In this document: positions 1-64,000 of the stretch, one piece after another
Position numbering within the stretch: position 1 is the stretch's first letter
Layout: every line of letters starts with the position of its first letter
Assembly: GCA_000092065.1 (NCBI GenBank)
Contig: CP000585.1
Length of the DNA stretch: 64,000 bases
Reading direction: 5' to 3' (one strand)
Origin: Ostreococcus lucimarinus
Taxonomy: Eukaryota
Notes under the pieces: generated by a model
What the model saw: the letters and a program-made list of their open reading frames with translations, nothing else
The model's database searches: none
Told to the model about the DNA's origin: nothing
Program-made: the position numbers and the translations under genes

Positions 1-321
1 TTGTCGGAAGGTCAACAGTCCCGTCTCGTGTTTGCCATGATTTGCATGCAGCGTCCGAACTTGTTGCTTCTCGATGAGCCGACGAATCACTTGGATTTGG
101 AAGCGATCGATGCGCTCGCAGAAGCCATCAAGCGATACAACGGTGGGCTGGTGCTCGTGTCGCACGATTTCCGTCTCATCGACCAGGTCGCGGACAAGAT
201 TTGGGTGTGCGAGAACAAAACGGTGCGCGATTGGAAAACGGATATCAGAATGTACAAGAAGCACTTGAGCGACAAGGCGGATCGCGAAGCGCGCGAGCGC
301 AAGGCCAAGGTTCGCAAATAG
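1..321 (+). CDS. ABC-F family ATPase (ABCF2/GCN20-like), C-terminal fragment; 5' part lies outside the window
   Basis: Translation [53 protein letters not shown] carries the ABC signature-proximal and D-loop region typical of ABCF proteins. The ORF runs to the window edge and stops at 319-321. Confidence 0.8.
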
Positions 322-482
322 ATGAATTACTTTTACGGCGTTGACGTTGATACTACACCATTCATTGAGAAATTTTAATACTAATCCCATTCTAGTTCCT
401 CCACCTTTGATTCGCGCGTCACCCCGCCGCCGCGCCAACGCCGAATTTCGCCGCCACCGCCGTCTTCATCGCCACCAACCCC

Positions 483-1757
483 ATGTCCGTAAACCCTAAA
501 AATAGCGTCAGCGCCGTCATCCCCAAAATCACCGCCACCGCGTTCGACGCGATCGCTCGCCACGTCTTCCCAGACGTCAGCGGCGCGGTCGGCCACCGCA
601 ACAGCGGCGTCACGAAGCTCAAATTCTCCGGCTGCTGCGCCATCCACGCCCGCATCGCGCGCGCGGCGTACTCCGCCAACGACTCCTCTCGCACGTCGTC
701 GTCGTACGCGCCATCATCGCGCGCCAGCGCCTCGCGCGTCACCGTTCGCGTCACCGTTCGCGTTCGAAGCCAACCCGCGGCGTCGAACGCCGTCACCGCG
801 CCCCGCGCCGCGCGCGCGCGCCGCCGCGCCGTCGCCGCACCGCTCGACGCGCGCGCGACTCTCGAAGTCGCGCGCGCGCGGATCGTCGCGCCGCACCGCG
901 TCGACGTCGTCGCCATTCGCCGCGATGTGCGGTACCTCAGAATGTCGCGCGGCGTCGCGCGCGCGCGCGCGGCGCCGGCGCCGGTCGCGCGGTTCCGCGC
1001 GCGGCGTCGCGCCGGTCGCGCGGTTCCGCGCGCGGCGTCGCTCGGCGTCGACCTCGAGCCCTGGGCGCGCCCGCTCGAGCGCGCGCTCGACTTTCGACGC
1101 GATGGCGCCGGAAGCGCGTCGAGCCGCGCCGCGTCGCTGTTCACGACGGCCGTCTTCGCGCGCGCGTACTGGCGCGGGTATCGACAGCTGTTCAGGGCGC
1201 TCGGGTACCCGGGAGCCGCCGCCGAGGCGTCGCTCGCGCTCGGGACGCTGCGGGACGGCGGCGCGATGCTGGACGTGTCGTGCGGACCGGGGCTGATACT
1301 CGACCTCTTGGCGCGCCATTCGGCGCGCTCGGGGAAGTGGGAGCGCGTGGTTGGTTTAGATTTTTCTCGAGAGATGGTGACACTGGCGCGCGAGGCGTGC
1401 GGCGAGCGCGCGACGGTGGTGGTGGCGGACGCGTGCGATTTGCCGTTCGCCGATGGCGCATTCGACGTCTTGCATTCGAGCGCGGGGGCGCATTGTTGGG
1501 GCGATTTGAACAGCCGTGGCGTTCCCGAGTCGGCTTTTCGCGAAATGTATCGAGTTTTAAAACCGACGGGGGAGATACTGGTATCGACTGTCGTCCTGCT
1601 GAAGCCGACGACGGTTGAGGAGGAGTACTCGCGAACGCCGAACACGCCATTTTTCGACGAACGCGCGGTGTGCCGGATGATTCAAGACGCTGGGTTTCGC
1701 GATGTTGAAGTTATAGCAAAGGATAAGTGTTTCGTGGCCGTCAAGGCTGTTAAGTGA
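483..1757 (+). CDS. Class I SAM-dependent methyltransferase of the plant plastoglobule type (At1g78140/At2g41040-like) with an Arg/Ala/Ser-rich N-terminal extension that looks like a transit peptide
   Basis: ATG at 483. The C-terminal half reads YWRGYRQLF...LDVSCGPGLI...GLDFSREMV...VVADACDLPFADGAFDVLHSSAGAHCWGDL...VLKPTGEILV, which is methyltransferase motifs I, post-I and II in the arrangement of plastoglobule methyltransferases. The N-terminal 200 aa are low complexity, so the true start is uncertain. Confidence 0.7.
   Translation: MSVNPKNSVSAVIPKITATAFDAIARHVFPDVSGAVGHRNSGVTKLKFSGCCAIHARIARAAYSANDSSRTSSSYAPSSRASASRVTVRVTVRVRSQPAASNAVTAPRAARARRRAVAAPLDARATLEVARARIVAPHRVDVVAIRRDVRYLRMSRGVARARAAPAPVARFRARRRAGRAVPRAASLGVDLEPWARPLERALDFRRDGAGSASSRAASLFTTAVFARAYWRGYRQLFRALGYPGAAAEASLALGTLRDGGAMLDVSCGPGLILDLLARHSARSGKWERVVGLDFSREMVTLAREACGERATVVVADACDLPFADGAFDVLHSSAGAHCWGDLNSRGVPESAFREMYRVLKPTGEILVSTVVLLKPTTVEEEYSRTPNTPFFDERAVCRMIQDAGFRDVEVIAKDKCFVAVKAVK
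979..1040. repeat. Perfect 31-bp direct repeat x2 (GCCGGTCGCGCGGTTCCGCGCGCGGCGTCGC) inside the methyltransferase N-terminal coding region
   Basis: Visible at 979-1009 and 1010-1040. It encodes a duplicated PVARFRARRRA peptide. A smaller gtcaccgttcgc x2 repeat sits at about 738-761. Confidence 0.7.
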
Positions 1758-1854
1758 AGAGATGGCGGCGGAGGTGGCGAGGTTACGAAGCGACGCTAGC
1801 GGCGCGATGAATAGAATTAAAAATCAGCAACGAAACGCTTGTGCGCGCGCGAAA

Positions 1855-2976
1855 TCAACGGCGAAGAATCTGCTTCAGCGCTTGGTCGATCCTCTCGTAC
1901 TTGAACTTATAACCCACATCAAGCGCGGTTTTGGGTTGGATTCTCTGCCCTTGAAGAACTAGAGTCGATCCTTCGCCGAGAACTGCGCGCAACGCGAAAT
2001 CTGGCACCGGCAACCAACTCGGTTTCCCTAAGGTCTCGCCGAGGGATTCGCACATCTCTCGCATGCGGACGGGCGTTGGCGCGACGCAATTCACCGGACC
2101 TTCAAGTTTTACGTTTGTCAAGCTCTCCATTATGATCCCCACCGCGTCGTCTCTATGAATCCAACTAAACCACTGCTGACCGTCGCCCAAGGGCCCGCCC
2201 ATGAACGCTTGGAAAGTCGGCACCATCTTCCCGAGCGCCCCACCATCTCGATCGAGCACAATCCCTAATCGCAGCAGCACCACTCTACAATCTTCAACCC
2301 CACTCGCGGTTTGTTCCCACGCCTGGCAGACTTGACTTAAATAGTCCGCGCCTGGCCCGCTCGCTTCGTCGTACGTATCTGTCTCACTCGTCCCGTAGTA
2401 CCCGATCGCCGAAGCGTTCACCAATACCTTAGGTCTCTTGGCGTCGTTTGTGATCGAATTCACGTGTTCGACGACCGCCTTGGTGGTTTTCACTCGGGAC
2501 GCCATGATTTCACCCTTCACCTTCGGGTCCCAGCGCGTGCTGATTGGTTCGCCAGCTAAATTCACCACGTGCGTCGCGCCGAGCAACCCGCGTCGCCACT
2601 TATCCGGAGACACAAACGCGACGTCGCCCTTTGGGAGATTTTGTGGAGAAAGCTTCGCGCGAGCGCGGTTGACGTCTCGCGTGAGCACTCGCACTTCGGC
2701 GCCCCGCTCGAGGAGCGTCTCCACTAGCTTGCTACCCACGAACCCGGTTGCGCCCGTGATGGCGACGATGAGCCGATCGTCGGACGACGCTACGGACAGG
2801 TCGTCGTCCACGCTCGCGGAAGGCGCTAGAGCGCCCCGACGTGCGCGCGTCGAGCGGAAAAGATGGCGACGACACGTCTTATCCACCGAACGGGACGGCG
2901 AGCGGAGGCGCGCGCAGGGCGTCGCATTGCTCGCCGGAGCACGATAAAACGCGTTACAAGTCACTGCTGACGTCAT
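1855..2976 (-). CDS. SDR39U1 / DUF1731 epimerase-family protein (plant GIANT CHLOROPLAST 1 / SulA-like) with a transit-peptide-like N-terminus
   Basis: ATG verified (cat at 2974-2976). Rossmann motif IVAITGATGFVGSKLVETLLERGAEVRVLTRD. C-terminal ...LVLQGQRIQPKTALDVGYKFKYERIDQALKQIL matches the DUF1731 tail of the YfcH/SDR39U1 family. The first 70 aa are Ser/Arg/Ala-rich. Confidence 0.8.
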   Translation of the reverse strand: MTSAVTCNAFYRAPASNATPCARLRSPSRSVDKTCRRHLFRSTRARRGALAPSASVDDDLSVASSDDRLIVAITGATGFVGSKLVETLLERGAEVRVLTRDVNRARAKLSPQNLPKGDVAFVSPDKWRRGLLGATHVVNLAGEPISTRWDPKVKGEIMASRVKTTKAVVEHVNSITNDAKRPKVLVNASAIGYYGTSETDTYDEASGPGADYLSQVCQAWEQTASGVEDCRVVLLRLGIVLDRDGGALGKMVPTFQAFMGGPLGDGQQWFSWIHRDDAVGIIMESLTNVKLEGPVNCVAPTPVRMREMCESLGETLGKPSWLPVPDFALRAVLGEGSTLVLQGQRIQPKTALDVGYKFKYERIDQALKQILRR

Positions 2977-4610
2977 CTCGTGGTTTGAAGCTCGCGCCCG
3001 GTGCGCACCGCGTCGTCGACTGCGGCCTCACCAACGACGGCTTGACGTTTTTGCAGGAAACTATGCCGCCGAGCGGCGTCGGGCGTCAACCGTCGAGACG
3101 GATTCCAGTGCAGCGCTCGTAGTAGAAATGCGTTGAACCGATCGTCGTCGATATCGATGACTTTCGTGCGCTTGCTTCGCGGCTTGTGCTTTGAGGATGT
3201 CCGATCGCTACGTTTGTCGTCTCGTCGACTTCTCGCAAACGACGACTCGCACACATGAAAGTCGACTCGGCGATCGGAGTGTGCTGCCGAGCTAAGAATG
3301 CGGCGTGGAGGAGGCCCAATCCGCGAGGTGATCGCGCTTAACTGGCGTGCCTCATCGTCGCCCACAAATAAAGTTTTGCCAGTGGCAAGCTCGGCGAGAA
3401 CGCACGCCAAGCTCCATACGTCAATGGGATGGCCGTAATCGATTCCGAGCATGACTTCCGGAGCGCGGTAGAATCGGCTCTGAATGTACGTATACACTTG
3501 TTTTCCCTGAAAACACGCGCTTCCGAAGTCGATGAGTTTGACATCGAACGAGCCAGGATGTTCTAGCAAAATGTTTTCGGGTTTGATGTCACAGTGCACC
3601 ACTTGCATGTGTTTGAGGTACACGAGCGCATCCACCATTTGCCGAGCGATATGGCGGACGTGTTGAATATCTAACTTCGCGAACGCGCGGGCTTCCAAGA
3701 ACTCGTACAAGTTGATGTGAAGCAGCTCAAACACAACGCACAATCGACCGCGAAACTTTAAATGCTCGAACATCTTCACTACGCGACTCGAACCACCTTC
3801 GACACGTTTGAGCACCGAAACTTCCACGCGAGCTTGACTCGCAAATGTTTCGTCAGGAGAAATCAGTTTAAGTGCCACTTCGCGCTTATATTTATGGTCA
3901 AAGCAACGCACAACTTGACCGAAATTTCCCGCGCCGAGTGAATTGAACATTTCAAATCGAAACGCCACGTGCTCGCCCTTCCTGATGCGAAAGGCATCGT
4001 CCTCGTCACCACTGCTAGCACCGGAACCGTGCGATAGCGTTTGCGTGTCGTCTGAGAGATGTTCTAGAGTCGGCACGTACCACACATGTTTGTAACGCAA
4101 AATATCGTTTCGGTCCATCACTCGAAGCCGCTTCCAAAACTTCTGCATCGCTTCTACGATCGACATTCCGATCGAGTCTCCATGCCTGGACCTATGAGTT
4201 TCCGGTGTCTGTTGGGATTGGTATTTTCGCCTCGCCGTGCCAGGCCGGCCGGTGGCGCCCGCGCCGTGTCGTCGACTCGAGCGCGCGCTGAGCGGTGGTA
4301 TGGTTGGTGTGAACTTAGGGGTCATGGCCGTTTCGTACGACGATGTCTGCTGGACCACGCCGAAACAACCATTGCAAGTTCCATATTTGTCGTCGGTCAC
4401 TCTGGCGTTTGCGAGCGCGTGCGAACGTAAACGAGTTTGAGTCACGGTCGCAGTGGCAAGTCTTCTCGGTGGAAGTTCGGTCAACGCGTCCACGCGGCGA
4501 GGAGCCGTAGAAGGCATACGACATCCTTCGCCGCCCGGTTTAGCGACTGGGTCAATTGTGAGGGTTGGGAAAATGCGCCTACGATCGTTTGTCGCATCTC
4601 GAGTCCGCAT
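2973..4610 (-). CDS. DYRK-family dual-specificity protein kinase
   Basis: ATG verified (cat at 4608-4610). Kinase subdomains include HCDIKPENILL, DFGSA, and activation loop YTYIQSRFYRAPEVMLG, the DYRK-type Y-x-Y. Its stop codon overlaps the start codon of the downstream gene in ATGA. Confidence 0.85.
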   Translation of the reverse strand: MRTRDATNDRRRIFPTLTIDPVAKPGGEGCRMPSTAPRRVDALTELPPRRLATATVTQTRLRSHALANARVTDDKYGTCNGCFGVVQQTSSYETAMTPKFTPTIPPLSARSSRRHGAGATGRPGTARRKYQSQQTPETHRSRHGDSIGMSIVEAMQKFWKRLRVMDRNDILRYKHVWYVPTLEHLSDDTQTLSHGSGASSGDEDDAFRIRKGEHVAFRFEMFNSLGAGNFGQVVRCFDHKYKREVALKLISPDETFASQARVEVSVLKRVEGGSSRVVKMFEHLKFRGRLCVVFELLHINLYEFLEARAFAKLDIQHVRHIARQMVDALVYLKHMQVVHCDIKPENILLEHPGSFDVKLIDFGSACFQGKQVYTYIQSRFYRAPEVMLGIDYGHPIDVWSLACVLAELATGKTLFVGDDEARQLSAITSRIGPPPRRILSSAAHSDRRVDFHVCESSFARSRRDDKRSDRTSSKHKPRSKRTKVIDIDDDRFNAFLLRALHWNPSRRLTPDAARRHSFLQKRQAVVGEAAVDDAVRTGRELQTTR

Positions 4611-4743
4611 CGGCTTGTGAGGTTCGCGTTGGCCAAATATAGGTGGCAGCCAACAAGTAAACTGCTCATCTAATTTTCAAACCTTGATTTTCTAGCTAAC
4701 CACTCCGGAACACGTCCCGATCATCCTAACGTTATTTCCGACA

Positions 4744-5655
4744 CTATTTCTGCGCTTCCGCGCGTTTCTTTGCCTGTTCCAGCGCTTCTGTCAATTTCTT
4801 CGCGGCGGCAACTTCCTTCAGGAGTGCGAAGACCAACGGGATATAATTGTGCCTACGTCGTATATTATCGTTCCTCCATTCAGCCACTTTAGCCTCTTCG
4901 ACTTCTAATTCGCGCTGCAAATGCGCGATCTCATCCGCGGCGCCAGTGCTCGACGACCGTAGTTCCTCGAGTCGCTGTGAAATTGCGATTCTAGGATCCT
5001 TCGTAACAGCCATGAGATTAAACTTGATCTCATTCGACGCGAATGACGCGATCTTCCGTTGAATCGCCGGAACCGCTACGTCTAACCAATGCCCGTCGCC
5101 AAAGCTTCCGTGATTGATCGGCCCTCTCTGCAAACCATCGAGTTCGAAGACGGAACCGCCTCTTGGTACGTAGGCAACAAAGTGAAACACGTCGTCGTCC
5201 TCTTGCGCAGGCCTAGACTGCAAGACGATTGGTTCTGGACGCGCGAACGAGTTATGTGCGTCGCGAATGATGTCCGAGTTGGAGATACTCATCCCTTTCG
5301 TTTCAGCATCGAAGTCGAGGGTGAACTCCCTTAGCGTTTGGAGCGTCTCGCCCAACTCAACTTCTTGTTCGGCGTTCAACAACACGCTAAGCACCGCTTG
5401 CGTGGCGCACGCGTTGTGAATCACTTGCGACGCGAAGAACAAATCTTGCGGTGGGTTTTCATCGACCTCAACTGCGCTCGAGCTGTGACCGCCGCGCCAC
5501 TTGAACAAAAATATGAGTCCGTAGATTGGTTCGTTACGACGAAGTTCATCAACGTCTAGCGAGTAGAGTTCTGTGAATGCGACGCCACGCGCGCCGATTC
5601 GATGGACCAGCTCGCCGAAGACCCCGGGATCGCTCTCGATGAGGCACCAGTCCAT
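4744..5655 (-). CDS. Ubiquitin C-terminal hydrolase, UCH37/UCHL5-like (peptidase C12 with C-terminal ULD/coiled-coil tail)
   Basis: ATG verified. N-terminal WCLIESDPGVF, Cys box QVIHNACATQAVLSVLLN and His box HFVAYV are present. C-terminal NYIPLVFALLKEVAAAKKL resembles the UCH37 tail. Confidence 0.85.
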   Translation of the reverse strand: MDWCLIESDPGVFGELVHRIGARGVAFTELYSLDVDELRRNEPIYGLIFLFKWRGGHSSSAVEVDENPPQDLFFASQVIHNACATQAVLSVLLNAEQEVELGETLQTLREFTLDFDAETKGMSISNSDIIRDAHNSFARPEPIVLQSRPAQEDDDVFHFVAYVPRGGSVFELDGLQRGPINHGSFGDGHWLDVAVPAIQRKIASFASNEIKFNLMAVTKDPRIAISQRLEELRSSSTGAADEIAHLQRELEVEEAKVAEWRNDNIRRRHNYIPLVFALLKEVAAAKKLTEALEQAKKRAEAQK

Positions 5656-5801
5656 CGAGTGCGCGCGCGTGAGTGTGCGGTTGAACTTCTTAGGGGTCGT
5701 GCTCGTCGGTGAAGGGCGAACGAACTTTATTCAATAAAGAGTTTGTATAATTACAGCAGTTGGCGTGCTAAAGTGCGCGCCGCGTTCGTCTTATCGCGAT
5801 A

Positions 5802-8800
5802 CTATTCCATGATGTCGTCGACAGCGCCACCGAAGCGGCCCCACAAACCAGATCGGCGAGCGACGGGCTGTTCGGGCTCTTTCTCAGGTTCATCATCGAG
5901 GACGCTCTCGTCGACGGATTCTCCGGGTGCAAGCGCACGGCTCTCGACGATTATTTCGTTGCCGTCAGAGTCATACTCGACGATTTCAAGAATCTCTTCC
6001 GTCTCTTCAAGGTAACCAGGTTCTTCTTCCTGCTCGCCGTCTTCACTCGGTTCATCTTCAACTTCTGTGTCGTAGGTCGTGGCGATCTCGACGCGCGAGC
6101 CATACCTGCGCTCCATCGATTCTTCCACGTCGTACACGACGGTGGGTTTGGATGTAGGTGAAGGCGCGCTTCGAATCGGTTCTACTGGCTCCGGCTCGGG
6201 TCGCTTTGGAATTTCCGGCATCTCGAACGTTGGCTCGTCGCCCAAGTCAAAGTTCACCGTGGTCGAACCGACGTTCGGATCTGCCATCTTTGGCTCGGGT
6301 CTAGCCATGAGCTTGTCCCGTTCCGATCTCAACTCGTTTAGCTCCGCCAGCTGAGATTTACAGGTTTCGTGACACTCATCGAGAAGCTTCTGCAGTTCTG
6401 CGGTGCCGTCGTCATGCGGCTGTGATTTCGCAAGCACCAATGCCCTCTTAAGCTCCGCGATCTCCACCTTGAGTGTGATTAGGAACTCTTCAGCGCCTTG
6501 AGCGCGTTTGTCATTCATTCTAGCCCAGTTCTCGGCGTACTCGACGGCCTCTTGGCTTGACTTGATCTCGTCTTCCAACGTGGTGACTTCTTCTCGCGTG
6601 GACGCGAGTTCGATTTCAAGGTCGTGAATTTTAGCCCGAGTTGCAGCCGAATCGCCTGTCGCACCAGCGGCTTCGAGCTTCGCGGCCGCAATAGCCTTTA
6701 CAGACTTCTCGCGTTCATCGCTCAATTCATCTTCGAGATCACTGATTCGCTCTTTGAGTGCAGCCAGCTTGCCACGCAAGTCTTCTTCGTACTCAATTCG
6801 CACATTCGAAAGCTCGCTGCGCAACTTCGTAATCTTCGCGTCGCTCGCCTTTTGGATGCGCTGACTTTCAAACATAAGTTCTTCTTGCTCGGCCGCGTAT
6901 TCTTGGACTTGCGCGCGAAGCTTAGCCAATTCAACTTCGGCGTCGTTTAACTGTTCTTGTGTACGTTCGAGCTTCCGCTGAATCAAGTCAGCATTTTGTC
7001 TGGCTTCAATCTGGAAGAAGTTGAACTCCTTCGTGATAAAGTCCTTGGCGACACGCAAACGTTCGAGCTCGGCGAGAGCCTCGTCGAGTTCCTCCTTGAG
7101 AGATACATTTTCGTCGTTCAGCTTCTTGCCTGCGCTGATGAGGTCGGCACTCTTTGAGCTCACTCGTTCGGCTTCAGCGCCGAGCTCATTCTGAGTGCTC
7201 TCGTACTCAGCCTTGAGTTCCTTCACCTGCAACTCAAGACGCTCAATGAGCGTGGTTTGCGAGGTGATCTTTAAATGCAGTTCTTTCTTCACGCGCATAG
7301 TTTCCTCTGAAGCAACATTCGTCGCAGTCATCGCGGCAGTTGCCTCACGTTCTCGCGAGGACAGCTTCTCGCGTAGCGCGTGGACTTCACGTTCTCGCTT
7401 GGTGCGCTCCGTTACGAGTTCTGTTTCAAGATGTTCAACCTTCGTTCTGAGCACGTGAATCTCTCGCAGAAGATCGGGGTCGTTGCTTGATGATGCTTGA
7501 GATTTATCCTTCGCACCTCGCTCGAGCTCGTCCAATCTAAGACGGAGTTTCATCATGTCAGAAACAGCGACGTCACGCGAATCCGTCATTTCAACAAGAT
7601 CGCCCTCGAGATCTTCGATGATTCTCGCATAATCCCGCGCCGCGTTTTCGCGATCCTTGATTTCTTTACCTATGGCGAAACTGTGATCGGAAATGATCTT
7701 TTCAACTGCCGCGGCATGTTTGCGCTCGATCGAGATGATTTCTTGCTCGAGCTCTGAGATGCGCTGTCGCAGCGTTTTCACGAGTTCATCGTTCACACCT
7801 GTATTTTTCCCCTTGACGCGTTCGGCATCACTCAACTGTCGACGCAGCAAATCAAGCTCTTTCTCCAAAAGTTCTTTTTCCGAAACATGCTCGGCGGATT
7901 TCGCTTTGAGCGCGTCCAGCTCAGACTGCAACGAGGGGATGATCGACTGTTTCGCTTTCAGCTCGGCGAGCTTTTCTTGCAAAGCGGCAAGTTTCGTCTC
8001 CAACATCTTTCGTTCCTCATCGGCATTTGCCGACGCAGGCACTTGCTTTCTCAGCTCGTCCAAATCTGCTTGCAAAGTATGAATTGTTCTTGTCGCAACT
8101 TCACCGTGCACCTTTAATTCCGTTTTGAGCGACCCTGCGAAAGAAGAAGCCAGAGACAAAAGTCTCTTGTTACGAACATCACGAATCGTGCATCGTAACA
8201 ACGCCGCCCAGCGTAATTGTGCGCGTTCGGACTTGTTAAGGCCATATTGCTTGCCCTCCATATCTGCAAGTCGCTTCGCTGCAGACGCTGCGTCGGCCAT
8301 CGCTCGAGATTGCAGATCGTTGAAATCTCGCTCGAGTCGCTTAATCTTTTCCTGAGCGGCAGCATTTGCCGACGCAGGCACTTGCTTTCTCAGCTCGTCC
8401 AAATCTGCTTGCAAAGACTGAATTGTTCTTGTCGCAACTTCACCGTGCACCTTTAATTCCGTTTTGAGCGACCCTGCGAAAGAAGAAGCCAGAGACAAAA
8501 GTCTCTTGTTACGAACATCACGAATCGTGCATCGTAACAACGCCGCCCAGCGTAATTGTGCGCGTTCGGACTTGTTAAGGCCATATTGCTTGCCCTCCAT
8601 ATCTGCAAGTCGCTTCGCTGCAGACGCTGCGTCGGCCATCGCTCGAGATTGCAGATCGTTGAAATCTCGCTCGAGTCGCTTAATCTTTTCCTGAGCGGCA
8701 GCTAGGCCAACGCTTTGCTCGCCACCAGTGAGAAGCATCTTCTCCAAATCAGAAATCGTCTCATCTCGCTGCCCGATGATAGCTTGAGACTTTGTCATCT

Positions 8801-11800
8801 CGTACGAAACTCGGATCTTTTCCTTTTCGAGCTGTGAGATCTTCAACTTGAGATTAATAATCTCCTCCTGCAACGTGCGCTCTCGCGCCTCTGAGGACGC
8901 TTCAGATTCAGTGGCACCGGCGAGGCGCTTCTGCATGCCGTCGAGCTTATCCTGTAACGAATGAATGGTGATCTGGGCGGTGTTTCTGTGCGCAACGAGT
9001 TCTCGCAATGTCGCCTTGCTGTGGCCGAGAGCAATATTAAGGAAACGTCGATGGCCTTCCTTCACTTGCAAGATGCGGCACGTCGTGCGCCAACGAAGCG
9101 CGGCACGTTCTGATTTCGTGTGCATCATTGCATCATCGTGCGTTCTCTCCAATGAGACACATCTCTTTCGTAAAACATCCAACTCCTGCTCAAGCCGCTG
9201 AGCGACGCGAGCAGCATCTTCTGCGTCTACAGCAGACTGAGCCTTGAAGTCCTCGTACTGCATTCGCAACTCAGACAACTCGCGACGCGTAGTAATGGCG
9301 TCTCCCGACATCGAAGACTTCGACTTCTCCAACTCTGTTTCATGCTCCAGTAATAGCCTTTCGAGCTCCTCAACTCTTGAATCGCGAAGTCCCAAAGTAC
9401 TAGCGTGACGGAACTTGAGCACAGTGAGTTCCTTCTTCTGAATTTGCACGAGATCGGCAATTTGCTGCTCAAAGTCGGCGTGCGCTTGCTCGGCGCGTTT
9501 CGCAGCGTCAGCGGCTTCAGCGCGCATGCGCTCTCTCAATTCTCCAAGTTGCTGCTCGAAGTTCGCCACCATAAGTTGGTATCGAGATTCAGAATCTTCA
9601 GCATCCGATGCTGCTTTCGCCTTGTGCCGAGCAGACAGACTTTCGAGTAAAGTCTTAAAGTTCGCCTGCGCTTCAAGTTCGCGTTCAGCCGCTTCATCCG
9701 CCGCCGCGCGCAGTTGTTGCTCGAAATCCGCTTGCGATTGCTGCGCGCGTGCTTCAGCGCTGTCAGCATCAGCTTTCATGCGCTTGCGTAAATCCTCGAG
9801 CTGCTTCTCGTACTCTTCCTTCATCTGCAGGAAACGAGCGTGTTCAAACGTTGCATCGGACTTTGACTTATTCTTCAATCGCTCCGCCAAGTCATCGAGC
9901 TGATTTTTGAAATCAACCTGCGCTTGGTGCTCGCGCGCAGCACTTTCATCTGCGTCTATACGTGCGCGTGTGCGAAGATCTTCGATTTGCTTGTCATAGT
10001 CGGATTTCATGCTTTGGGCTCGACTCTTCGCCTTTTCCGCGTCAAGCTTGAGTTGATTCTGGAGGTCGTCCAATTGCGCAACAAGGTTCGCCTTTTCGTC
10101 CTGAAGACGCTGCAACTCCGAAGAAGCGGTGGATTTCGTGGAATCCATCGAGGACTGTGCCTCTTGAAGCAAGAGTTCAAGCTCGGCGACGCGTGCGTCG
10201 CGCACGCGTACAGTCTCGTCGAGATCTTCGAGCGCCTTCAGCTTCGCTTTCACTTCAAGCATCTGGTCATTGAGCGAGCGAATCGTCTTGTCGGACGTCG
10301 CCGCCCAGCTGCGTGCCTCGACGAGCTCGGCGGACGTAAACGATTTTACGAGTGCGACATGACGCTGGTGCAACCTTCGTGCGCGCAAGACGCGGCACAT
10401 CCAGGACCAGCGCAACGACGTTCGTTGAGACAAAGCACGCGCTTCCGCGTCTACGAGAGCCTTTTCAGCGGCTGCAAGTTGCGAGCGGAGAGCATCACCG
10501 TCATTTGAAGCCGCGCTGGTCTTCAATGATAACCCTTCCAACTCGGCCCGCAGCGTCTCAATTGTGCTCGCCAACGTCAACTTTTCTTCGGAGGAAACTT
10601 TCAGTAACTCCTTCAGATCGCTAACAGACTTCTGAAGCGCGGTTATATCATCAGCCGCTCGACTGTTTTCACCCTTCGCCGCTTGCAAAGCAATTTTATA
10701 ACCATTGACATCTTTTTCGAGTTCAATGATTCGCGCGACTCGCTTTGCTTCTTCATCCGCGCTCCATTGTGCTTGGAGAGTTTCAATTTGGCTTCGCGAC
10801 TCGGCGAGCTCGCGGCGTAAAGTGATGACGTCCCCGGTAGAAGTAGACTTCAACGCCTCCCAATCGTTCTGTGATTCAAGTAACAGAGCCTCGAGTTCGT
10901 GAATGCGTTTGTCACGAAGTCCCATAGCACTCGCTTGACGGAACTTGACAACCGCAGAATCCTTCTTGTGAACTTCAGCGAGATCAGCCAGTTGTTGCTC
11001 GAAATCCGCTTGCGATTGCTGCGCGCGTGCTTCAGCGCTGTCAGCATCAGCTTTCATGCGCTTGCGTAAATCCTCGAGCTGCTTCTCGTACTCTTCCTTC
11101 ATCTGCAGGAAACGAGCGTGTTCAAACGTTGCATCGGACTTTGACTTATTCTTCAATCGCTCCGCCAAGTCATCGAGCTGATTTTTGAAATCAACCTGCG
11201 CTTGGTGCTCGCGCGCAGCACTTTCATCTGCGTCTATACGTGCGCGTGTGCGAAGATCTTCGATTTGCTTGTCATAGTCGGATTTCATGCTTTGGGCTCG
11301 ACTCTTCGCCTTTTCCGCGTCAAGCTTGAGTTGATTCTGGAGGTCGTCCAATTGCGCAACAAGGTTCGCCTTTTCGTCCTGAAGACGCTGCAACTCCGAA
11401 GAAGCGGTGGATTTCGTGGAATCCATCGAGGACTGTGCCTCTTGAAGCAAGAGTTCAAGCTCGGCGACGCGTGCGTCGCGCACGCGTACAGTCTCGTCGA
11501 GATCTTCGAGCGCCTTCAGCTTCGCTTTCACTTCAAGCATCTGGTCATTGAGCGAGCGAATCGTCTTGTCGGACGTCGCCGCCCAGCTGCGTGCCTCGAC
11601 GAGCTCGGCGGACGTAAACGATTTTACGAGTGCGACATGACGCTGGTGCAACCTTCGTGCGCGCAAGACGCGGCACATCCAGGACCAATGCAAAGCTGCG
11701 CGCTCTGACTTGGCTTGCACGAGCGCCTTTGCGCGCGTCGTGTTGGATTCGTCGAGCTGCTCGCGAAGAATTCTGAGCTCGCCGTGCAAGCGCGAGACTT

Positions 11801-14800
11801 GACCGGAGGATGAGCTCCTCGCTGACTCAAGTGAAGTTTCATATTCACTTATAGCGGTCTCCAGACGCTGGCGTTCGAGCTCAAGTTCATTGATACGGGC
11901 TTCCTTCTCCTCAATTTCATCCTTGTGCGTGTGACGCGCAGCAGTGAGAAGTTTTTCGTGCTCGTCGATGGAAGCTTCGAGGCGCTTGACGAGCGCTTCC
12001 AATTCAGTAATACGGCGCTGATCGACGTCCTTCTTCTTCAACGATTCAAATTTCGCGCGCAATTTTTCAACCTCGGACTTGTTCTTTTCATCCGTCTTTC
12101 GAGCTGACCTATTGGCATTGTCGAGTTTTTTCTCGAGATCACGTATCGTTTCTCGCAAGGCATCCGCTTCTCTTCTGGAAACCTTCACAGCTTCGTCATA
12201 CCGCTTTTTCGAATCCTTGTCCAGCGTGTCGAGATCCCTGTTCAGTTGCTTCGCGAGTTTACCACTCTCGGAGAGTTTCTCCTCCAAATCTTTGACTTTC
12301 ATCCGCGCTTGCGACTCATCCGAAGCCATCTTACCCTTTAACGTAGTGATTTCGTCTTGATGCGCTTCTTCCTTCTTCGCGGCGTCGTCAGCGCGTTGCT
12401 TCAGTTTGGCGTTGGATTCATTCAACGACGTAATCGTGCGCTGAGTGAACTCTACGTAGAGTTTATGATCAGCTCTCATGCCACGAGTGAAGTCCTTTGA
12501 GGTATCGAAGAACCTGTCATGACGATCTCGCTGTTTGACATTCGTAAGGAGTAGTCTCCATCTTGCCGCCGCGAGCTTCGCGGATGATGTCTCCTGGAGC
12601 CCGGCATAAAGTGAACTCGTTTCGTCGAGGCGGTTACGGAGCGTCGCGCACTCCGATCTCAATCGCGACTCTTCTGAGGAGAGTCGCGCTTTTGTTGATT
12701 CCGCGCTCGACTGGAGTTCTTTCATGCCATCCTCCAAGGAGGCGATGAGCTGTTGAAGCTCCTCAATTCGAGCTTCCGACGCCTTCTTTATCCCCAGATT
12801 CTTTGCGACTTCATTTTCGAGTTGCTTCTTAAGATTACGAATTTCGTCGTTCAGAGAGTTGATCGTTCGCTCGCTTTGCTTTTCAATTGAGGCCCGATTC
12901 TTTTCCGCTTCTTCAAACTGCTTCTTCATGACGTTCAAATTGTCATCGCGTCGCTTTCGCAACATCTTGAGCTCTTCGTCAACCTTTGATTTGCTCTTTT
13001 TACTTCCTTCCAGGTCATTCTTTAGCGCCGCAACCGTGTCACCGAGCGAACGAACCGTCTTTGTCGATGCCTCCGCGTGAAGACGGTATTCAGTCCTCAT
13101 CGACTTGACAAAGTCGCGAGCTGTGTGCGTAAATCGGATGCCACGATTTCTTAGACGAAGCTCGTTGGCCAACATCGACCAGCGAATACGGACACGATCC
13201 CTCTTCGAGGCTACGTGAGCTTCCGCTTCCGCTTTCCACGCGTCTCGGATGTCTTTGATTTCCTGCTCGAGGGAGCGAGAATATGCCGTCTTCGTTTCGT
13301 GTAACGAGTTCTGATAACTTTCGACCATACCTTCGAGCACCCCAATGCGCTCGTCGCGCGCCTTCATAGCGCCGTCGGTCTGGAACATTTCGCCTTGCAT
13401 CTGTTCGATTTGCGTCTCAAATTGCTTGGATTGCTTATGCATTTCCTTCAGGTCCGTCTTCGACTTTGCTATAGTACCTTCGAGCGACTTGTTCTTGCTT
13501 ACCATATCAGCGAGCTCCTTCTTTAGCGCTGCTATTGTGTCACCAAGCGAGCGAACTGTTTTTGTCGTGCCCTCGGCGTGAAGCCGATATTCAGTCTTCA
13601 TTGACTTGGCAAAGTCCTTTGAAGTATTCAGGAATCGAAGGTGTCGCTTACGCGTGCGAAGGAGCGAGCACAATGCAGTCCAGCGGCTCGTCGCGAGTTC
13701 ACTCTGCAAGACATCGATACGCTCTCGCAAAGTTGAAATTTCGCCTTCAAGTTCACGGGAATACCGCGTTTTTGTTTCGTGCAGAGATTCCTGATACTCA
13801 CTCACCATCTTTTCAAGCGCTTGAATACGATTATCGCGGGCGGCCAACGCAAGTTCATTATTGAATTTGAATGCGTCACTCTCACGGACTTCGTTCTTCA
13901 ATGCTGCCGCAAACTGTTTCGAATTCTGGAAGAATCGATTATGCCGAGCCTTGAATGTAAGGAAGCGCGCAAAGTGAGACCAACGAAGCGTGGCCAGCTT
14001 CGATCGATGCTCGCTGTCGCCTTCTGCAAGACGCTTTTCTAACTCGACAACACTTTCCGCCAGCGATTCTTTACTTGCCATCATATCGCTGAGGTCCTTT
14101 TCAAGCCTTTTGATCGTCTTGTCACTCTCACGGACTTCGTTCTTCAATGCTGCCGCAAACTGTTTCGAATTCTGGAAGAATCGATTATGCCGAGCCTTGA
14201 ATGTAAGGAAGCGCGCAAAGTGAGACCAACGAAGCGTGGCCAGCTTCGATCGATGCTCGCTGTCGCCTTCTGCAAGACGCTTTTCTAACTCGACAACACT
14301 TTCCGCCAGCGATTCTTTACTTGCCATCATATCGCTGAGGTCCTTTTCAAGCCTTTTGATCGTCTTGTCAAGGGACCGTATCGTTGCCGTCGCCGCGGCA
14401 GCGTGCTGCCTATATTCCTCCTTCATGGATCTGGAGAAGTCCTTTGAAACAGCGTAAAATCTGGCGTGCTTTTGAATGATTCGTGATTTGCTATACATCG
14501 CGGCCCATCGCAATCTTGCCCGTTCACTCCTTCCGTTCGCGATCGCTGAAGCGTGCGCAGCCTGTTCCGAGGTCAGCCTGCTTTGAAGGCGTGCAACTTC
14601 GCCCTCGAGGTCGCGGGAATACCTCGTCTTTGTTTCGTGCAATGAGGATTGATACTCCTGCAACATTCCTTCGAGGGTCACAATGCGCTTGTCTCGAACA
14701 TCCAAGCATTCCGCGTGATCTCCCCTGAGCTTCGCAATAATCGCTCGCAGTTCATCATTGCGCTTCGTGAGTTCGGCGTTTGTTGCTTCGGCTTTGTCTT

Positions 14801-17670
14801 GCAGAGACAAATATCTTCTGTTGATCGATTCTGTACCTTTCACGGCTGAATCCAGTGAACTACGCAACGTGTCGTTCGCTTGAGCCATGTCTCGCTCTCT
14901 GGTCGCCGAGAATTCTGCATTGACGTTGTACTGATGCTTGAGAACGCTCAATTCGTCAGCAAGTGCCAGTAATTCAGACTTAGCACTGTCGCGCGATGCC
15001 GTCATGTTAAGCAAATCATTCTGCAAAAATTCAACCTTTTGCTGCCATTCCTTGACGTTCGCTGCGTGACTTCCGCGAAGTTGTCTATCCCTGGCGTCGC
15101 TCTCACTCGTCTTAAAATCAAGCTGAAGTCTGAGTTCGGCGATTTGAGCCTGAAGCTGCTGCGCGCTCACATCAGCGGCGCGCGTCTCCACTGGCCGCAT
15201 CGATTCGACATGTTGAATCTTGATGTGCTTCTCTTCAAGAATCTGGCAGCGCTGCGTAACCTCACGAATCGATTTGGTAACTGAGACCTTGTGCTGCTCG
15301 GCCATCAAAGTCGACTTGGTGGATTCGGATACCGCAACTTCAAGCTGCTTGCTCTTAATATCGAGCCTGCTCAGATCCACGGATTGCGTGTTGATGATGT
15401 TGTAGGCTTCACGCAGCTTAGCGGCCTCGTTCTGCTTCACCAATGTGAATTCCTTGTCCTTTTCGCGCAGAAGTCGTCTGTACTTGGCGACATCTTCTTC
15501 ATTCTTCGCACGCAACTGCTTACACTGCTTCTCAAGCTGAGCCATTTTCAATTGATCCGCCTCGCTCATCGACGGCACCGCGGCTGTCTCGCCATCGGTT
15601 GCACGTACCGGATATTTTTTGGCAATTTCGTTCTCAAGCGCTTGAACTCGTCGCTGATCCTTCTCACGAAGCTCGCAGACAGTCTTCAATTCAGTCTCTG
15701 TGTTAGTGAGCTTTACGAGTAGAGCGTCGTACGCGTTCTTGAGGCTTGTTCCGCGAATGGACGCGCGCCATTTTGCAACACCGAGCGCGGCGCGACGGTC
15801 GGATAACTCGGCTGTTCTCGACTCGAGTTCGCGTTCAATGCCCGTGATTTGATCGCTAAGACTATCGATCTTCTCGTCTCGGCTACGAAGGTCACGAATG
15901 TACGACGCGTGATCCGTTTTCAATTCGAGGATTTCTGCATCTTTACTCTTTAGTGACGATTCGAGCAACCCCAAAGAGTCCGCAGCGGCTTGCTTCTGAC
16001 TCTCCATCGACGCTTGTGCGGATTTGAATGCCTCAGTGCTGGAGTGTTTCAACTCTTGGAGCGCAGCCTCACCGTCGGAGATCTGCTGTCGCAGTTGCGC
16101 AATGATAGTATTCGACTTGATGACGTGCGCGCTGTGCGCCTGTTGAGCCGCCGAGTGATCAGCGTCGAGTTTCTCCGACGCATCTCGAAGAGTCGCGATT
16201 TCCTTACGTAACTCATCGATCAACGCGGCGTTTCGCTCGTTGTCGCGGCTTTGTAACTCCTCTTTTGACTTGAGCTGCACTTGAGACTCAACTTCATCCT
16301 TCCGTAACTTTTCTATGGTGTCCAAATACTCAAGCATGCGCGTCTTGAGCGCAAAGTTTTGCATTCGCGAAGTTAAGTGCGCGAACGTCAATCCGGTTCT
16401 CCGCTCGATCAACGTTCGTTCAACGTCCGGCACACCCTGATTGGAATTGTAGTGAAGTGTGTGACGGTCGCTTGTCATCAAGTCACGGATTTTCGCACGG
16501 CAAACTTGAAGTTCTTCCTCTATCAAATGCTTGCGGCCTCGGACACTTTCTTCGCGCGATTCCGCTTTGGACAAGAGACGCATCAGTCGCGAAATCTCGG
16601 CGCGTAGATTCGTCCGATCCGTGTCAAACTTAGTGCGATCTCGCTTGCGCGACTTTTCACTCTGCGTGATCTTCGTGCGAATAATGGTCGTCTCGCGTAC
16701 GTGCGACTCAATGCTCTCCTTCAACTTGCGCTCAATCACCGTCGTCGTGCTCTGCGACTGCTCCAACTCCTTCGTTAGAAGCTTGATTTCTGAGGTGAGC
16801 TTCTTCGAAGTGGTTTGAAGTTCTTTCGTCGCGCTGTCGCGCTCGCCCGTCACAGCGTTGATCCGCACTCTTAAAGCATTGAGTTCATCCTTCAGGCGAT
16901 CGACTTCTTCGGACTTGCCATCGAGGCTCTTCTTGAGAGCAGCGTTTTCGATTTCAAGTTTGTGTTTGTCATCTTCCAACTTCGCGAAGGCCTCGTTGGT
17001 TGATATAGAGATGTTAATCGACGACTTGATGTCATACGAGCTCTTTAACTCGATTTCAAGCTTCGAAATGCGCTCCTGCGCGTTCGCGTTGATTTTCTCG
17101 AGCTCGATGATGTCCTTCTTCAACTTGGCGTTCAAGTCGTCGAGTTGATCGCGCTTGCGGCGTTCGTCGAGCGCATTTTGCTTAGTCACTCGATTCGCGG
17201 CCTCAATAGCAGCCTCGAGAGAGCGCTTTGCCTTTACTCGATCCTTCTCCGCGTTTGCAGTCAGTTCTTGAATCTTCTTTTCCATATGTGCCTTGAGGTC
17301 GTTCAACTCTTGCTCGAGCGCGGCCTTCGCCGAACGCTCCTCGCCGAGCCAGCGCGTGTGCTCCTCGAGCGCGGCTTCTGCGGTCGCGCGTCGCTTGTGA
17401 CAGTCGCCACAATCATTGCGCTCTGCACGAAGCGCTTCTTCTGCACGTAACGCTCGAACGCGCCAACTATCATCGACAGTCTTGACTCCGCCGTCTGTGC
17501 CTCGCCATGCTTCGAGCAGGGCAAGCGGTTCAACACGAAAACTCACCCCCATGGGGTTATCGACGCGTTTAATGAGCGGACTCGTGCTCAACTCGGGTTC
17601 ATCGTGCACGTCAGACCCATTCGTTAACCCATCCAACAGTCGAGAGATGGCGCTTGCGGAATCTTCTTTT

Positions 17671-17711
<41 letters not shown>

Positions 17712-17981
17712 TGCCTTGGGCTTGGGCTTCTCTCTCTTCGGCCTTGGCGACGGCGAGCGCCTCTCTCTCGCCTCGCGCGGCCGATTTATGAAATCATCCC
17801 GACTTTGTCTGGTATCGACCCCCAAAAGCATCCCTTTGAAGAAATTCACTGATTTCCCGTTCGCCTCCCCGTTCTTGGCCCCCGTCCTCGTCTTACCGTC
17901 CGTCGGCGGAAGTTCGCACCCTTCGCCGCCGAATCGGCACTCTGCGCGCGCGCGAGCGATCATCGCACCATCGTCAATCAT
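5802..17981 (-). CDS. Giant (about 4,060 aa) coiled-coil protein with an N-terminal poly-Pro tract, at least 11 copies of a Trp-containing ~45-aa module, and an acidic C-terminal tail
   Basis: A single uninterrupted 12.2-kb ORF. The track start at 17987 is a TTG; the first ATG is the third codon, at 17981-17979. Heptad-like E/K/R/L/Q-rich sequence runs throughout. The module (K)SERAxLRWxxxxxxxRxxxRFxxxSKDFxxSMxxEYRLH...KTIRSL recurs. It ends in the acidic EDEPSEDGEQEEEPGYLEETEEILEIVEYDSDGNE. Undetected introns cannot be excluded. Confidence 0.7.
8024..8700. repeat. Intragenic tandem duplication, 2 x ~339 bp, near-identical, inside the giant coiled-coil gene
   Basis: The sequence from gcatttgccgacgcaggcacttgctttctcagctcgtcc through to cttaatcttttcctgagcggca occurs at about 8024-8360 and about 8361-8700 with only a few mismatches. 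The track shows identical 76-aa antisense ORFs at 8125..8355 and 8464..8694. It duplicates a 113-aa protein segment. Confidence 0.9.
9706..11693. repeat. Intragenic segmental duplication: two near-identical ~710-bp copies (9706-10415 and 10984-11693) separated by 568 bp (copy starts 1278 bp apart), inside the giant coiled-coil gene
   Basis: Identical strings such as ttgctcgaaatccgcttgcgattgctgcgcgcgtgcttcagcgctgtcagcatcagctttcatgcg begin at 9721 and 10999. Identical antisense ORFs sit at 9924.. and 11202... The duplication covers an approximately 235-aa protein segment. More diverged paralogous copies of the same unit exist elsewhere, for example about 9390-9480 against 10925-10990. Confidence 0.9.
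13875..14370. repeat. Intragenic tandem duplication, 2 x 246 bp, near-identical, inside the giant coiled-coil gene
   Basis: The sequence gtcactctcacggacttcgttcttcaatgctgccgcaaactg... occurs at 13875 and 14121. The track shows identical antisense ORFs at 13990.. and 14236... It duplicates an 82-aa segment. Confidence 0.9.
17673..17712. repeat. (GGC)13 microsatellite encoding the poly-Pro tract (P14) of the giant protein
   Basis: The run ggcggcggcggc... is visible. On the minus strand the CCG frame gives PPPPPPPPPPPPPP. Confidence 0.9.
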
Positions 17982-18808
17982 CGTCAATCGCGGTCATCGC
18001 GCGCGTTCCGATTCGCGCGCGTTCGCCTCGCCTTCGCTCGCCTCGCCTCGCCTCGCCCGCCGCGTTCAACCGCACGTACTCGCCAACCATTCAAATTTAT
18101 CGCTCCGCATCGACGCCAACGTCTCATCCGACCCCTTCGTCGTCCTCGCCCAATCCTCGCGTCCGATCGGCGTCGTCGGTCGCGCGCTCATCGCGCCTCG
18201 ATCGCCTCCGCGCCGGTCTCACGCGCGCGAACGCGACGCGATTCGAACGTTCGTTGATTCGCAATCGCAATCGCGATTCGTTCCGTGGGACGACCGTCCG
18301 CGCGGTCTCGTTCGCGTCGTTCGCGTTCGCTCGCGGTGCGCGCGCGCGTGCGTTCGCTCGCGCTCGCGCTCGCGCTCGCGCTCGCGTCGACGGCGCCGAA
18401 CACTGCCGCGCGCGCGCCTTCGGAATTGAATTCCCGAATCGAGGCCGACGCGTCATCCTCGCGCTCGACGAGTCACGACCCGTCGCGAGTGGATTTCTCA
18501 TAATACACACACGGACCGTCGCCGCCGCGGCGCCGCGCGAAGGGTCGGTCGCGCGAGTGCGCGGCGCGGACCTCGCGCGCGCGTCGAGCGACGCGTTCGC
18601 GCGCGCGCGGATCGACGCGCGCGAGCGCCCGAAGCGTCCGCGCGGACGCGCGACGGCGTCGACGCGAAAAAGCGGCGACGCGCGGTGGAATCGCGACGAA
18701 AGGACGCCGAACGGACGGACGCGGAGAATCGAACGAGCGACGGCGTGACGCGCGAGCGGACGCGCGCGCGCGCGAGTGGACGCGCGTCGGACGCGAGCGT
18801 CGAAGACG
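17982..18808. promoter_or_regulatory. Divergent (bidirectional) promoter / 5'UTR region between the giant coiled-coil gene (-) and the ACT-domain kinase (+); contains simple repeats
   Basis: The two ATGs face away from each other. The region contains (GCCTCG)n at about 18033-18058, (CGCTCG)n at about 18355-18400, and a cgcaatcgcaatcgcgattcg near-palindrome at about 18258. The inference is positional. Confidence 0.4.
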
Positions 18809-20536
18809 ATGAGTCGGCAGAGAGAGTCGAAGGAGGAAGTCGCGCGACGAGCGTTGGCGGAGTTTAGTTCGCAGATCGAAGAGGTTACGCGGAGCTCGGG
18901 GGACGCGACGACGAGGGCGCGGGTGGAGCGACATCTGACGCGATTGCCGAGGCAGTACTCGCTGGACGTGAACTATCTTGAGGATATTCTCGCGCACGCG
19001 GATATTCTGGATAAGGCGGCGACGGATGATCGCGAAGGGACGGGGGGGCGGAGGTCGGGGGTATGGTGCACGTGTCGCGAGGTCGACGTGTCGAGAAAGA
19101 ATGCAGAGGTCGTCGACGCCATGGATGCCGACGATTCGACGTCGATGGATCATAACTCGCGCGGCGTGGATATTCTACGTCATGGAAGTGGGTACGGGGG
19201 ATCACACAGCGGGTCGACGAGACCCAATTTGCGCGCGCCGACGTTTGGTTCGAGCTTGACGTTGACGATGCTCGGCAGTACGGCGGATCCTCGACAGGTG
19301 GGGATGTACGAGATCGCGGTGAGCGCGGGGAACAAACCACGTTTACTCTCGCGCGTGTCCGCCGTTTTATTCGACGTTGGGTTGAACATTGCCGAAGCGC
19401 ACGTTTTTTGCACCGACGATGGTTACGCGTTGGATATTTTCATAGTCACGGGTTGGCGACAAGGAGACGCGGCCTCGGTGCAATCAGCCGTACAGACAGC
19501 ATTAGATGCCGCGGACTTTAGCGATTTACCGGCATCTTCGAAAGGAACGAACGCGATCACCTCCAGTCAAGGATCTGAGGGCAGGATGTCGAACCCCTCT
19601 GGCGATAGGTCAAACTCAGATTCCATCTCCATAGACGGCGGCGAATGGGAACTCACTGAAAAACAGCTCGTGTTTAACGAAAAGATCGCTAGTGGAGCGT
19701 TTGGGCTTTTGTATAGGGGGAGCTACTGCGGCCAAGAGGTGGCCATCAAAGTCCTGAAGAGCAACGCCGCGGAGGGCTCGGGGGCCGAGACGTTGCGCGA
19801 ATTCGCGCAAGAGCTCAACATTTTGCGACGTGTTCATCACAAGAACATCATACAGCTCATCGGAGCGTTGACAAAGCAAAAAACGATGTGTCTAGTCACC
19901 GAATTCATGCACGGTGGGAACCTTCTGCAGTACGTGCAAGAGCACGCGCTCAAGCTTCCCGAGCTCATTCGGTATTCTCTAGGAGTCGCCATGGGTTTGG
20001 ATTACTTGCACAAGATTAACATCATCCATCGCGACATCAAGACGGCGAACTTACTTTTGGATGAAAATAACGCGGTGAAGATCGCAGACTTTGGCGTCGC
20101 GCGCATCCAGCCCACGGATGGGTCAACCATGACGGCGGAAACCGGCACTTACCGATGGATGGCGCCCGAAGTCATCGCGCATCAATTCTATAACGAGAAA
20201 GCTGACGTGTACTCGTACGGTATCATGGTTTGGGAGCTCGTGAGTGGCGGCGAAGTACCTTATCCCGGCTACACCCCCTTACAAGCCGCTGTCGGCGTCG
20301 TGCAGCGCGGGTTGCGACCGACGATTGCTCCGTCGTGCCACGCCGTCATCGCGCAAGTGATGCAGTACTGCTGGCTCGTCGACCCCAACGCCCGCCCTGG
20401 TTTCGAGCAAATCATCTCGTTGCTAAAGCACGTCGACGTTCCGCGCGAACAAGAGGGCAAGCACGGGTTTTTCGATCGTTTGAGATCGGTGAGCTTCAAG
20501 TCAAAGAAAAAGGAAGCACAAACGCGCAGCGGTTGA
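18809..20536 (+). CDS. Ser/Thr (dual-specificity, TKL/STY-type) protein kinase with an N-terminal ACT domain
   Basis: The track start at 18776 is a GTG, and the first in-frame ATG is at 18809 (MSRQRESKEE). The ACT-like segment is VGMYEIAVSAGNKPRLLSRVSAVLFDVGLNIAEAHVFCTDDGYALDIFIV. Kinase motifs present are GSGAFGLLYRG, VAIKVLK, HRDIKTANLLLDE, DFGVAR and GTYRWMAPE. Confidence 0.85.
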   Translation: MSRQRESKEEVARRALAEFSSQIEEVTRSSGDATTRARVERHLTRLPRQYSLDVNYLEDILAHADILDKAATDDREGTGGRRSGVWCTCREVDVSRKNAEVVDAMDADDSTSMDHNSRGVDILRHGSGYGGSHSGSTRPNLRAPTFGSSLTLTMLGSTADPRQVGMYEIAVSAGNKPRLLSRVSAVLFDVGLNIAEAHVFCTDDGYALDIFIVTGWRQGDAASVQSAVQTALDAADFSDLPASSKGTNAITSSQGSEGRMSNPSGDRSNSDSISIDGGEWELTEKQLVFNEKIASGAFGLLYRGSYCGQEVAIKVLKSNAAEGSGAETLREFAQELNILRRVHHKNIIQLIGALTKQKTMCLVTEFMHGGNLLQYVQEHALKLPELIRYSLGVAMGLDYLHKINIIHRDIKTANLLLDENNAVKIADFGVARIQPTDGSTMTAETGTYRWMAPEVIAHQFYNEKADVYSYGIMVWELVSGGEVPYPGYTPLQAAVGVVQRGLRPTIAPSCHAVIAQVMQYCWLVDPNARPGFEQIISLLKHVDVPREQEGKHGFFDRLRSVSFKSKKKEAQTRSG

Positions 20537-20765
20537 CGAACGCCGCGACGACGCCCGTGCGTCGTAGTCTTAGCTACACGAATTACGCGATGTATGACCG
20601 CGTGTCTGTTATTCAAAGCGAGTCACTCGTCGCTTTCTCGAACAACCACTCCGTCCCGCGTCCCTCGTGCCGCACACCGCCGCTCGCGCTCGCGCGAGCG
20701 CGGTTTCGATGTCCGATCATGGCTCTCGCCCTCCTCGCCCAGGCAGCACGCTTCTCTTCAGAATC

Positions 20766-20948
20766 ATGAACCCCGAACTGTTCTACACCGTCCCCAAGCC
20801 CGTTCTCGCCGTCGGCGCCGCCGTCGTCGCCGTCGCGTGCGCCAACACCGCCCGTCTCGTCCTCACCGCCGACCGACCCGAGCGCGACGCCGCGCGCGCG
20901 CGCGAAAACTTCGTCGACGACGACGACGGCGACGACGCGCAGCCGTAG
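20766..20948 (+). CDS. Candidate small single-pass membrane protein (60 aa: MNPELFYTVPKPVLAVGAAVVAVACANTARLVLTADRPERDAARARENFVDDDDGDDAQP)
   Basis: An ATG-initiated ORF in the 600-bp gap between two plus-strand genes. It has one hydrophobic helix plus an acidic tail. I recognise no homology, and in GC-rich DNA it could be spurious. Confidence 0.25.
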   Translation: MNPELFYTVPKPVLAVGAAVVAVACANTARLVLTADRPERDAARARENFVDDDDGDDAQP

Positions 20949-21135
20949 CCGTAGCCTTAGCCGTAGAATCCCAGCCCGCGTTCGTCCCAGCCGCGCCGCG
21001 CCGCGACCGCGACGCGTCGCGGTCGCGCGTCCAACACTATTAGTGTTACACTAAACGGTAACGCTCGACCGATCGAGCGACGCGACACAGCGCGACACAG
21101 CGCGACGCGCGCGCGACCGGACGCGCGCGGTCGTC

Positions 21136-24100
21136 ATGGACGTCTCGGTGTTCGCGACGATCGACGCGCGATCGGGCGACGGCGGCGACGCGGGCGCGGC
21201 GACGCGCGCGCTGGCCGTCGTCGATGACCGCGCGGATGCGACGGACGCGCGACGCGCGCGCGGCGTGGCGATGACGCGCGGTGGCGCGCTGTGGAGCATG
21301 ACGCAGGTGTACGCGATGTTGCTCGTCGTCGTCGTCGGGTATAACGCGACGGCGAGCGCGTTTCGGGGACGGCGATTGGATCTGAGCCCGGAGGGGATGA
21401 TGTTGGCGGGCGGCGTCGACCCGGCGACGGTGGCGAGGTATAACGCGACGCACGGCGCGGCCTTTGGGTACGGAGCGAACGCACAGAGAACGAGCGCAGT
21501 CGCGACGCGGTGGCGACACGTGACGCGGTACGCGATTCGAGGTTCGTTCAACGCGGCCGCGGGGGCGGCGGTCGGCGCCGTCTCGCAAAGCGCGCGTTTG
21601 GCGCGAGGAAGCGTGCGATTACTCGTGCCCGCGCTCGAACGCCTGGGGCTTGGCGCGATCGTGGACGCGGTGGCCATTGTGAGCTCGACGGCGACGTCGT
21701 CGGTGAGGAATATGGTGTGGTTGGTGATGTTCGCGTCGACGCCCGTCGTCGATTTCACGCTTTTGCCGCTGTACGATTTCGTCCTCGACGGTCTCGAGCC
21801 GTTGTATCAGACATTCTTCACGGGTACGATGGATTTCTTCGAGGACATGACGTTTAACCTGGAGCAAAATCTTGCGACGGTGCTCGACGCGCGTTTGCTT
21901 TCGGTGATCAGGCGACCGATGCGAATATTCTTGAACCCGTTCAAGTGGCCGAGGGCACTGTATGACGCCTTTATTCGTCCCGCGTACGAGTTTTGCGCCT
22001 ACCCCGAGCTCTTCGACGCGCTAGACGAGCCCGTGCGGCCCATCGTGAAGCGTACGTACGGTGATAGATGTCGAGCCAGCGCGTGGGGGGATTGGACCAA
22101 GTGCAGCATGCAATGCGGTAGCGGTTTCAGAGTGCGCGTAAATCACTGCGGCAAAAAGCAGTACGAGCGATGCGTCGGCGCGGGCGTCGTCGGCTGCGAC
22201 GGCGTGTGCGATAGCGGCTTGCGAACCGACTGCAACGGCATGTGCGGTGGCAAAGCACTTCTCGACAAATGTGCGGTTTGCGGCGGTAACAACGCCGCCA
22301 TCGGCTGCGATGGCAAGTGCTTCAGCGGTATGCGAGAAGATACAGTCGGTAACTGTTGCCACGCGGCGACAATCACCGCGAGCGGCATGTGCGGAGAAGG
22401 CGACAACTTACCCGCGCATCTTAAGGCGGCAGCGGCGGCGGCTCGCGCGAAGGCGACGTCCGCAAAGAAGAATGTCTCCCTAGTGCGGCGGTTCATCAAC
22501 TTCGTGAAAGCGACGCTGCGTTTTGCGTTGAAGGCGGTCCTCGCCGTCCTTCGCGTCGTCGCCTTCGCCATTCGATTTGTTTCGGCGACGGTGACTTTTA
22601 CGCTGCACACTCTATTTTCTTCGGCCAGTCTGAAATTGGTCGGAACGCTCACTGCGTGTTACATGGCGATTGGGGTAGTCGATAAGAAGGCTCAAAAGAA
22701 CGTTGGGCAGTTTATTCGCGAAGTTGTCCCTTTCATGGATGAAGACGCAAAGGACGAGAGTCGAGTCGTCGGCGCATTCTCGAAAGCCCAAGCGGCGAAG
22801 ACGCCCAAGGAAAAGATTGAAGTCTTCGTCAAGGACCTCATTGAGAGCTTTAAGCGCGCGGGCGACGTTCCTGGTTCGATCGCGCACTATCTATCTTGGC
22901 TATGCAAGCGCTTGTACGGCGTAATCGTCGTTGTATCGCCTTTTATTCTGCAATTTCTTCGAGATGCGTCTTACGAAAACGTCGTGAGCGCACGGGCGCA
23001 GATGGCCAAAAAACATGAAGAGGCCGAAAACATTAAACGACAAAACGAAGAGCTTGCGAGGCGAATCGAGCAAGAGGTGCGCGCTGATGAGGAGCGCGAG
23101 AGACTCATGAGCGAAGCGGCAAAGGTGCGAGAAGAAGCCGCCAAAGCTGAACGTGAAGCGGCGGAGCGAGAGCAAGCGCGTCAAGAAGAAATGGCTCGCC
23201 TCACGGAAGCAGAGGCTCAAGCAAAGACGCAATTGGAAGAAGAACGAAAGAGAGCCACCAATATACTAGAACAAGAACGTGCTCAAGCGAAAGCTCGCCT
23301 CGCGGCGGAAGAGGCTCGTTTGAAGGAAGAAGCTGAACGGATCAAGCGAGAAGCGGCCCTGAAACAAGCAGAGCTGGAGCGTGAACGACAAGCGGAGCGA
23401 GAGCGCCTGGTGCGTGAAGAAGCCGAACTCAAGGAGCGTCTCGCTGAAGAGGAAGCGAAAGCGAAATCACATAGATTTGATGAGGAGGAGGCACTCAAAG
23501 TGCGCCTTGCGGAGTTGGAGGAGCGAATGAAGGAGCGCAGTGACGTCATAAAGAGGCTCGAAGCGGCGGATGTCGAAGTCAAGAAAGCCGAAGTCAGTCA
23601 GATGACGAATAGGGCTACTTCAGCTGCAGTACGTTTGGAGACGGCCGAGAACGAATTAGACAGCATGGCCAAACGCATAATCACGTTTGAGAAGGCGAAC
23701 ATGGGTAAAAAGTACGCACTCCAAAGCAAGCGCGCCATGGCAGACGCCAAGGAATACTGCGGGCTGCTTTCTGACTTTTTTGTGAGGAACGACGAACACC
23801 TTAAAGCGGAAGAAGAACTATCGATAATCACGAAATACCGAGACTTATCGAACGACGCGCCGGCTGCCCTCGTGGCCCGCTTAGAGGACGTCTCCGAGGT
23901 TCCCATCGCGATTTCGAAGCGGTTCAACTTTTTGCTCAAATACCGTGCTCGACGCAACGCCATCATCGTCTTGTCGAAACTTTCGGCGAGGCATCCTGAG
24001 GATGCGGTCAGACGCAAGTGCTTCGCCGCGTTGAACAAAATCACGCGGTCGTCGACGTTTGGTCTTATCGTCTCGGCGCGTTGTGCAGCGCTTCCAAACG

Positions 24101-24627
24101 CTCTAATGGCGATGGTGGAATGGGCGAGCTTGGGCGAAGAACGTATAACGGAGGACAACGCGCCGTGGGAGGCTATGGAACTTGTTCATAATCTCGTCTC
24201 CAGTCGACGCATGAAGCGCTCGGAAGTTCTTAGGCGCCATCTCGCCGGTGGGCTCTTCGGTCGCTGCATCTTGGCCGTGGTTAAACTCGTTCCACACATT
24301 CCCAGTTTTCAAGGAATGATCTTGGGAACGCTTTGGCAGCTCATGCGTGCCTCTGGTTACGATGCGACGCTGCAAAACGCCCTCGTCGCTGACGGCATCA
24401 TCCGCCACATCCTGGACTGCAAATCGTACGCCAAACAAAACAGTGAAGTCGCGCGCGTCTTCTGCGGCTGCGCTCTCGCGCTCGCCATGAACAACGAGCC
24501 GGTGCAAAAGCAAATGTTTGACAAAAAGTGGCCCGCGCGCATCGTCAAAATTTTAAGCCTTCACCAGGCGATCGATTACAAAGGCGAGTTCACCACGCTC
24601 AACGACTGGCTGTCGTCGAATGCGTAG
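21136..24627 (+). CDS. Large (1,163 aa) membrane-associated protein with a thrombospondin type 1 repeat, Cys-rich CxxCGG modules, transmembrane helices, a Glu/Arg/Lys-rich charged coiled-coil region and a C-terminal armadillo-like region
   Basis: ATG verified at 21136. The TSP1 signature is WGDWTKCSMQCGSGFRVRVNHCG. Cys-rich repeats are CDGVCDSG...CNGMCGG...CAVCGGNN...CDGKCFSG. Hydrophobic stretches include LKAVLAVLRVVAFAIRFVSATVTFTLHTLF. The charged region reads EEARLKEEAERIKREAALKQAELERERQAERERL. Confidence 0.7.
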   Translation: MDVSVFATIDARSGDGGDAGAATRALAVVDDRADATDARRARGVAMTRGGALWSMTQVYAMLLVVVVGYNATASAFRGRRLDLSPEGMMLAGGVDPATVARYNATHGAAFGYGANAQRTSAVATRWRHVTRYAIRGSFNAAAGAAVGAVSQSARLARGSVRLLVPALERLGLGAIVDAVAIVSSTATSSVRNMVWLVMFASTPVVDFTLLPLYDFVLDGLEPLYQTFFTGTMDFFEDMTFNLEQNLATVLDARLLSVIRRPMRIFLNPFKWPRALYDAFIRPAYEFCAYPELFDALDEPVRPIVKRTYGDRCRASAWGDWTKCSMQCGSGFRVRVNHCGKKQYERCVGAGVVGCDGVCDSGLRTDCNGMCGGKALLDKCAVCGGNNAAIGCDGKCFSGMREDTVGNCCHAATITASGMCGEGDNLPAHLKAAAAAARAKATSAKKNVSLVRRFINFVKATLRFALKAVLAVLRVVAFAIRFVSATVTFTLHTLFSSASLKLVGTLTACYMAIGVVDKKAQKNVGQFIREVVPFMDEDAKDESRVVGAFSKAQAAKTPKEKIEVFVKDLIESFKRAGDVPGSIAHYLSWLCKRLYGVIVVVSPFILQFLRDASYENVVSARAQMAKKHEEAENIKRQNEELARRIEQEVRADEERERLMSEAAKVREEAAKAEREAAEREQARQEEMARLTEAEAQAKTQLEEERKRATNILEQERAQAKARLAAEEARLKEEAERIKREAALKQAELERERQAERERLVREEAELKERLAEEEAKAKSHRFDEEEALKVRLAELEERMKERSDVIKRLEAADVEVKKAEVSQMTNRATSAAVRLETAENELDSMAKRIITFEKANMGKKYALQSKRAMADAKEYCGLLSDFFVRNDEHLKAEEELSIITKYRDLSNDAPAALVARLEDVSEVPIAISKRFNFLLKYRARRNAIIVLSKLSARHPEDAVRRKCFAALNKITRSSTFGLIVSARCAALPNALMAMVEWASLGEERITEDNAPWEAMELVHNLVSSRRMKRSEVLRRHLAGGLFGRCILAVVKLVPHIPSFQGMILGTLWQLMRASGYDATLQNALVADGIIRHILDCKSYAKQNSEVARVFCGCALALAMNNEPVQKQMFDKKWPARIVKILSLHQAIDYKGEFTTLNDWLSSNA

Positions 24628-24659
24628 GCACGCATAGCATCGCGCGACGCGTCATCTCA

Positions 24660-24664
24660 TGTAA
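24660..24664 (+). terminator. TGTAA putative polyadenylation signal 33 nt downstream of the TSP1-gene stop
   Basis: TGTAA is the polyadenylation signal used by chlorophyte algae. It is positioned just after the stop at 24625-24627. Confidence 0.4.
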
Positions 24665-24805
24665 ATTAATCACGAAATCGTGCCCCTGACGAGCTCGACG
24701 ACTAGCTCGCGCGAGCGCTCCCGCGCGGCGCGCCACTGAACCGTACTTCCACGCGCGCGGCGCCGTCCACCCGTCGCCGTCGCGAAGTCTCGAGTCGCGT
24801 GTTAC

Positions 24806-26482
24806 ATGCCACTCGAGCGCGGCGACGTCGGCGACGCGATGGTGCGCGCGCCCGCGGTGCCGGCGTCGTCCTCGCCCCGCGCCGACGCTTCGGCTTCGTC
24901 ATCTTTCGTTGACGTTCGTGAGGACGTCTCGCGAGACGATACCGATGCCGTTCGCGCGCCGAGCTCGCCCGCGCGTAGCGGGAGTAAATTGTGGGGCATC
25001 GCTCGCGCGCGGGTTCGAGACGACGCGGATGTCGCGAGAGGACGCGTCCGGGACGCGCTGCGGGACGGCGAGGACGCCGCCGCGGCGAACAAACCCGCGC
25101 GACGAGGACGTCGACGGATGAGCACGGAGTATGAAAATTATTTGCGACCGATCTTAGATAGAATGCCGGTGAAGCCAGAGCGCGTGAGTGCGGTGAATGG
25201 GCCGTTGATGAACGTCACGAGGATTGACGACAAGACGCTCGACGTAAAGATGACGACGTCGTTTCGAGCGCACTTTGGAGAATCGTTACCGAGTATTGGT
25301 CGACGCTCGTTGGCGCTTCCAGAGAGCGAAGGCGATGGGCAGAAAATCGTTGCGATCGGAAACAGCGGATGGATCGATCAAAACGCGGGCGGTGTGCAGA
25401 TTTCGGAGTTGGACTCGGGAGACTTCGTGCCGGGACGCGGGGGGCGGTATTCGGTCATGACGCCGGAGGATAGCTGGGGTGCGACCGAGCTTCGCGCGCC
25501 TTCACCCGCTATTGGATGGTACGATGATAATGAAACAACGAGTGATTCGCTTCAAACGGAGTTTCTGATCGACCCCGAGGACGTGCGATTGCAGGAGCGC
25601 ATCGCCGTCGGCGGTTTTGCCGAGGTGTTCAGAGGCACGTGGCAAGGGACCGTGGTTGCCGTGAAGCAGCTTTTAGAGCGCTCGAGCGAGGTAAAGACGA
25701 CGTTAGAAAGGGAGGTTGAGGTGTTGGCTAAGTTACGTCACCCAAACTTATTGCTGTTCATGGGATATTGCGTCGAGCCGCCGTTGATTTGCACGGAGTT
25801 TATGCGACGTGGATCGTTGCACACAATTTTAAAGTCAGGAAACGTGTTAGAACCGGCGAGGAACCATGCGGTCGCCATCGCAGTCGCGCGTGGGATGTCG
25901 TACTTGCATTCGCGATCTCCACCAATACTACATTTGGATCTGAAGAGTCCGAATATTTTGGTGGACGAGAAGTGGCGCGTGAAAATCGCTGACTTTGGCC
26001 TCGCGCGCATGCGCCAAACGACACAAGTCAGCGCGAAGAGCGAGTTTCACGGCACGCCAGAGTGGATGGCCCCAGAGATGCTGCGTGCTGAAGACTTCGA
26101 CGAACGTGCGGACTCGTACTCGTTCGGCGTCGTTTTGTGGGAACTTCTCACGGCGCGAAAACCGTGGATGGATTTACACCCGATGCAAATCGTCGCCGTC
26201 GTCGGTTACTCCGAACGCAAGCTCGAACTTCCACCCGAGGGCGTACCCGCCGCCGATCACGACTTCACCATCCTCCTCTCTGATCTCTTCCGCGCGTGTG
26301 CTCAAAAAGATCCGACAAATCGTCCGCTCTTCCCCGCCATTCTCGACGCTTTGGAAACCGCTCGCAAGCGCGTCGCCGCCGACGGCGCGAGCGCCGCCGC
26401 CGCCGCCGCTCCCAACCCGTCCGAGCGTTTGGGCGTCCAATTAGAAATCTTAGACCTAGCCAAAGACCGCGCGAGCGGCTGA
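24806..26482 (+). CDS. Raf-like (EDR1/CTR1-type, TKL) MAPKKK-family protein kinase with a long low-complexity N-terminal region
   Basis: ATG verified at 24806. Kinase motifs are IAVGGFAEVFRGTWQGTVVAVKQL, HLDLKSPNILVDEKWRVKIADFGLARM, GTPEWMAPE and SFGVVLWELLT. The N-terminal ~100 aa are Ala/Arg/Asp-rich, so the start could be a later Met. Confidence 0.85.
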   Translation: MPLERGDVGDAMVRAPAVPASSSPRADASASSSFVDVREDVSRDDTDAVRAPSSPARSGSKLWGIARARVRDDADVARGRVRDALRDGEDAAAANKPARRGRRRMSTEYENYLRPILDRMPVKPERVSAVNGPLMNVTRIDDKTLDVKMTTSFRAHFGESLPSIGRRSLALPESEGDGQKIVAIGNSGWIDQNAGGVQISELDSGDFVPGRGGRYSVMTPEDSWGATELRAPSPAIGWYDDNETTSDSLQTEFLIDPEDVRLQERIAVGGFAEVFRGTWQGTVVAVKQLLERSSEVKTTLEREVEVLAKLRHPNLLLFMGYCVEPPLICTEFMRRGSLHTILKSGNVLEPARNHAVAIAVARGMSYLHSRSPPILHLDLKSPNILVDEKWRVKIADFGLARMRQTTQVSAKSEFHGTPEWMAPEMLRAEDFDERADSYSFGVVLWELLTARKPWMDLHPMQIVAVVGYSERKLELPPEGVPAADHDFTILLSDLFRACAQKDPTNRPLFPAILDALETARKRVAADGASAAAAAAPNPSERLGVQLEILDLAKDRASG

Positions 26483-26659
26483 CCGCGCGATCGTGTCAGA
26501 ACAAAAGTTCCTTCCTCGTCGTTCCCGCGCGCCGCCTCGCAAGTTCTGAAGCACCTCTGGAAAAGTGAACGTTTTCGATGACGCGCATTCTCGTCATCGC
26601 GCGTCGCACGCGAGCGCGCGCGCGCGCCGTCGGCATGTCGGGAAACGAGCGCACGAGAG

Positions 26660-28384
26660 ATGAATCAACGTTCCTCGCCGGTGCGCGCGACGAACGCGAC
26701 GAACGCGACGCGTCGAGCGATGAATTCGCGCGCAATTAAACGTGTGACGACGACGACTGACGACGACGGAAACGACGCGGAAACGACAGACACGACGCCC
26801 GTGTACGCGACGTTCGCGGAAGACGTGACCGGGTTCTTCGGAAAGTGGAACTTGCAGCCGAACGCGCCGCGGTCGAAACGACTCGGGTCGCCCGCGCGCG
26901 ACGGCGGCCGCGGCGGCTCGGGACGCGCGGTCGGGACGTCTTCGCCGCCGCCGCGCGAACCGAAGTGGACGGACGAAACGGATGAGGACGATGAATATTT
27001 ATTTAGTGATCACGACGCGGTGACGCCGGCGGCGAAACGGCGAGTGGTGTCGTTCGAGAGGGTGAGGAGCGTGCCGGGGGCGCGCGCGGCGCGCGGCGCG
27101 GGGAACGCGGCCAAGTTGGCGGCGAAAAGTTTTAAGCGGTTCACGAGTCGGGCGGCGCGAGGCATGGTCGGGGTTCTGAGCGATCGCTCGAGCGTGTTCG
27201 ACTTTAAGATGTTTAAGCTCTTCACGTTCGTGTTGAACGTGACGCTGAGCACGTTTGAGATCCCAAGGCAGTTGATTTTGATTCCTCTCATCGTGGGCAG
27301 TCGATTGGCAATGGTGCCGGAGTGGCTGCTGAGCGCGTTCGAGTATGATTCGTGGGAGATGCCGAGAGCGAAAAAGAAACGCCCCAAGTTAAGCACCGAT
27401 TTTAAGTTCCCGACGCTTCGTTGGAATGCTTTGAAGACGTGGGAGAACGCGATGCAAGCGGGGAGAGAGAGTTTACGCCGCGTCGAGTCGCAAGTGCGCA
27501 CCGAGCCGGGTGAGACGCCGGAGATGAGAGCGGTGATTGATAAACTTATCGAGGAAGGTTTGGCGTACGACAAGGCGTGCGATAGCCAGAAGTCGCAGGC
27601 TGCGTTTGAGCGCGCGCTCGAGCTAAGACCGAAAGATCCGGTCGTGATGATTTCTTTGAGTAAGGAACTCAGCGACCGCGTCTTTGATCACGAAATTTTC
27701 CACAACAAGCCGCAGGCGAGACAGCTTGCGTCGAGAGCCGCTGATTTAGCATCGGAGGCGATCGAACTCGCACCTGAGAACGCACAGTGCTACATCGCGC
27801 TGGCCGTGGCGAACGCGCGGTTGAGCATGTTCAGCGACGCGCGGCAAAAGGTGGAACTCACGCACTCGATTAAAGGAAATTTAATGAAGGCGTTGGAAAT
27901 CGAGCCCGAGAGCGATTACGCCTATCACGTGCTGGCCAGATTCGAGCACACCATGGCGCACATCGGTGGATTGATGCGGTATTTAATCAAGACAATATAC
28001 GGCGCCATCGAACCGGCGACGATCGAGCGGGCTGAGGAGTACTTCAGGCGAGCGATTGAAATCAATCCAAAGCGCCTGATTCACGGCGTTGAGCTCGCCA
28101 AGCTTCTGTACGAAACGAAGCGATATGACGAGTGCAAAGAATTGTTGGTGCCATCGATCGAGCTAGAAATCGAAGACATCAACAGCGTGCGGACGAAGAA
28201 GGACGGCGAAGCGTTACTTAAGAAGTTGACCAACAAACTCAACAGGACGCCGAGTCGTCTCTCGATGTCTCGCACACCGTCCAAGCATCGTCTTCCGCGT
28301 ACCTCGTCCTCGTCGCACACTCCGATGTCGCCGTTGACACCGATCTCACGCAATAACTCCAAGGGCAGCGGGCTCTTTGATTAG
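26660..28384 (+). CDS. TPR-like repeat protein with an N-terminal hydrophobic anchor (architecture reminiscent of RMDN/FAM82-type proteins)
   Basis: ATG verified. The C-terminal half has TPR-like helical repeats (AAFERALELRPKDP..., AYHVLARFEHTMAHIGGLMRYL..., EEYFRRAIEINPKRL...). A hydrophobic segment LFTFVLNVTLSTFEIPRQLILIPLIVG is present. The family assignment is tentative. Confidence 0.55.
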   Translation: MNQRSSPVRATNATNATRRAMNSRAIKRVTTTTDDDGNDAETTDTTPVYATFAEDVTGFFGKWNLQPNAPRSKRLGSPARDGGRGGSGRAVGTSSPPPREPKWTDETDEDDEYLFSDHDAVTPAAKRRVVSFERVRSVPGARAARGAGNAAKLAAKSFKRFTSRAARGMVGVLSDRSSVFDFKMFKLFTFVLNVTLSTFEIPRQLILIPLIVGSRLAMVPEWLLSAFEYDSWEMPRAKKKRPKLSTDFKFPTLRWNALKTWENAMQAGRESLRRVESQVRTEPGETPEMRAVIDKLIEEGLAYDKACDSQKSQAAFERALELRPKDPVVMISLSKELSDRVFDHEIFHNKPQARQLASRAADLASEAIELAPENAQCYIALAVANARLSMFSDARQKVELTHSIKGNLMKALEIEPESDYAYHVLARFEHTMAHIGGLMRYLIKTIYGAIEPATIERAEEYFRRAIEINPKRLIHGVELAKLLYETKRYDECKELLVPSIELEIEDINSVRTKKDGEALLKKLTNKLNRTPSRLSMSRTPSKHRLPRTSSSSHTPMSPLTPISRNNSKGSGLFD

Positions 28385-28517
28385 ACCTATTATCGCCGAC
28401 GGTGAACCCAGCGAGGCGTATGTAATAAAGCACCGACTAGTGAGCAGCATCAGACAAACAGAATCCACTTTCTTCAGACACCAGCGCGCATCGCGTCGCG
28501 TCGCGCGAATCGTCGCC

Positions 28518-30497
28518 ATGGCGCCGAAGAAAAAGTCTGCGCACATCGCCCGCATGGCGGCCAGCGCGCAGAAGCGCGAGCGCGGTGACGTTTTGAGCGG
28601 CATTCGCGCCGCCGCCGAGGAACACGCCGCGGAAGACGGACGCGTGGACGCGCGACGAGGCATGGCGACGACCGTGTTCACGGTCGAGAGTCTCGGGTTA
28701 AAGTCGACGAAGACGCGGGCGAGCGAGAAGAAGCGCGGGATCGGTAGCGGCGGAGCACACCGAAGAGGGGTGACGACGGTGCTCGCGGCGGAGGCGAGCT
28801 ACGACGTGGAGCGACGCGTTCGAGACGGCCGACGACCGTTGATGAGCGAGCCGAGAGGGTACGACGAACGAACGCCGGACATGTTTCAAGACGACGCACG
28901 GTCGTTGAGGTTGATGCCGGCGCGGCCGAAATGGGATTATGAATTGAAAAGAGGACGGTTGCACGCGAGAGAACGAAAGGCGTTCGTGAAGTGGTTGCGA
29001 TCAGCAAAGGAGGCGATGATCGAGGCTGGGGGGTACGCACCCGCGTTTGAGCAAAACATAGAGGTTTGGAGACAGTTGTGGCGGGTGTTAGAGCGCTCAG
29101 ATGTGGCTGTGGTGGTCGTCGACGCGAGGAATCCGATGTTGCATTTGCCGCCAGCGTTGTATGCGCACGTGACGCGGCGATTGTGCAAACCTCTCGTCGT
29201 GGTGTTAAACAAGACGGATGCGGTACCGATGCGTGCGATCGATGAATGGGCTGCACATCTTATGGCGTCTTTGCCGGGAATCGACGCAGTTGTCGGTTTT
29301 TCTTCCCGCGACGAAGCACCCGAGGACGAACGGTTTTGGGATCGCAAGGACAAAAATCACGAGGAGCGAGACAACGCGTCAGTGCGCATGCACCGTCAAT
29401 CGAGTATTCCCATCGGACGCGACGCGTTACTGCGCGTGTGTCAAGAGCTCGCGCGTTCGGGCAAACGTTTCGACGCGGCGATGGAAGACACGATGGAAGA
29501 CGAACATGATGGAAACGACGACGGCGAAGAAGAAGGGGAAGAAGAGGAAGAAGAAGAAGAGGTGGACGAAGAGGGCGAAGCGTACGTGCGGCAGGCGTTG
29601 AATCAAGAGCGCGAGGAAGCAGAACGAGTGAAAGCTGAAGGCCGAATAATGATAGGACTCGTCGGGCACCCCAACGTGGGTAAGTCTTCGATGGTAAACT
29701 CTATTCTTCGACGTAAAGCGGTGAGCGTGAAGGCGACGCCGGGACACACGAAGACATTGCAGACGCTCATTTTGGACGATCACACGTGCTTGTGCGATTC
29801 TCCTGGCCTAGTATTTCCCCGCATCGATATTTCTCCCGCGGAGCAAATCATCGGCAATCTCATTCCTCTTCCAGTCGTCCGCGAGCCATTCAGCGCTATT
29901 CGTTGGATCGCCGAAGCAAAGCTCGTCGGTGCGGAGCGGTGGCAAGCGATTCAGCGCAAGTTCAGTGGGTCAAGTGATGGTAAGCTCGCGGCATCGCTCG
30001 CCGCGCCTATTACGAGCGTGCTGAAAGTTCGACCATCGAAGGAGTTCGATCCTGAGACGCTCGAGTTGCTGAACAACGAAGATTTGACAAACGACGAATT
30101 GCCGTGGTCGCCGCTCTCGCTGTGTCAAGCGTATGGCAAGATGCGAGGATTCGTGAAAACGCGCGGCGTCGACGTCCAACGCGCGGGGCAAGTCATTCTG
30201 AGCATGGTTTACGACGGCAAGATTCCGTACGCGATTCCGCCGCCGACCGGCGCGCCTGTGATGCGTTCGAAGGCGGATGTCGTCCAAATCGAAGAAGACA
30301 ACTTAACCGACGACGAGTCGGATGACGACGAAGTCAACGTCGTACGCTCTGGGTTCTCCGCGCTCGCCATGGATTCGGACGAAGAGACAGCGGCTCAGCA
30401 GTACGCTTACAGCTCGGACGAGGACACGAGAGGGACATTCATTTTGAGCCCTGAAGATCTCAAGGAATCCAAACGAGGCCAGCGCGGTAAAAAGTAA
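28518..30497 (+). CDS. LSG1: Large-subunit GTPase 1 (Lsg1/GNL1-like, circularly permuted YlqF/YawG GTPase)
   Basis: The start is taken at the ATG at 28518 (MAPKKKSAH, Lsg1-like), because the track start at 28377 is non-ATG and overlaps the upstream gene. Motifs appear in the permuted order G4 VVLNKTDAV, then G1 GHPNVGKSS, then G3 DSPGLVFP. The conserved segment is FEQNIEVWRQLWRVLERSDVAVVVVDARNP. An acidic (GAA)n-encoded poly-E insert is present. Confidence 0.85.
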   Translation: MAPKKKSAHIARMAASAQKRERGDVLSGIRAAAEEHAAEDGRVDARRGMATTVFTVESLGLKSTKTRASEKKRGIGSGGAHRRGVTTVLAAEASYDVERRVRDGRRPLMSEPRGYDERTPDMFQDDARSLRLMPARPKWDYELKRGRLHARERKAFVKWLRSAKEAMIEAGGYAPAFEQNIEVWRQLWRVLERSDVAVVVVDARNPMLHLPPALYAHVTRRLCKPLVVVLNKTDAVPMRAIDEWAAHLMASLPGIDAVVGFSSRDEAPEDERFWDRKDKNHEERDNASVRMHRQSSIPIGRDALLRVCQELARSGKRFDAAMEDTMEDEHDGNDDGEEEGEEEEEEEEVDEEGEAYVRQALNQEREEAERVKAEGRIMIGLVGHPNVGKSSMVNSILRRKAVSVKATPGHTKTLQTLILDDHTCLCDSPGLVFPRIDISPAEQIIGNLIPLPVVREPFSAIRWIAEAKLVGAERWQAIQRKFSGSSDGKLAASLAAPITSVLKVRPSKEFDPETLELLNNEDLTNDELPWSPLSLCQAYGKMRGFVKTRGVDVQRAGQVILSMVYDGKIPYAIPPPTGAPVMRSKADVVQIEEDNLTDDESDDDEVNVVRSGFSALAMDSDEETAAQQYAYSSDEDTRGTFILSPEDLKESKRGQRGKK

Positions 30498-30581
30498 AAT
30501 TCATTCATTGACGTTAAAAATGTCACGGAAATCGGCGCGCTCGTGATTAGCTATGGTGTTCGATGGTTGTGAAACAATGTT

Positions 30582-30660
30582 TGTAACGTTTAAGATTGTG
30601 TAAACGTGTAAAGAATGAATTCATTCATCGTCGATTTGTAAACGTTTAAAGAATGTGTAA
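30582..30660 (+). terminator. Cluster of five TGTAA motifs (3' end region of LSG1, overlapping the 3' end of the convergent downstream gene)
   Basis: TGTAA occurs at 30582, 30599, 30607, 30637 and 30656, within direct repeats gtaaacgtgtaaagaatg and gtaaacgtttaaagaatgtgtaaaag. This is an AT-richer island. Confidence 0.4.
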
Positions 30661-31497
30661 AAGCTTGAGCGCAATGGTGCCACTGACGAGCGCCAGCGCG
30701 GTCACCTTGAAGTACTTGCCGACGACGGAGACAACTTCGCCCACGAGAATTCGCAACATGACGCCGCCGAACAAAATCATGAACGCGACGAACGCGGCGT
30801 GCGAGCCGGCGTCTTTGACTTCTTCCGGAAGCAGATTCACGACTTGTCCCAACGCGCCGGCGACGAGTCCCAACGCGCTCGCCACCGCGCCCGCGTCCTG
30901 CGCCACCGCCGAAGGATCGATTTCACTCGCCTTCGTCGTCAGCGTCTCCACGGCTTTCACCAGCGCCTCTTGGCTCAACTCTCCCGTGGTGTAATACGTG
31001 TACCCAGCGACGACCGCCACCGTTCCCAGCGCCGGCGGCCCCCATCCCAGCGTCGGCGGTTTCGCCGCCGGCACCTCCCCCGTCGCGTTGAACGACTTCA
31101 CCCCGATCTCTCCTCCCGGGAATCCTCCCGCCATTCCCCCGAAGTCCTTCTGCAGCCGCACTTCCCTCGTTTCGCGCCGCTTCGCCTTCGCCTTCTCCAG
31201 CGCCTTGGCCGCGTTCGTCGCCGCCAATTCGTCCCGGTACGACCACAAGCCTCTCTCCCCGCCCGCGAACCCGCCGGTGAACGCGTCGTCTCGACCCGTC
31301 TTGCTCACCAGCCCTCGGTCGTCCTTGATGTACTTGCCCTTTCCCGCGTAGTACTCGCCTCGCGGCGCCGGTTTCGCCGCGCACGAGACGCGCGCGACGA
31401 CGCGCGCGCGACGCGTCTCGCCGGGACAACCCTCGGCGCTTATCCGTCCGCGCGCGCGCGCGAACGCGCCGGCGCGCTGCGTCAGCGACGCGGACAT
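30646..31497 (-). CDS. Hypothetical organelle-targeted membrane protein: Ala/Arg/Ser-rich transit-peptide-like N-terminus, Gly-rich middle, two C-terminal transmembrane helices
   Basis: ATG verified (cat at 31495-31497). The N-terminus MSASLTQRAGAFARARGRISAEG...VSCAAKP is typical of a chlorophyte transit peptide. C-terminal segments AAFVAFMILFGGVMLRILVG and VTALALVSGTIALKLLHIL are hydrophobic. I could not assign a family. Confidence 0.5.
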   Translation of the reverse strand: MSASLTQRAGAFARARGRISAEGCPGETRRARVVARVSCAAKPAPRGEYYAGKGKYIKDDRGLVSKTGRDDAFTGGFAGGERGLWSYRDELAATNAAKALEKAKAKRRETREVRLQKDFGGMAGGFPGGEIGVKSFNATGEVPAAKPPTLGWGPPALGTVAVVAGYTYYTTGELSQEALVKAVETLTTKASEIDPSAVAQDAGAVASALGLVAGALGQVVNLLPEEVKDAGSHAAFVAFMILFGGVMLRILVGEVVSVVGKYFKVTALALVSGTIALKLLHIL

Positions 31498-31589
31498 CGA
31501 GCGCGCGCGCGCGTCTCGGCGCTCGACGGCTCGAGCGAGGCGCGCGGCGCGGTGTGCGGCGCGCGCGAGATCGCGACGCGCGGTGCGTC
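31498..31589. promoter_or_regulatory. 92-bp divergent promoter region between the hypothetical membrane protein gene (-) and DNAJC17 (+)
   Basis: The two verified ATGs are at 31497 (-) and 31590 (+). Confidence 0.4.
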
Positions 31590-31670
31590 ATGGCGGACGT
31601 CGACGAGAACGCGTACGCCGCGCTGGGACTGGCGTTCGAGGACGCGCCGAGCGAGGCGACGATTAAAAAG
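31590..31670 (+). CDS. DNAJC17: DnaJ homolog subfamily C member 17-like (J-domain + RRM protein), exon 1
   Basis: ATG at 31590. It encodes MADVDENAYAALGLAFEDAPSEATIKK, the start of a J domain, and is followed immediately by GTGCGT. Confidence 0.8.
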
Positions 31671-31813
31671 GTGCGTCGAGCGCGCGACGCGCGCGACGCG
31701 CGACGCGCGGGGCGACGCGACGCGCGCGACTCGACGATTTCGCATTCGCATTCGCATTCGAAACGACGACTGACGACGACGACGACGACGACGACGCGCG
31801 CGAAAACTCGCAG
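31671..31813 (+). other. DNAJC17: Spliceosomal intron (143 nt, GT..AG, phase 0) splitting the J domain of DNAJC17
   Basis: Donor is AAG|GTGCGT at 31671. Acceptor is ...aaaactcgCAG| ending at 31813. Splicing joins ...ATIKK to AFRKLALKCHPDK, restoring the invariant HPD motif. The intron contains (CATTCG)3 and (GACGAC)8 tracts. Confidence 0.8.
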
Positions 31814-32677
31814 GCGTTCCGAAAACTCGCGCTGAAATGCCACCCCGATAAGCGGCCGGCGTCGGAGCGCGAGCGGGCGGAGAAGGAGTTTGACGCGCTG
31901 CGACGCGCGAGCGACGCGCTGCTCGACGTCGACGCGCGACGCGCGTTGGATGATTTCCTGCGCGCGAAAGCGGCGCGAGCGCGCGCGCACGCGGCGCACG
32001 GAGCGAAGAGAAAACGAGATTTAGAGGATCTGGAGGCGCGGGAGCGGAAGGCGGCGAGCGCGGGGGAGGTGGGGGCGGAGCGCGCGGCGCGAGAGCGGTT
32101 GCGAGGCGAGTTGGAGCGTTTGCGGCGTCGACGCGAGGAAGCGACGCGGGGGGGGAAGGCGCGAGATGGCGATGGCGTGGGGACGGCGGCGACGACGTCG
32201 ACGGTGCCGGAGCACTTGTATCGAGCGCTCAAGGTGGTGTGGCGACGCGACGGCGACGCGGACGACGACGCGTACTCGGCCAAGGAGCTGCGGGAGATTT
32301 TTGAAACCTTTGGTCGCATCGAGGACGTCGTGATTCGCGAGGGGAAGAAGAAGAAAGGCAGCGCGCTCGTCGTGTTTGCAGACGGCGACGCGTGCGCCAC
32401 GGCGTCTGGGGCGACGTGTGGGCGGTCGAGTAATCCGTTGGTCGTCGCGCGCGCCGCGATTCCTCCGAAAGTCGACGCGGGGGAACCGGCGAAGCGACGG
32501 GACGACGCGGCGTCGGGAGGCGTTTCACCGGCGCCGGCGAGCGAAACGACCGCGGCTCGAGCGCCGAGCGTCGCGAATCTAGACTTTGAGAGCGTGGTGC
32601 TGGAGCGATTGAAACGCGCGCAAGAGCGCGCTCGGCTCGTCGCAGAGGCGGAAGCGGAAGGCGACGACGAATCGTGA
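31814..32677 (+). CDS. DNAJC17: DNAJC17-like, exon 2 (rest of the J domain, Arg/Glu-rich coiled coil, C-terminal RRM)
   Basis: It encodes AFRKLALKCHPDKRPASERERAEKEFDALRRASDALLD...LKVVWRRDG...ELREIFETFGRIEDVVIREGKKKKGSALVVFADGDACATA, which is RRM-like. It is in frame with the track ORF at 31946..32677. Confidence 0.8.
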   Translation, partial: AFRKLALKCHPDKRPASERERAEKEFDALRRASDALLDVDARRALDDFLRAKAARARAHAAHGAKRKRDLEDLEARERKAASAGEVGAERAARERLRGELERLRRRREEATRGGKARDGDGVGTAATTSTVPEHLYRALKVVWRRDGDADDDAYSAKELREIFETFGRIEDVVIREGKKKKGSALVVFADGDACATASGATCGRSSNPLVVARAAIPPKVDAGEPAKRRDDAASGGVSPAPASETTAARAPSVANLDFESVVLERLKRAQERARLVAEAEAEGDDES

Positions 32678-32851
32678 TTTTTTATAGCGTGGTAGACACA
32701 TCGTGTCGCGTGGCGCGGCGCACAATCTAGTAATCATTGCAATACCGAACATTTCGTGATCGCATCGCGCTCTGAAAGAGTGCTAGAAGAAGTCAAGAGC
32801 GACTGCGTCCTCGAAGGCGAGGTCGCGTCTCTTTGCTAAGAATACCCGTCC

Positions 32852-33271
32852 TCACTTGGCGTACTTCGCCGTCCACTCTCGCGCCGTTTGCAGCGCTCCG
32901 TGTTCGTCCGTTTTCCAGTGCTCCGCCACGTTCTCTCGCAAAGGGTCATCTGGGTTCGGCGCGCTCATCAACGCCTGCACGCTGAGTAAAATCGTACGAA
33001 TCTGCAGCGCCGGAGACCACTTATCCTTCAACACGTCCAAACAGATGCGCCCAATCTTATCCGTGTTCGGGTGATAAATTTTCGTCCTGAAGAACACCTC
33101 CGGCGGCGCCATGGGATAATCCGCGGGTAAGAACAGCTCCAACTTGAACTTCCCGCCCTCGTACGCCGTTCCCCGCGGTCCCTCCACGACGACGAAAAAG
33201 TGTCGCAGGTTCGTCTCGCTCACCTCCACCGCGATCCCCGGAATCGGTTCCTGCTGCAATCGCTGCGCCTC
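32852..33271 (-). CDS. UBE2N: Ubiquitin-conjugating enzyme E2 N (Ubc13), exon 2
   Basis: It encodes [32 protein letters not shown]...[60 protein letters not shown]...EWTAKYAK. This is near-identical to human UBE2N (…[60 protein letters not shown]…). Confidence 0.9.
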
Positions 33272-33496
33272 CTGCGTCGTCATCGCGCGTCGCGCGCGTC
33301 GTTTCGTCATTCTCGCGTCGTCGCGTCTCGTCGCCTTCCCGTCTCCCGTCTCGCGCGCGCCGTTTTCCCGCGCGTCGCCTTCGCCGCGGTCCGCCGTCGT
33401 CGCGCCCGATTTCACCGCGTCGCGCGTCGTCGTCTCGTTCGTCGTCGTCGTCGTCGTCGCCTTCGCGTCGTCGCCTTCGTCGCGCGTCCGCCGCAC
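33272..33496 (-). other. UBE2N: Spliceosomal intron (225 nt, GT..AG, phase 0) in UBE2N, in frame and stop-free, and therefore masked inside a long ORF
   Basis: Minus-strand donor is AAG|GTGCGG at 33496 and acceptor is acgacgCAG|GAG ending at 33272. Splicing gives [26 protein letters not shown], which aligns with human MAGLPRRIIKETQRLLAEPVPGI. The intron has a (GACGAC)n tract that encodes poly-T if left unspliced. Confidence 0.85.
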
Positions 33497-33535
33497 CTTG
33501 AGGATCCGTCGCGGGAGCGACGACGCGTCCGCCAT
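33497..33535 (-). CDS. UBE2N: UBE2N (Ubc13), exon 1 (13 codons, [13 protein letters not shown])
   Basis: ATG verified (cat at 33533-33535). The 53 in-frame codons the track places upstream ([11 protein letters not shown]...) are not coding. Confidence 0.85.
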
Positions 33536-33669
33536 CCTCGTCGACCGGCGTCGCCGCGTTCGCGCGCGCGCGTCGCTCGCGTCGCGCGCGTCGCGCGCGT
33601 CGCCGCCCTCGCGCGCTCTCGCGCGTCTCGCGCGCGCGCGCTCGTCGTGCGTCGACGCCGCGCGTCGCG

Positions 33670-34683
33670 ATGTTCGGTCGCGTCGTCGCGGCACTCGCGC
33701 GCGCGATGGCGCCGACGCGCGTCGCCGACGCGCGTCGACGCGGGCCGCACGCGCGCGGGGTCGCGCTCTTCGTCGCGCTCGCGCTGCAGTACGCGTCGCA
33801 GCCGTTCCTGCGCGCGCGCTACGCGGCGAACGCGCGCGCGTCGGCGCTCGTGCTGAGCGTCGAGATCGCCAAGGCGACGCTGTGCGCGTGCGCGCTGCTG
33901 CGACGACGCGAGACGCGAGGGGCGCTGCGACGGGCGTCCGCGCGGTCGCTGCTCGCGTCGGGCGCGCCGGCGGCGGTGTACGCGGCGCAGAACGTGCTGC
34001 TGCAGAGGGGCGCGCGCGCGCTGGACGGCGTGACGTTCAACTGCCTGAACCAGACGAAGCTCGCGAGCGCGGCGGCGTTTCTGTGGCTGGGAGGGGCGCG
34101 GCAGAGCCGAGCGCAGTGCTTGGCGCTGGTGGGGACGCTCGCGGCGGCGGTGAATCTGTTCGGGGGGGAGACGGCGGCGAGCGGCGGCGGCGGCGCGGCG
34201 AGCGCGGCGGCGCGCGCGGCGGGCGCGACGAGCGTGTTGGTGGCGTCTGCGCTGTCGGGATTGTCGGGAGCGATGTGTCAGTTCGCGCTGCAGGGGAGCG
34301 AGAAGCTTCCGGCGATGATGACGCTGGAGATGGCGATCACGGGGGTGCCGATGGTGTTGCTCGCGGAGCGCGTCGCCGCCGGCGACGAGTTTCGCCTGAG
34401 CGCGGTGTACGAGTCGTGGACGGCTTGGGCGCTCGTTCCCGTGCTGTCGAGCGCGATCGGTGGGATACTGGTGGGGGAGATCACGAAGCGATTAGGTTCG
34501 ATCGCGAAGGGGTTCGCCGTGACGTGCGGTTTGGTGCTGACGGGGGTGTTTCAGAGCGTCTTCGCGGGCGCGGCGCCGCCTCGCGCGCACGTCGTGAGTT
34601 TGATCGTCATCGTCATCAGCACTTGGGTGCACACCGCGTTTCCGCCAGTCGAGAAGCGTAAGAAGAAGCGCAAGACGGGTTGA
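33670..34683 (+). CDS. Nucleotide-sugar transporter (SLC35A/UDP-galactose-CMP-sialic acid transporter family)
   Basis: A multi-pass membrane protein. The motif region is [40 protein letters not shown], and it has a C-terminal basic tail KRKKKRKTG. My hand-indexing of the start is within 1 nt of the track value. Confidence 0.75.
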
Positions 34684-34777
34684 GCGAGGGTGTGTCGTAG
34701 CGATAGCATTCGGTTGGAATAGTATTTGGTAGTATTTCTAAGCGCCGAGGGCGCGTGCCCGTTGAGGGCGCTATGCG

Positions 34778-36328
34778 CTATCTTCTATAATCTTTCCACG
34801 ACTCGCGAGCGGTCATCGCGCGCATGAGGCTTAGAAATAAAATACTCAGCACGCTTCCCGTCATAGCGGCCACGTTGAACGTCATCGAAAAGTCTGGCGT
34901 GGGAAGAAGCAGGAGGAGACTGTTCATGTACAGCGTCTCGGGAGCCACTGAGGATGCTCGAAGTTTATCGAGAAACGCGCTCGCCTGCTGCGTACGAGGC
35001 ACACGTGTGTCGGCGTGGATGACACGGAACGCATCGAATCGAGCCGGAGGTAAGTCGAACCCACGGTTCGCGTCCGGAGGAAACTCTTGCGCTCGAAGGA
35101 AACCTTTGTCGAAATCAAGGCGCAAGCGAAGCATCGAGGCGTTCGCTGGAAGCACCATTTGTAACTCAAGCAATGAAGAACGCACGCGATCTTCTGCGGG
35201 CACGAAGTGCATTTCATCCAACACTTCGCGCGACACCGCGACTCCGTCCAGCTCGATAGAAAGCGTGTGCATGTACAGCTTCACGAACCAAGGAAGCGGC
35301 TGGAACAAACGAGCACGTATGGGCGGCGACGAGTTCGCGCTCGATTCCAGCGCCGGCCGCTCGATATCGATCACAATACCACCGAACTCATTCCCAGTGC
35401 CCGTCAAGAACCGTTCGACGTACAGCGTGGGCGTGCGATGGTTGACTCCGAGAGCGTCGGCGTCGAACGCCGCCGACGACGACAAATTGAAAGTCGCGAT
35501 ATCATCTCCATCGCGCGCGTGAACGTACGAGCCATCGGCGGCGACGCAGACGTCACTCGCCACTCGCTGGATCGTTCCGATAATTTCAGCGTACGACTCG
35601 CTAGCATCTGGCAACACCATCATCAAAGTTTGCTCGGATCGCGTGTAACCGTCGCCATCCTTGGACAACCTCACGCCGAACGTCAAATGTCTCGCGCTAA
35701 ACACTTCGTGCGCAGTTTTCAGCGCCTTTGCCAATCCCGCTCTATCGCGACAAGGCAACTGCTTCAACCACGGCGCTAAGTTCTCCACGCACACCGCCTC
35801 TTGCGGTAAACTCGCGTGCTTCACCGTCGCGGCGTCGCTCGCCCGTCGCGCCGACGACGCCTCCCCATCCCAAGCGTTAAATCCCAACACCGGTGACGTC
35901 ACCGCCGTAGACGTCCCCAGCGCGCTCAGAGACGCGCAGAACGTCCCGCCGAGCGCCGTCGTCGCGTCTCGCCACCCTCGCTCGGCGTCCTCGTCCGCGC
36001 GCCACGTCCCGAGCGCCTCCGCGCCGATCGGTTTCGCCACCACCGGCGGCGCCCCCCATCGCCGCGCGTTCCAACGCCCGCGTCCGAACCACAGTTCGAG
36101 CGTTTCTGCGCGTGATTTCGCGAGCACCGCGCGCAGGGGCTTGGCCATGACGGCGGAGTGTCGTTCGAGCTCATGCTCGGTGGTGGTGAAGGTGAACACC
36201 AAGGCGACGGCGTCGTCGCGTAAACGCTCGATGAGGACCTCCTCGACGAAAGATGCGCGCGCCGCGACGATGGGGATCATCGCGGCTAACGCCAGGAAGA
36301 CGGCGCATGGGAACGCGCGCGCGCGCAT
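34778..36328 (-). CDS. PIGT: GPI transamidase component PIG-T (Gpi16)
   Basis: ATG verified (cat at 36326-36328). It has a signal peptide. Several blocks align with human PIG-T: [30 protein letters not shown] against ...[38 protein letters not shown] against [31 protein letters not shown] against PWYLRLYVHTL; and [12 protein letters not shown] against [12 protein letters not shown]. A C-terminal transmembrane helix is present. Confidence 0.9.
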   Translation of the reverse strand: [516 protein letters not shown]

Positions 36329-36369
36329 CGCGTTCTGCGGCGTATAGTGTTTGATGATTCGTCAACTGG

Positions 36370-38291
36370 CTAGAGTGGAAATTCGCGTCGAAGAGCGCCG
36401 ATGTCGTGCTTGTCGACGTGTTCTAAGAGATCTAATCGTCCGGTGCAACCAAGACTGATGCGGACGTAGCCCCAGGTCGGACTTTCGGGGTTGGGATTCA
36501 TCGATAACGCGCGAATGTAATAAGGCATCGACTCGGCGTACCGGCCTTGGTTGGCATAACTGATGCCCATGTTTGACCACGCGCGAACGTAGTTGGGTTT
36601 GATGGTCAGCGCGCGGCGATATGCCCCTACTGCGTCGGCACTCTCGGCGCCGTTCGCCTGCGTGGCGCCGATTTTGTTCCACAATGAATGGTCGTCGGGG
36701 CGCAAATTGGCGGCTCGTTGAAAGGCGTTGACTGCGTCTTCGTAATTCCTCGTCAAATGCGCCATGACACCGAGCACAGTTTGCACGTCAGCGTCGTTCG
36801 GTGCTTGTCGAGCGGCTTCTCTGAACATTGCCATGACGTTTTCGGGCGTGTGTGGCGCTTGTCCGGCGGCGATGTGTTTGAAGCGCTCTTGACTTCCGAG
36901 CCACTCACACGCGTGGCCGAGGGCTTCATCCTGGTCCAGCTCGTTCGCGTGGCTCACAGCGAGGGCGAGTAGAACATTTGGATTTTGCGGGTTCGCCTCG
37001 TACGCTTTTGACATCGCCGCGATGGCTTGCTGGTCATCGTCATTTTCCGCTTGGATGCGTCCCAGATGGTACCACGCTTCGCTGTTGCTCTGATCTTGAC
37101 GCACCCACGCCTCAGCGGCGAGGGCAGCTTCGGCGAGTACGCCCGTCTTTGCCAATTCCATCGTTTTCTCTTGCAAACCACTTTGACCGAGGTATGGGTT
37201 CGGGTCGGTGAATTTGTAGTTGCTCCGTTCTGAAAGCGGATTTTGTTGCATTTCGTCCCAAACGTTTTGCATCCATTCTGGGTTGTTGCGCTGCATATCT
37301 TCAAACTCGCTCGCCCACTCGCGCGGTACGTTCTTGAACTCTTCTGCCCAATCGTCGACGTTTGACTGCCTTTGCGATTCCATCTCGCGCTGCGAGAATT
37401 GCTGCGCCCACGCTTGGCTCGTCGGATTTTGACGCTGCATCTGCGCTGTAAACTGGTCCGCCCATTGAGGTTGCGGTTGCTGTGTTTGCTCGATGAACTC
37501 GGCCGCCCATCGCTCACCTTGGTCCACATGCCGCGCCTGAGGTGCCGCGTTTACCTCCTGCAAACCGTCTTCTCTCACGACGACTTGCCCGCTACCAAGT
37601 TTGGACATGAGTTGCGCGAATTTAGAATTCGCAAACTTTGGATCGGCGTTCAACGTCGCCGCAAGCTCACTACTTTGTTTCGCAGTTTGTGCCGCAACGT
37701 CAGTAAGCGGTGCTTGCACATCACTGGCGTGTTGTTGTGAAAACTCGTCCGCCCATCTGTTTTGCGCCGCGCCAAACTCCTCGCCCCAGCGCGTGCCTTG
37801 ATTTGATCTGTACTCTTGCGCCCACGCATCGGCGCGCGGTGGCGCGTGCATCGTGTGTGGCGGCGGCGGGTGGTTGTGAAACTCGTTTGCCCACTGCGCG
37901 TGCCTTGAAGTCTCAACATTCGCGAATTCTTCCGCCCAGGAACTCGGCGACGCCTGCGCGTGAAGTGGTTGCTGAAATCCGCGCGCCCAGCGGTCGCCGC
38001 GCTGCATCTCGCGAAGCATCGCCGCATTATGCGCCATCTGCGCTCGGGCGCTCATCTCAGCGTCATCCATGCGCATGCGCTCGAAGCCGTCTTCCATCTC
38101 CCCCTGCGACTGCAAATGTCTCGCCATCACAGCGCTCCTATTTCGAGCGAACGACTTCTCCAGCGCCGACGCCCCGCGCGCGTCCAACCTCGCATCCGGC
38201 ACCATCTGCACCGGTGCCGCCGCATATCGACCACTCGCACGCATCGTTCCTTCACGCACGTCTTCCACACCGTCCAACAGCCCCTCTCTCG
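36370..38291 (-). CDS. PEX5: Peroxisomal targeting signal 1 receptor PEX5 (plant-like), exon 2: ten WxxxF/Y motifs plus the C-terminal TPR domain
   Basis: The TPR domain is almost collinear with Arabidopsis PEX5: LGRIQAENDDDQQAIAAMSKAYEANP, HSLWNKIGATQANGAESADAVGAYRRALTIKPNYVRAWSNMGISYANQGRYAESMPYYIRALSMNP...ALRREFPL. The WxxxF/Y motifs are WAEEF, WANEF, WAQEY, WGEEF, WADEF, WAAEF, WADQF, WAQQF, WAEEF and WASEF. NRSAVMARHL matches the plant RSSIMARHF. Confidence 0.85.
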
Positions 38292-38419
38292 CTAAATGTA
38301 ACCCATTCGCCGCGTTCGCCGCGCCTCGCGCGAGTTGGTCTGCGCGCCGAGTCCAACCGTCAGTCACGTCGTCTCGCGCGTCGTCTCGCGCGTCGCGTCG
38401 AGCGTCCGCGCGCACGAAC
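38292..38419 (-). other. PEX5: Proposed spliceosomal intron (128 nt, GT..AG, phase 1) in PEX5 that joins an out-of-frame first exon to the main ORF
   Basis: Minus-strand donor is CGAG|GTTCGT at 38419 and acceptor is TTACATTTAG|CG ending at 38292. The 1+2 phase joins ...QRASER to A-REGLLDGVEDV... in the main frame. That an intron exists is near-certain because of the frame change, but the exact acceptor is a model. Confidence 0.55.
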
Positions 38420-38588
38420 CTCGTTCGCTCGCGCGCTGTATCTGTTGTTCGCGCGCGCGCGTGCCTCGATCGCCGAGTAAGACGTCGGCGACGCGCGCGA
38501 TTGGATTCGCGGCGCTCGACGGACCGGCGCCGTCGCTGGGTTCGCACGACGCGCCGCCGGTCGCGAGATCGCGCATGAACCTCGACAT
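38420..38588 (-). CDS. PEX5: PEX5, exon 1 (MSRFMRDLATGGASCEPSDGAGPSSAANPIARVADVLLGDRGTRAREQQIQRASER)
   Basis: ATG verified (cat at 38586-38588). MRDLATGGASC...NPI matches the conserved PEX5 N-terminus (Arabidopsis MAMRDLVNGGAAC...NPLGAL). It lies in a different frame from the 776-aa track ORF, whose first ~150 Arg-rich residues are therefore not coding. Confidence 0.8.
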
Positions 38589-38704
38589 CGCGCCGCGGGT
38601 TCGAGCGTGCGGTCGGCGCGGTCGCGCGGGTCGAGTTGTAACGTAGGCGTCTGCGTTGGGTTGCGTCACGTCGCGTTTGGTATTGCAATTGACGGCGCAA
38701 GGAA

Positions 38705-40282
38705 TCACGTGAGCACGAGGGCGATCTCGCTAGGTTCTAAATCTTCCAATATCCGCCAGTTGTAGAGGTAATAGTGCAAATTCCCGTCGCCGATGCCGAA
38801 ATTGAGCGCGCTCAGGAAGGATTCGTTTTCCATCAAATCGAGCGCGTTGAAGACGTCGAATGCGTTGTTTCGCGCCAAAATGAGGGCGTCTTCCATGAGC
38901 TTCACGAGCGGCATGGACGTCGCGACGTTGTAATACGAGTACGCCGCCTTCAGAGTTTTGTGCTTGGTTTTGCTGTGAATGATTTGCGACGGTAAGTTGT
39001 AAAAGCTGACGAAGTCGGTGATCTTGTTCGTCTTCTCGTCCTCGACGACGTATGAAAACACGACGTCCTCGCGCGGCAACAACCAGTGCCGAACTTCGGC
39101 CTCATTCATTATGGGCGCCACGGCGAATCTAGTCAAATATTTGCTCAACAACGCCGTCACGCGTGGAACGTCGGCCTCGGTCATGTGACGCAACCCTTCC
39201 GATTTTGGCTTCGCGGCAAGCTTGAACATCTGCACCGCGCGTGACATCGAGGCGTCGCGACCCAGGCGCGTGAATCCGATGTCGACGAGCTTTTTAATAT
39301 CCAAACTCCGATGCCAATAACGCGCTTTCGATATCGGCTTCGGCAACAGCACTCCCGCGGTGTACGTCGCTTGCCACACATCTTTCGCGTTGACCCGTCG
39401 CGTAATCTCCTTGATGAGCGTCGGCGCGATGCGCTTCGAGCGCAACTTTTTATGAATGCACAAGAAATTGATCTCCGCCAAGTCGATTTCTTTCCCCTTC
39501 ACCCTGAGTTTCGCCGGCACGCCCGTGATGAACGCCACGAGCGTCTGCGTCACCTTCAACCGCACTCCAACGTGCCAATCACCGTGATACTCCGGCGGTC
39601 GCAGCGCCCACTTTAAAAACTCTTGCGAGTATTGAAATCGAAACATCGCGTCGTCGTCCTCCACGTAGTTGTTCGTCAACAGCTCGTACACCTCCTCCTG
39701 CGTCCTCGAGTCCGTCATATCGCACGAGCACCACTCGTACCCCGGCGGCAGCGCGCCTCCGCTCTCGCTCGTCTCACTCGCGAGTTTCGGCGGGTCGATC
39801 GGTCCTTCCCGCAGCTCCGCGCCGCGCGACGTGTCCTCGCCGAATTGTCGCACGGGTTGCGTCTCCCAGAATTCGTGCGACGGCATTCGCGACGTCCGCT
39901 TCCCTTCGCGTTCGGCGAGGTGATGCTTCACGAGCGCGTCGACCACGCTCGACACCGTCGGCGCGTCGCCGTCGCGCGCGCGATCGACATCGCCTTCGAC
40001 ATCTCGTCCGCGCACCGCGTCGTTTCGCGCGTCGCGCGCGTCCGACGCGTCGGCGCCGACGACGCGCGCGTTCGCGTCGGCGCTCGCGGCGCGCGGCGCC
40101 GCGTCGGCGTCGGCGTCGGCGCGCATGTCGCGTCCAGCGCGTCGGAGTGCGGGCCGACGCCGTTCATCGGCAGAGCGCGACGCGTCGGCGAGCGCGCGAG
40201 ACACCGAGTCGGCGCGCGAGCGCGCGCGAGCGATCGACGCGTCGACGCTCAGACGCATAGACGCCCGGACGCGTCGAGACAT
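38705..40282 (-). CDS. NMT: Glycylpeptide N-tetradecanoyltransferase (N-myristoyltransferase)
   Basis: ATG verified at 40282. Conserved blocks are FWETQPV, EINFLCIHKKLRSKRIAPTLIKEITRRVN and YYLYNW. The N-terminal ~140 aa are Arg/Ala/Asp-rich, and the true start may be a downstream Met. Confidence 0.85.
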   Translation of the reverse strand: MSRRVRASMRLSVDASIARARSRADSVSRALADASRSADERRRPALRRAGRDMRADADADAAPRAASADANARVVGADASDARDARNDAVRGRDVEGDVDRARDGDAPTVSSVVDALVKHHLAEREGKRTSRMPSHEFWETQPVRQFGEDTSRGAELREGPIDPPKLASETSESGGALPPGYEWCSCDMTDSRTQEEVYELLTNNYVEDDDAMFRFQYSQEFLKWALRPPEYHGDWHVGVRLKVTQTLVAFITGVPAKLRVKGKEIDLAEINFLCIHKKLRSKRIAPTLIKEITRRVNAKDVWQATYTAGVLLPKPISKARYWHRSLDIKKLVDIGFTRLGRDASMSRAVQMFKLAAKPKSEGLRHMTEADVPRVTALLSKYLTRFAVAPIMNEAEVRHWLLPREDVVFSYVVEDEKTNKITDFVSFYNLPSQIIHSKTKHKTLKAAYSYYNVATSMPLVKLMEDALILARNNAFDVFNALDLMENESFLSALNFGIGDGNLHYYLYNWRILEDLEPSEIALVLT

Positions 40283-40404
40283 CGAGGCGCGCGCGCGCCG
40301 CGCGCGCGAACGCGTCGAACGCGCGCGCGGAAGACGCCAGGTGGTGACGAGAACGGCTTTGACGACGCGCGCGAGACGCGAGACGCGCGAGACGGAAGCG
40401 CGCG
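40283..40404. promoter_or_regulatory. 122-bp divergent promoter region between NMT (-) and the TMEM184 gene (+)
   Basis: The two verified ATGs are at 40282 (-) and 40405 (+). Confidence 0.4.
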
Positions 40405-41547
40405 ATGAAGTGGTACCTAGGGTATACCACCGCGCACCACGTCACGGGGTTCTTAGCGTGGACGAGCGCGATCGTCGCCGTCGCGCTCGTCGCCATGCAC
40501 GTGAAGCACTACACCATGCCGCGGGTGCAGCGACACATAAATCGAGTGATTCTCGTCGTGCCCGTGTTCTCGTTGCTGAGCTGGATCTCGCTCGTGATCG
40601 AAAATAATAAGGCGGAGTTCTACATCGAGGTCGTGCGAGATTGCTACGAGAGCTGGGTGGTGTACAACTTTTTGAATCTTTGTCTGGCGTACGTCGGCGG
40701 ACCGGGCGCCATCGTGAACGCCATGGCTGGGAAGGAGATCAAAGTCGGTTCTTGGTTGCGCGGGACGTGCATCTTTGATCGTGATTTAGTGGTAGATGGG
40801 AACTACATTCGGCGGTGCAAACAAGGATGCTTGCAGTTCGTGTTTATCAAGCCGATTTTGTCGGTTATAGAAATCGTGCTGCAAGCCAAAGGGAAGCTCG
40901 GCGACGGACAGATCAACTTTTTGAAGGCGTACGTGTACATTCTCTTCGTGTATAACATTTCATACACACTCGCTTTGTACGCGCTGTGGATGTTTTACTT
41001 GGGCGCACACGACCCACTGGCGAAGTACAATCCGTTACTCAAGTTTATCATCGTCAAGAGCGTGATCTTTTTGAGCTTTTGGCAAAGCTTCTTCACCGCC
41101 ATGGCGGTGCGCACGGGAAGTTTGGATAGCCCCGAAGAAGGTCGCGCGGTGCAGGACGTACTTATTTGCTGCGAGATGTTCGTCGTATCGTTGATGATGT
41201 GGTTCGCGTTCCCATACACCGATTTCGTCGACCCAACGGGCGCCAAGCGTGGCTTCGTCTCCAACGTCGTCAACTTTGTCTCTGTGCGCGACGTCTTTGA
41301 CGATACGGTGCATCAGTTTGGGGCGACATATCAAGACTACACGCTTCACGGTGACGGAGAGACACCGGATAGGACGGTGAAGATGCGTACATTCGTTCCT
41401 ATGGGTCGTTCGAGCGCACCCGAGCACGACACCGCGAGCCTGTCGGCGAACGCGTCGGTGTGGGACGACCTGGAAGCGGCGGCAAACGCGCCCCCGCTTC
41501 GAAGCGACGCGCCTGAACACGAGTTGGCGACGATCGGCGAAGAATAA
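40405..41547 (+). CDS. TMEM184 / OST-alpha family (DUF300) multi-pass membrane protein
   Basis: ATG verified. The seven-TM core reads ...YESWVVYNFLNLCLAYVGGPGAIVNAM...FLKAYVYILFVYNISYTLALYALWMFY...LLKFIIVKSVIFLSFWQSFF, typical of DUF300. Confidence 0.8.
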   Translation: MKWYLGYTTAHHVTGFLAWTSAIVAVALVAMHVKHYTMPRVQRHINRVILVVPVFSLLSWISLVIENNKAEFYIEVVRDCYESWVVYNFLNLCLAYVGGPGAIVNAMAGKEIKVGSWLRGTCIFDRDLVVDGNYIRRCKQGCLQFVFIKPILSVIEIVLQAKGKLGDGQINFLKAYVYILFVYNISYTLALYALWMFYLGAHDPLAKYNPLLKFIIVKSVIFLSFWQSFFTAMAVRTGSLDSPEEGRAVQDVLICCEMFVVSLMMWFAFPYTDFVDPTGAKRGFVSNVVNFVSVRDVFDDTVHQFGATYQDYTLHGDGETPDRTVKMRTFVPMGRSSAPEHDTASLSANASVWDDLEAAANAPPLRSDAPEHELATIGEE

Positions 41548-41618
41548 AATTAGGAATGAGTTAGCGGATGAGTTGTTAGTACCAGATATAATTACATGGA
41601 CGGAAATACATGCCAGCG

Positions 41619-42545
41619 TCAATCCAGATAGAACAAGGTGACGAGCTTTCGCATAGTTTTCGCGTTGCGGCACGTTTCGAGCAAAAGTCTGGAATCGTGA
41701 AAAGCGAAGACGATGATTTGTTTCACCTTACTCACGATCGTGTCGTTGCATATCCTCGACGCCTCTACGAGAGGCATGCCGTCGTTCTCCGGGGCTTCGA
41801 CGATTTGCGCCACGCCCTCCAACAGCTCCCTCGATTCTCGCGGTTGCTTGGCCAGACTTTGCGGTAAAACCACTGTGAGCAATTCGGGCTGCTCGGCGCG
41901 AAGCGCCCCTCTGATCACCGCCGCGTTCGTCCCGGTGGCACCACTCGTGTATATGTGATTCCCCGTCAAACAAAGCGCGTACGCCAAAATTTCAATCAAC
42001 TGCTGGTGCATGAAACCCATATTCCTCGTCCCGAAGAAGCCGATTTCCTTCGGGCAGTCCTCTTGAATCGCGATGAGCTCTTGCAAGTAATCCACATCCA
42101 GCGTCATCCCGCTCGGTTTATCCTCAACCGCGGCCACACCTTTCACGACAGCCTCACCTTGCGTCGACAGCCCGTCGCCCGAGTAATCCGCGCCGAACAA
42201 ACCCTCCAAATCTTCTCGCGGTCCGCCGCGCGTCGTCTCGCGACCCCGGTCGCCGACGTCGCCGGCGTCTCGCGACACCGACGTCTCATCCCGCGCGCCC
42301 GCGCGCGCCCGCGCGTCTCTCTCGCGCGCTCCGCGCGTCATCGTCGTCCGCGACGCGCGCGTCATCGCGTCTCCGCGCGTCGCGCGTCGCGCGTCGTCGC
42401 CGCGATGATCCCATCGCACCGGTGCCGACACGCGTCGCCGTTCGAGCGTCGCGACCGGTCCCGCGCGCGCGCCGGCGCCGCGCGCGCGCGCTCGAAACGC
42501 TCGCGCGTCCCCCACCGCGCGCGTCGCGCCGCGCATCGTCGACAT
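41619..42545 (-). CDS. DprA/Smf-like Rossmann-fold protein with a long Arg/Ala-rich (transit-peptide-like) N-terminus
   Basis: ATG verified at 42545. The core IGFFGTRNMGFMHQQLIEILAYALCLTGNHIYTSGATGTNAAVIRGAL...LTVVLPQSLAKQPRESRELLEGVAQIVEAP follows the DprA pattern (GSR..s..G......la..La..g..vvSG.A.GID.aAH.gAL...T.aVL..Gld..YP..n..L). The assignment is from memory of the family profile. Confidence 0.5.
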   Translation of the reverse strand: MSTMRGATRAVGDARAFRARARGAGARAGPVATLERRRVSAPVRWDHRGDDARRATRGDAMTRASRTTMTRGARERDARARAGARDETSVSRDAGDVGDRGRETTRGGPREDLEGLFGADYSGDGLSTQGEAVVKGVAAVEDKPSGMTLDVDYLQELIAIQEDCPKEIGFFGTRNMGFMHQQLIEILAYALCLTGNHIYTSGATGTNAAVIRGALRAEQPELLTVVLPQSLAKQPRESRELLEGVAQIVEAPENDGMPLVEASRICNDTIVSKVKQIIVFAFHDSRLLLETCRNAKTMRKLVTLFYLD

Positions 42546-42636
42546 CGCGCGCGCGTCGCGATCTCAAGTTTCGACGCCACCATCGCGCGCGCACGACGCC
42601 CGTCCCGCCGCACTGCGCGACGCGCGGTCGGCGGAG
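42546..42636. promoter_or_regulatory. 91-bp divergent promoter region between the DprA-like gene (-) and USO1 (+)
   Basis: The two verified ATGs are at 42545 (-) and 42637 (+). Confidence 0.4.
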
Positions 42637-45519
42637 ATGCACCGCCTCGGCGCCGTGGCGTCGTCGTTCAAGCACGGCGCGTCGAGCGTGGCGAAAAACA
42701 TCGTCTTCGGCGCGCCCGAGGACGATTCGGGCGCGGGCGCCGAGCCGTTGCTGGACGAACTCACCGAGGGCGTCCTCGGCGCCGATCGCATCGCCGCCGC
42801 GGAAGCGCTGCGACGGTTGATCGAAAAGGATGAACGCGCGCGGTCGTTCGTCGCCGAGCGAGGGCTGGTGAAGATGTTCGAGACGCTGCGGGATACGAAC
42901 GATGACGACGGTTTGGTGCGCGCGACGCTGGAGACTATGCGAGCGGCGGCGAGCGGAGAAGCGAGCGAAGGACGCGAACGGGCGCGAGAGGTGATCACGG
43001 GAGACGTGAATAACGTGAAACAGTTGGTGAGTGAGCTTAGGGGGGTGGATTTTTATTCAAAGCTGCACGCGGCGCAGACGCTGAGCGAGGCGAGCGAGAC
43101 GCGAGGCGAGGCGATGCGAGCGGGAATGTTGGCGGATCCCACCGCGGTGCCGACGCTGATGGATGCGATGAAGGAAAATGAAGTGATTCGTAATGAAATA
43201 CTATTGCTTCTTGTGTCGCTGACGAGAGGAAACGAGGAGTTGCAAAAGATCGTTGCGTTTGAGGGCGCGTTTGAGCGCGCGTTCGCCGTGATGCGAGAGG
43301 AGGGTGGCGTCGACGGCGGCGTGGTCGTGCAAGACTGTTTGGAGTTGTGCAATAACTTACTCAGGGATAATCCTAGCAACCAGACCTTGTTTCGCGAGAG
43401 CGGGTTTGTGCGCAGCGTTCCGGGCATGGCGGCGGTGGAGCGTGAGATTGGTAATGCCGGCATGCAAGGAATTTCGGCGCAAAAAGCAGCGAATACGTTG
43501 TGCGCGCTCGAGACGGTGCATCTACTGGTTAGCCCTGATGAAGAAAGTGGGAAACGTAAGCACTTGAACAGAGATGACGAGCTAGATGCGATGATGAAGC
43601 AGCAACGCTTGCAGGGTTGTCGAGCGAACCAAAGCGAATTGGCCAAGCACGGAACGGTGGAAATTCTTGTGCGAGCGGCATTGGGAGATTCAGCGGTGAA
43701 CGCCGTCAGTGTGCGCGTCGCAGCCTTACGCGCATTGGCGGCGCTCGTGCGCGACCATGAAGGTAACCAGACCGCGTTGTTTAGCGCCACGGCTGATCGT
43801 GCGGGCACGGTGACTGAACCAGCGCTGTTGTCGTGCGGCCGAGCGGCGCTACATAGCGAATCGCCAGCTGAGCGCAGTGCCGCAATATTAGTTTTAGGCG
43901 CGGCGATGCTCGGAAATCCCGATGGTCAGCTACTGCTCGTATCCACGCTCGCACCGACTGGTCTAGGAGCTGATGACAGGAGTGAGGAGTCGTCGCTTGG
44001 TGGGTTACTTGCCCGAGCTCTTATGCAGAAGGGCGGATCGAGCGTGGCGTTCGACGAAGCCAGCACAGCGGCGGCGAGTGTTCTTCGCGACATGCTGCAC
44101 AAAAACGATCAAAGTAAACTCAAAGCACTACGGGTAAACTTGGAACCACTGAGCTCACGCTCGAACGCGTCTGAACTGTTGCTTCCTCGTTGCGTGCGCC
44201 AACTCGCGGTGACGCACGCTCGGGAAGAGGATGAAGAAAAGGTGGAAAAGCTGCAGTCGGTTCTCTTGCGGCTTTTGATCGTGTGGCTATACGAGTGCAA
44301 GGCGGCGGTTGAAGCGTTTTTGTCGTCCCCGGGGCATCTTCCCGCCATAGCCGATCTGGCACGAACTGGCGGAAGCACAGAATCGCCCCATGTCGCCGCG
44401 CTCGCATGCGTCGTGTTGGGATGCTGCTTGCTCGAAAACTCTGGGAGCGTGCTCGACGTCGTCTCTGCCCGAGTGGGATTGCAGAATTTCTTCATGAAGT
44501 GGGAGACGATGACGAAGTCATCGCTGTACGCCGACGCGTCGAGAGCACCCACGTTGCCAAAACCTTTGACGCGAGCGAATGCGGCGAAGTTCGCGACGCA
44601 GAGTGAGGGAGCGGAGGATGTCTCACCCGGTGGAGGATTGTACGATCACGACATTACAGTGTTCATCAACGAGTTAGAAGAGCGCGTGAAGTCGGCAATA
44701 ATGTCACTGTATGCGAAGCCTTCGGGCGCTGGAGATGAGTGTGCGGTGTCGAGCGTGGCTAAACGAGAGGACGAAGACGACGTCTCATACGCGCGGCGCT
44801 TACAAGAGGCACTTCAAGCGAGTGAGTCGGAATTAGCGGAGGTGCGCTCGCGAAACGCCGTACTGGCAGAACAGATTTTGGGCGTTGCACCGACATCGGC
44901 AAACGCGAGCGATGATCCATCCGCAGTGGCGAAGAACGGCGCGCGTCACGCGTCCGCCGAAGCCCTTCACGCCGCCGTCGAGGCGGCGAAGCGAGCGAGC
45001 GCCCAAGAGATCGCATCCCTAACTTCCGAGCTTGAGGAAGTCAAAAAAGTGGCCGAAGAACGTCAGGAAGCCCTCACGTCATTGAGCACGGCGTATAACG
45101 GTTTAGAAGCGGAGGTGTATCGTCTCGAAACTGAAGCCAATGGCTTGCGCGAAAAGCTCCACGCGTCTTCGGAATTTGGCGGCGGCGCCGCGCCCGAGAC
45201 CTCATCTTTAGACATCGCGCGAGAAGCCGGCCGCGAAGAAGGTCGCCGTCTCGCTGAGGCTGAAGCAGAGTTACGCATCCGTGACGCCGTCGACGCCGCG
45301 CTCGTGGACGCCGATTCTCGCCTCCGCGCCGCCGTCGAAGCCGCCGTCGCCGACGCTCGCGCCGCCGACGAAGCAGAGCTCAACGATCTTCTCGCCTGTC
45401 TCGGGCAAGAGGAAGCGTCCAAGGAGCACTTGCTCGCTAAACTCATCGCCGCGGGCGAGAGCGAGGCCGCGCTATTGGACGAGCTCGCGTCCATCGTCAT
45501 CGAGGACGTCGACGCGTAG
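42637..45519 (+). CDS. USO1: General vesicular transport factor p115 / USO1 (plant golgin candidate 6-like): armadillo N-terminal domain, coiled-coil tail, acidic C-terminus
   Basis: ATG verified. Strong match to the p115 armadillo region: VIRNEILLLLVSLTRGNEELQKIVAFEGAFERAFAVMREEGGVDGGVVVQDCLELCNNLLRDNPSNQTLFRE against human IRNDGVLLLQALTRSNGAIQKIVAFENAFERLLDIISEEGNSDGGIVVEDCLILLQNLLKNNNSNQNFFKE. The C-terminus is a coiled coil plus IEDVDA. Confidence 0.85.
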   Translation: MHRLGAVASSFKHGASSVAKNIVFGAPEDDSGAGAEPLLDELTEGVLGADRIAAAEALRRLIEKDERARSFVAERGLVKMFETLRDTNDDDGLVRATLETMRAAASGEASEGRERAREVITGDVNNVKQLVSELRGVDFYSKLHAAQTLSEASETRGEAMRAGMLADPTAVPTLMDAMKENEVIRNEILLLLVSLTRGNEELQKIVAFEGAFERAFAVMREEGGVDGGVVVQDCLELCNNLLRDNPSNQTLFRESGFVRSVPGMAAVEREIGNAGMQGISAQKAANTLCALETVHLLVSPDEESGKRKHLNRDDELDAMMKQQRLQGCRANQSELAKHGTVEILVRAALGDSAVNAVSVRVAALRALAALVRDHEGNQTALFSATADRAGTVTEPALLSCGRAALHSESPAERSAAILVLGAAMLGNPDGQLLLVSTLAPTGLGADDRSEESSLGGLLARALMQKGGSSVAFDEASTAAASVLRDMLHKNDQSKLKALRVNLEPLSSRSNASELLLPRCVRQLAVTHAREEDEEKVEKLQSVLLRLLIVWLYECKAAVEAFLSSPGHLPAIADLARTGGSTESPHVAALACVVLGCCLLENSGSVLDVVSARVGLQNFFMKWETMTKSSLYADASRAPTLPKPLTRANAAKFATQSEGAEDVSPGGGLYDHDITVFINELEERVKSAIMSLYAKPSGAGDECAVSSVAKREDEDDVSYARRLQEALQASESELAEVRSRNAVLAEQILGVAPTSANASDDPSAVAKNGARHASAEALHAAVEAAKRASAQEIASLTSELEEVKKVAEERQEALTSLSTAYNGLEAEVYRLETEANGLREKLHASSEFGGGAAPETSSLDIAREAGREEGRRLAEAEAELRIRDAVDAALVDADSRLRAAVEAAVADARAADEAELNDLLACLGQEEASKEHLLAKLIAAGESEAALLDELASIVIEDVDA

Positions 45520-45627
45520 TCGCCGACGTCAAACCAACCGTCGCCGAGTTGTAATCCACGCGCACTTCCCCCCGCACACCGCACCGCGCGCGCGAGCTCG
45601 CGCCCACACACCGCGCGCGCGCATTCG

Positions 45628-46818
45628 ATGGGCGCCGCCGCGGCCAAGCTTCGCGATCTCCGCGCCGGCCCGCTCGACGCGTCCGAGTGCGCCGAACTCA
45701 AACCAGTCTGGGGCCCATTCGTGGACACCTTCGTCGCCACCTTACACGCCCAAGGCGCCGCCGTCGCGCCCGTCGACGTCGACGAACGAACGCCGCGATC
45801 GCCCGCGACGCCGTCGGCGGCGCACGCGTCGACGTCGACGTCGTATCGACGCCCGAGCGTCGAACGATTGGTCGCCATCGGCGACGTGCACGGAGACCTG
45901 GCGAAGACGCGCGAAGCGTTTCGCGCGGCGAAACTGACGAACGCGCGCGACGAATGGGTCGGAGGGACGACGACGTGCGTGCAAGTGGGCGATCAGCTCG
46001 ATCGAGGGAAGGACGAGGTGGCGATATTGCATTTTTTGGAGCGGTTGCGAGGCGAAGCGCGAGCGGCGGGGGGCGAACTCGTGGTGATGAATGGAAATCA
46101 CGAGACGCTGAACGTGAGCGGGAGGTATAGGTATTCGTTAGCGGAGGGTAACGCTGATTTCACGCGATGGCGGGCGCGACAGGACATTGGGAAGGTTTTG
46201 CGAGCGAATTGCGGGTTGGCGGCGGGCGTGTGCGAGTCGCGCGCTGGCGAAGCGGCGAAGACGGATACTCTACCGAGTTTCGTGAAAGAGGGCGAGGGTG
46301 ATCGCTGGCGCGCGCTCGCTCCGGGAGCACCGTTGGCGCTGAGGTTTTTGGCGCACCAGCCGGTGGTGGTGGCGATCGGGAGCACTTTGTTCGTGCACGG
46401 CGGTGTGTTACCAGAGCACGTCAAGTACGGCTTGGATACGCTCAACGAAGAGATCTCGCAGTGGATCAAGCGGGGTAAAATCAAAAGTGCGCCGCCGTTA
46501 AGCGTCCAAGGGCGAGATTCGGTGGTTTGGGCGCGCGATTACTCGCACGTGCAAGAACATAAGTGCGATTGCGACTTACTAGAGGAGACGCTTCGGATGA
46601 TTCCCGGCGTCGAGCGCGTCGTCGTCGGGCACACCATCCAGCATCCGCACGGAATTACCTCCGCGTGCGACGGTAAAGTCATCCGTATCGACGTGGGTAT
46701 GTCGAAAGGGTGCGTCGACGCCAAACCTGAGGCGTTAGAGATTTTAAAGGACGGCGAGTCCATCGCGAAAATGAAGCTTGGTGACGACGGCGAAACCGTC
46801 GAGACGACGACGTTGTGA
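45628..46818 (+). CDS. Shewanella-like protein phosphatase (SLP; PPP-family metallophosphoesterase)
   Basis: ATG verified. Metallophosphatase motifs GDVHGD, GDQLDRG and GNHE sit in an SLP-like context (LVAIGDVHGDLAKTREAF...VQVGDQLDRGKDEVAILHFLERL...VVMNGNHETLNV). The N-terminus is MGAAAAK. Confidence 0.8.
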   Translation: MGAAAAKLRDLRAGPLDASECAELKPVWGPFVDTFVATLHAQGAAVAPVDVDERTPRSPATPSAAHASTSTSYRRPSVERLVAIGDVHGDLAKTREAFRAAKLTNARDEWVGGTTTCVQVGDQLDRGKDEVAILHFLERLRGEARAAGGELVVMNGNHETLNVSGRYRYSLAEGNADFTRWRARQDIGKVLRANCGLAAGVCESRAGEAAKTDTLPSFVKEGEGDRWRALAPGAPLALRFLAHQPVVVAIGSTLFVHGGVLPEHVKYGLDTLNEEISQWIKRGKIKSAPPLSVQGRDSVVWARDYSHVQEHKCDCDLLEETLRMIPGVERVVVGHTIQHPHGITSACDGKVIRIDVGMSKGCVDAKPEALEILKDGESIAKMKLGDDGETVETTTL

Positions 46819-46959
46819 GCGCATCGCCGCACGCACCGTTGACGCAGTAGTATTTGTAAAAGAATATTCTCTCATCTGATTCATATTCACAAGCTTCGCC
46901 GATGCGAATTTCTAATTTTACTGGGACAACGAGAATGCTATGAAAAGAAAGAAGTCGCC

Positions 46960-47337
46960 TTACGCGTTCATGCAAAGGGTGGCGCACCCAGACTCGGGAA
47001 ACCCGATCGGGTTGTTCGTAGTGCTCGTACTCGTCGGCACGCACGTGTTGACGAACGAGCTGCACCCAGACATCGCCGCCTTCACCCACGGCAAGAGCGC
47101 CGGCAAAGTCGTCGGCGCCGTCTTCGAGGCGTCGTTCCCGACGTAACGGAACATACCCAAGTATTTCGGCGGCAAGTGACGGTACGGCGCGTGTCGCATA
47201 CCGGTCGTGATGAAAATCAACGCCGCGTAAATCCCCGAGAAGAACGTCCAGAGACAAAGGATGTACACCGCGAGCTTGGCGATGTTTTCCTTGCTCATCT
47301 CGTACCCCGGTTCCACCGGCGCCTTTTCGACCACAAC
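46960..47337 (-). CDS. Small single-pass membrane protein (conservatively 46960..47298 from ATG MSKENIAKLAVYILCLWTFFSGIYAALIFITTGMRHAPYRHLPPKY...); possibly exon 2 of a two-exon gene
   Basis: The ORF has one clear TM helix. The track start at 47334 is a GTG, and the first ATG is at 47298. A 7-codon candidate first exon at 47602-47622 (ATGGCGGCGAAGAAAGAGAAG|GTGCGC) could splice to GTT at 47337 via acceptor ACGTAG at 47338-47343. This is a speculative model. Confidence 0.35.
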   Translation of the reverse strand, partial: VVVEKAPVEPGYEMSKENIAKLAVYILCLWTFFSGIYAALIFITTGMRHAPYRHLPPKYLGMFRYVGNDASKTAPTTLPALLPWVKAAMSGCSSFVNTCVPTSTSTTNNPIGFPESGCATLCMNA

Positions 47338-47752
47338 CTACGTTCCGTCGCGTCGCGTCCATCGTCAGTCGCGCGTTCCGATCGTCGATCGATTTTTCAT
47401 TCACCGCGCGCGCGTCGTCTCGTCCCCGCGCGTCGTTCGCGCGCGCGTCCGACGCCGTCCGCGTCGCGCCCGCGAGAGGTTTTCGCCGTCGCGTCGATCG
47501 CGTCGCGCGCGCGCCGCGCGACGTCGATCGCGCCCGCGGCGCGCGCGCGATCGATGTCGAGCGACGCGTTCGCGCCGTCGCGCGCGTCGCGCGTCGCGCA
47601 CCTTCTCTTTCTTCGCCGCCATCGTCGCGCGTCGTGTGGCGTCGACCGCGGACCTTTCGCGACGGCGGGGTCGACCGACCGCGGTCCGCGGGGCGATGGC
47701 GCGGTTTTAGGGCGGGCCGTACTGTTTGCGCATACGATTGGAATGTGATGCT

Positions 47753-48724
47753 TTAAAAGAGCGTCTTGGACAGCGTCGCGACGGCGGCGCGGAGGACTTT
47801 GGCGTCGCCGCACGCGATGACCTCGCCCTGGAATTCGCCGGACTCTAGAGACGCGCGATCGGCGGTGAAACGCAAGGCGTTGCCCTTCCAGTCGGTCATG
47901 TAACCGCCCGCGCCCTTGACGATGGGGACGAGCGCCATGTAGTCGTACGGCTTGAGGTCGGCTTCGACGACGAGGTCGGCGAATCCCATGGCGAGTAAAC
48001 CGTAGGCGTAGCAGTCGCAACCGTACATTGGAATCTTAACCTTACGCGCGAGGGTTTCGTAACGCGCGGCGTTCATGCCTTCGAACATTAACGGCGTGGT
48101 GCTGTACATGTACGCGTCGCCGACGCTCTCGCACGGCTTGACGGATATCGGCTCGCCGTTCATCGTGCTCACGCGTCCACTGACCCCTATCCATCGCTCC
48201 TTGAGCACGGGTTGATCTAAAATCCCAAGCACGGGCTCGCCGTCGTGCAAAAGCGCGATTAACGTCCCCCAAAGTGGTTTACCCGTGATGAAACTCTTCG
48301 TCCCGTCGATTGGGTCGAAGACCCACGTCCACTCGCTCGACCCGCCCGCGCCGAGTTCGATCCCGTGTTCCTCCCCGAAGATCGCGTGCGTCGGGTACTC
48401 TCGCGTCACCATCGCTCGCATCACCGCCTCCGCCTGCTGATCCGCGATCGTCACCGGCGACGAATCCTTTTTATCCTCCACCTCGACGCCGCGCGCGCGA
48501 AAGTACTTCGTCGTCGTCCCGCCCGCGGCGTCCGCGAGCGCCTCCGCGAATCGCACGTACGCCTCCGGCACGACGACGCGCGGCACATCGCTCGCATCGC
48601 CCATCGCCGCGCGCGCGGTCGCGCGCGCGCGCGTCGCGCGTCGCCTCGAATTCGCGTCGCCTCGAATCCGCGTCGACGCCGACGCGCTCGCCGCGCTCGC
48701 CGCGCGCGCGTCCGCGGCGCGCAT
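47753..48724 (-). CDS. Histidinol-phosphate phosphatase of the inositol-monophosphatase family (plant IMPL2 / HisN-type)
   Basis: The track start at 48835 is a GTG, and the first in-frame ATG is at 48724. IMPase motifs are FGEEHG, WVFDPIDGTKSFITGKPLWGTLIALL and YGCDCYAYGLLAMGFADLVVEADLKPYD, with a HisN-type C-terminal WKG. The pre-sequence is Ala/Arg/Ser-rich. Confidence 0.8.
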   Translation of the reverse strand: MRAADARAASAASASASTRIRGDANSRRRATRARATARAAMGDASDVPRVVVPEAYVRFAEALADAAGGTTTKYFRARGVEVEDKKDSSPVTIADQQAEAVMRAMVTREYPTHAIFGEEHGIELGAGGSSEWTWVFDPIDGTKSFITGKPLWGTLIALLHDGEPVLGILDQPVLKERWIGVSGRVSTMNGEPISVKPCESVGDAYMYSTTPLMFEGMNAARYETLARKVKIPMYGCDCYAYGLLAMGFADLVVEADLKPYDYMALVPIVKGAGGYMTDWKGNALRFTADRASLESGEFQGEVIACGDAKVLRAAVATLSKTLF

Positions 48725-48884
48725 CGCGCGCGGGACGCGCGACGGAACGCGACGCGCGACGCGAGCGCGCGACGCGAGCGCGCGACGCGAGCGCGCGACG
48801 ACGTGTGCGGTCGACCGAAGCGGCTCGGTCGACACATTTGGTCGTCACAGAGCGACGCGCCTCCGCGTCACCGCGCGCGCCGCG

Positions 48885-49002
48885 ATGGCGGACACGAACC
48901 GAATCATGAAAGAGCTGCGCGAGATCGCGAGCGACGTCGCGTCGCAGGTCAAGGTGACGCAGCACGGGGACAGTTTGGTGCACATGAAGGGCACCATCGC
49001 GG
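48885..49002 (+). CDS. UBE2K: Ubiquitin-conjugating enzyme E2 K (UBC core + C-terminal UBA), exon 1
   Basis: ATG verified at 48885. It encodes MADTNRIMKELREIASDVASQVKVTQHGDSLVHMKGTIAG, matching human UBE2K (MANIAVQRIKREFKEV...IKVDLVDENFTELRGEIAGP). Confidence 0.9.
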
Positions 49003-49070
49003 GTGCGTGCGCGCGATCGCGACGCGGCGAAACGCGTCGCGAGAGACTGACGGGCGACGGCCGCGCGCAG
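49003..49070 (+). other. UBE2K: Spliceosomal intron (68 nt, GT..AG, phase 1) in UBE2K
   Basis: Donor is G|GTGCGT at 49003 and acceptor is gcgCAG| ending at 49070. G plus GA reconstitutes a Gly codon, giving ...TIAG-PSETVYEGGTF..., which aligns with human ...EIAGPPDTPYEGGRY.... The length is not a multiple of 3, which explains why the two exons fall in different track ORFs (48885..49157 and 48365..49531). Confidence 0.9.
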
Positions 49071-49531
49071 GACCGAGCGAGACGGTGTACGAGGGCGGGA
49101 CGTTTCACATCGACATACAGATCGGGGCGTCGTATCCGTTCGAACCGCCGAAGATGAAGTTTCTCACCAAGGTGTGGCATCCAAACGTGTCGAGCCAGAC
49201 GGGGGCGATTTGCCTGGACGTGCTGAAGGATCAGTGGTCGCCGGCGTTGACGCTGAAGACGGCGCTGTTGTCGTGTCAGGCGCTGCTGGCGGCGCCGGAA
49301 CCGGACGATCCGCAGGACGCGCAGGTGGCGCAGATGTACACGGAACGACGAGGGGAGTTCGACGAGACGGCGAGGACGTGGACGAAGAAGTACGCCACGG
49401 AGGATCAGAAGGATCCGGTCGTCGGGGAGTTGATGGAGATGGGGTTCAGTGAGGGTGCGGTATTGAAAGCGCTGACGAAGTGCGGTGGGAATAAGGATCG
49501 CGCGGTCGAGGAGCTGTTGGGGGGGGCTTGA
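49071..49531 (+). CDS. UBE2K: UBE2K, exon 2 (UBC fold remainder + UBA domain)
   Basis: It encodes [69 protein letters not shown]...ELMEMGFSEGAVLKALTKCGGNKDRAVEELLGG. This closely matches human UBE2K ([69 protein letters not shown]...LCAMGFDRNAVIVALSS). Confidence 0.9.
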
Positions 49532-49637
49532 ACGCCGCCGTCGATTCGGTTTGCGCGAACGATGAACGTCGAAACGAACTACAATAGCACAGCACAACGC
49601 GCTTCGAGGCGCAATAGCGGATACGTACGATAAATAA

Positions 49638-50279
49638 ATGACACATAATGATCGCATCCAATTTATTCCCAAGTGGCACGTTCTGCTCGTGATTTTGTGC
49701 GCGTTCACGTCGTCGTACGCGGCGGCGGAGTCGGAGGCGAGGGCGCGAGCAACCGCGGCGCGAGTTCGCACCGCCGATGTCCGCACGTGCACCGGTCGAC
49801 CGGTAGACGCGCTCGTCGTCGGGCAAGCCATATGCTTGCGACAGCAAATCGATACCGCTTTGATTCAACCGCTTCCTCTGAGCGACGTGGACGTGGACGT
49901 AAAGGTGCTCGTCGGCGACGTCCAACAGCCTCTTCGAGGCGAACCTGTCGTCGACGCAGCGACGGATTCTATCACGTTTACATTCGTGCCGACGCGCGAT
50001 GCACGAAGCGGACGACTAAGTGTGGAGACTAGTGTGCAGCCGTCGAGCGATCCTCGCGTGAGTGCGGGGTATTACGATGTCATCTGGTACGAATTGAGTG
50101 TTGTGTGGCCAACATTTTTCTCGTATCGCGAGGTGGATGTGGCGCCGTCGACTGTGGAAGAGGAAGAGGAAGAGGAAGAGGAAGAGGTCAAGGCGGAGGT
50201 GGAATTCAACCCATTCCCCTGCACGTGGTTTCTCGGCGCCGATTATTTGTGCAACTCCACGACGTGGATATCAGGATGA
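49638..50279 (+). CDS. Hypothetical secreted protein candidate (signal-peptide-like N-terminus, poly-Glu tract), next to an unusual AT-rich island
   Basis: ATG at 49638 inside the AT-rich stretch ataaataaatgacacataatg. The N-terminus is MTHNDRIQFIPKWHVLLVILCAFTSSYAAAESE, and EEEEEEEEEEE is encoded by (GAAGAG)n at about 50150-50195. No homology recognised; it may be non-coding 3' region of the convergent UBE2K/helicase pair. Confidence 0.3.
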   Translation: MTHNDRIQFIPKWHVLLVILCAFTSSYAAAESEARARATAARVRTADVRTCTGRPVDALVVGQAICLRQQIDTALIQPLPLSDVDVDVKVLVGDVQQPLRGEPVVDAATDSITFTFVPTRDARSGRLSVETSVQPSSDPRVSAGYYDVIWYELSVVWPTFFSYREVDVAPSTVEEEEEEEEEEVKAEVEFNPFPCTWFLGADYLCNSTTWISG

Positions 50280-50324
50280 CTACTTTAAGATTGTTGAAAT
50301 GTACAGCTCTACATCTACGATTTT

Positions 50325-52931
50325 CTACTCGGCTTTTCTTCGTCGCGGAGCTCGCTTCGACTTAGGACCAGACGTCGCGTTTTCTGACGACAGCGTGCTC
50401 GAATCTTTTATATTCGCATTCACTGCCTTAGCTTTTCGCAGTGGAAGGGGTAGCAGCGCGTCGGAACCCGTGACTTTTGCGATGAGATCGCGAGACTTCT
50501 CAATTCTGTCTCTCGGCGTGCCTTCTCGCTTCCGCGTCGGCGGCGGAAGATCAACCGCAACTCGAGCGCCCCAATCGGTTTTACTTTTCCCACGAGACGT
50601 ACGTGATGTTGCCTTACCGCGCGAAGTCGACGGTATCGACACCGAGCGCTCCGGTTTCTTCGATCCAGTGAGCATCGCCGAGATACTGTCGAGCAAAAAC
50701 GAACGCCTCGCCGGTTGCGCGCTCTGCCCAAACCTTCGGCGCTCGCGCGCGTGACACAACATCAACTTGCGCTTCGCACGTGTGATGCCGACGTAAAACA
50801 GGCGAACTTCTTCATCTTGGTCGTCTTCACTATCGCCGTTACGCACAAAAGGAATCAACCCTTCCTCGACGCCAGAAATGAATACGCTGTTGAACTCCAA
50901 ACCTTTACTCGCGTGCATGGTCATAAGTTTGACCGTGTCTCCTCCTTCTTCTTCCTTGCTCTCGGCACTCGTGAGTAACGATATGCCTTCCAAAAACGAA
51001 CCTAAAGCTTCCAGGCCAACGCGATCCTGGATGGTTTCGTCAATGTCTTGCGGTGGCTCTTTCGCCAAGTTGATGAGCTCCTGCACAAACGCCCAACGCT
51101 CGTTGCCATCGTCGGCATCTTGCACGAGGGTGTCGTAACCCGTACATTTGATAATCGCTTCCAGCAGTTCGCCCGGTGTCGAGCTTTTCGCCTTCTCTCG
51201 GGTTTCCGCCATGAGCTGTGAAAATTTTAGTACAGCAGATCTCGCGCGCGTCGTCAATCCCATTTCCTCCGCGCTCGGCAGCAGTTCGGTCTGCCCTTCG
51301 TCGCCTTTGGTTCTCCAAGCGCCGTTGAACAGGGCGTCGCCGATTGACGGTGGAACGCCATCTGTTTTCGGAAGCGTATCAATCCATGCGCTGAGCTTTT
51401 CGATGGTTGAGTTCCCGATGCCTCTCGTTGGCGTGTTGATGATTCGGTTCAGACTCACCGTGTCCGCCGAGTTGGACACCACGCGCAGGTACGCGATCAT
51501 ATCTTTAATCTCCTTACGACCGTAGAACGATGTGTCGCCGATAACTTTGTGCGGTACGCCCGCACGAATAAACGCTTCCTCGAGCACTCGAGCCTGCGAG
51601 TTGGTTCGATACAAGACAGCGATTTCTGAATACCGTAAATCCGGGTCCTCCTTGACTGACTTGCGCGCCTCTAAAGCTATGAATTCGGCCTCTTCGCGAT
51701 CGTCATTTGCCTCGACGATCGCGACGTCACGTCCACCCGGGGTGTTCGCGACGAGGTCCAATGGCGACGGGAAAGCGCTTTCCTTGATGACTGCCTGCGC
51801 CGCCTCGACGATGGTCGCCGTACTTCTGTAATTCGTCGTCAGCATGTGCGTCTGGACATCCTTGAAGTCTTCATCGAACTGCGTGCGAATGTTTGCGACC
51901 TCGGCGCCGCGCCAACCATAAATAGCCTGATCGGCGTCGCCCACGACGAACACTGAACCTTGCGGCTGAGATAATTTTCTAATCAACTCGTACTGCGTCG
52001 TCGAAGTGTCTTGAAACTCGTCAACGAGTACCTGGCTCCATCGATGCTCATAATACGACCGTACGTCCGGGCACATCTCCAACATCGCCACTGTCGCCGA
52101 AAGCAAGTCATCAAAGTCAAATGCGTTCGCTTGCCGCAAACCGAGCTCGTACTCGTCGTAACACTCCACGAAGCGCTCGTGCGACATCGGCGGTATGGGC
52201 TTGTGCGCGTCCAAAAGTGCCCGCAACATGTGTGACCCATTCAACCCGACCGAGTGTTTCACGCACGACTTCGACGTACTAATCCAGTTTCTCATCGGTC
52301 CCGGCTGCGCCGTCTTCTTCGTCTCCCCAAACTTGTTCACCAACACGCCCTGCACGATTTGCTTGCTGTCGTCGGCGTCGTAAATCGTAAACTCTCCCGT
52401 TCGTCCTATGCCCGGAATTCGATCGCCGTGTCGTCGCAGCATCCTCGCCGCGACGGAATGAAACGTCCCTGCCGTGATCTCTCGCGCCGCGGCGTCGCCA
52501 ATCTTATCCCTCAATCTTTCTCGCAGTTCGCGCGCCGCCTTATTCGTAAACGTGATGCACAAAATCTCCCTCGGCGGCGTCTTCAGCTCGTGAATCAGGT
52601 GCGCGACGCGTCCGATGAGCACGTGCGTCTTCCCGGACCCCGGACCCGCGAGCACGCGCGTCGCGCCCACGGGCGCGAGCACCGCGGCGCGCTGGTCGTC
52701 GTTCAAACCGCGCACGTGCGGCGGTTCGAGCGCATCAACCGTCGCTTCAGCGCCCCACGGCGCGGCGGTGTACGTCCTCGCGCGCGCGCGCGCCTCGGGA
52801 TCGACCGCTCGCGTCACGCGCGACATTCCCGCCGCGCGCCGCGCGCACGCACGCGCGCACGCGCGCGCGCGCGTCCCGAGAGACGCGCTCGATGGCACCA
52901 TCGCGTGCGGCGTCGGCGCGCTCGCGCGCAT
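50325..52931 (-). CDS. UvrD/PcrA/Rep-family ATP-dependent DNA helicase with an Ala/Arg-rich (organelle-targeting-like) N-terminal extension and a basic C-terminal tail
   Basis: ATG verified (cat at 52929-52931). Walker A is AGPGSGKT. Motifs Ia FTNKAARELRERL and II VLVDEFQDTS are present. The C-terminal motifs are MTMHASKGLEF and VGITRAKRKLML. Confidence 0.85.
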   Translation of the reverse strand: MRASAPTPHAMVPSSASLGTRARACARACARRAAGMSRVTRAVDPEARARARTYTAAPWGAEATVDALEPPHVRGLNDDQRAAVLAPVGATRVLAGPGSGKTHVLIGRVAHLIHELKTPPREILCITFTNKAARELRERLRDKIGDAAAREITAGTFHSVAARMLRRHGDRIPGIGRTGEFTIYDADDSKQIVQGVLVNKFGETKKTAQPGPMRNWISTSKSCVKHSVGLNGSHMLRALLDAHKPIPPMSHERFVECYDEYELGLRQANAFDFDDLLSATVAMLEMCPDVRSYYEHRWSQVLVDEFQDTSTTQYELIRKLSQPQGSVFVVGDADQAIYGWRGAEVANIRTQFDEDFKDVQTHMLTTNYRSTATIVEAAQAVIKESAFPSPLDLVANTPGGRDVAIVEANDDREEAEFIALEARKSVKEDPDLRYSEIAVLYRTNSQARVLEEAFIRAGVPHKVIGDTSFYGRKEIKDMIAYLRVVSNSADTVSLNRIINTPTRGIGNSTIEKLSAWIDTLPKTDGVPPSIGDALFNGAWRTKGDEGQTELLPSAEEMGLTTRARSAVLKFSQLMAETREKAKSSTPGELLEAIIKCTGYDTLVQDADDGNERWAFVQELINLAKEPPQDIDETIQDRVGLEALGSFLEGISLLTSAESKEEEGGDTVKLMTMHASKGLEFNSVFISGVEEGLIPFVRNGDSEDDQDEEVRLFYVGITRAKRKLMLCHARERRRFGQSAQPARRSFLLDSISAMLTGSKKPERSVSIPSTSRGKATSRTSRGKSKTDWGARVAVDLPPPTRKREGTPRDRIEKSRDLIAKVTGSDALLPLPLRKAKAVNANIKDSSTLSSENATSGPKSKRAPRRRKAE

Positions 52932-53278
52932 CTACCACCGTCGACGACGCGACGCTCGACGATCTCGCGCGCGCGACGATCGGCGATCTCGATCGCTGTG
53001 CGTCCACGCGCGCGCGACACGTCGGCGTCGGCGTCGACGCGCTGTGCGGCGGCGAGTGCGCGCGTCACGATGACGAGGACCAACACCCACGATTTCGAGC
53101 GACACTCTGCCGCGCGTCCACACGCGATCGCACGTCCTCGACGCGAATCGCGGCGGAGGAAACGATCTAGATCTCGCGTTTTCGACCGCTTGATCGACGT
53201 GTGCGCGCGCTGCGTTGAGCGCGAGACGCGATCTTGATCGCGATTGTGAATCGTGTCGGAGGCACCGGAACGCGGAAA

Positions 53279-54829
53279 ATGGCGGTGATGCGCGCGAGAG
53301 CGAGCGCGAGAGCGAGCGCGATTGCGTTAACGATCGTCACGTTCGTGGGCGTCGCGGCGACGGCGCGAGCGGAGATGTTTAACCCGTTTCAGAGGCCAAA
53401 GACCAAGGGCAAGGTGAGCGAACACGAAATCATTGCCGAAGCGCCGACGGATGATCACGTGTTGAAGCTCGATGCGAGCATCTTCGACAACGAGTTGAAA
53501 AAGTCGAAATATAACTTCGTGATGTTTTACGCGCCGTGGGATGGGCACTCAAAGGCGTTCATGCCGCGTTGGATGTCTTACGCGCAGTCGCATAAAATGG
53601 CGGGCACGGAGATGACGTTTTCGCTCGTGGACGCGACCAAGGAACGCGATTTGGATAAGCGATTCGAAATCGAGGAATACCCGACGCTCATATTGTTCCG
53701 TGATGGTGTGCCGAAGAGGTACGTGGGCGATCGATCGCCGCAACACTTGGATAAGTTTGTTCGAAGAAACTTGCTCAAGCCGGCGCGTTGGCTGGAAGGC
53801 ACGGACGACGTCGAAGTTTTCTTGATGGGTCGCGACGTCACCGTTATCGGGTTCTTCGATAACAAGGATGATTTGGACGTGTACCACCACGCCGCGGCTG
53901 AGTTTGATCTCGACTTTGGCGAGACGAAGAGCAAAATCGCCACTGAAGACTGGAAAGCGCCGTTCCCGACCATCAAGATGTGGCGCGACTTTGACAAAGA
54001 ACCCGTTAGGTACCCCGGCGACGTGCGCGATTTGGATGCTATCAAGTCCTGGATCGCCACTGAAATGGTCCCACCGATCGTGAAGTTCGAAAACAAGAAG
54101 CAACTCGAGCGCCTTTTCATGGGTCCGATCGCTGCGAACATCTTCGTATTCTTACCCGAAGACGCGACCGAAGCCGAGAAGATGTCGAAATCTTTAGAAA
54201 GTGCGGCCAGACAACTTCGTGGTAAGGTGCACATCATCACCGTCGATGCCAAAGAAACTGTCATGCATGACTACTTCTCTCTCCGCGAGAGCGACGGGCC
54301 GACGATTCGCCTTCTCTCGCATGACTTGAAGTATCAATACAAGGGCTCATTGGAGGCCGCCGAGATCTCAAACGATGTCGTGCACTTTTTCAAGGAATTC
54401 GAGGCGAAAAAGCTCGTGCCGTTGCTCAAGTCGCAAGATCCGCTCCCCAAGGACGGTGACGTTCTGCAAGTTGTCGGTAAGACGTTCCAGTCGTTGCTCA
54501 TGGATAACGACAAGCACGTCTTTGTTTGGTTCTACGCGCCGTGGTGCCGCACGTGCAAGGCGATGAAGCCGGTGTGGGATAAGCTCGCCACGCTTTACAA
54601 GGATGAGAAAGACATCATCATCGCCAAGATGGATGCGACGAAGAACGAGGCGAAGGATTTGCACGTTCGACACTATCCGACCGTGTACTACTATCATTCC
54701 GGTGATAAGCCCAGACACGAGGAATACGACGGACACATGGAAACGGATGCGTTCACCGATTTCCTCACCGAACGCACGGGCAAGAGTCCGCACAAGAGAC
54801 GTCGCCGAACGCCGCACATGGAGCTTTAA
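53279..54829 (+). CDS. Protein disulfide isomerase-family protein (signal peptide; first thioredoxin-like domain lacks the CxxC, later domain has CRTC active site)
   Basis: The track start at 53234 is a TTG, and the ATG is at 53279 (MAVMRARASARASAIALTIVTFVGVAATARA). The first thioredoxin-like domain has YAPWDGHSK in place of WCGHC. The C-terminal domain has FYAPWCRTCKAMKPVW. The C-terminus is ...PHMEL. Confidence 0.8.
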   Translation: MAVMRARASARASAIALTIVTFVGVAATARAEMFNPFQRPKTKGKVSEHEIIAEAPTDDHVLKLDASIFDNELKKSKYNFVMFYAPWDGHSKAFMPRWMSYAQSHKMAGTEMTFSLVDATKERDLDKRFEIEEYPTLILFRDGVPKRYVGDRSPQHLDKFVRRNLLKPARWLEGTDDVEVFLMGRDVTVIGFFDNKDDLDVYHHAAAEFDLDFGETKSKIATEDWKAPFPTIKMWRDFDKEPVRYPGDVRDLDAIKSWIATEMVPPIVKFENKKQLERLFMGPIAANIFVFLPEDATEAEKMSKSLESAARQLRGKVHIITVDAKETVMHDYFSLRESDGPTIRLLSHDLKYQYKGSLEAAEISNDVVHFFKEFEAKKLVPLLKSQDPLPKDGDVLQVVGKTFQSLLMDNDKHVFVWFYAPWCRTCKAMKPVWDKLATLYKDEKDIIIAKMDATKNEAKDLHVRHYPTVYYYHSGDKPRHEEYDGHMETDAFTDFLTERTGKSPHKRRRRTPHMEL

Positions 54830-54835
54830 CAATTG

Positions 54836-54865
54836 TGTAATGTCATCCGCGCTGTATCTATTACA
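54836..54865. terminator. Back-to-back TGTAA polyadenylation signals serving a convergent gene pair whose stop codons are 37 bp apart
   Basis: TGTAA on the plus strand at 54836-54840 follows the PDI stop at 54827-54829. TTACA at 54861-54865 is TGTAA on the minus strand, after the DUF445 stop at 54867-54869. Confidence 0.45.
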
Positions 54866-54866
54866 A

Positions 54867-56252
54867 CTATGCGAACGCTAAGAAATACTGCGCTACGCCC
54901 GTCAAAGCGCCTAATACCCCACCCACGACGATGAGTTTGATTTCGTCTTGCTCGAAAACCGGATGCAAAACGCGCTCGAAATCCTTTGCAGGAAGCTTTT
55001 GCATTCGCTCGCGCACCGTATCCTCGATGCCGAGCGCTTCGTTTTGATAATCGTATGTCACGGGCACGCAATCGGGAATCGAAGCAAAAATCATGTCTAC
55101 GATGGTGCACTTGATTTCGTCATACTTTTCCGCGCCGATGATGAGCTTTGCCGTCGTCACCGAGCCGATGGCTTTATCAAAAAAGTTTTCGGCGTTTCGT
55201 CGCACGAGGGCTTCAAACTTTTCCTTGTACGTTCCGTTCATCATCTCTTCCCACAAGTTCTCGGCGTTGCAAAAGTGAAGTTGATTCAAGCGCGCAAACT
55301 CTTCGCTCACTTCGTTTTGGCGCCTCAAAAACACGCCGTGCAACGTGACGCCGCACACGCGCTTTGGCTCGATTGGCTGGAAAATCACCTTCAACGCGAC
55401 GAAATTCGTGAGGTAGCCCACGGCGAATCCGAAAAATGGAAGCAACCACACTCCCTGCTCCGGAGCATGCTTGTCGACAAAGTAAAACACCACCATCTGC
55501 ACCAAACCAAACGCAAAACCAAAGTAAATCCCGCTCCGCTCGATGAATACGAACTCATTCGCGCCGACTTCTCGAAACATGTTGACCACCTTGTCCTTAT
55601 TATTCACCGCCAGCGTCACCACCATCGTCTTCAAATCCAGCACGTCGTACACATTTTCCATCAAATCCGCGATTATGTCTTCCAACAACCCACTCGATTG
55701 CGCCATGGCCTCCGCGACCATCTCCTCCCGCACCACTCTCGGCAATCCTTGCCAAAACGTCGGCGCCTCCCGCGCGAGCACCGTCTCAAATATATCCTCC
55801 GTCACGCACCGCATCTCGGGATCCATGATGCTCGCGAACGTTTTCGGCTCCAACCTCGTGAAAATTTCCTTGATATCGATCAATTTCTTCGTCATGAGAT
55901 CGACCAATATCTCCGCCATCTCTCCCGCCTTGCTCGGGATGATCCCTTGCCATCCGCCGAGCGCGCCGAACGGCTGCCCTTTCACTTGCGCAAACCTCAA
56001 GAACCCCGGGAAGAACTCGAGCGGATAGAACGTCATCTTCAGCGCGACGACGTTCGTCCCCCAGCCCACGGCGGCGGCGATGAACGGGATGAGCGCGTAT
56101 CGCCAGAGCGGCGTGGTCGAGTCAGCGGCGAGCAGTCGTCGCCGGAGACGCGTCGCGCCGTCGTCGTCGTCGGTCCAGCGCGCGAGCGCGAGCGTCGCGG
56201 CGACGTACGTCGTCGCCGCGAGCGTCACCGCGCGCGGGAATCGCCGGCGCAT
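54867..56252 (-). CDS. DUF445-family (YheB-like) membrane protein
   Basis: The 841-aa track ORF is coding only in its 3' part. The ATG at 56252 (MRRRFPRAVTLAATTYVAATLALARW...) fits, with hydrophobic N-terminal helices followed by GWQGIIPSKAGEMAEILVDLMTKKLIDIKEIF...LPFFGFAVGYLTNFVALKVIFQPIEP, a DUF445-like sequence. Everything upstream is antisense to the Deg protease gene. Confidence 0.6.
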   Translation of the reverse strand: MRRRFPRAVTLAATTYVAATLALARWTDDDDGATRLRRRLLAADSTTPLWRYALIPFIAAAVGWGTNVVALKMTFYPLEFFPGFLRFAQVKGQPFGALGGWQGIIPSKAGEMAEILVDLMTKKLIDIKEIFTRLEPKTFASIMDPEMRCVTEDIFETVLAREAPTFWQGLPRVVREEMVAEAMAQSSGLLEDIIADLMENVYDVLDLKTMVVTLAVNNKDKVVNMFREVGANEFVFIERSGIYFGFAFGLVQMVVFYFVDKHAPEQGVWLLPFFGFAVGYLTNFVALKVIFQPIEPKRVCGVTLHGVFLRRQNEVSEEFARLNQLHFCNAENLWEEMMNGTYKEKFEALVRRNAENFFDKAIGSVTTAKLIIGAEKYDEIKCTIVDMIFASIPDCVPVTYDYQNEALGIEDTVRERMQKLPAKDFERVLHPVFEQDEIKLIVVGGVLGALTGVAQYFLAFA

Positions 56253-56327
56253 CGCGTCGAGCGCGCGACGCGGCGGAGAAGTGGCGTCGTCGGCACAGGG
56301 AGACGCGCGGTCGCGGTCGCGTCCGTC
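56253..56327. promoter_or_regulatory. 75-bp divergent promoter region between the DUF445 gene (-) and the Deg protease gene (+)
   Basis: The two ATGs are at 56252 (-) and 56328 (+). Confidence 0.4.
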
Positions 56328-57650
56328 ATGGCGTCGCGCGCGTCGATCGCGTCGCGCGCGACGCCGGTTCCGCGCGCGCGCATCGCGCGGACGCGCGGAC
56401 GCGCGGGCGCGCGCGGAGGCGACGCGACGCGCGCGACGCGACGCGACGACGACGACGACGCGCGTCCGCCTCAACCGTCGACGCCATCGACGACGCGACG
56501 ACGCGCGCTGGCGCTGGCGCTCGCGTCCGCGACGACGCCCGCGATGGACGCGCGCGCGGCGAACGTGCCGACGCCCGCGATCGCGTCGAGCGGCGCGCTG
56601 GGCGCGCTGGAGTCGCAATTCATCGACGTCTTCGGACGCGCCGAACGCGCGGCGGTGAACGTCGTCGACCTCACGGTGCTGAATCAGAGTGGGAATCAGA
56701 GCGCGTTCGCGGGAGCGATCGTGGCCGAAGGGAACGGCACGGGAGTGGTGTGGGACGACGAAGGACACGTGGTGACGAATTATCACGTGCTGGGAGGCGT
56801 GCTCGCGAGCGCGCCGAAGGGGCGGAAGCTCGGCGAGGTGGCCAAGGTGACGATACAGACGAATGAGGGGAGTCGGACGTTCGCGGCGACGCTCGTGGGG
56901 GCGTCGAAGGAGAAAGATTTGGTGGTGATTAAGGTGGACGCGCCGAAGGAGTTGCTGAAGCCGGCGGTGGTGTCGTCGTCGTCGGAGGGCGTGCGCGTCG
57001 GGCAGGCGGTGTTCGCCATCGGTAACCCGTTCGGGTTCGATCACACGCTCACCACGGGCGTCGTGAGCGGGCTCAATCGAAGCATTCAGTCGCAGGTCGG
57101 GAGCTTGATCACCGGGGCGATCCAAACCGACGCGGCGATCAATCCTGGGAACAGTGGCGGACCGCTTTTGGATTCGCGCGGACAACTCATCGGCATCAAC
57201 ACCGCCATTTTCACCCCCACGGGGACGTCCGCGGGCGTCGGATTCGCGATTCCGATCGACACCGTCAATGCCGTCGTGCCGCAGCTCATCGCGAACGGCG
57301 AGGTGGTGTTCCCATCGTTGAACATTAAATTCGCCAACGCGAGCGTTGAACGCGATTTGCAAGTCCCCGTCGGTGGCGGCGCGCTCATTCAATCCTTCAT
57401 AGGCGACTCCGCGGCGTCAAAAGCGGGTTTTCTCGCCACTCGTCGAGGTATCGCCGGTATCGCACCCGGAGACGTCATCATCGCCGTCGACGGCGCGCCC
57501 TGCGGCGTCGCCGCCGACGTCGTCAGAGCCATCGAGCGCAAGCGAGTCGGCGACGACGTTCAAGTCACCGCCCTTCGCCGCGCCGCCGTGGGCGACGCCA
57601 AGCCCGAAAAGGTCACGCACACCATTCGCTTAGCCGCGGCGAACGCGTAG
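56328..57650 (+). CDS. Deg/HtrA-family serine protease (trypsin-like domain + PDZ) with a bipartite pre-sequence that includes a twin-arginine motif (thylakoid-lumen Deg1/5/8-like)
   Basis: The ATG at 56328 is the first Met upstream of the protease core. The pre-sequence is MASRASIASRATPVPRARIARTRGRAG...TTRRRALALALASATTPAMDA|RAAN, an RR motif plus a hydrophobic stretch plus AxA. The protease core has TNYHV, ...D..., and GNSGGPLLDSRGQLIGINTAIF with the catalytic Ser. A PDZ domain is GALIQSFIGDSAASKAGFL...GDVIIAVDG. The N-terminal 460 aa of the 900-aa track ORF are antisense of DUF445 and are rejected. Confidence 0.85.
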   Translation: MASRASIASRATPVPRARIARTRGRAGARGGDATRATRRDDDDDARPPQPSTPSTTRRRALALALASATTPAMDARAANVPTPAIASSGALGALESQFIDVFGRAERAAVNVVDLTVLNQSGNQSAFAGAIVAEGNGTGVVWDDEGHVVTNYHVLGGVLASAPKGRKLGEVAKVTIQTNEGSRTFAATLVGASKEKDLVVIKVDAPKELLKPAVVSSSSEGVRVGQAVFAIGNPFGFDHTLTTGVVSGLNRSIQSQVGSLITGAIQTDAAINPGNSGGPLLDSRGQLIGINTAIFTPTGTSAGVGFAIPIDTVNAVVPQLIANGEVVFPSLNIKFANASVERDLQVPVGGGALIQSFIGDSAASKAGFLATRRGIAGIAPGDVIIAVDGAPCGVAADVVRAIERKRVGDDVQVTALRRAAVGDAKPEKVTHTIRLAAANA

Positions 57651-58120
57651 TCGCCCGTTCATCGTGTAACGCACAATCCTTCGCGCGTCGTCCCGCGTCG
57701 GCTCGTCGCCAGCCGCGCCGCGCGCGTCGCCGCACATCGGCGCACTCGATCCGCGCAGACATGGGCGGCCGCCGCGCGCACCACGAAAACGGCGATCACC
57801 CCATGTGTTCGTTCGCGGCGTGCGTGCCGCCCAAGGAGTGGAGCGCCGAGCGCGTGAGGTGCGTCGCGACGCGCGCGATCGTCGCGAGATAACGACCTCG
57901 AGATATCGCTTGAGTTTCGTTCGAAACGCGCTCGCGCGACGCGCGCGCGCGACGCGGGCGGGCGACGAGGGATGCGACCGAAGCGAACGCGCGAACGCGA
58001 CTGACGAACGACGCGCGCGCGACGCACGAACGCAGGACGTGCGTGGATGAGTGCTTTGAAAAATTGCCGAAGACGTACTACAAGGTGGAACGACGCGAGT
58101 GCGGCGGATTGGCGCGGTCG

Positions 58121-59206
58121 ATGACGCACAAGGTGAAGTTTGCGAGCGGTAACTCGTATGAGCTGGCGCTGGTGAGCGATACGCTCGGGGCGGAGGAGGT
58201 TGGGAAGAAGTTTGAGGCGATTCGCGAGGAGCACGCGGACCTGCGCGAACGGTCGCTGGCGTTGAAGGCGTATTTGAAAGAGTTGAGCGGCAAGCATAAA
58301 TTTTCGTTCGTCGTGATCGACGATACGACGAAACGTGTTTTTGCCGCGGCGACGCAGTTCAGCGCGCCGTTGTCGTTCGGCCATTCGAAGGATGGGATGC
58401 TCGTTTTGTTTTGCGGCGCGGGGGGGAAGTCGGTGGCGACGCACTGGCCGCTCAACGAGCAAGAGGTGACCCAATGCGCGCAGCACGGCGAGGCGGCGCG
58501 ACGTCGAAGCATTGATGTGAGAGATCGTCCACCCGCGAACGCGGCCGGCGGCAGTAGGCGAAGCGTGGACGGCGGTAGGCGAAGCGTGGACGGCGGCAGG
58601 CGAAGCGTGGACGGCGGTCGCCGCAGCATCGACGAAAAAGCAGTCTTCACGTCTGAAGTCGGCTGGGTCGATCCGGGCGCCACCGTGCCAGTGGATTTCA
58701 CTCACAACAGGATCGTGCTCACGCATCTCCCAGTCGGGCGCTTCGTGTACGGGCACGGGTACCTACAGCCGTACGAGTTCACCTCGTTTTGGAGCAGCGC
58801 CCAGAGCAACCGCGCCGGCGTGCCCGAGCGGGCGTTCCACAGCGGCAATGACTGGTCAAAGGAGTCGCCCAACAGCAGCCGAAGAAGTAGTTTCGACGTC
58901 AACAGCGCCGACGGCGCGCCTCGACGTTCCAGCATCGACGAACGTCATCGCAAATGGGAAAGCACCAATTCAAAGTGCGACACCGAGGCGAGTTGGAAAA
59001 AACCCGCCGCAGAAGCGAAGCGCCCGCTCCCACCGCGTTCGCCGATAAAAAGCCAAGAACCCATCGTGCCTTCGCTCGAGAAATTATCCGTCAAGGACGG
59101 CGAGAAGAAAAAGAGCTCGCTCGGGTCAAAAATCCGTCGAAACCTGTCTGTCGAAAGTCTCAAAAAAGCCTTCGGCGTCGCGGGCAAGAAATCCGAAGAC
59201 GCGTGA
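58121..59206 (+). CDS. Hypothetical Ser/Arg/Lys-rich protein containing a 4x tandem heptapeptide repeat (GGRRSVD)
   Basis: The track start at 58043 is a GTG, and the first in-frame ATG is at 58121 (MTHKVKFASGN...). The composition is protein-like (K, E, F, Y), unlike the antisense ORF at 57659..58756. No family recognised. Confidence 0.4.
   Translation: MTHKVKFASGNSYELALVSDTLGAEEVGKKFEAIREEHADLRERSLALKAYLKELSGKHKFSFVVIDDTTKRVFAAATQFSAPLSFGHSKDGMLVLFCGAGGKSVATHWPLNEQEVTQCAQHGEAARRRSIDVRDRPPANAAGGSRRSVDGGRRSVDGGRRSVDGGRRSIDEKAVFTSEVGWVDPGATVPVDFTHNRIVLTHLPVGRFVYGHGYLQPYEFTSFWSSAQSNRAGVPERAFHSGNDWSKESPNSSRRSSFDVNSADGAPRRSSIDERHRKWESTNSKCDTEASWKKPAAEAKRPLPPRSPIKSQEPIVPSLEKLSVKDGEKKKSSLGSKIRRNLSVESLKKAFGVAGKKSEDA
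58553..58636 (+). repeat. 21-bp tandem repeat x4 (GGYAGKCGAAGCGTGGACGGC-like) encoding GGRRSVD x4
   Basis: The run ggcagtaggcgaagcgtggacggcggtaggcgaagcgtggacggcggcaggcgaagcgtggacggcggtcgccgcagcatcgac is visible. Confidence 0.85.
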
Positions 59207-59463
59207 CGCGAACGACCAGATATTCCGCCCCGCGCTCGCCTCGCGCCATTGTATTCTTAAACGCCACCCCATCCGCCTCGCCACTCGCCTCGCCGCTCAC
59301 ATTCCAGCATCGTCGCGTCGTGATACGCGAGGGTGTTAACCACCTCAATCAATCCAGTCATCCCGCGCGACCGCACACGCGCGCGTTTCGTCCGCGTCGA
59401 GCCGTGCGCATCGCGTGCGACACCGATCGACGCGTTTCGTCGAGCGGCGTCGCCGGACGCGTC

Positions 59464-59529
59464 ATGGGCGCCGAACCGACGGCGCGATCGGTCGTCACGA
59501 CCGCGAGCGGTCGGTTGACGACGGTGAAA

Positions 59530-59560
<31 letters not shown>

Positions 59561-62500
59561 TGAAAACGGCGCAGGGCGATGGCGAGAGCCCGTCGAGCGT
59601 GGCGTCGCCGTCGTCGTTCGGACTCGACTACCTGTTCGGTGTTTTTCGCGGAGGCTCGACGGCGAGCGAGGACGCGCCGGACGCGCCGGACGCGGACGCC
59701 GAGCCGAGGGACGACGACGCGAAGGCGGATGGCGTTCACGCGAAGGTCGGCACGGTGGTGCGAAGGTTTCAGGATGTTTACGATCAAGCGGAGGTGCGGA
59801 TGAGCGCGGCGCAGATGGTGTTTGAACGCGCGGCGACGGAGGCGACGACGGCGCAAGAACGCGCGGCGGCGGCGAAGAAGAGCGGACTGCCCGGAGCAGC
59901 GCAAGTCGCGGATGCAGTGCTGAAGCAAGCGAATATGAAACTGGAGCGCGCGTCTGTTGACTTTCAAGAGGCGGAGAAGGAGCTCAAGAGAGCAGCGGCG
60001 ACGAAGCGCGACGCGGAGGTGGAGCTCGCGGCGAGCGACAAGGCGCGGCGAGCGCGCGAGCGTTTGTTCGAGGGCAAAGGAAGAAAGGGAGGTTACGATG
60101 CAGACGTGGATGTCGAGGCGAAAAAGCTTGCCGCGGTGATTAAGCTCCAGCGTGCTTGGCGCCGATACGCGGAGCGGAAGCGAGCGAAACATCCGGATGC
60201 AATCGCGAGGACCATCGTTCGGCGTATTTTCTCTCGCGAAAGCGCCTTCGCAATTCTCGTCGCCTTTCTCGTTTTCTCCGGGTCGTTGTTCGCTGACGAC
60301 GCCGTGGGCGTTGGACAAAAAGGAGTTGGGATGATGGAAGCGATCCGCACGTTCTCGGCGCTCGATCACGGCTATCTGGCCCGCGGCGTCACCTCTGGCA
60401 CGGTCATGGCTGAGCTCACCGTGTTGCGAACGCGGCATGAAAATCTTCTCAGCGATGTCGACGAATGCGAGGCATCTCTAGACGCCCTGCGTCGTGGTGA
60501 GAGCGATGGCTGGGGAGGCGCTATGAAATCACCGCTCGCGGGCTCGTGCAGTTACAAACTACGAGAGGCCGAAAAAGAGTTGGCACGCCTGAAAAAGAAC
60601 AGCGAAGTCGACTCTGCGATCGCTGTGGATAAGCAAATCCGGCTTCTTCGCGCTGAGCTCACGCTTTCGAGACAACAATTCGAGCACCAGAAGTTCAAAC
60701 ACGAAGAGGATGTTGCGTATTTAACCGCCGTTCACGAGGCCGAGAACGAAAAGCTCATGGCGCACGCACAGGCAAACATCATGGACGCAAAGCACGAGGG
60801 AGCGCGATGGTTGCGTAAATCCCAACTCGAGCTCGAAGACGCGCAGATGGAGGTTTCTACGCTGCAAGATCGAGTGCTGGTCTATGAAAGAGAGCTTCGA
60901 GGTGATCCTTCCAGTTCAACGAACTTGCTCAAACAACACGACGCGCTAGTCAAGAAGCTCAAGAAGAAGCACGCCGCCGCCATTCAAGCGCTCGATTCGG
61001 ACTTCCGCGCCAAGCTGTCCGAAAGTAAAGCTGAAAACGTCAAATTTAAGAATCGCGATATCGACAGTCTTGAAAAGCTCAAGGAGAAACATGCGATCGT
61101 GCAGCGAAGCCTTGAGGAGACGATCAAACTTGCGAATGAACATGCGAATGCTGCAAAGGATCAAGTGTGCAAATCAAAGAAATCAAGCACCTTGACTTTC
61201 CTCGTCTACCCGCTCATCGCCGCTGTAGGTCTCCTGTTGGGTGTCGTAGCGAATTCAAACCACCAAACCGTCTCGAGTACGTCGAAATCAAAAGAACCTA
61301 CCGTGGAACCAGTTGTAGGCGTGCCAGTGTGCAAGCGATGCGAAGCCGCCGAAGCGCGGAGTAAGCAAATGCAGACAAGATGCGAATTCGCGGAAGACGC
61401 TAGTGCGAATCTTCGAAAAGAAATCAAGACACTTCAGGAGGACAACGCACGTGTGACCAAACGTTTGTCGCAACGCGTTGTTGTCAAGACCTCGAAGCTT
61501 GAGGGTAGTGAAGCACGAGAGCACGCCGAAGACGAGCACGGGCTCGAACAAGAGAACATTAAACTCACGACTCGAGTACACGAAGCGCAAGCGCGAGCGT
61601 TAGAGCTTACCGAGCAGAAAGAAATGTTGACGGTACGCGTTAACACAATTCAAAAGAAGTTGATTGAAGAGGGTGGGGTCATCAAAGAGCTTTCAGACAA
61701 ACTCGTTCACTCCGAGAAGGAGAATTTTGAGCTTCGACAAGTGGTTGAAGAATCTCGCGCGGACACGGCATCAGCAGAAAAGCGAATGGCCGATCTTATC
61801 AACTCACTCGATAGCACTGGTAAAGAGCGAGGTGGCCTGCAAAACGAGCTCGAGAGTGCAAACAAAAGGCTCAAAGACGCCGCGGCGCAACTCACCAAAT
61901 CCTCGGCGGCAGCGAAACAAAAGGATGAAAAAATTGAGACACTTCTTTCATCGAAGGAAGACGTCGAGAAGCAGCTCACGTTGGTCGCAGAAGATTTGGC
62001 TATTTTCAAAGAGCGATACGCCGCCGGTGAGCGCACCAAAGCGCAGCTCGAGGCGCATAATGCTGATTTGCAAGCACAACTGCGCAGATCAAAGTCGATG
62101 CACGAAACTCAAATTACGCAGCTTCAACAGCGACTCAGCGAAATTGATTCTGATCGCGAAGGCTTGAATAATGAGCAGGAGCGTCTCCTTGAAGAAGTCG
62201 TGTCCAAGCAAGAGGAAGTGGATCAACTGATGGCGCAAGTCATTAAGCTCCAAGACAGCGACGAGGCGTTGGGTGATGAGCTCGCTGATTTGATCAAGAT
62301 CAACGAATCCATGCGAGAACGATTGGAAATGCAAGAAGAGCTCCTCGCGCAGTCGCGCGAAAAGGATTTGGTCATCGTCGAGCACGAGTCTAACTTGGAT
62401 GCCCTGAATTCGCGATATGAAAAGACAAAGTCCAAGTTGAAGGCGTGTGAAATTTCGCGTGACGAAGGAGTTACTCAGCTTCGCAACCGCGATACTCGCA

Positions 62501-63918
62501 TCGAATTTTTGGAGGAGGAGCTGGCGTCAATTCGAGAGCTGCAAGGAGCCAATAGCGCGCGTCTTTCTGATCAGCTCAAACGTCTGGGTGAACTCGAAAT
62601 GGACGCTGGACGAAAGAAAGCGGCGAAGGAAGCGGCGGAATTGAAACTTGAGCAATCAGAGGCTGCGGCGAGAAAGACTGTGGCGCATTTGGAAGAAGAA
62701 ATTTCCAACTTACAAAACCAGCTCGCGAGCGAAAGGACGGCCGCAGAAATTTCGAGAGCGTCTGGTGACGTGAACGCTGCGAGACTTCGTCAAGAGACGC
62801 GCCAGCTGCAGGAGAAGATTGACGCGTTGAACGCTTGCGAAAGCGAAAAGGCGCAAATGAGTCAAGAGATCGCGCGACTTGAACAAGAGATGGAAGAGCT
62901 ACGCAGCCGGTTGGCTGAGCTTTTAGCGGAGTTAAGCGATATGAAACGAACTGGACAAGCTACTTCGCCCCTTGAAGTCGTGCAAGTCGAAGAAGAACGT
63001 CAAACGTTGGTGTACGACGAAGCCGCGGATATGCTACGAGGATTGAAACGAGTCTCCTTATTCAATCTCCTGTACTCTGTGTCTTTTGCCAAGGTTAGGG
63101 ATCAACGACAGTGGAATTCGTTGACGCTCAGTGCTTTATCTACTGCCGTGCGTCCGATCCCAACGCCACGGAAGCGCGACGCTGCGTATTACGCAAAGAA
63201 GCGCTGCGCCCGCGTTTTGGTTCACTTGGCGACGACGCCGGCTCATCACAACATTCCCCGCTCCGGCTGGCTCGAACACGAACAAGGGTCGATGTCGAAA
63301 GCGGTTGGCTGGCACGATGCCGAGGACGTATGGACATGGGCGACGCGCGCGCTCGCCGCAATTTCTCGCGTCTTCCAAGGACCAAATGCGCATCAAATGT
63401 ACCAACTCGGCGGCTTGCAAACCGCTTTGGAGTTGATGCGTCACGCCGAGTCGGCCGTAGATATTCAGCTTCACGGAGCAAGATCAATCAGCGGATTGAT
63501 ATCTGGCGAGCTTGCGTTTTTCGGCCGCGACGCTCCTCAAATTGTCAGCGGCAGCGCGCTCGAGACGCTCGCGGTGACCCTGCGCACGTTCCCACTCGAC
63601 GTTCGAGTCGTTCGTGCAGCCGCCCGCGCAGTGTGGGTGTGCATCCACCTCGGTGGTCAATTCGGACAGCACACCTTTGTGCAACAACAAGTCTACGAAC
63701 CGCTCATGTTCGCCATGAACTGTCACCTTGGGGATTTGAAAGTCGTGGAATCGTGCTGCGGCGCCGTCCTCGCGGCAGCGTCAGCCAATCCTGACACCCA
63801 ACAGAAACTTGCGGACTCGGGTGTTCGTGATGTCGTCCGCGACACGTTACAAACTATCAGCGAAGTGTCGTTCAGTGGCGCGTTTACCGACCTCAGTGAT
63901 TGGCTTTTCGAAGCGTAG
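59464..63918 (+). CDS. Second giant coiled-coil protein (about 1,480-1,650 aa): basic N-terminus, poly-Thr tract, IQ-like motif, one transmembrane segment, long coiled coil, C-terminal armadillo/HEAT-like region
   Basis: One ORF spans 58954..63918. The ATG at 58954 overlaps the upstream gene in another frame, so an in-frame ATG at 59464 (MGAEPTARSV) is preferred. The IQ-like motif is AAVIKLQRAWRRYAERKRAKH. The TM segment is LTFLVYPLIAAVGLLLGVVANS. Coiled-coil sequence is extensive (EEL..., LQ...). The C-terminal 270 aa are non-coiled and helical-repeat-like. Confidence 0.6.
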
Positions 63919-64000
63919 CCGCGCTTTCGTGTAACACTGCGTTTTCTAAAACTTTTACACTTCAACACTCTCCGACACGAGCTTCATAGATCGGCGCTCG

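What the first reader, a model, noticed from the sequence alone, without database searches (positions are those of the whole stretch)
2973..2976. Stop codon of the DYRK kinase overlaps the start codon of the SDR39U1 gene (ATGA) on the same strand
On the minus strand the DYRK ORF ends ...QTTR-TGA at 2975-2973. The only possible ATG of the downstream GC1/SulA-like gene is 2976-2974, the first Met of that ORF, with a 70-aa transit-peptide-like leader before the Rossmann motif. This gives a 4-nt ATGA overlap. In a eukaryote this implies either that the downstream gene's promoter and 5'UTR are embedded in the kinase coding region, or that there is a dicistronic transcript, or that the SDR39U1 leader is supplied by an unseen upstream exon.
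Basis: seen in the sequence. Interest (0 to 1): 0.5.

Follow-up and report, generated by a model that had tools for sequence, protein, structure and literature searches.

The report
Four-base gene overlap in Ostreococcus
In the ultra-compact genome of the marine picoalga Ostreococcus lucimarinus, a DYRK kinase gene ends on the TGA inside the ATGA that starts the next gene; the overlap is real and conserved, but it is best read as an ordinary by-product of genome compaction with two overlapping mRNAs, not a special expression mechanism.

Summary
On the minus strand, the DYRK2-class kinase ORF (2973-4610) stops at TGA 2975-2973. The TIGR01777/SDR39U1 ORF (1855-2976) starts at ATG 2976-2974, the only ATG before its Rossmann motif.

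The window is Ostreococcus lucimarinus, whose reference SDR protein uses this ATG. The O. tauri reference annotation has the same 4-nt overlap. ATGA junctions occur in five core Ostreococcus lineages. Four others have spacers of 47-129 nt.

The kinase tail that reaches the ATGA lies outside the DYRK fold, is weakly constrained (pN/pS 0.63) and is unalignable between species. A stop-free tail of that length is expected by chance 52-75% of the time.

A UGUAA poly(A) signal sits 15 nt after the kinase stop, inside the SDR leader (chance about 0.004-0.006). A 277-nt ATG-free zone precedes the SDR start. The kinase ORF as a whole is not ATG-depleted, and no conserved RNA structure precedes the AUGA.

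Best reading: two separate, overlapping transcription units. An unseen-exon explanation is rejected. A bicistronic mRNA is unlikely but not excluded, because no transcript data were available. Interest is low to moderate.

The parts
2973..4610 (-). DYRK2/3/4-class protein kinase ORF (545 aa from the first ATG; a public 514-aa model starts at the second ATG, residue 32)
   Evidence: ORF list. Pfam Pkinase covers residues 220-519. Best PDB matches are DYRK3 5y86 and DYRK2 3k2l over residues 148-523. P0121 is a 514-aa model at 100% identity.
2976..3044 (-). Kinase C-terminal tail (residues 523-545), which lies outside the DYRK fold and carries the ORF across the former spacer to the ATGA
   Evidence: The fold match ends at about residue 522. 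The tail is unalignable between O. lucimarinus, O. tauri and L016/L018. pN/pS is 0.63 against 0.19 for the core, based on only 8 substitutions. It is stop-free by chance in 52-75% of shuffles.
2973..2976 (-). ATGA: SDR start codon ATG (2976-2974) overlapping the kinase stop codon TGA (2975-2973)
   Evidence: ATGACG is the only invariant block in the junction alignment of five lineages.
1855..2976 (-). TIGR01777 / SDR39U1-type (ThyD-like) NAD-binding epimerase-family ORF, 373 aa, 100% identical to O. lucimarinus CCE9901 XP_001418003.1
2782..2976 (-). SDR N-terminal leader (residues 1-65), chloroplast-transit-peptide-like
   Evidence: Composition is S11 T5 A11 R10, with one acidic residue in the first 50. 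Leaders are variable but 62-73 aa long in all Ostreococcus orthologues. pN/pS is 0.43 against 0.05 for the mature part.
2954..2958 (-). TGTAA (UGUAA), candidate poly(A) signal for the kinase mRNA; it starts 15 nt after the kinase stop, within SDR codons 7-8
   Evidence: It is one of only 4 sense TGTAA in 56,265 nt of CDS in the window. TGTAA density is 4.37/kb in the 120 nt after stops against 0.07/kb in CDS. UGUAA is the published O. lucimarinus poly(A) signal (PMC6413133). It is conserved in sister lineage L023. Chance of occurrence here is about 0.0035-0.006.
2977..3253 (-). 277-nt stretch of kinase coding sequence with no ATG in any frame, directly upstream of the SDR ATG; candidate location of the SDR TSS and 5'UTR
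   Evidence: The shuffle P is 0.068 in the window. The corresponding zone is 323 nt in O. tauri and 69-230 nt in the other lineages. Combined Fisher p is 0.005-0.011.
3028..3030 (-). In-frame stop codon (TGA) upstream of the SDR ATG in the SDR reading frame
   Evidence: it closes the frame, so no N-terminal extension is possible without splicing.

Best explanation
The two genes are separate, overlapping transcription units in a hyper-compact genome, and the 4-nt CDS overlap is a by-product, not a coupling device. Shown: the window is Ostreococcus lucimarinus, where tandem genes are typically about 130 nt apart. Shown: the DYRK kinase has lain immediately upstream of the SDR gene since before the Bathycoccus/Ostreococcus split, and the distance from the end of the kinase domain (RHxFL) to the SDR ATG is about 77-95 nt in most Ostreococcus lineages (153 nt in L020). 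Shown: in core Ostreococcus the kinase frame has no early stop, so it reads through about 25 weakly constrained codons until the TGA that the SDR's ATG-ACG creates in the +1 frame. In other lineages an earlier stop leaves a spacer of 47-129 nt. Inferred: the kinase mRNA is cleaved and polyadenylated shortly after the UGUAA at 2958-2954, inside the SDR transit-peptide coding region, so it does not carry the SDR ORF. Inferred: the SDR mRNA starts from its own TSS within the last 70-280 nt of the kinase coding region, which is free of ATGs, so the first AUG that scanning ribosomes meet is 2976. Inferred: the promoter-proximal UGUAA is bypassed on the SDR transcript.
For: The overlap is real and appears in reference annotations: O. 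lucimarinus SDR XP_001418003.1 starts at this ATG, and O. tauri GCA_000214015.2 annotates the kinase at 4364-6004 and the SDR gene at 6001-7110 in L007. The junction is ATGA in WIN, L023, L007, L016 and L018, and gapped in L020, L010, L012 and L014, which maps on the tree as ancestral to core Ostreococcus. The tail is non-conserved with pN/pS 0.63, and a stop-free tail is expected by chance at 0.52-0.75. The window is compact, with a median tandem gap of 133 nt, tandem gaps down to 41 nt and a convergent gap of 8 nt. [quoted passage not shown] UGUAA is the O. lucimarinus poly(A) signal (PMC6413133), it is about 60-fold enriched after stops in this window, and it sits 15 nt after the kinase stop (chance 0.0035-0.006). 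An ATG-free zone precedes the SDR ATG in most lineages (Fisher p 0.005-0.011). Against coupling: the kinase ORF has 24 ATGs against 22.9 expected, and there is no conserved structure upstream of the AUGA.
Against: There is no direct transcript evidence: no TSS, poly(A) site or long-read data could be accessed. The TGTAA after the kinase stop is found only in O. lucimarinus, its sister L023 and L014, not in O. tauri, L016 or L018. Only about 30-40% of genes carry the canonical signal, so that absence is weakly informative. A functional UGUAA 19 nt into the SDR ORF should also threaten SDR transcripts, and bypass by promoter proximity is assumed, not shown. The ATG-free zone is individually non-significant in most lineages, and the lineages are not independent. 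The exact conservation of tail length (25-26 codons) across core Ostreococcus, despite sequence turnover, is not explained by pure neutrality.
Confidence: 0.7

Rival explanations
1. A single bicistronic DYRK-SDR mRNA is made, and ribosomes terminating at the kinase UGA reinitiate at the overlapping AUG. This would be AUGA termination-reinitiation, as in some RNA viruses and in prokaryotic translational coupling.
For: The stop and start overlap exactly, in the geometry used by known stop-restart systems. The ATGA junction is retained in five diverged lineages, with ATGACG invariant. In every Ostreococcus lineage the kinase-SDR spacing is at most 129 nt, so a conventional intergenic promoter is absent. 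Green algae do make polycistronic mRNAs, and some Auxenochlorella loci have overlapping ORF1 stop and ORF2 start codons (PMC7896298 and PMC11291117).
Against: ORF1 is 545 codons long, and reinitiation efficiency falls steeply with ORF length unless a dedicated RNA element is present (discussed in PMC11291117). No conserved structure or sequence was found upstream of the AUGA (consensus -4 kcal/mol, 0 covarying pairs). Four related lineages have spacers of 47-129 nt with an intact, highly conserved SDR gene. A poly(A) signal follows the kinase stop by 15 nt in O. lucimarinus. The ATG-free zone covers only the last ~70-320 nt of the kinase ORF, which a reinitiation model does not predict.
Confidence: 0.08
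2. A bicistronic mRNA is translated by leaky scanning past the kinase AUG, the mechanism demonstrated for green-algal bicistronic loci.
For: It is the established mechanism in Chlamydomonas, Chromochloris and Auxenochlorella (PMC11291117). The collinear arrangement is conserved across the family.
Against: Leaky-scanning loci have short ORF1s (median about 290-600 nt) and are depleted of ATG in all frames upstream of ORF2. Here ORF1 is 1638 nt with 24 ATG trinucleotides (22.9 expected), 11 of them in frame, and O. tauri also has 24.
Confidence: 0.01
3. The overlap is an annotation artefact. Either the true SDR N-terminus comes from an unseen upstream exon or a downstream/non-AUG start, or the kinase really terminates earlier through an unnoticed intron.
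For: About 19% of O. tauri genes have introns (PMC4378021). In sister lineage L023 a second in-frame ATG lies three codons downstream and was preferred by a gene caller. In the Bathycoccus-like locus L025 the overlapping ATG is probably not the real start.
Against: The SDR ORF is continuous, matches TIGR01777 end to end (1-292/292) and carries a 62-73-aa transit-like leader starting at the homologous Met in nine lineages. An in-frame stop lies 2-18 codons upstream. The next Met (residue 158) would delete the Rossmann motif. The kinase matches DYRK2/3 structures continuously to residue ~522, and the Pfam profile is complete at 263/263. The O. tauri re-annotation, which was built with RNA-seq splice junctions and then manually curated, keeps both models.
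Confidence: 0.03

Closest known systems
Overlapping transcription units / overlapping UTRs in compacted eukaryotic genomes (Ostreococcus tauri, PMC4378021; convergent overlapping pairs in Micromonas, PMC4815162; microsporidia and nucleomorphs, from my own knowledge of Williams et al. 2005 PNAS)
   Same: Adjacent genes are too close to hold a terminator, promoter and UTRs between them, so the upstream 3' end and downstream 5' end must lie inside neighbouring genes. In this window the median tandem gap is 133 nt and one convergent gap is 8 nt.
   Different: Here the coding sequences themselves overlap, by 4 nt on the same strand. That is the extreme of the distribution in this window, and I did not find it discussed specifically in the papers searched.
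Green-algal polycistronic (bicistronic) loci translated by leaky scanning (Gallaher et al. 2021, PMC7896298; PMC11291117)
   Same: Two collinear ORFs with a tiny or negative inter-ORF distance, conserved across species. Some Auxenochlorella loci likewise have overlapping stop and start codons.
   Different: In those loci ORF1 is short and ATG-poor. Here ORF1 is a 545-codon kinase with a normal ATG content, and a poly(A) signal follows its stop. A shared transcript has not been shown.
Viral termination-reinitiation at overlapping stop/start signals (calicivirus TURBS, influenza B M1/BM2 UAAUG, victorivirus AUGA; from my own knowledge; reviewed in PMC10275272 as cited)
   Same: The AUGA tetranucleotide, in which the upstream stop overlaps the downstream start.
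   Different: Those systems depend on a conserved upstream RNA element that tethers the 40S subunit. No conserved sequence or structure is present here, and related lineages dispense with the overlap.
Prokaryotic translational coupling (ATGA overlaps in operons)
   Same: Identical sequence geometry. Prokaryote-style gene callers on metagenome contigs report the pair exactly as an operon-like overlap.
   Different: This is a nuclear eukaryotic locus with cap-dependent scanning, and there is no Shine-Dalgarno logic. A few of these contigs have even been deposited as '[bacterium]' MAG proteins, which is a binning error.

Membership tests
Overlapping independent transcription units in a compact eukaryotic genome | Neighbouring genes are spaced too closely to hold the terminator, promoter and both UTRs | tested here: met
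   Kinase-SDR spacing is -4 nt. Window tandem gaps have a median of 133 nt and a minimum of 41 nt, and one convergent gap is 8 nt.
Overlapping independent transcription units in a compact eukaryotic genome | The upstream gene has its own 3'-end processing site inside the downstream gene | tested here: inconclusive
   A canonical UGUAA lies 15 nt after the kinase stop in O. lucimarinus and L023 (chance 0.0035-0.006). It is absent in O. tauri, L016 and L018. No poly(A) site data were available.
Overlapping independent transcription units in a compact eukaryotic genome | The downstream gene has its own TSS inside the upstream gene | not testable with these tools
   The only evidence is indirect: ATG-free zones of 69-323 nt upstream of the SDR ATG (Fisher p 0.005-0.011). 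A poly(A)-tail pattern scan of public contigs gave only a chance hit.
Green-algal leaky-scanning bicistronic loci | Short ORF1 (median roughly 290-600 nt) | tested here: not met
   ORF1 is 1638 nt, compared with the medians quoted in PMC11291117.
Green-algal leaky-scanning bicistronic loci | Depletion of ATG in all frames upstream of ORF2 | tested here: not met
   24 ATG were observed against 22.9 expected in the kinase ORF, and O. tauri also has 24. Only the last ~70-320 nt are ATG-free.
Green-algal leaky-scanning bicistronic loci | Both ORFs are found exclusively on one mature mRNA | not testable with these tools
   No long-read or EST data were accessible.
Termination-reinitiation (stop-restart) cassettes | Overlapping or closely adjacent stop and start codons | tested here: met
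   AUGA at 2976-2973.
Termination-reinitiation (stop-restart) cassettes | A conserved RNA sequence or structure within about 100 nt upstream of the restart site | tested here: not met
   RNAalifold on five lineages gave -4.06 kcal/mol, 9 pairs, 0 compensatory changes and a positive covariation term. Only ATGACG is invariant.
Termination-reinitiation (stop-restart) cassettes | The stop-start geometry is retained wherever the gene pair is retained | tested here: not met
   Four of nine Ostreococcus lineages have spacers of 47-129 nt. The L020-lineage kinase P0126 is intact and ends early.
DYRK (CMGC) protein kinases | Full kinase domain with closest similarity to DYRK2/3/4, including the region N-terminal to the catalytic domain | tested here: met
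   Pfam Pkinase E=3.8e-49. PDB DYRK3 5y86 E=5.5e-80 and DYRK2 3k2l E=3.9e-77 over residues 148-523. JGI names relatives 'DYRK 2/3/4'.
TIGR01777 / SDR39U1 (YfcH, ThyD-like) epimerase-family proteins | Rossmann GxxGxxG N-terminus, an Epimerase domain and a C-terminal DUF1731, scoring above the curated cut-off | tested here: met
   TIGR01777 scores 336 bits against a cut-off of 207. ThyD NF050030 scores 372 bits, below its 400 cut-off. Pfam finds Epimerase plus DUF1731. Plant orthologues are named 'SDR39U1 homolog, chloroplastic'.

The most novel reading that the evidence does not exclude
The DYRK kinase and the plastid-targeted SDR39U1 protein are co-expressed from one conserved bicistronic nuclear mRNA in core Ostreococcus. 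The SDR would be translated by termination-reinitiation at AUGA after a 545-codon ORF, without any recognisable TURBS-like element. That would be a cellular, free-living-eukaryote example of long-ORF stop-restart coupling.
Probability: 0.07. Interest if true: 0.75.

Novelty: new member of a known kind. Interest (0 to 1): 0.25.

Why it matters
The locus is a clean, phylogenetically tractable example of how far gene packing can go in a free-living eukaryote. The coding region of one gene appears to double as the promoter and 5'UTR of the next, and the transit-peptide coding region of the second holds the likely poly(A) signal of the first. It shows that CDS overlap can arise neutrally, through stop-codon drift in an unconstrained tail that reads across a former spacer. 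Practically, such junctions cause transcript concatenation in RNA-seq assemblies. They can make eukaryotic gene predictors that forbid overlapping models truncate one of the genes. They also make prokaryotic callers and binners treat picoeukaryote contigs as operons; some of these proteins are deposited as '[bacterium]'. If the minority bicistronic reading were true, the locus would extend green-algal polycistrony to long upstream ORFs and a different translation mechanism.

Tried and rejected
1. Unseen exon or intron. Rejected because both ORFs match their families continuously, in-frame stops lie upstream of the ATG, and the start is conserved.

2. Leaky scanning. Rejected because the kinase ORF is not ATG-depleted.

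3. A conserved RNA element for reinitiation. RNAalifold on five lineages found none.

4. A -1 frameshift producing a kinase-SDR fusion. No slippery heptamer is visible by eye in the 18 open codons upstream of the ATG. In L018 and L012 the SDR frame is closed 2 codons upstream. A fusion would also place a transit peptide internally.

5. Direct evidence for a polyadenylated kinase 3' end. I scanned JGI metagenome contigs for the TGTAA region followed by A12.

6. Transcriptome-derived cluster members. Only one MMETSP entry was found (P0298, Ostreococcus sp. RCC789, 'Transcript_1957/g.7300'). It hints at multi-ORF assembled transcripts but cannot separate a bicistron from overlapping UTRs.

7. TGTAA avoidance in CDS beyond codon usage. 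Not supported: 4 observed against 6.8 +/- 2.6 under codon shuffling. The rarity of in-CDS TGTAA is largely compositional, although its position right after the kinase stop remains improbable.

8. Variant poly(A) pentamers after the kinase stop in other lineages. Nothing convincing was found.

9. Rfam and tRNA scans of the window found nothing.

10. The apparent kinase pseudogene in L020 is contig-specific, because the lineage's common allele P0126 is intact.

Full report
**Observation.** The minus strand reads ...caaaccacgagATGAcgtcagcag.... ORF 2973-4610 (545 aa) ends ...ELQTTR-TGA at 2975-2973. ORF 1855-2976 (373 aa) begins at ATG 2976-2974. The SDR frame is closed by a TGA 18 codons upstream (3030-3028). 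The next Met (residue 158) lies beyond the Rossmann motif TGATGFVG. The coordinates, the 4-nt ATGA overlap and the claim of a single possible ATG are therefore all correct.

**Identity of the genes and organism.**
- The upstream protein has a complete Pkinase domain at residues 220-519. It matches solved DYRK3 and DYRK2 structures over residues 148-523 (E about 1e-77 to 1e-80), so the last ~23 residues lie outside the fold.
- The downstream protein is Epimerase+DUF1731. It scores above the TIGR01777 cut-off and resembles cyanobacterial ThyD. Its plant orthologues are named 'SDR39U1 homolog, chloroplastic'.
- Its first 65 residues are Ser/Thr/Ala/Arg-rich, with one acidic residue in the first 50, which is transit-peptide-like.
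- The SDR protein is 100% identical to XP_001418003.1 of Ostreococcus lucimarinus CCE9901. The window is therefore that species or a near-identical strain, and the reference annotation already uses this ATG.
- The window is nearly intron-free and tightly packed. Tandem gaps have a median of 133 nt, with one at 41 nt, and one convergent gap is 8 nt.

**Comparative picture.** The gene order giant coiled-coil / UCH / DYRK / SDR / methyltransferase (opposite strand) / ABCF is conserved across Ostreococcus.
- *Overlap present:* the O. tauri reference assembly annotates the kinase at 4364-6004 and the SDR gene at 6001-7110 of L007, which is the same 4-nt overlap. That annotation was built with RNA-seq splice junctions and then manually curated. 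ATGA overlaps also occur in L016, L018 and the sister lineage L023, whose kinase is 90% identical. In L023 a gene caller merely preferred a second ATG three codons downstream.
- *Overlap absent:* L020 has a 129-nt spacer, L012 68 nt, L014 (the Ostreococcus sp. RCC789 lineage) 57 nt, and L010 47 nt.
- *Tree:* the overlap occurs in both sub-clades of core Ostreococcus, was lost in L020, and is absent in the deeper lineages.
- *Outgroups:* a Bathycoccus-like contig also has the DYRK kinase directly upstream and an ATGA. The likely SDR start there is M59, about 170 nt downstream. Micromonas has no kinase at this position.

**How the overlap arises.** The distance from the end of the kinase domain (RHxFL) to the SDR ATG is roughly constant, at about 77-95 nt (153 nt in L020). 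What differs between lineages is whether the kinase frame meets an early stop.
- In the overlapping lineages, a 25-26-codon tail runs to the TGA created in the +1 frame by ATG-ACG. L012 keeps the same frame and the same ATGA but has an early stop.
- The tails cannot be aligned between O. lucimarinus, O. tauri and L016/L018.
- Between O. lucimarinus and L023, pN/pS is 0.63 for the tail (8 substitutions), 0.19 for the DYRK core and 0.05 for the mature SDR.
- Composition-matched shuffles of the tails are stop-free 52-75% of the time.
- The overlap therefore needs no selective explanation. It is what stop-codon drift in a GC-rich, weakly constrained tail is expected to produce. One unexplained detail is that tail length is conserved at 25-26 codons even though its sequence turns over.

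**Expression mechanism.**
- *Against leaky scanning:* the kinase ORF has 24 ATG trinucleotides against 22.9 expected, and the O. tauri kinase also has 24. Bona fide green-algal bicistrons have short, ATG-poor upstream ORFs.
- *Against termination-reinitiation:* there is no conserved structure or motif upstream of the AUGA, the upstream ORF is 545 codons long, and the overlap is dispensable in four lineages.
- *For a separate kinase mRNA:* UGUAA is the published poly(A) signal of O. lucimarinus (PMC6413133). In this window it occurs at 4.37/kb in the 120 nt after stop codons against 0.07/kb in CDS. Only four sense TGTAA occur in 56 kb of CDS, and one starts 15 nt after the kinase stop, at 2958-2954 in SDR codons 7-8. 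The chance of that is 0.0035-0.006, and the site is conserved in L023. The kinase mRNA thus probably ends inside the SDR leader.
- *For an embedded SDR 5'UTR:* the 277 nt upstream of the SDR ATG contain no ATG in any frame. The equivalent zones are 323 nt in O. tauri and 69-230 nt elsewhere, against a mean ATG spacing of 53-108 nt. The combined p is 0.005-0.011, with the caveat that the lineages are related.
- *Conclusion:* the best-supported model is two overlapping but independent mRNAs, with confidence about 0.7. This is inferential, because no TSS, poly(A) site or long-read data could be reached. A scan for polyadenylated contigs gave only a chance hit.

**Comparison with known systems and verdict.** The locus works like the overlapping transcription units already described for compact eukaryotic genomes, and for this genus in particular. 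It fails the defining tests for green-algal leaky-scanning bicistrons and for viral-type stop-restart cassettes, resembling the latter only in the AUGA geometry. The gene models are already in public annotations. It is therefore a new, well-characterised member of a known kind, of modest interest (0.25). The most novel reading not excluded is a conserved AUGA-coupled bicistron after a long ORF (about 7%), which would deserve high interest and could be tested directly with long-read RNA and ribosome profiling.

Noticed in passing
window 5802-17987 (-): A giant intron-free ORF of about 4,060 aa encodes a coiled-coil protein with large, near-identical internal duplications; blocks of about 80 and about 230 aa are repeated verbatim. 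Its called length differs between metagenome contigs (3,746-4,058+ aa in L001-L005, 4,187 aa in O. tauri), suggesting repeat copy-number polymorphism or assembly collapse.
   Followed up: no
window 38245-38736 (-): The stop of the N-myristoyltransferase gene (38705-38707) is followed by a stop-free, Arg-rich reading frame of about 150 codons that leads into a PEX5-like TPR protein whose first ATG is only at 38244. The resulting 460-nt 'gap' is unusually long for this genome. It may hold an unrecognised exon, a non-AUG start, or a small gene on the other strand.
   Followed up: partly
window 500-1300: GC content reaches 74-79% over the N-terminal half of the methyltransferase ORF (483-1757, +), with long ORFs open in several frames on both strands. 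Gene callers place the methyltransferase start very differently (163-397 aa models in L001-L008). [quoted passage not shown]
   Followed up: no
window 2876-2884 (-); same position in L023, L007, L016, L018: GGATAAGAC (Asp-Lys-Thr/Ala) is conserved at nucleotide level, about 90 nt into the otherwise fast-evolving, acid-poor SDR transit-peptide region, in five lineages. It could be a conserved targeting or processing motif, or a cis element for the overlapping kinase 3' end.
   Followed up: no
L020 ~930-960 (contig ERZ27288128 k119_675968): This contig carries two in-frame stop codons seven codons apart inside the conserved kinase core (GID*GHSIDV*SLAC). The abundant allele of the same lineage (P0126, 523 aa, 280 cluster members) is intact. 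It is either a rare null or pseudogene variant, or an assembly error.
   Followed up: partly
window 57650/57659, 36328/36370 and other junctions: Convergent genes are separated by only 8 nt (54963-57650 + and 57659-58726 -), and tandem genes by 41 nt (TPR gene stop at 36370, Gpi16 ATG at 36328). Antisense-overlapping 3'UTRs and embedded promoters must therefore be common in this window, not only at the kinase/SDR pair.
   Followed up: partly
window ~3250-3420 vs L023 (alignment): O. lucimarinus and the sister lineage L023 are 100% identical over about 215 nt of the kinase 3' region, then diverge abruptly to about 8% difference. This suggests recombination or introgression between the lineages, or a chimeric metagenome contig.
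   Followed up: no
clusters of P0002 and P0122: Proteins from this Ostreococcus locus are deposited in NCBI as '[bacterium]' MAG proteins (MDA9599318.1, MDA9766567.1 and MDA9766568.1). Picoeukaryote contigs with operon-like gene spacing are being mis-binned as bacteria.
   Followed up: no
L025 2697-2700 (Bathycoccus-like contig): The orthologous DYRK ORF also ends in an ATGA that opens the SDR reading frame. The first 58 codons from that ATG (K/E-rich, then SLSLSL low complexity) do not look like a transit peptide, and M59/M60 is the more plausible start. An upstream in-frame AUG would then sit in the SDR 5' region.
   Followed up: partly

Follow-up and report, generated by a model that had tools for sequence, protein, structure and literature searches.

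A giant coiled-coil protein of Ostreococcus carries a previously undescribed tryptophan-containing module

Ostreococcus, the smallest free-living eukaryote, has a compact genome and serves as a model of a "minimal" eukaryote. A 64,000-nucleotide stretch of Ostreococcus lucimarinus DNA (contig CP000585.1, assembly GCA_000092065.1; hereafter the window) raises the question of what a 12-kb gene, encoding a long rod that carries recurring tryptophan-containing segments, might do in such a cell. The gene is a single uninterrupted, intron-free ORF of 4,059 amino acids plus a stop codon, as read from the ORF list and its translation, in agreement with the initial annotation of a 12-kb single-ORF gene for a protein of ~4,060 amino acids. 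The ORF spans 5802..17987 on the minus strand, with its first ATG at 17981.

5802..17981, minus strand: giant single-exon gene, 4,059 codons plus stop, with the stop codon at 5802-5804.

It is clear that the gene is real and transcribed, transcription having been seen in an ortholog, L003, a polyadenylated contig that ends in non-templated poly(A) and is therefore an mRNA. The genes flanking the giant gene are exact matches to O. lucimarinus CCE9901 proteins, and its orthologs are syntenic, lying between an ACT-domain kinase and UCH-L5, with the order ACT-kinase, giant gene, UCH-L5, kinase, epimerase common to all of them. No NCBI- or UniRef-sourced protein record was found for the giant protein, which is without a name or a family assignment, and a search of the whole protein against Pfam gave no family match at E<=1.

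The protein comprises an N-terminal region outside the rod, the rod itself, and a C-terminal tail, as follows.

17382..17981, minus strand: N-terminal ~200 aa, outside the rod; most Pro residues fall here and the heptad signal is absent.
17673..17708, minus strand: run of 12 prolines, aa 92-103, kept as poly-Pro in orthologs.
6402..17381, minus strand: helical rod, aa ~201-3860, from heptad periodicity, Pro scarcity and an AF2 helix for aa 1372-1512.
6402..7994, minus strand: most conserved rod part, aa 3330-3860; 57-70% identity to divergent orthologs versus 37-49% in the module-array region.
5805..6401, minus strand: acidic, Pro-rich, disordered C-terminal tail, aa 3861-4059, from alignments and AF2 (pLDDT 57).

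The initial annotation described almost the whole protein as heptad-like coiled coil, and this holds for the rod of ~3,650 aa, the ends being disordered. By a simple home-made score, which is crude, compares with shuffled sequence and is not a trained predictor, 38% of residues lie in 28-aa windows whose a/d hydrophobic periodicity exceeds the shuffled 95th percentile, versus 3.4% in shuffles. Only 9 Pro residues occur in aa 200-3860, and a Pro-free run of 2,272 aa contains 10 of the 11 modules described below, the duplicate at W3258 alone lying beyond it. The AF2 model of aa 1372-1512 is one unbroken helix with a pLDDT of 94.9. The protein thus has the features of the generic long coiled-coil class, being Pro-poor and helical, with a/d periodicity and without globular or enzymatic domains. 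Fully extended, the rod would measure ~540 nm (0.1485 nm per residue), roughly half of the cell's diameter; such a length suggests an important structural role.

The most conserved part of the rod includes AKDFITKEFNFFQIEAxQNxDLIQRKLERTQEQLNDAEVELAKLR and WAKMNDKRAQGAEEFL. No globular domain was found at either end by Pfam, or by AF2 for the C-terminal tail, and short motifs are conserved at both. In a three-species alignment, the N-terminal ~200 aa share ECRFGGEGC[ED][LM]P, SPLIKRxDNPMGxSFRxEPLALLE, and DCxDC; a basic stretch in this part of the protein, RPKREKPKPK, could be a nuclear localisation signal. The tail has TVNFDLGDEPTFEMPxIP, EETEEILEIVEYDSDGNEIIVESR (a weak beta-hairpin), and the terminal GLWGRFGxAxDDIME.

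The central ~2,150 aa are occupied by an array of 11 copies of a ~55-aa Trp module, 8 of them distinct, and there is one degenerate variant at W738. A second recurring element accompanies some of the copies.

15630..15797, minus strand: degenerate Trp element, W738, RRAALGVAKWRASIRGTSLKNAYDALLVKL, nearly unchanged in the clade-D-like ortholog (RQAALAVAKWRNTIRAHSLKNAYDALATKL).
14367..14534, minus strand: module copy 1, W1159; HMM 92 bits, L002 ortholog 61% identical.
14088..14255, minus strand: module copy 2, W1252; HMM 74 bits, within a 246-nt tandem repeat.
13842..14009, minus strand: module copy 3, W1334; exact recent duplicate of copy 2.
13755..13838, minus strand: example of the second recurring element, RDxRIxxLExMVxEYQxSLHETKTxYS, from regex and alignment.
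13542..13709, minus strand: module copy 4, W1434; nearest to consensus, HMM 99.5 bits, helical in the AF2 model.
13041..13208, minus strand: module copy 5, W1601; HMM 91 bits.
12420..12587, minus strand: module copy 6, W1808, beginning WRLLLTNV; HMM 86 bits.
11547..11714, minus strand: module copy 7, W2099, WSWMCRVLRARRLHQRH type; HMM 87 bits, L002 ortholog 71% identical.
10269..10436, minus strand: module copy 8, W2525, duplicate of copy 7; overlaps a 699-nt exact repeat.
8952..9119, minus strand: module copy 9, W2964; HMM 87 bits, L002 ortholog 56% identical.
8409..8576, minus strand: module copy 10, W3145; HMM 84 bits.
8070..8237, minus strand: module copy 11, W3258; recent duplicate of copy 10.

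All 11 copies are recovered (E = 1e-18 to 1e-33) by a profile made from the 8 distinct ones; elsewhere in the same protein this profile finds one weak partial match only (E 8e-6). The count of at least 8 distinct positions, or 11 with recent duplicates, in the initial annotation is therefore correct; its three example strings all occur verbatim in the protein, and its consensus equals the one re-derived here, KSERAxLRW-x2-L-x3-LRxRxRHxRF-x3-SKDF-x2-SMKxEYRLH-x5-KTIRSL. Copy 2 is a short variant without the RLH...KTIRSL tail. The modules were also said to be regularly spaced, but the spacing is irregular: successive Trp residues lie 93, 82, 100, 167, 207, 291, 426, 439, 181, and 113 aa apart (range 82-439 aa), and these distances differ between natural variants and species. 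The second element occurs 8 times, at aa 1096, 1382, 1542, 2168, 2356, 2594, 2866, and 3072; at aa 1096, 1382, 1542, and 3072 a module follows directly, its Trp 52-73 aa downstream, and the other four occurrences lie 98-370 aa ahead of the next module Trp.

The modules carry a net charge of +5 to +8 per 45 aa, where the rod averages 0.05 +/- 3.3, and they are enriched in Trp (12-fold), Phe (4-fold), and His (2.7-fold). In 33 copies drawn from 4 species the Trp never varies, and L45 (100%), F23 (94%), R15 and E30 (91% each), and H13 (79%) are strongly conserved; the residues that are invariant or nearly so (Trp, two Phe, His, Arg, Glu, Thr, and Leu) line up as a second stripe along the c/g faces of the helix. 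The initial annotation called the module non-coiled, which is right in one respect and wrong in another. AF2 predicts an uninterrupted 139-residue helix through the upstream element and the module, in a monomer run that cannot separate a coiled coil from an isolated helix, whereas the canonical heptad core is indeed interrupted within the module: the register shifts at module entry, the core stays broken between +8 and +40, and canonical heptads are found again from +42. Basic residues occupy core positions 10, 21, and 28, while position 14 is non-hydrophobic. The module's N-terminal half forms a basic, amphipathic helix with the pattern W-x2-[LMF]-x3-[LV], position +3 being hydrophobic in 97% and +7 in 73% of the 33 copies.

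Two checks proposed in the initial annotation, a profile search and a survey of orthologs, were carried out, and both bear out a genuine module. An exhaustive comparison of the module profile with 1.84 billion (1.84e9) representative proteins gave 9 matches at E<=1e-3, 8 of which are fragments or orthologs of the giant gene and 1 of which is spurious, so modules were found only in orthologs of this gene. The family was detected only in Ostreococcus, and the giant gene is restricted to this genus. Its orthologs come from at least five Ostreococcus lineages (46-100% C-terminal identity), one assigned to Ostreococcus sp. RCC789, and the GC of their flanks, 0.52-0.57, is consistent with Ostreococcus; complete ORFs in two lineages encode 3,104 and 3,355 aa. 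Modules are present and collinear in all of these lineages, 5-12 per ortholog, and the array occurs in every Ostreococcus lineage with enough sequence. Copy order is collinear with that in species C, and module identity is 0.45-0.71 in ortholog pairs versus mostly 0.2-0.4 between paralogs, indicating that the array is older than speciation. Lineages, and natural variants too, differ in module number and spacing, environmental O. lucimarinus-type contigs having 11 versus 9 modules; such variation speaks against a precise stoichiometric or ruler-like function.

Recent duplications are superimposed on this old array.

13875..14366, minus strand: exact tandem duplication, 2 x 246 nt (82 aa), 246/246 identical by repeat search.
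8023..8700, minus strand: tandem duplication, 2 x 339 nt (113 aa), 337/339 identical by repeat search.
9711..11687, minus strand: duplication with a 1,278-nt period, from repeat search and self-BLAST.

The two 699-nt cores of the last (9711-10409 and 10989-11687) are identical at 699/699 positions. Module copies 3 and 11 are missing from P0079 and from L008-L010. Between orthologs, identity over the whole module does not exceed that of the rod on either side (0.33-0.58 versus 0.37-0.49), and constraint acts on ~10 module positions rather than on the entire segment.

The module is real and previously undescribed. Pfam searches of 8 single modules gave no match at E<=10, IQ and Sfi1 included, and the module profile had no significant match among solved structures, upholding the earlier view that it does not exactly resemble an IQ motif or an Sfi1 repeat. 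Four candidate families were considered and rejected. For the Sfi1 repeat (PF08457) there is no Pfam match, position -3 is hydrophobic in only 24% of copies, -7 is Ser in 64%, and the copies lie 82-439 aa apart. The IQ motif (PF00612) likewise has no Pfam match, and the segment LRxRxRHxRF of the consensus is without the Q and G of [FILV]Qxxx[RK]Gxxx[RK]. A spectrin repeat would be a bundle of three helices, ~106 aa long and containing a conserved Trp, which does not fit the single 139-residue helix of the AF2 model, and no Pfam spectrin match was obtained. A PACT domain was not matched by Pfam either, and the C-terminal tail is disordered.

We tentatively favour, at somewhat less than an even chance, a genus-restricted structural scaffold in which the basic aromatic modules serve as docking or cross-linking patches. 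In this reading the giant alpha-helical coiled coil, ~0.5 um long if extended and presumably dimeric, with disordered, motif-bearing ends, would act as a structural scaffold or tether. Each module stays helical while the canonical a/d core is locally swapped for basic residues, and its surface chemistry suggests an exposed, strongly basic aromatic patch that may dock an acidic partner or a neighbouring rod. A basal-body scaffold, as put forward initially, is unlikely because Ostreococcus has no centriole and no flagellum and possesses a genuine, separate Sfi1, and the family is seen only in this genus. The bona fide Sfi1 of O. lucimarinus has 1,315 aa and 28 L8xxxF4xxW1 repeats (PMC3871271).

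Among the alternatives, the one that survives best, although unlikely, is that the modules, as suggested in the initial annotation, are sites for an EF-hand protein (the single centrin, or calmodulin) and the rod a Ca2+-responsive scaffold like Sfi1 or the giant ciliate centrin-binding proteins. The basic amphipathic N-terminal half, with its invariant Trp and hydrophobic +3 and +7 positions, has the orientation of the XPC/Rad4 site; O. lucimarinus has a single centrin serving all its targets, and its Rad4 centrin site W1xxL4xxxI8, WRLLLGAI, may be compared with WRLLLTNV in module copy 6 (PMC3871271). The best PDB match of the 8-copy profile is the STRA6 calmodulin-binding peptide, 5k8q_B (PMC7317449), but its E value is 0.75 and it is gone with the broader 27-copy profile. 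The 1-4-8 spacing is identical to heptad a-d-a, such that any core-position Trp gives W1-L4-L8, and the pattern is thus not diagnostic of centrin or calmodulin binding. The Sfi1 orientation and any Pfam match to Sfi1 or IQ are missing, and a ~17-aa site does not explain conservation over ~55 aa with a strong second half (F23, E30, H34, T41, L45).

The interruption of the heptads might instead be the point of the module. As conserved discontinuities (a stutter or skip, a hinge, or a flexible joint) the modules would be purely intramolecular and would tune bending or folding of the rod without an external ligand. The register shift at entry and the return of heptads at +42, the continuous predicted helix, and the tolerance of variable module number and spacing all fit. 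We consider this rather unlikely, however, as a hinge needs neither an invariant Trp, nor conserved non-core Phe, Phe, His, Arg, Glu, and Thr, nor a charge of +5 to +8 in about 35 copies from four species, and such surface conservation usually indicates an interface.

The same charge, together with exposed Trp and Phe, would suit binding to a polyanionic surface such as chromatin or DNA, acidic tubulin tails, or acidic membranes, making the rod a nucleoskeletal, spindle-matrix, or organelle tether. The rod is comparable in length to the <1-um nucleus, the protein has the candidate nuclear localisation signal noted above, and in O. tauri the 20 chromosomes are served by only ~10 spindle microtubules, kinetochore clustering having been proposed (PMC3777167). 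Nonetheless, Pfam finds no DNA-, microtubule-, or lipid-binding domain, and this special case of the docking idea has nothing specific in its favour, which leaves it decidedly unlikely. More speculative still, and improbable, is that the rod forms the backbone of an unseen genus-specific skeleton, neither tubulin nor actin (a nucleoskeleton, spindle matrix, or organelle tether), in which the modules are nodes for linking rods to one another or for bringing together chromatin, kinetochores, or a Ca2+ sensor (centrin), the skeleton thereby offsetting a minimal conventional cytoskeleton. Finally, three duplications 99-100% identical in DNA, the 11-versus-9 copy number, and module identity no higher than that of the flanks might point to a functionless by-product of repeat expansion by unequal crossing-over in a featureless coiled coil, but this is very improbable and already largely refuted by collinear orthology, since the eight old copies have diverged to 20-58% pairwise identity yet keep the same key residues, each copy's collinear ortholog is more similar than any paralog, and the array is found throughout the sufficiently sequenced lineages.

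The module offers a compact handle of about 10 conserved residues that suits point mutagenesis, peptide pull-downs, and tagging, and gene targeting is feasible in O. tauri. Should the modules bind centrin, this centriole-free organism would have a second centrin scaffold besides Sfi1; if they cross-link rods, the protein would be a lineage-specific cytoskeletal element; and if they do neither, it would be one more clade-restricted coiled-coil protein.

Several known systems resemble the favoured scaffold in part. The IQ motif, which binds calmodulin or myosin light chains, is likewise helical and basic and conserves Arg and aromatic residues, but its [ILV]QxxxRGxxx[RK] core is missing from the module consensus. 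Pericentrin/AKAP450 and golgin-type tethers are also rods of several thousand residues whose ends bear disordered or small targeting motifs, whereas the giant protein has no PACT, GRIP, GRAB, or other terminal domain by Pfam. Sfi1 and the giant centrin-binding proteins with Sfi1 repeats, in yeast and human and in the infraciliary-lattice and myoneme scaffolds of ciliates, are very long helical proteins with many Trp-motif copies, and Ostreococcus possesses the centrin partner (PMC3871271). Sfi1 repeats, however, are contiguous, with a period of about 23-33 aa (L8xxxF/L4xxW1) and hydrophobic positions that precede the Trp, whereas the modules are ~55 aa long and 82-439 aa apart, and their hydrophobic positions follow it. 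The XPC/Rad4 centrin site (W1xxL4xxxL8) shares the module's orientation, with Trp, hydrophobic +3 and +7 positions, and then basic residues (PMC3871271), but it occurs once, as a ~17-aa peptide of a DNA-repair protein, while the module pattern lies inside a conserved 55-aa coiled-coil segment. Trypanosome NUP-1 (PMC3313915) and the plant NMCP/CRWN lamina proteins (PMC11604088) are, like the giant protein, large clade-restricted coiled coils with internal repeats and without enzymatic domains, and they are structural analogues of missing cytoskeletal systems. They share no sequence relationship with the Ostreococcus protein, whose repeats are short conserved modules in a non-repetitive rod rather than near-perfect long tandem repeats. 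The Ostreococcus module is, in this company, a new repeat within a known kind of protein.

The giant ORF of the window, which comes from Ostreococcus lucimarinus CCE9901 (neighbouring ORFs are identical to XP_001418003 and XP_001418005, UCH-L5), runs on the minus strand from 17987 to 5802, with a first ATG at 17981 and a product of 4,059 aa. It is surrounded by compact, intron-poor housekeeping genes (kinases, UCH-L5, epimerase, TPR proteins, NMT, Gpi16, and a UvrD helicase), and three other features of the window are of note:

18776-20536, + strand: Ser/Thr-Tyr-type kinase with an ACT domain, adjoining the giant gene; the ACT-kinase belongs to the synteny block conserved around the giant gene in all lineages
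24806-26482, + strand: paralog of this kinase, likewise adjoining the giant gene
58954-63918, + strand: second large ORF, 1,654 aa, rich in Ala, Glu, Leu, and Arg, no Pfam match at E<=1e-5

The description of the giant protein and its module, apart from mechanism, is secure. The protein is rich in E, A, L, R, K, and S, and no significant Pfam match was found anywhere in its 4,059 aa. Proline is concentrated in the first ~150 and last ~200 residues, with only 9 across aa 200-3860, and a 2,272-aa proline-free run (930-3202) holds 10 of the 11 modules, the W3258 duplicate lying beyond it. By a simple a/d periodicity score, 38% of residues fall in windows that exceed the 95th percentile for shuffled sequence, compared with 3.4% in shuffles. 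At the textbook rise of 0.1485 nm per residue, the computed length of the rod (aa ~201-3860) is ~540 nm. The nucleus of O. tauri is <1 um across (PMC3777167). The GC content of the gene (0.525) is below that of its flanks (0.58-0.60) and its coding strand is strongly purine-biased, A over T (AT skew -0.14 to -0.25 on the + strand), both of which are consistent with a composition rich in Glu, Lys, and Ala rather than with foreign origin.

The modules, basic Trp-containing segments named by their Trp, lie at aa 1159, 1252, 1334, 1434, 1601, 1808, 2099, 2525, 2964, 3145, and 3258, with a degenerate variant at W738. Three pairs are recent duplicates (DNA identity 246/246, 337/339, and 699/699 nt), leaving eight distinct modules, so that the count of 8, or 11 with duplicates, in the initial annotation is confirmed; an 8-copy profile recovers all 11 in a self-search of the protein (E = 1e-18 to 1e-33). 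Numbering from Trp = 0, W0 and L45 are invariant across 33 full copies from four species, followed by F23 (94%), R15 and E30 (91% each), H13 (79%), T41 (76%), and S44 (70%). Hydrophobic residues occupy 0, 3/4, and 7, after which 10, 21, and 28, where core residues would be expected, are basic, position 14 is simply not hydrophobic, and the conserved F16, L17, F23, M27, and Y31 fall on a shifted stripe, before canonical heptads return at 42, 45, 49, 52, 56, and 59. Net charge per 45-aa module is +5 to +8 versus a rod mean of 0.05 +/- 3.3, and Trp, Phe, and His are enriched 12-, 4-, and 2.7-fold. AlphaFold2, run with paralogous and orthologous units in the alignment, models aa 1372-1512 as one unbroken helix (H2-140, pLDDT 94.9). 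The single helix and the basic, shifted-stripe positions imply that the module is neither globular nor the non-helical insert suggested by its earlier designation as "non-coiled"; as modelled, it is a helical, basic, aromatic heptad-break segment. A second motif, RDxRIxxLExMVxEYQxSLHETKTxYS, occurs 8 times, 52-73 aa upstream of the next module Trp in four cases and 98-370 aa upstream in the other four; a spectrin-like bundle or helical hairpin formed by this element and the module was rejected on the strength of the single modelled helix.

The modules of O. lucimarinus and species C are collinear, and module identity between their orthologs (0.45-0.71) exceeds that between paralogs (mostly 0.2-0.4), indicating that the array dates from the ancestor of the genus and that individual lineages have added recent duplications of their own. 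A check of related algae, as the initial annotation had proposed, found the array present and collinear in other Ostreococcus lineages. The idea that modules are more conserved than their flanks was rejected, as whole-module ortholog identity does not exceed that seen in the rod on either side. Environmental O. lucimarinus-type contigs carry either 11 modules, as in the reference (L007), or 9 (L008-L010). The ortholog protein P0079 (3,864 aa) falls short of the window protein by exactly 195 aa, corresponding to an 82-aa and a 113-aa tandem copy, which implies 9 modules, and the W2525-W2964 interval is 1311, 1092, or 951 nt depending on the contig. Such variation could be real polymorphism or repeat collapse in short-read assemblies. 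Each species has a duplicated WSWMCRVLRARRLHQRH-type module (window 9711-10409 and 10989-11687; aa 925 and 1316 of protein P0106; nt 5425, 6703, and 7021 of the species-C locus L002), with copies near-identical within a species (in O. lucimarinus, 100% over 699 nt) but only ~66-71% identical between species, a pattern that points to gene conversion or to recurrent duplications that occurred independently.

An exhaustive HMMER search of 1.84 billion representative proteins with the module profile, a search also proposed initially, gave 9 matches at E<=1e-3, of which 8 are fragments or orthologs of the giant gene and one is spurious. Segment searches of the giant protein returned close relatives only, and a word-indexed search with a 28-copy module alignment yielded a single fragment and nothing new. 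Scanning metagenome data with A6, an alignment of the C-terminal region, recovered 23 loci at 46-100% identity. In all recovered loci the order ACT-kinase, giant gene, UCH-L5, kinase, epimerase is kept, and modules are present wherever there is enough upstream DNA, with 11 or 9 in O. lucimarinus-type contigs and 11, at least 7, 7, and 5 in other lineages; complete ORFs (3,355 and 3,104 aa) occur in two lineages. Flank GC (0.52-0.57) fits Ostreococcus throughout. The most divergent lineage is assigned to Ostreococcus sp. RCC789 via a neighbouring gene; this assignment and a flank GC of 0.53 place in Ostreococcus the mRNA contig L003, at first suspected from its GC of 0.49 to be Bathycoccus. With that reassignment, the profile, segment, and metagenome searches detected no family member outside the non-flagellated genus Ostreococcus, and the module, as judged from these comparisons, is undescribed and has no detected relatives beyond it. 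L003 ends in poly(A) where the clade-D-like genomic contig L005 continues with other sequence, which indicates that this ortholog is transcribed as an mRNA of >10 kb. An in-frame stop at L005 9992-9994 divides the genomic ortholog into 2,663 + 597 aa; the mRNA-derived protein P0089 reads through this site (...TAHHEKSKMKSQ...), and the stop probably reflects variation between strains or misassembly within a local tandem repeat.

A 15-billion-protein collection in which its neighbours are present with NCBI and UniRef accessions lacks the exact 4,059-aa sequence, and no NCBI- or UniRef-sourced protein of the giant gene is found among the matches that list sources; the reference annotation may omit the gene or model it wrongly. 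The species-C orthologs (L001, L002, and L004), on long "pilon" contigs, are split by frameshifts into 10-20 short gene calls, and this is why the gene is represented only by fragments in public protein sets; such frameshifts are a common error when repetitive, purine-rich coding sequence is assembled from long reads. Our literature search on Ostreococcus returned no relevant account of a giant coiled-coil protein or of a filament system lacking an explanation.

Neither the N-terminal ~200 aa nor the C-terminal 200 aa offers a globular domain as a clue to localisation. The former (window 17382-17981) has short motifs common to three species, namely ECRFGGEGC[ED][LM]P, which places two Cys near the N-terminus, a poly-Pro run of 9-12 residues (12 in O. 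lucimarinus), SPLIKRxDNPMGxSFRxEPLALLE, and DCxDC, which might be acylation, metal-binding, or profilin/SH3-type sites. The latter is acidic and predicted to be disordered, with a weak beta-hairpin (EILEIVEYDSDGNEIIVESR) and a short helix at its end; the idea of a globular targeting domain there was rejected (AlphaFold2 pLDDT 57, the hairpin only). The most conserved part of the protein is its C-terminal ~730 aa, comprising the tail (5805-6401, aa 3861-4059) and adjoining rod (6402-7994), with 57-70% identity to divergent orthologs versus 37-49% in the module-array region and with the near-invariant motifs AKDFITKEFNFFQIE...RKLERTQEQLNDAEVELAKLR, MNDKRAQGAEEFL, TVNFDLGDEPTFEMP, EETEEILEIVEYDSDGNEIIVESR, and a terminal GLWGRFGxAxDDIME. 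The C-terminal rod and tail are probably the site of targeting or partner binding. The N-terminal third of the rod has two further highly conserved stretches, both outside the modules, which hardly differ in the clade-D-like ortholog:

16300-16420 (aa ~520-560): non-module stretch PDVE[RK]TLIER[RK]TxLTFAHxxSRMQNFALK
15630-15797 (W738): R[RQ]AALxVAKWRxxIRxxSLKNAYDAL

What the modules do is most plausibly read, albeit tentatively and at a little under an even chance, as docking or cross-linking on a structural scaffold or tether. With ~10 conserved residues on non-core helix faces and a strongly positive charge, the patches, kept across ~35 copies, look like an interface. The regular spacing described initially does not hold. 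Module number and spacing vary, and length varies at the population level, all of which argues against a precise ruler. That the modules bind centrin or calmodulin is attractive but weak: their W-x2-hydrophobic-x3-hydrophobic pattern is followed by basic residues, and copy 6 (WRLLLTNV) resembles the W1xxL4xxxI8 site of O. lucimarinus Rad4, printed WRLLLGAI, in a genome with a single centrin (PMC3871271). However, 1-4-8 spacing is the same as that of a heptad a-d-a pattern, the modules lack the Sfi1 orientation, and the conserved second half of the module is left unexplained. The sole solved-structure hint, the calmodulin-binding STRA6 peptide 5k8q_B (PMC7317449), top PDB match of the 8-copy profile (E = 0.75), is lost with a 27-copy N-terminal-half profile, whose best match is a chance LHC motif, SERVHARWAML (E>1), and was therefore discounted. 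A pure hinge in the rod does not explain the surface conservation of the modules, and a functionless repeat expansion is contradicted by their collinear orthology.

The basal-body role proposed at the outset is unlikely, since Ostreococcus apparently lacks centrioles and basal bodies (PMC3144413), O. lucimarinus has a separate, genuine Sfi1 (PMC3871271), and the family is detected only in this non-flagellated genus. In a model minimal eukaryote, the giant protein is a solid, clearly delimited unknown that lends itself to experiment, and nothing so far points to an unusual mechanism. As a clade-restricted giant coiled-coil scaffold, it would be of the same kind as trypanosome NUP-1 (PMC3313915) and plant NMCP (PMC11604088).

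Follow-up and report, generated by a model that had tools for sequence, protein, structure and literature searches.

A giant gene of the minute marine alga Ostreococcus lucimarinus carries three near-identical in-frame repeats, of 339, 246 and 705 nt, whose length differs between natural populations. Two of them, the 339-nt and 246-nt repeats, are tandem duplications. The 705-nt pair instead appears to reflect conversion between two cassettes that are old paralogues, that is, a partly homogenised older pair rather than a fresh duplication. The repeats were studied within a window of 64,000 nt (GCA_000092065.1, CP000585.1), meaning the whole stretch of DNA that was analysed.

Repeats in the reference sequence

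The repeats were mapped by self-BLASTN of positions 5802-17987, by a repeat search and by TRF. The mechanical ORF extends to 17987 and comprises 4,061 uninterrupted codons. The gene lies on the minus strand, which corrects an earlier reading. The features are the following:

5802-17981, minus strand: giant ORF, 4,059 aa from the first Met
8023-8361, minus strand: 339-nt unit, downstream copy in the protein; 113 codons, module M10b, 'TIHTLQ'
8078-8079, minus strand: dinucleotide difference of the 339-nt copies; His-Thr here versus Gln-Ser at 8417-8418
8362-8702, minus strand: 339-nt unit, upstream copy in the protein; 'TIQSLQ'; includes the 2-nt GC microhomology at 8701-8702
9263-9558, minus strand: old, diverged stretch of cassette B; matches 10793-11088 in cassette A at 67%, offset 1530
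9711-9717, minus strand: shared 3' junction (coding sense), where A-derived tracts rejoin B's own sequence, 'QL/RAAADEAAERE'
9711-10415, minus strand: copy B of the 705-nt pair, in the putative acceptor cassette; W at aa 2524; length varies by lineage
10416-10988, minus strand: spacer between the 705-nt copies; 573 nt, unique, remainder of cassette A
10989-11693, minus strand: copy A of the 705-nt pair, in the putative donor cassette; W at aa 2098
13012-13115, minus strand: module-5 segment; in the reference lineage it matches the module-4 segment (13513-13616) at 82%
13875-14120, minus strand: 246-nt unit, downstream copy in the protein; 82 codons, module M3b
13957 (with 14203), minus strand: co-varying site of the 246-nt copies; G/G in the reference, Thr/Thr, 'FLTFK'
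14121-14370, minus strand: 246-nt unit, upstream copy in the protein; includes the 4-nt junction microhomology at 14367-14370

The earlier note had described three near-identical repeats inside the gene, and the three methods together recovered them; exact repeats of 250-700 nt within 12 kb cannot be explained by chance. Its description of them as tandem or segmental holds for the 339-nt and 246-nt units, which lie head to tail without a spacer (period equal to unit length). The third pair is 705 nt rather than 710 nt and is not tandem, its copies being offset by 1278 nt with 573 nt between them. As had been noted, every unit is a multiple of three (113, 82 and 235 codons for 339, 246 and 705 nt), preserves the open frame and contains one Trp module (W at aa 3144/3257, 1251/1333 and 2098/2524, respectively). 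The giant protein has 11 such modules, from aa 1158 to 3257, with the consensus 'KSERAxLRW...RF...SKDF...TIRSL' and one module per old diverged cassette.

Mismatches between copies are as few as previously claimed. In the 339-nt array (8023-8700), positions 8023-8363 align to 8362-8702 with a period of 339 and two mismatches, which form a single adjacent dinucleotide (TA at 8078-8079 versus AC at 8417-8418; the gcaaagtatgaattg / gcaaagactgaattg pair of the earlier note), and the new junction lies at 8361/8362. In the 246-nt array (13875-14366), 13875-14124 aligns to 14121-14370 with a period of 246 and no mismatches, and the new junction lies at 14120/14121. The 705-nt copies (9711-10415 versus 10989-11693) also differ by two mismatches in one dinucleotide, 10410-10411 versus 11688-11689, five bases from the edge. 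Older diverged copies elsewhere in the gene are likewise real: besides the 67% and 82% pairs listed above, 13734-13799 matches 14592-14657 at 79% by self-BLASTN.

Length variation among wild populations

All three repeats vary in length among wild populations, in agreement with the copy-number polymorphism that the earlier note had predicted. The comparison set comprised 21 contigs (L001-L021), mostly probably from short-read metagenome assemblies, among which the tandem units occur in one or two copies following SNP haplogroups. The 246-nt unit is single in haplogroup 2 (L007, L009, L010, L012), in L015/L020, in L002 and in L013/L014, in all contigs covering the site; the 339-nt unit is single in L002, L007, L009, L013, L015 and L020, again among contigs covering the site. 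Outside the reference haplogroup the third repeat is shorter, at 479, 342 or 183 nt. The products as called span 3,746-4,059 aa and the reconstructed ORFs ~3,750 to ~4,062 codons, with the frame open in the reconstructed alleles of L009, L011 and L015 and in every short-read allele. Forms range from the shortest, in the L013/L014 lineage (93% identity, 6% diverged) used as outgroup, to the longest, in the reference haplogroup.

Haplogroup 2 is only ~0.1% (~1 SNP/kb) from the reference haplogroup. Because the 339-nt and 246-nt duplications are missing both from this close haplogroup and from the 6%-diverged lineage, we infer that they are very young, as had been suspected, and arose in the haplogroup that includes the reference genome. 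While dS between the reference and L013 is 0.19, the tandem copies show zero or one event. Only 0.1-0.3 SNP/kb separates the two-copy contigs from L001, L006 and L021, which are the single-copy contigs of haplogroup 1, the reference haplogroup; the single copies of these three may be products of short-read collapse rather than real alleles.

A tract of variable length between cassettes A and B

The earlier note had treated the three duplications as being of the same kind, which does not hold for the 705-nt pair. Copies A and B are identical over 699 nt, yet just downstream the two cassettes match at only 67%, with the offset shifted to 1530; cassettes A and B are therefore ancient paralogues. 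The upstream edge is equally sharp, with 'SERAALH' facing 'SQRTSLR', and in every lineage the identity begins with the Trp codon. Copy A is present at full length in every lineage, the 93% outgroup included. Meanwhile, the A-derived tract in cassette B measures 705, 479 or 342 nt in O. lucimarinus haplotypes and 183 nt in the 93% lineage. The 705-nt form is limited to one tight haplogroup, whereas the 342-nt form occurs on at least three distinct SNP backgrounds (L007; L015/L020; L002). In the outgroup, cassette B still has 51 nt of its own sequence, which every O. lucimarinus allele has had replaced. At the 9711-9717 junction, the microhomology is CAACTG in the reference allele and GC in the 342-nt and 479-nt alleles.

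The direction of this change is judged by parsimony against the outgroup. Under the opposite polarity, O. lucimarinus would have started from a complete duplication of 705 nt or more, and in-frame deletions would later have produced the 479-nt and 342-nt alleles; this appears unlikely, although it is the likeliest of the alternatives considered. Both shorter alleles can equally well be derived from the reference allele by a 'GC'-bounded deletion leaving '...GC/A CAACTG'. Such a history, however, requires two independent deletions that share their right-hand breakpoint, and it fits poorly with the spread of the 342-nt form over several backgrounds, the confinement of the 705-nt form to a single haplogroup, and an outgroup with both the shortest tract and B-specific sequence. 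If it were true, the gene would be losing length in those lineages instead of gaining it in the reference lineage.

Homogenisation of the copies

The earlier note had also proposed that copies are being homogenised, and the variants they carry support this: in all three repeats, both copies within a genome have derived states in common, and these vary from genome to genome. Positions 13957/14203, which encode Thr/Thr in the reference, are C or C/C in every metagenome allele, encoding Arg ('FLRFK'). The dinucleotide of the 339-nt copies gives QS/HT in the reference versus HT/HT in all metagenome two-copy alleles (six contigs); single copies have QS in L002, L007, L009, L015 and L020, haplogroup 2 included, and HT in haplogroup 1. 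In the A/B pair, both copies read 'EVKAKLK' in the reference, L007 and L015 and 'EAKAKLK' in L009 and L013, and 'AATCDK' is found in both copies of L013 only. Since the copies co-vary within genomes (T/T versus R/R, QS/HT versus HT/HT, V/V versus A/A), the pattern indicates homogenisation by gene conversion or unequal exchange, each signal being a single site or dinucleotide per repeat.

The module-4/5 pair is more alike in L002, L013 and L014 (93-94% identity) than in the reference lineage (82%), indicating a putative separate conversion in those contigs. In addition, L016 and L017, which belong to other species, have their own 635-nt pair (96-98%) and a 120-nt tandem, and the process of duplication and homogenisation is thus a recurrent one.

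Origin of the repeats

We consider it probable that three recent processes, overlaid on old diverged cassettes, together account for these observations. First, the 339-nt and 246-nt tandem duplications would have arisen de novo and in frame in the reference haplogroup, by replication slippage, template switching or microhomology-mediated joining. Second, intragenic gene conversion and/or unequal sister-chromatid exchange would have homogenised the copies after duplication, with the QS/HT state of the reference representing an intermediate and HT/HT of the other two-copy alleles the homogenised condition; unequal exchange could also restore one-copy alleles. Third, sequence of cassette A would have been copied into cassette B from the Trp codon onward, always rejoining B at the same point through a short microhomology and in frame, thereby lengthening cassette B by up to 155 codons. 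These mechanisms we infer from the alleles and their junctions. In particular, a microhomology-mediated or slippage origin is suggested for the tandem arrays because their junctions share 2 and 4 nt (339-nt and 246-nt arrays, respectively) and the flanks are unrelated, with no homologous breakpoints detected at either array.

The earlier note had the gene growing by unequal crossing-over. Growth itself is supported by the outgroup having the shortest form, but the mechanism does not suit the tandem arrays, given junctions of 2-4 nt. It is quite unlikely that all three repeats stem from homologous unequal crossing-over between misaligned, pre-existing cassettes of module plus coiled coil. The gene does comprise older diverged Trp-module cassettes, and the right end of the 705-nt tract falls in a sub-repeat motif ('..FEQQL'), where out-of-register pairing is plausible. 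At the breakpoints of the 339-nt and 246-nt arrays, however, there is nothing to misalign on, and a single A/B crossover would gain or lose a whole 1,278-nt unit; it would not leave 699 identical nt with diverged paralogous sequence on both sides. Unequal exchange is a natural route between one and two copies, plausible only after tandem copies exist.

The duplications in independent assemblies

The extra copies of the reference sequence are real, and expansion during assembly, a possibility the earlier note had raised, is excluded. The duplication junctions occur in seven independent metagenome contigs, and six of these contigs are collinear throughout with the reference across all three features. 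The collinear contigs, which include L003, L004, L005, L011 and L019, are independent assemblies because SNPs (0.7-1.4 per kb) separate them from the reference sequence; L018 carries all three junctions. A 30-mer spanning the 339-nt junction was found only in L003, L004, L005, L011, L018 and L019, and that of the 246-nt junction in L001, L003-L005, L011, L018, L019 and L021.

That the reference is expanded, or that the copy-number differences between contigs all reflect short-read collapse with no real polymorphism, is highly improbable. It is true that the copies match perfectly or almost perfectly along 246-699 nt, exceeding typical short reads, that L018 has a 100-N scaffold gap within its 246-nt array, that L008, L010 and L012 break off at or inside the 705-nt repeat, and that L001, L006 and L021 are nearly SNP-identical to two-copy contigs. 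But the same new junctions recur in seven contigs from different projects, each with SNPs relative to the reference, and the single-copy state follows haplotype, which makes pure collapse unlikely. Collapse also fits poorly with QS in single copies outside the reference haplogroup, as in haplogroup 1 only the upstream copy of the reference has QS. Furthermore, single copies occur in the indel-rich, long-read-like L002; simple collapse of identical copies does not account for the differences of 219 nt and 360 nt in cassette B, each of them recurring or having its own linked SNPs; and L021 sits on an 841-kb contig.

The giant protein and its neighbourhood

The 4,059-aa product consists of a Pro/Gly-rich N-terminus, a rod of ~3,650 residues resembling an alpha-helical coiled coil, and an acidic C-terminal tail with conserved motifs. 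The rod is poor in proline (0.2%; 8 Pro in residues 200-3850) and its hydrophobic residues show a periodicity of 3.5 residues (power 3.8x that of shuffles). This combination of a long proline-poor helical stretch with heptad-type periodicity places it in the coiled-coil rod class, a structural class and not a homology family. An AF2 model of one module is a single helix (pLDDT 93). The protein is thus predicted to be mostly one long alpha-helical rod of ~0.5 um.

The gene is functional, as its dN/dS against the 93% lineage is 0.18 and its ORF is open in every short-read allele. Pfam gave no significant match for the whole protein (sub-threshold hits only, such as ATG16 with 18.9 bits versus a cut-off of 33.7), and for the Trp modules just noise at E<=1, with nothing below E=0.006 and none above any cut-off. 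A PDB profile search returned only non-significant matches of tropomyosin type (E>=0.067). Among 1.84 billion representatives, a profile search recovered only nine clusters, all unnamed metagenome proteins; the two that were compared are both homologues of the giant gene. Judging from these searches, the gene would be found only in Ostreococcus-like sequences. The neighbourhood is ordinary-looking, with kinases, a UCH protein and a GC content of ~59%. This UCH protein is identical to XP_001418005.1 of O. lucimarinus CCE9901, which identifies the window as O. lucimarinus.

Comparison with known systems and implications

Streptococcal coiled-coil surface proteins (M protein, alpha C) vary in size through intragenic tandem repeats, and Verstrepen et al. 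reportedly described the same in 2005 for yeast cell-wall adhesin genes. The giant gene resembles both in its in-frame units, its strain-variable copy number and its near-identical copies produced by recent duplication and recombination. Unlike them, it has one or two copies per array instead of long arrays, large units (82-235 codons), junction microhomology of 2-4 nt, and a product that is apparently an intracellular rod of a picoalga. Concerted evolution by gene conversion is a general mechanism, known classically from rDNA, globin genes and repeat-rich structural genes. Its hallmarks are seen here in the derived states shared within a genome, the sharp-edged identity tracts in diverged homology, and identical synonymous sites. 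Simple equal-length conversion differs from the A/B case, where tracts of 183, 342, 479 or 705 nt, depending on haplotype, have a common end point and lengthen the acceptor.

Within the genus, chromosome 19 of Ostreococcus tauri populations carries 6-13 copies of a 2.5-kb unit (PMC5498103). Both cases are recent strain-specific tandem duplications seen by comparing natural strains. Those of O. tauri are whole-gene units on a small outlier chromosome and are linked to virus resistance, whereas the repeats of the giant gene are intragenic, in frame and set in an ordinary-looking neighbourhood. The protein is reminiscent of spectrin repeats, Sfi1 centrin-binding repeats and pericentrin PACT in being long and alpha-helical, with a recurring short module that has an invariant Trp and basic/hydrophobic positions. 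No sequence relationship to spectrin, Sfi1, PACT or myosin tail was detected by Pfam or the PDB profile search, and its modules are irregularly spaced (82-439 aa), unlike the contiguous 23-33-aa Sfi1 or 106-aa spectrin repeats.

Taken together, this is a clear but ordinary case of repetitive gene growth and homogenisation, a known kind of phenomenon in an Ostreococcus-restricted gene. We regard as very unlikely a further reading, in which the length of the predicted rod or tether is under active directional, adaptive change in wild populations, as opposed to neutral repeat instability. Were it true, de novo cassette duplication and progressive paralogue conversion, the latter tied to a single recurrent break point, would have built a series of nested alleles that runs from 3,746 to 4,059 residues, a span of ~46 nm. 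The common junction beside the CGCGCGGCGGCGG run (~9700-9717) would then be a recombination or break hotspot. The predicted rod, roughly half a cell diameter in length, might serve, for example, as a molecular ruler or an organelle tether, or be a target in host-virus conflict.

Intragenic repeats of the giant gene

Self-BLASTN, a repeat search and TRF agreed on three in-frame repeats in the giant gene, as the earlier note had described from the sequence alone, and each repeat unit of 113 (339 nt), 82 (246 nt) or 235 codons (705 nt) contains one Trp module. The gene, the repeats and the 30-mers that span the repeat junctions lie in the window as follows.

5802-17987, minus strand: giant ORF, 4,061 codons from a mechanical TTG start
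17981, minus strand: first Met of the giant protein, 4,059 aa
8023-8363 and 8362-8702, minus (gene) strand: 339-nt array, period 339, one dinucleotide difference
13875-14124 and 14121-14370, minus (gene) strand: 246-nt array, period 246, copies identical
9711-10415 (copy B) and 10989-11693 (copy A), minus (gene) strand: 705-nt pair, offset 1278, 573-nt spacer between copies
8346-8375: 339 junction 30-mer, TTTTCCTGAGCGGCAGCATTTGCCGACGCA
14105-14134: 246 junction 30-mer, CCTTTTGATCGTCTTGTCACTCTCACGGAC
9696-9725: 705-type B junction 30-mer, TCCGCCGCCGCGCGCAGTTGTTGCTCGAAA

The 339-nt copies differ solely in TA (8078-8079) versus AC (8417-8418), which results in His-Thr versus Gln-Ser. The only difference between the 705-nt copies is also a dinucleotide (10410-10411 versus 11688-11689; Arg versus His), located 5 bases from the edge and thus leaving 699 nt identical. 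We rejected a micro-conversion donor elsewhere in the window for AC (8417-8418) or GC/AT (10410/11688), since k-mers across these differences do not recur in it beyond a length of 8-9 nt. The repeats had been described as tandem or segmental; the 339-nt and 246-nt repeats are tandem, while the third pair is segmental, as its copies are separated by the spacer. Older diverged copies, likewise claimed before, are present within the gene at 67-82% identity (self-BLASTN).

The neighbouring ORFs are eukaryotic, and encode a ubiquitin C-terminal hydrolase (UCH), TKL-type kinases, one of them with an ACT domain, and a TSP1-domain protein. GC content is ~52-55% within the giant gene versus ~59-63% around it. 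The UCH protein is identical to XP_001418005.1 / ABO96298.1 of O. lucimarinus CCE9901, and marine metagenome assemblies contain it in over 1,000 blocks. This match assigns the window to O. lucimarinus or to a source that cannot be told apart from it, and led us to reject an oomycete or Blastocystis, which the gene content had first suggested. The giant gene and the ACT-domain kinase gene are separated by a divergent intergenic region (18023-18666) of very high GC content, packed with imperfect tandem repeats of short units (TCGCC, CGCTCG and CGCGCG-rich units of 22-41 nt).

Structural alleles across contigs

Through the exact UCH neighbour, a metagenome scan and two C-terminal fragments (L016, L017), we obtained 21 related loci (L001-L021) on other, mostly metagenomic, contigs. 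The scan, for which a unique central segment of the giant gene served as query, returned 9 loci.

Structural alleles of the giant gene, given as (339-unit copies, 246-unit copies, length in nt of the cassette-B tract identical to cassette A); the cassettes are the segments that hold copies A and B of the 705-nt pair
(2, 2, 705): window, L003, L004, L005, L011, L019
(2, at least 2 with a 100-N gap, 705): L018
(1, 2, 705): L001, L021
(1, 1, 705): L006
(1, 1, 479): L009
(1, 1, 342): L007, L015, L020, L002
(1, 1, 183 + 51 nt of B-specific sequence): L013; L014 partly

Three further contigs (L008, L010, L012), which have a single 246-nt copy, terminate either at the 705-nt repeat or within it. The called products measure 3,746, 3,863, 3,945 and 4,057-4,059 aa, and the open frame is kept in all short-read alleles. 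SNP distances define a tight haplogroup 1 (window, L001, L003-L006, L011) that holds every two-copy and 705-nt allele. Haplogroup 2 (L007, L009, L010, L012) is ~1 SNP/kb away, L015 2-3 SNPs/kb, the mosaic, indel-rich and long-read-assembly-like L002 16 SNPs/kb, and the outgroup (L013/L014) 62 SNPs/kb, with a dS of 0.19. L020, which was outside the distance matrix, displayed the same structural allele as L015 and a similar mismatch count. The allele series is nested, with the shortest allele in the outgroup and the longest in the reference haplogroup, bearing out both the growth of the gene and the copy-number polymorphism between strains that had been postulated.

L002 aligns to window 4700-16591, with ends 99.5-99.8% identical and the middle of the giant gene only 96%. 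Its mid-gene is nearer to the outgroup, the 93% lineage (36-45 vs 62 differences/kb), and numerous 1-nt indels disrupt its ORF. This contig may represent a recombinant lineage, or else a long-read consensus that is a chimera of two populations occurring together. The contigs also vary in a (CGG)12 run on the plus strand (17673-17710), which codes for a stretch of prolines close to the N-terminus of the giant protein. This stretch has 10 codons in L009, L010 and L012, 11 in L008 and L011, 12 in L015 as in the window, and 13 in L014. The length variation of this run is a coding microsatellite polymorphism.

The possibility of an assembly expansion, raised in the earlier note, proved wrong, since independent contigs from different projects carry the same junctions and differ by SNPs. 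L003, L004 (an 835-kb contig), L005, L011 and L019 are collinear with the window over all three repeats, L018 has the junctions of all three, and these contigs are 0.7-1.4 SNPs/kb from the window. Meanwhile, the single-copy contigs of haplogroup 1 (L001, L006, L021) may be artefacts of short-read collapse, as most contigs are probably short-read assemblies, in which identical tandem copies are collapsible. The otherwise collinear L018 has a 100-N scaffold gap inside the 246-nt array (~1626-1727; window ~13929-14070), indicating that this array is hard for short-read pipelines. However, L021, an 841-kb contig, is 99.95% identical to the two-copy L004, which suggests that at least one of L001, L006 and L021 is real. 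Short-read assemblies may mis-size the giant gene, and the haplogroup-1 models of 3,863-4,059 aa are unsafe at face value.

Age of the duplications and exchange between copies

The duplications are confined to a haplogroup ~0.1% diverged from its single-copy relatives, in agreement with the recent origin proposed earlier. They are so young that the near-identity of the copies alone needs no homogenisation. Three independent patterns, each a co-variation at one site or dinucleotide, nevertheless require at least some exchange between copies, so that the suggestion of homogenisation also stood.

The first pattern is found in the 246-nt array, at the equivalent positions 13957 and 14203, which are G/G (Thr/Thr) in the window and C/C or a single C (Arg) in every other contig. 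Because all two-copy contigs have the same breakpoints, the most economical reading is a single origin of this array, followed by conversion or unequal exchange. The second pattern concerns the variable site of the 339-nt unit. This site is QS, in agreement with the consensus of the other modules, in the single copies outside haplogroup 1 (L002, L007, L009, L015, L020). Six two-copy contigs are HT/HT, the contigs of haplogroup 1 with a single copy are HT, and only the window is QS/HT and looks like an intermediate. The order of states would be QS, QS/QS, QS/HT and HT/HT (and then HT). The absence of QS from 9/9 other haplogroup-1 contigs makes it unlikely that HT/HT results from random assembler bubble-popping. 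Finally, cassettes A and B share states within contigs: both carry 'EVKAKLK' in the window, L007 and L015, and 'EAKAKLK' in L009 and L013, and L013 is the only contig with 'AATCDK' in the two copies.

Origin of the tandem arrays and of the 705-nt pair

The novel tandem junctions share with the distal flank 2 nt (GC; 339) and 4 nt (246), and the sequences flanking the breakpoints are otherwise unrelated. Such junctions are characteristic of slippage, template switching or microhomology-mediated joining, through any of which the arrays may have formed, and not of homologous unequal crossing-over among cassettes that already existed, the origin that had been suggested for them.

The same note had assumed one mechanism for all three repeats, which was incorrect, as the 705-nt pair differs in kind. 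Cassettes A and B are old paralogues. Downstream of the identical tract they align with 67% identity, but at another offset, and upstream of it they read 'SERAALH' versus 'SQRTSLR', while cassette B of the outgroup carries on with its own short sequence 'DDADARVKQLKAEHEA'. Identity between A and B begins at the Trp codon in all lineages. The A-type tract in B ends after 183, 342, 479 or 705 nt, and always rejoins B between QL and RAAADEAAERE (~9711-9717), with a microhomology that is CAACTG for the allele of the window and GC for those of 342 and 479 nt. Cassette A is full length in every lineage, which points to it as the donor. On the simplest reading, sequence was copied repeatedly from A into B, which would have lengthened B by ectopic repair or by out-of-register conversion among 'DF..QL' sub-repeats. 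A possible alternative, a 705-nt ancestor that suffered two deletions with a common breakpoint, fits the haplotype distribution less well than this copying. The rejoin point adjoins a CGCGCGGCGGCGG run (window 9696-9717; coding strand CAACTG, then across the junction CGCGCGGCGGCGGATG), and breaks or recombination may recur at the B junction next to this run.

Recurrence in other lineages

The duplication and conversion process recurs in other lineages. The module-4/5 pair is 93-94% identical in L013, L014 and L002 versus 82% in the window lineage, which implies a separate, putative paralogue conversion in those lineages. L016 and L017, pilon-polished long-read contigs, are syntenic orthologues from two Ostreococcus-like genomes at a far greater divergence (30-65% aa identity), and display their own 635-640-nt pair (96-98%, offset ~723) and 120-nt tandem. 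P0017, a C-terminal orthologue fragment from another species, has three tandem copies of a private 13-aa unit, 'DEKNA[ED]LQRSLDES', whose place in the window (~6300-6400) is single copy.

Window 13012-13115 vs 13513-13616; L013 1001-1104 vs 1502-1605; L002 2736-2839 vs 3237-3340: module-4/5 pair
L016 1518-2874 and 8442-8682; L017 1573-2936 and 8459-8693: own intragenic repeats, at sites unlike those of the window

The protein product

Residues 200-3850 contain eight prolines and display a 3.5-residue hydrophobic periodicity 3.8-fold over shuffles, and AF2 modelled one module as a single helix (pLDDT 93). At a rise per residue of 0.1485 nm, the rod would be ~0.54 um long, of which the repeat units add a predicted 12 (246), 17 (339) and 35 nm (705). 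Eleven Trp modules are irregularly spaced between aa 1158 and 3257, with the consensus 'KSERAxLRW..L.R.LR.R.RH.RF...SKDF..SMK.E.R.HAE..T.TIRSL'.

Neither the protein nor the module had a significant Pfam or PDB match, and identification of the module as an Sfi1, spectrin, PACT or IQ-type motif was unsupported by Pfam, PDB profile or a profile search of 1.84 billion representative proteins. The latter search retrieved nine clusters only, all of unnamed metagenome proteins; the two that were compared, P0025 and P0026, are 95-99% and 43% identical to the giant gene. Word-indexed protein searches with the C-terminal 500 aa and N-terminal 330 aa found fragments only, with no named orthologue or full-length cluster, the protein collection contained no exact match to the 4,059-aa product, and literature searches found nothing on the gene. 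The giant gene encodes a Trp-module protein with no detectable relative outside Ostreococcus-like sequences.

The C-terminal tail has the strongly conserved motifs 'QEAVEYAENWAKMNDKRAQGAEEFLITLK', 'TVNFDLGDEPTFEMPEIP', 'ETEEILEIVEYDSDGNEIIVESR' and 'GLWGRFG..DDIME', and this end of the rod probably binds a partner or serves as an anchor. The tail (~260 aa, window 5805-6600) is acidic, proline-rich and free of Pfam matches, and the last three of these motifs are near-invariant among orthologues only 43-63% identical overall. In comparison with the 93% lineage, the gene has a dN/dS of 0.18, a value like those of its neighbours (0.09-0.27). The giant gene is constrained and functional.

Significance

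Hypervariability through tandem duplication is known from O. tauri (PMC5498103); the process is comparable, here in an uncharacterised, lineage-restricted gene. The giant gene is a well-documented fresh instance of the known process of intragenic duplication, gene conversion and concerted evolution. These mechanisms are textbook ones, and the worth of the case is that of a clean, well-resolved natural example, in which the window and public metagenome contigs provide an ordered allele series for one gene of an abundant marine picoalga. The junctions are ready markers for the typing of O. lucimarinus strains in metagenomes, and the uncharacterised 4,059-aa protein may merit cell-biological attention.

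Follow-up and report, generated by a model that had tools for sequence, protein, structure and literature searches.

Characterised thrombospondin type 1 repeats (TSRs) are extracellular or secretory-pathway modules, and armadillo (ARM) solenoids are cytosolic or nuclear peptide-binding scaffolds. In ADAMTS and ADAMTS-like proteins and in papilin a TSR directly precedes a Cys-rich stretch, as it does in the protein described here, whose DKCAVCGGNN segment resembles the DKCGVCGGDNS of ADAMTS; this protein, however, has no protease, disintegrin or spacer domain and is probably membrane-anchored, not secreted. The apicomplexan TSR adhesins of the TRAP/MIC2 type have a separate armadillo/HEAT connector, GAC, whereas here membrane protein and ARM domain form a single polypeptide, the vWA domain is missing, no short acidic tail is apparent and the N-domain is unrelated. 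The similarity to GAC is one among many generic ARM matches, and gliding motility is, to our knowledge, not known in these algae.

The protein is encoded in a 64,000-nucleotide stretch of the Ostreococcus lucimarinus genome (the window; Table 1). We favor, with a probability of roughly one half for the explanation as a whole, a single intron-less membrane protein of a family restricted to Mamiellales, an order of minute marine green algae; in this protein a TSR head, an ER/K rod and an ARM end would form a transmembrane linker or receptor. Surface adhesion or mechanical linkage, the role suggested by an earlier sequence-only reading of this DNA, is a reasonable putative function and the model we prefer. 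With their minimal cells, Ostreococcus, Bathycoccus and Micromonas are among the abundant primary producers of the sea, and we know of very little on surface receptors, adhesion, mating or virus attachment in them. The protein is conserved and order-restricted, and would carry a classic extracellular binding module and a cytosolic scaffold on a rod of variable length, which would add a new architecture to the TSR superfamily as well as a new ectodomain family. Because O. tauri is transformable, it is a genetically tractable candidate for receptor, adhesion, mating or virus-attachment roles; if it is an ordinary structural membrane protein, its wider significance is small.

Table 1. Features of the ORF and its predicted product (residues of the protein; nucleotide positions in the window)
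Feature	Residues	Position	Strand	Description
ORF		21136..24627	+	1163 aa
N-terminal tail	1-50	21136..21285	+	poorly conserved, length variable; mean pairwise identity 33%
First hydrophobic helix	51-77	21286..21366	+	ALWSMTQVYAMLLVVVVGYNATASAF; 61% identical between lineages
N-domain	78-311	21367..22068	+	no known family
TSR (predicted fold)	312-358	22069..22209	+	C-x4-W-x2-W-x2-C-S-x2-C-G-x-G-x-R-x-R...C...C...C-x3-C
Cys-rich modules	359-420	22210..22395	+	CxxxC/CxxC-GG units, CC, C; 73% identity, fixed 62 aa
Ala/Lys-rich linker	421-450	22396..22485	+	read from sequence; 40% identity
Amphipathic helix	451-484	22486..22587	+	Arg/Lys along one face
Conserved apolar segment	485-516	22588..22683	+	FS..LK..G.LT..Y...GVVD, then DKKxQK
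Juxtamembrane region	517-619	22684..22992	+	small conserved motifs PF.D, VPGS, W, SP..L
ER/K-rich alpha-helical rod (predicted)	620-830	22993..23625	+	E/R/K/A-rich, Pro- and Gly-free
C-terminal domain (predicted fold)	831-1163	23626..24624	+	helical hairpin, then ~5 armadillo-type repeats
Stop codon		24625..24627	+	

Gene, family and distribution

The ORF is real and is one gene. Its first residues, MDVSVFA, line up with MSVNSVFA at the annotated beginning of the O. tauri ortholog, and a homolog search recovered full-length orthologs at 42-91% identity. The unusual multi-domain protein proposed earlier is borne out by a conserved domain order (tail, hydrophobic helix, novel helical N-domain, TSR, four Cys modules, 62-aa block, ER/K helix, armadillo-repeat domain) found in about eight Ostreococcus/Bathycoccus-like lineages and in Micromonas, where the head (E 9e-49) and the ARM end (E 1e-20; hhalign 99%) are both recognizable. 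The same features stand at the same positions in every ortholog, which rules out a chance origin for them. A fusion of two genes, with a break near 22500, had been raised as a possible objection; it is contradicted by the continuous ORF in every lineage, including Micromonas at 33-35% identity, and by an O. mediterraneus protein (P0095, presumably transcriptome-derived) that covers the equivalent of query residues 89-1163, across the suspected junction. The full-length orthologs, the Micromonas relatives with head and ARM end, and this spanning protein together argue for a single gene. The view that two adjacent genes are read through as one ORF, or that the TSR match described below is a chance Cys/Trp pattern, is thus very improbable and already largely refuted.

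No obvious named ortholog had been expected. One O. tauri protein (XP_003079355.2 / CEF97985.1 / UniProt A0A090M164, 1310 aa) does already bear the name "Thrombospondin, type 1 repeat", although the name is domain-derived and silent on function. It is an ortholog: its residues 5-1307 align with residues 4-1160 of the window protein (41-47% identity), its domain order is the same, and its charged helix is longer. Searches of a literature library by domain and taxon and by accession returned nothing on the family or on this ortholog. Separate homolog searches with the ectodomain and the C-domain gave 2 and 5 matches, including an O. tauri fragment (P0148), from a candidate list apparently filled with unrelated sequences. 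A metagenome scan with the C-domain yielded no lineages beyond those already known, IMG/VR contained no viral homologs, and the window contains no paralogs. The window has 59% GC and is Ostreococcus/Bathycoccus-like, a type abundant in marine metagenomes.

Several other assignments were discarded. A 2183-aa repeat protein (P0157) retrieved by the N-domain profile at E 2e-4 was judged spurious. The JGI label of KaiC/GvpD/RAD55 RecA-like ATPase on cluster members was treated as an artefact, having no Pfam and no NCBIfam match at E ≤ 1, and the JGI label CheA is likewise without support in Pfam and NCBIfam searches; matches to LMBR1, TFIID-31kDa, DUF5409 and U3snoRNP10 all lie far under the Pfam cutoffs and were treated as noise.

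The N-terminal region and the TSR head

Conservation is highest in the head (N-domain b, TSR and Cys modules) and lowest in the rod, whose length varies. The N-terminal tail is presumed cytosolic. Basic residues lie N-terminal to the first hydrophobic helix, which scores as a potential membrane span in every Ostreococcus/Bathycoccus-like lineage scanned and whose W-x-x-x-Q-x-Y-A...Y motif is also present in Micromonas (P0158/P0172); it is probably a retained signal anchor as opposed to a cleaved signal peptide. The N-domain that follows has a highly conserved second half (DGLEPLY...GTM.FFEDMTF.LEQNLA...LNPFKWP...AYPE) and a sequon at N103 that is conserved in 8/8 lineages. It has no Pfam match even at E ≤ 10, and its profile, run against 1.84 billion representatives, retrieved Mamiellales proteins only.

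The identification of residues 312-358 as a TSR holds at the level of sequence, the fold itself being a prediction. The motif WGDWTKCSMQCGSGFRVRVNHCG occupies residues 317-339 (nt 22084-22152) and comprises W317-x2-W320, C323-S-M-Q-C327-G-S-G and R332-V-R334, with two Trp, not three. Length is invariant and identity between lineages is 71%; across 8 lineages the Trp, Cys and Gly residues and the second Arg never vary, and the first Arg is replaced only by K. Cys 323, 327, 338, 346, 354 and 358, together with C312, have TSR-compatible spacing and align with TSP-1 TSR2 and F-spondin. The Pfam model PF00090 (TSP_1) matches the window protein at E 8.7e-5, its 23.1 bits exceeding the gathering cutoff of 21.6; four of seven Ostreococcus/Bathycoccus-like orthologs pass (24.4-26.4 bits), three fall just under (17.2, 21.0 and 21.4), and the Micromonas proteins score 20.6 and 15.8 bits. 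A margin of 1.5 bits, a match confined to profile positions 1-36 of 49 and orthologs slightly below the cutoff are what a chance pattern has in its favor. Against it stand the occurrence of the match at the same position in every lineage, the invariant WxxW, CSxxCG and RxR elements with their Cys spacing, and the PDB matches of the family profile, which are TSR chains only (CSP, TSP-1, F-spondin, TRAP, BAI1) down to E 4e-6. An AlphaFold2 model of the ectodomain (residues 46-440, 8-sequence alignment) reached a pLDDT of 39 and is unusable for the TSR fold or its disulfides. The POFUT2 O-fucosylation site C-x-x-(S/T)-C-x-x-G is absent, the sequence being C-S-M-Q-C here with Q/E/K in orthologs; this site is an optional modification and does not define the fold.

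The four Cys-rich modules recognized in the sequence-only reading are present as GCDGVCDSG (353-361), DCNGMCGG (365-372), DKCAVCGG (377-384) and GCDGKCFSG (390-398), followed by CC407/408 and C419, and from C312 to C419 none of the 16 Cys varies among 8 lineages. The modules have no Pfam match (E ≤ 10). Membership of the ADAMTS Cys-rich family was rejected: the sole match is to ADAMTS5, at E 0.04-0.05 over ~32 residues, and there is no ADAMTS_CR Pfam match at E ≤ 10.

The membrane block and its proposed topology

Where a cluster of hydrophobic helices had been reported, one conserved block survives scrutiny. The hydrophobic region is real at residues 455-516 and has an invariant length of 62 aa, but half of it is an amphipathic basic helix preceding the apolar segment, and a second patch at ~590-611 is not hydrophobic in other lineages and is therefore probably not a membrane span. 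The polar residues of the amphipathic helix lie on one face in 8/8 lineages (resultant 0.69-0.83; reached by 1-31 of 2000 shuffles), and by its hydrophobicity the helix would itself qualify as a possible span. The apolar segment is most likely the membrane span, as predicted from its conserved motif and the invariant block length.

The 16 invariant Cys are all N-terminal to the block, as is the one N-x-S/T that every lineage conserves, and across 8 lineages no invariant Cys or sequon occurs in the 650 aa that follow; because of this asymmetry we infer that the head is extracytoplasmic. With the first helix acting as a signal anchor, a disulfide-rich head of ~375 aa would lie outside the cytoplasm, the block would contain an odd number of membrane crossings (in the simplest case a single span next to a basic helix lying at the interface), and the rod and armadillo domain would be in the cytosol. 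Contrary to the positive-inside rule, the N-terminal flank of the block is the more basic of the two. In most lineages a crude insertion-energy scan also detects two candidate spans within the block that do not overlap; read literally, this result would leave head, rod and ARM domain all on one side of the membrane. The block would then be a helical hairpin or re-entrant loop, and the protein a surface fibril held on two or three helices, with rod and ARM domain extracellular. The fixed 62-aa length fits a hairpin, an invariant Lys sits at the center of the apolar half, and in Micromonas the charged helix precedes the block and is contiguous with the ectodomain, so that a cytosolic spacer is not universal in the family. 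We nevertheless regard such a fibril as unlikely, given the contrast in Cys and sequons between the head and the C-terminal 650 aa, the fact that extracellular ARM solenoids are essentially unknown, and the one-sided basic stripe on the first candidate span, which is typical of an interfacial helix.

The charged rod and the armadillo-like domain

The charged region had been taken for a 300-aa single alpha-helix or coiled coil. A charged helix with its EEARLKEE... string is indeed present, but it extends over ~210 aa (at most ~235) and looks ER/K-like rather than like a classic heptad coiled coil. Its 211 aa contain no Pro or Gly and consist of E 26%, A 19%, R 15% and K 9% (E+R+K 50%). There are 84 i+3/i+4 pairs of opposite charge, where shuffled sequences have 54 ± 5.7 and 0/2000 reach 84. 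Strong hydrophobic residues make up only 16.6%. Hydrophobic residues recur more often than in shuffles at lags of 7, 11 and 22 (53, 45 and 34 of 2000) but show no such excess at lags of 3 and 4 (1709 and 981 of 2000), on which grounds a canonical heptad coiled coil was rejected. In its composition, in having no Pro or Gly and in its surplus of opposite charges at i/i+4 the rod is like ER/K single alpha-helix spacers (myosin VI/X, caldesmon, MAP7/trichohyalin-like); it differs from them in its Ala content and in the 7- and 11-residue spacing of its sparse hydrophobic residues. Among relatives the charged helix varies in length between about 190 and 665 aa (187-665 aa for the linker corresponding to residues 612-848), and the rod-coding DNA contains no tandem repeat.

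The C-terminal domain is, as anticipated, a non-repetitive helical domain (333 aa; ~330 had been estimated), and an armadillo-like fold is supported by a predicted model. This model is a right-handed superhelix of three-helix repeats that resembles solved ARM proteins in three dimensions (beta-catenin/HMP-2, p120, RSP14, SmgGDS and ARO) at 8-16% identity; it differs from them in that its repeats follow a helical hairpin and are joined to a membrane protein by a long rod. Arm and HEAT Pfam models do not match the domain at E ≤ 10, and among PDB sequences its profile retrieved CENP-U only, at E 0.016, which we dismissed as noise.

In the linker or receptor that we prefer, the ligand of the TSR head would be a glycan or protein outside the cell (or in a lumen), and the armadillo end would dock a partner in the cytosol at a defined spacing from the membrane, the rod being ~30 nm long if fully helical. 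The same topology could serve at an internal membrane (ER, Golgi, vacuole or nuclear envelope), with the TSR head luminal and the rod and ARM tip capturing a cytosolic partner in the manner of golgins or p115, so that the protein would tether organelles or vesicles. The combination of a long rod and an ARM head at its tip recalls tethering factors such as p115/Uso1, the protein lacks a surface-specific signal, and Ostreococcus is not known to have a flagellum, wall or scales; a rod spanning 30-100 nm would also be large for a cell ~1 µm across. We consider an internal tether possible but doubtful. Returning to the surface linker or receptor, a more specific version of it is speculative and improbable in its full detail: an order-specific "ruler" receptor in the smallest free-living eukaryotes, with a surface TSR head, a helix rapidly gaining and losing 11-residue units and a cytosolic armadillo platform, which might set or sense how far the plasma membrane lies, at a fixed spacing, from some structure inside the cell, or might be a cell-recognition or attachment molecule in mating or prasinovirus entry, the N-domain being a new extracellular binding fold. 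True 11-residue repeats are present in the charged helix of a sister lineage.

One gene family of the Mamiellales

The window ORF (21136..24627, + strand) comprises 3492 nt and encodes 1163 aa. Its start at the ATG at 21136 is supported by the N-terminus MDVSVFA, which aligns with the annotated O. tauri start MSVNSVFA. A sequence-only reading had raised the concern that two genes are fused near nt 22500; this is contradicted by O. mediterraneus P0095 (A0A7S0KCM2, 1035 aa), which aligns without a break to the equivalent of query aa 89-1163 and thus runs across the equivalent point as a single protein. If, as we presume, A0A7S0 accessions derive from transcriptome assemblies, then one mRNA spans the suspected fusion point. 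The ORF and its orthologs are one conserved gene, and we give almost no credence to an annotation artefact as its explanation.

A search of 5.8 billion proteins returned 70 relatives (42-99% identity), mostly full length, which sort by pairwise identity into about eight lineages. The P0064 lineage is that of O. tauri, whose annotated protein (XP_003079355.2 / A0A090M164; P0173, 1310 aa) bears the name "Thrombospondin, type 1 repeat", and the P0065 lineage includes O. mediterraneus UniRef entries. A profile built from the N-domain (aa 60-312) and run against 1.84 billion representative proteins recovered only the same family and three more distant proteins. Two of these three, P0154 and P0156, have an ectodomain in common with the window protein (34% identity, E 9e-49), and their C-terminal domain also matches (24% identity, E 1e-20; hhalign probability 99%). 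They are Micromonas orthologs, because their genomic neighbours cluster with Micromonas commoda RCC299 proteins at no less than 90% identity. Viral contigs held no relative, and scanning metagenomes with the C-domain found no lineages beyond those already known. The family is thus one conserved gene, detected only in Mamiellales.

The relative P0002 (91% identical to the window protein) is NCBI MDA9766523.1, "hypothetical protein N9D08_00705 [bacterium]", and appears to come from a picoeukaryotic algal contig binned into a bacterial metagenome-assembled genome. The JGI/IMG labels "KaiC/GvpD/RAD55 family RecA-like ATPase" and "chemotaxis protein histidine kinase CheA", given to fragments of the family in the window-protein and P0069 clusters, found no support in Pfam or NCBIfam; the charged helix probably misled a prokaryote annotation pipeline.

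The cysteine-rich head and the membrane block

Features of the window protein (aa) and location of one Micromonas ortholog
Feature	Position	Remarks
Tail	1-50	poorly conserved
First hydrophobic helix	51-77	basic residues before helix; candidate membrane span in every Ostreococcus/Bathycoccus-like lineage scanned
N-domain	78-311	second half 67% identity, one of the protein's best-conserved stretches
Thrombospondin type 1 repeat (TSR)	312-358	Pfam TSP_1, 23.1 bits (cutoff 21.6), matching profile positions 1-36 of 49
Cys modules	359-420	most conserved segment: 73% identity, fixed length
Membrane block	455-516	hydrophobic; exactly 62 aa in 8 of 8 lineages
Juxtamembrane segment	517-619	about 100 aa, few small conserved motifs
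Charged helix (rod)	620-830	Glu/Arg/Lys/Ala-rich, free of Pro and Gly
C-terminal domain	831-1163	last 333 aa, non-repetitive
Micromonas ortholog P0156	L003 6001-8433

The profile evidence points to a genuine TSR, as first read from the sequence: the TSP_1 match lies above its cutoff and recurs at the identical position in every ortholog (15.8-26.4 bits), and the family profile, compared with all PDB sequences, hits TSR chains almost exclusively down to E 4e-6, among them circumsporozoite protein, thrombospondin-1, F-spondin, TRAP and BAI1. The core string WGDWTKCSMQCGSGFRVRVNHCG occupies aa 317-339, the spacing C-x4-W-x2-W-x2-C is of the F-spondin type, and the elements conserved across lineages are WxxW, CSxxCGxG, the RxR layer (its first Arg being R or K depending on lineage) and seven Cys. 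The four Cys modules expected after the TSR are indeed there (GCDGVCDSG, DCNGMCGG, DKCAVCGG and GCDGKCFSG), followed by a CC pair and one final Cys. DKCAVCGGNN within them resembles the ADAMTS motif DKCGVCGGDNS at E 0.04-0.05; the Pfam ADAMTS models gave no match, and we reject ADAMTS membership while keeping the similarity as a lead. The N-domain lacks a Pfam match even at E<=10, and the predicted ectodomain model, built from an eight-sequence alignment, was poor (pLDDT 39), so that the TSR fold and its disulfides are putative. Conservation of the first-helix motif W..Q.YA...Y as far as Micromonas suggests a retained anchor, not a cleaved signal peptide.

The cluster of hydrophobic helices initially proposed holds for the membrane block; a second patch (about aa 590-611) probably does not cross the membrane, since it is hydrophobic in the window protein and not in the other lineages. 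The first half of the block (extended, aa 451-484) has low identity, yet in every lineage its polar and basic residues lie on one helical face (resultant 0.69-0.83, reached by 1-31 of 2000 shuffles). Residues 485-516, the second half, are apolar and include a conserved motif with GVVDKK at its end.

Charged rod and C-terminal domain

The charged region predicted at 300 aa is present as a Glu/Arg/Lys/Ala-rich stretch, although its length is about 210 aa. Opposite-charge pairs at i+3/i+4 number 84 against 54 ± 5.7 in shuffles, and the hydrophobic residues, which are sparse, show periodicity at lags 7, 11 and 22 and none at 3 or 4; both features speak for a stiff ER/K-type (Glu/Arg/Lys-type single) helix rather than a classic heptad coiled coil. 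The helix may dimerise weakly. Across the family the linker holding this helix (aa 612-848) is between 187 and 665 aa long. In the sister lineage (P0003/P0004/P0045) the helix consists of tandem 11-residue units KARLEAEEAEx, with autocorrelation peaks at 11, 22 and 33, and varies from 232 to 664 aa between near-identical variants, whose ectodomains group together at about 90% identity; its length thus seems to be polymorphic, and fast-changing, within populations.

The C-terminal domain agrees with the helical domain of ~330 aa first described, since AlphaFold2 gave a confident all-helical model of aa 831-1163 (pLDDT 88.2, pTM 0.87). The best Foldseek matches of this model were designed armadillo (ARM) proteins, only at E about 0.01, and the Pfam Arm and HEAT models were both unmatched; the predicted fold is therefore armadillo-like, and a specific ARM family cannot be named.

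Topology, known systems and genomic setting

Where TSRs have been characterised, they act as binding modules outside the cell or in the secretory pathway; ARM solenoids serve as peptide-binding scaffolds of the cytosol or nucleus. All 16 Cys from aa 312 to 419 are invariant across lineages and N103 is the sole N-x-S/T sequon conserved in all of them; beyond the membrane block, the remaining 650 aa contain neither an invariant Cys nor a sequon. Because these features are confined to the side before the block, the asymmetry fits a head outside the cytoplasm, with the rod and putative ARM domain in the cytosol. We suggest, with a probability of about 0.5, that the protein is a transmembrane linker or receptor. 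The tail would be cytosolic and the first helix a signal anchor; the head would lie outside the cell or within a lumen, the basic-striped helix on the membrane surface, and aa 485-516 would form one membrane span with everything C-terminal of it cytosolic. If fully helical, the rod (211 residues x 0.15 nm) would hold the ARM platform about 30 nm from the membrane. An endomembrane tether, located in an internal rather than the plasma membrane, is a somewhat unlikely alternative.

Three observations count against the linker or receptor. A crude insertion-energy scan gives two candidate spans in most lineages; were the number of spans even, the rod and ARM domain would end up outside, as in an all-external fibril, which we consider quite improbable. 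The basic flank ahead of the block contradicts the positive-inside rule. In Micromonas (P0154, P0156, P0158, P0172) the charged stretch sits between the Cys-rich modules and the block, with an Ala/Lys-rich linker after it, so that the long spacer precedes the block there and follows it in the window protein.

The direct relative, the O. tauri protein, is uncharacterised; its TSR is already known from automatic annotation, and our literature search found no paper discussing the family. The nearest functional analogies may be metazoan TSR receptors and the apicomplexan TRAP/MIC2 adhesins with their ARM/HEAT connector GAC. The window protein lacks a vWA domain, has a novel N-domain, and has its armadillo-like domain fused to the membrane protein via a long rod. 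The TSR-then-Cys-rich order is like that of the ADAMTS ancillary region, to which the protein nevertheless does not belong. The new elements are the full architecture and single-gene status, the fixed 62-aa block with its basic stripe, the confinement of the N-domain to Mamiellales, the predicted armadillo fold, and the probable ER/K nature and length variability of the rod. The protein adds an architectural variant to the TSR superfamily. As loose context, a TSP1-repeat orthogroup is a listed indicator of phagotrophic, not phototrophic, stramenopiles (PMC8163842, Table 1).

The window is Ostreococcus/Bathycoccus-like and has 59% GC, and the kinase upstream of the gene is a conserved neighbour. 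Ser/Thr/Tyr-type protein kinases lie on both flanks (18809-20536 and 24806-26482); the upstream one has a weak ACT-domain match, and is retained in the P0069 lineage and absent beside the Micromonas ortholog, whose flanking genes differ (STT3, SET, MFS). The 600-bp gap upstream of the gene (20537-21135) is very GC-rich (66-71%) and holds an Arg-rich 149-aa ORF at 20594-21043; the matching Logan contig has a 79-aa gene call. Rather than a gene, this gap is probably 5' UTR or non-coding. Further downstream, an RMD1-3/TPR gene (26660-28384) and a GTPase gene (28377-30497; JGI name ribosome biogenesis GTPase A) lie on the same strand with an 8-nt overlap, either because genes are packed very tightly or because a start was called in the wrong place.
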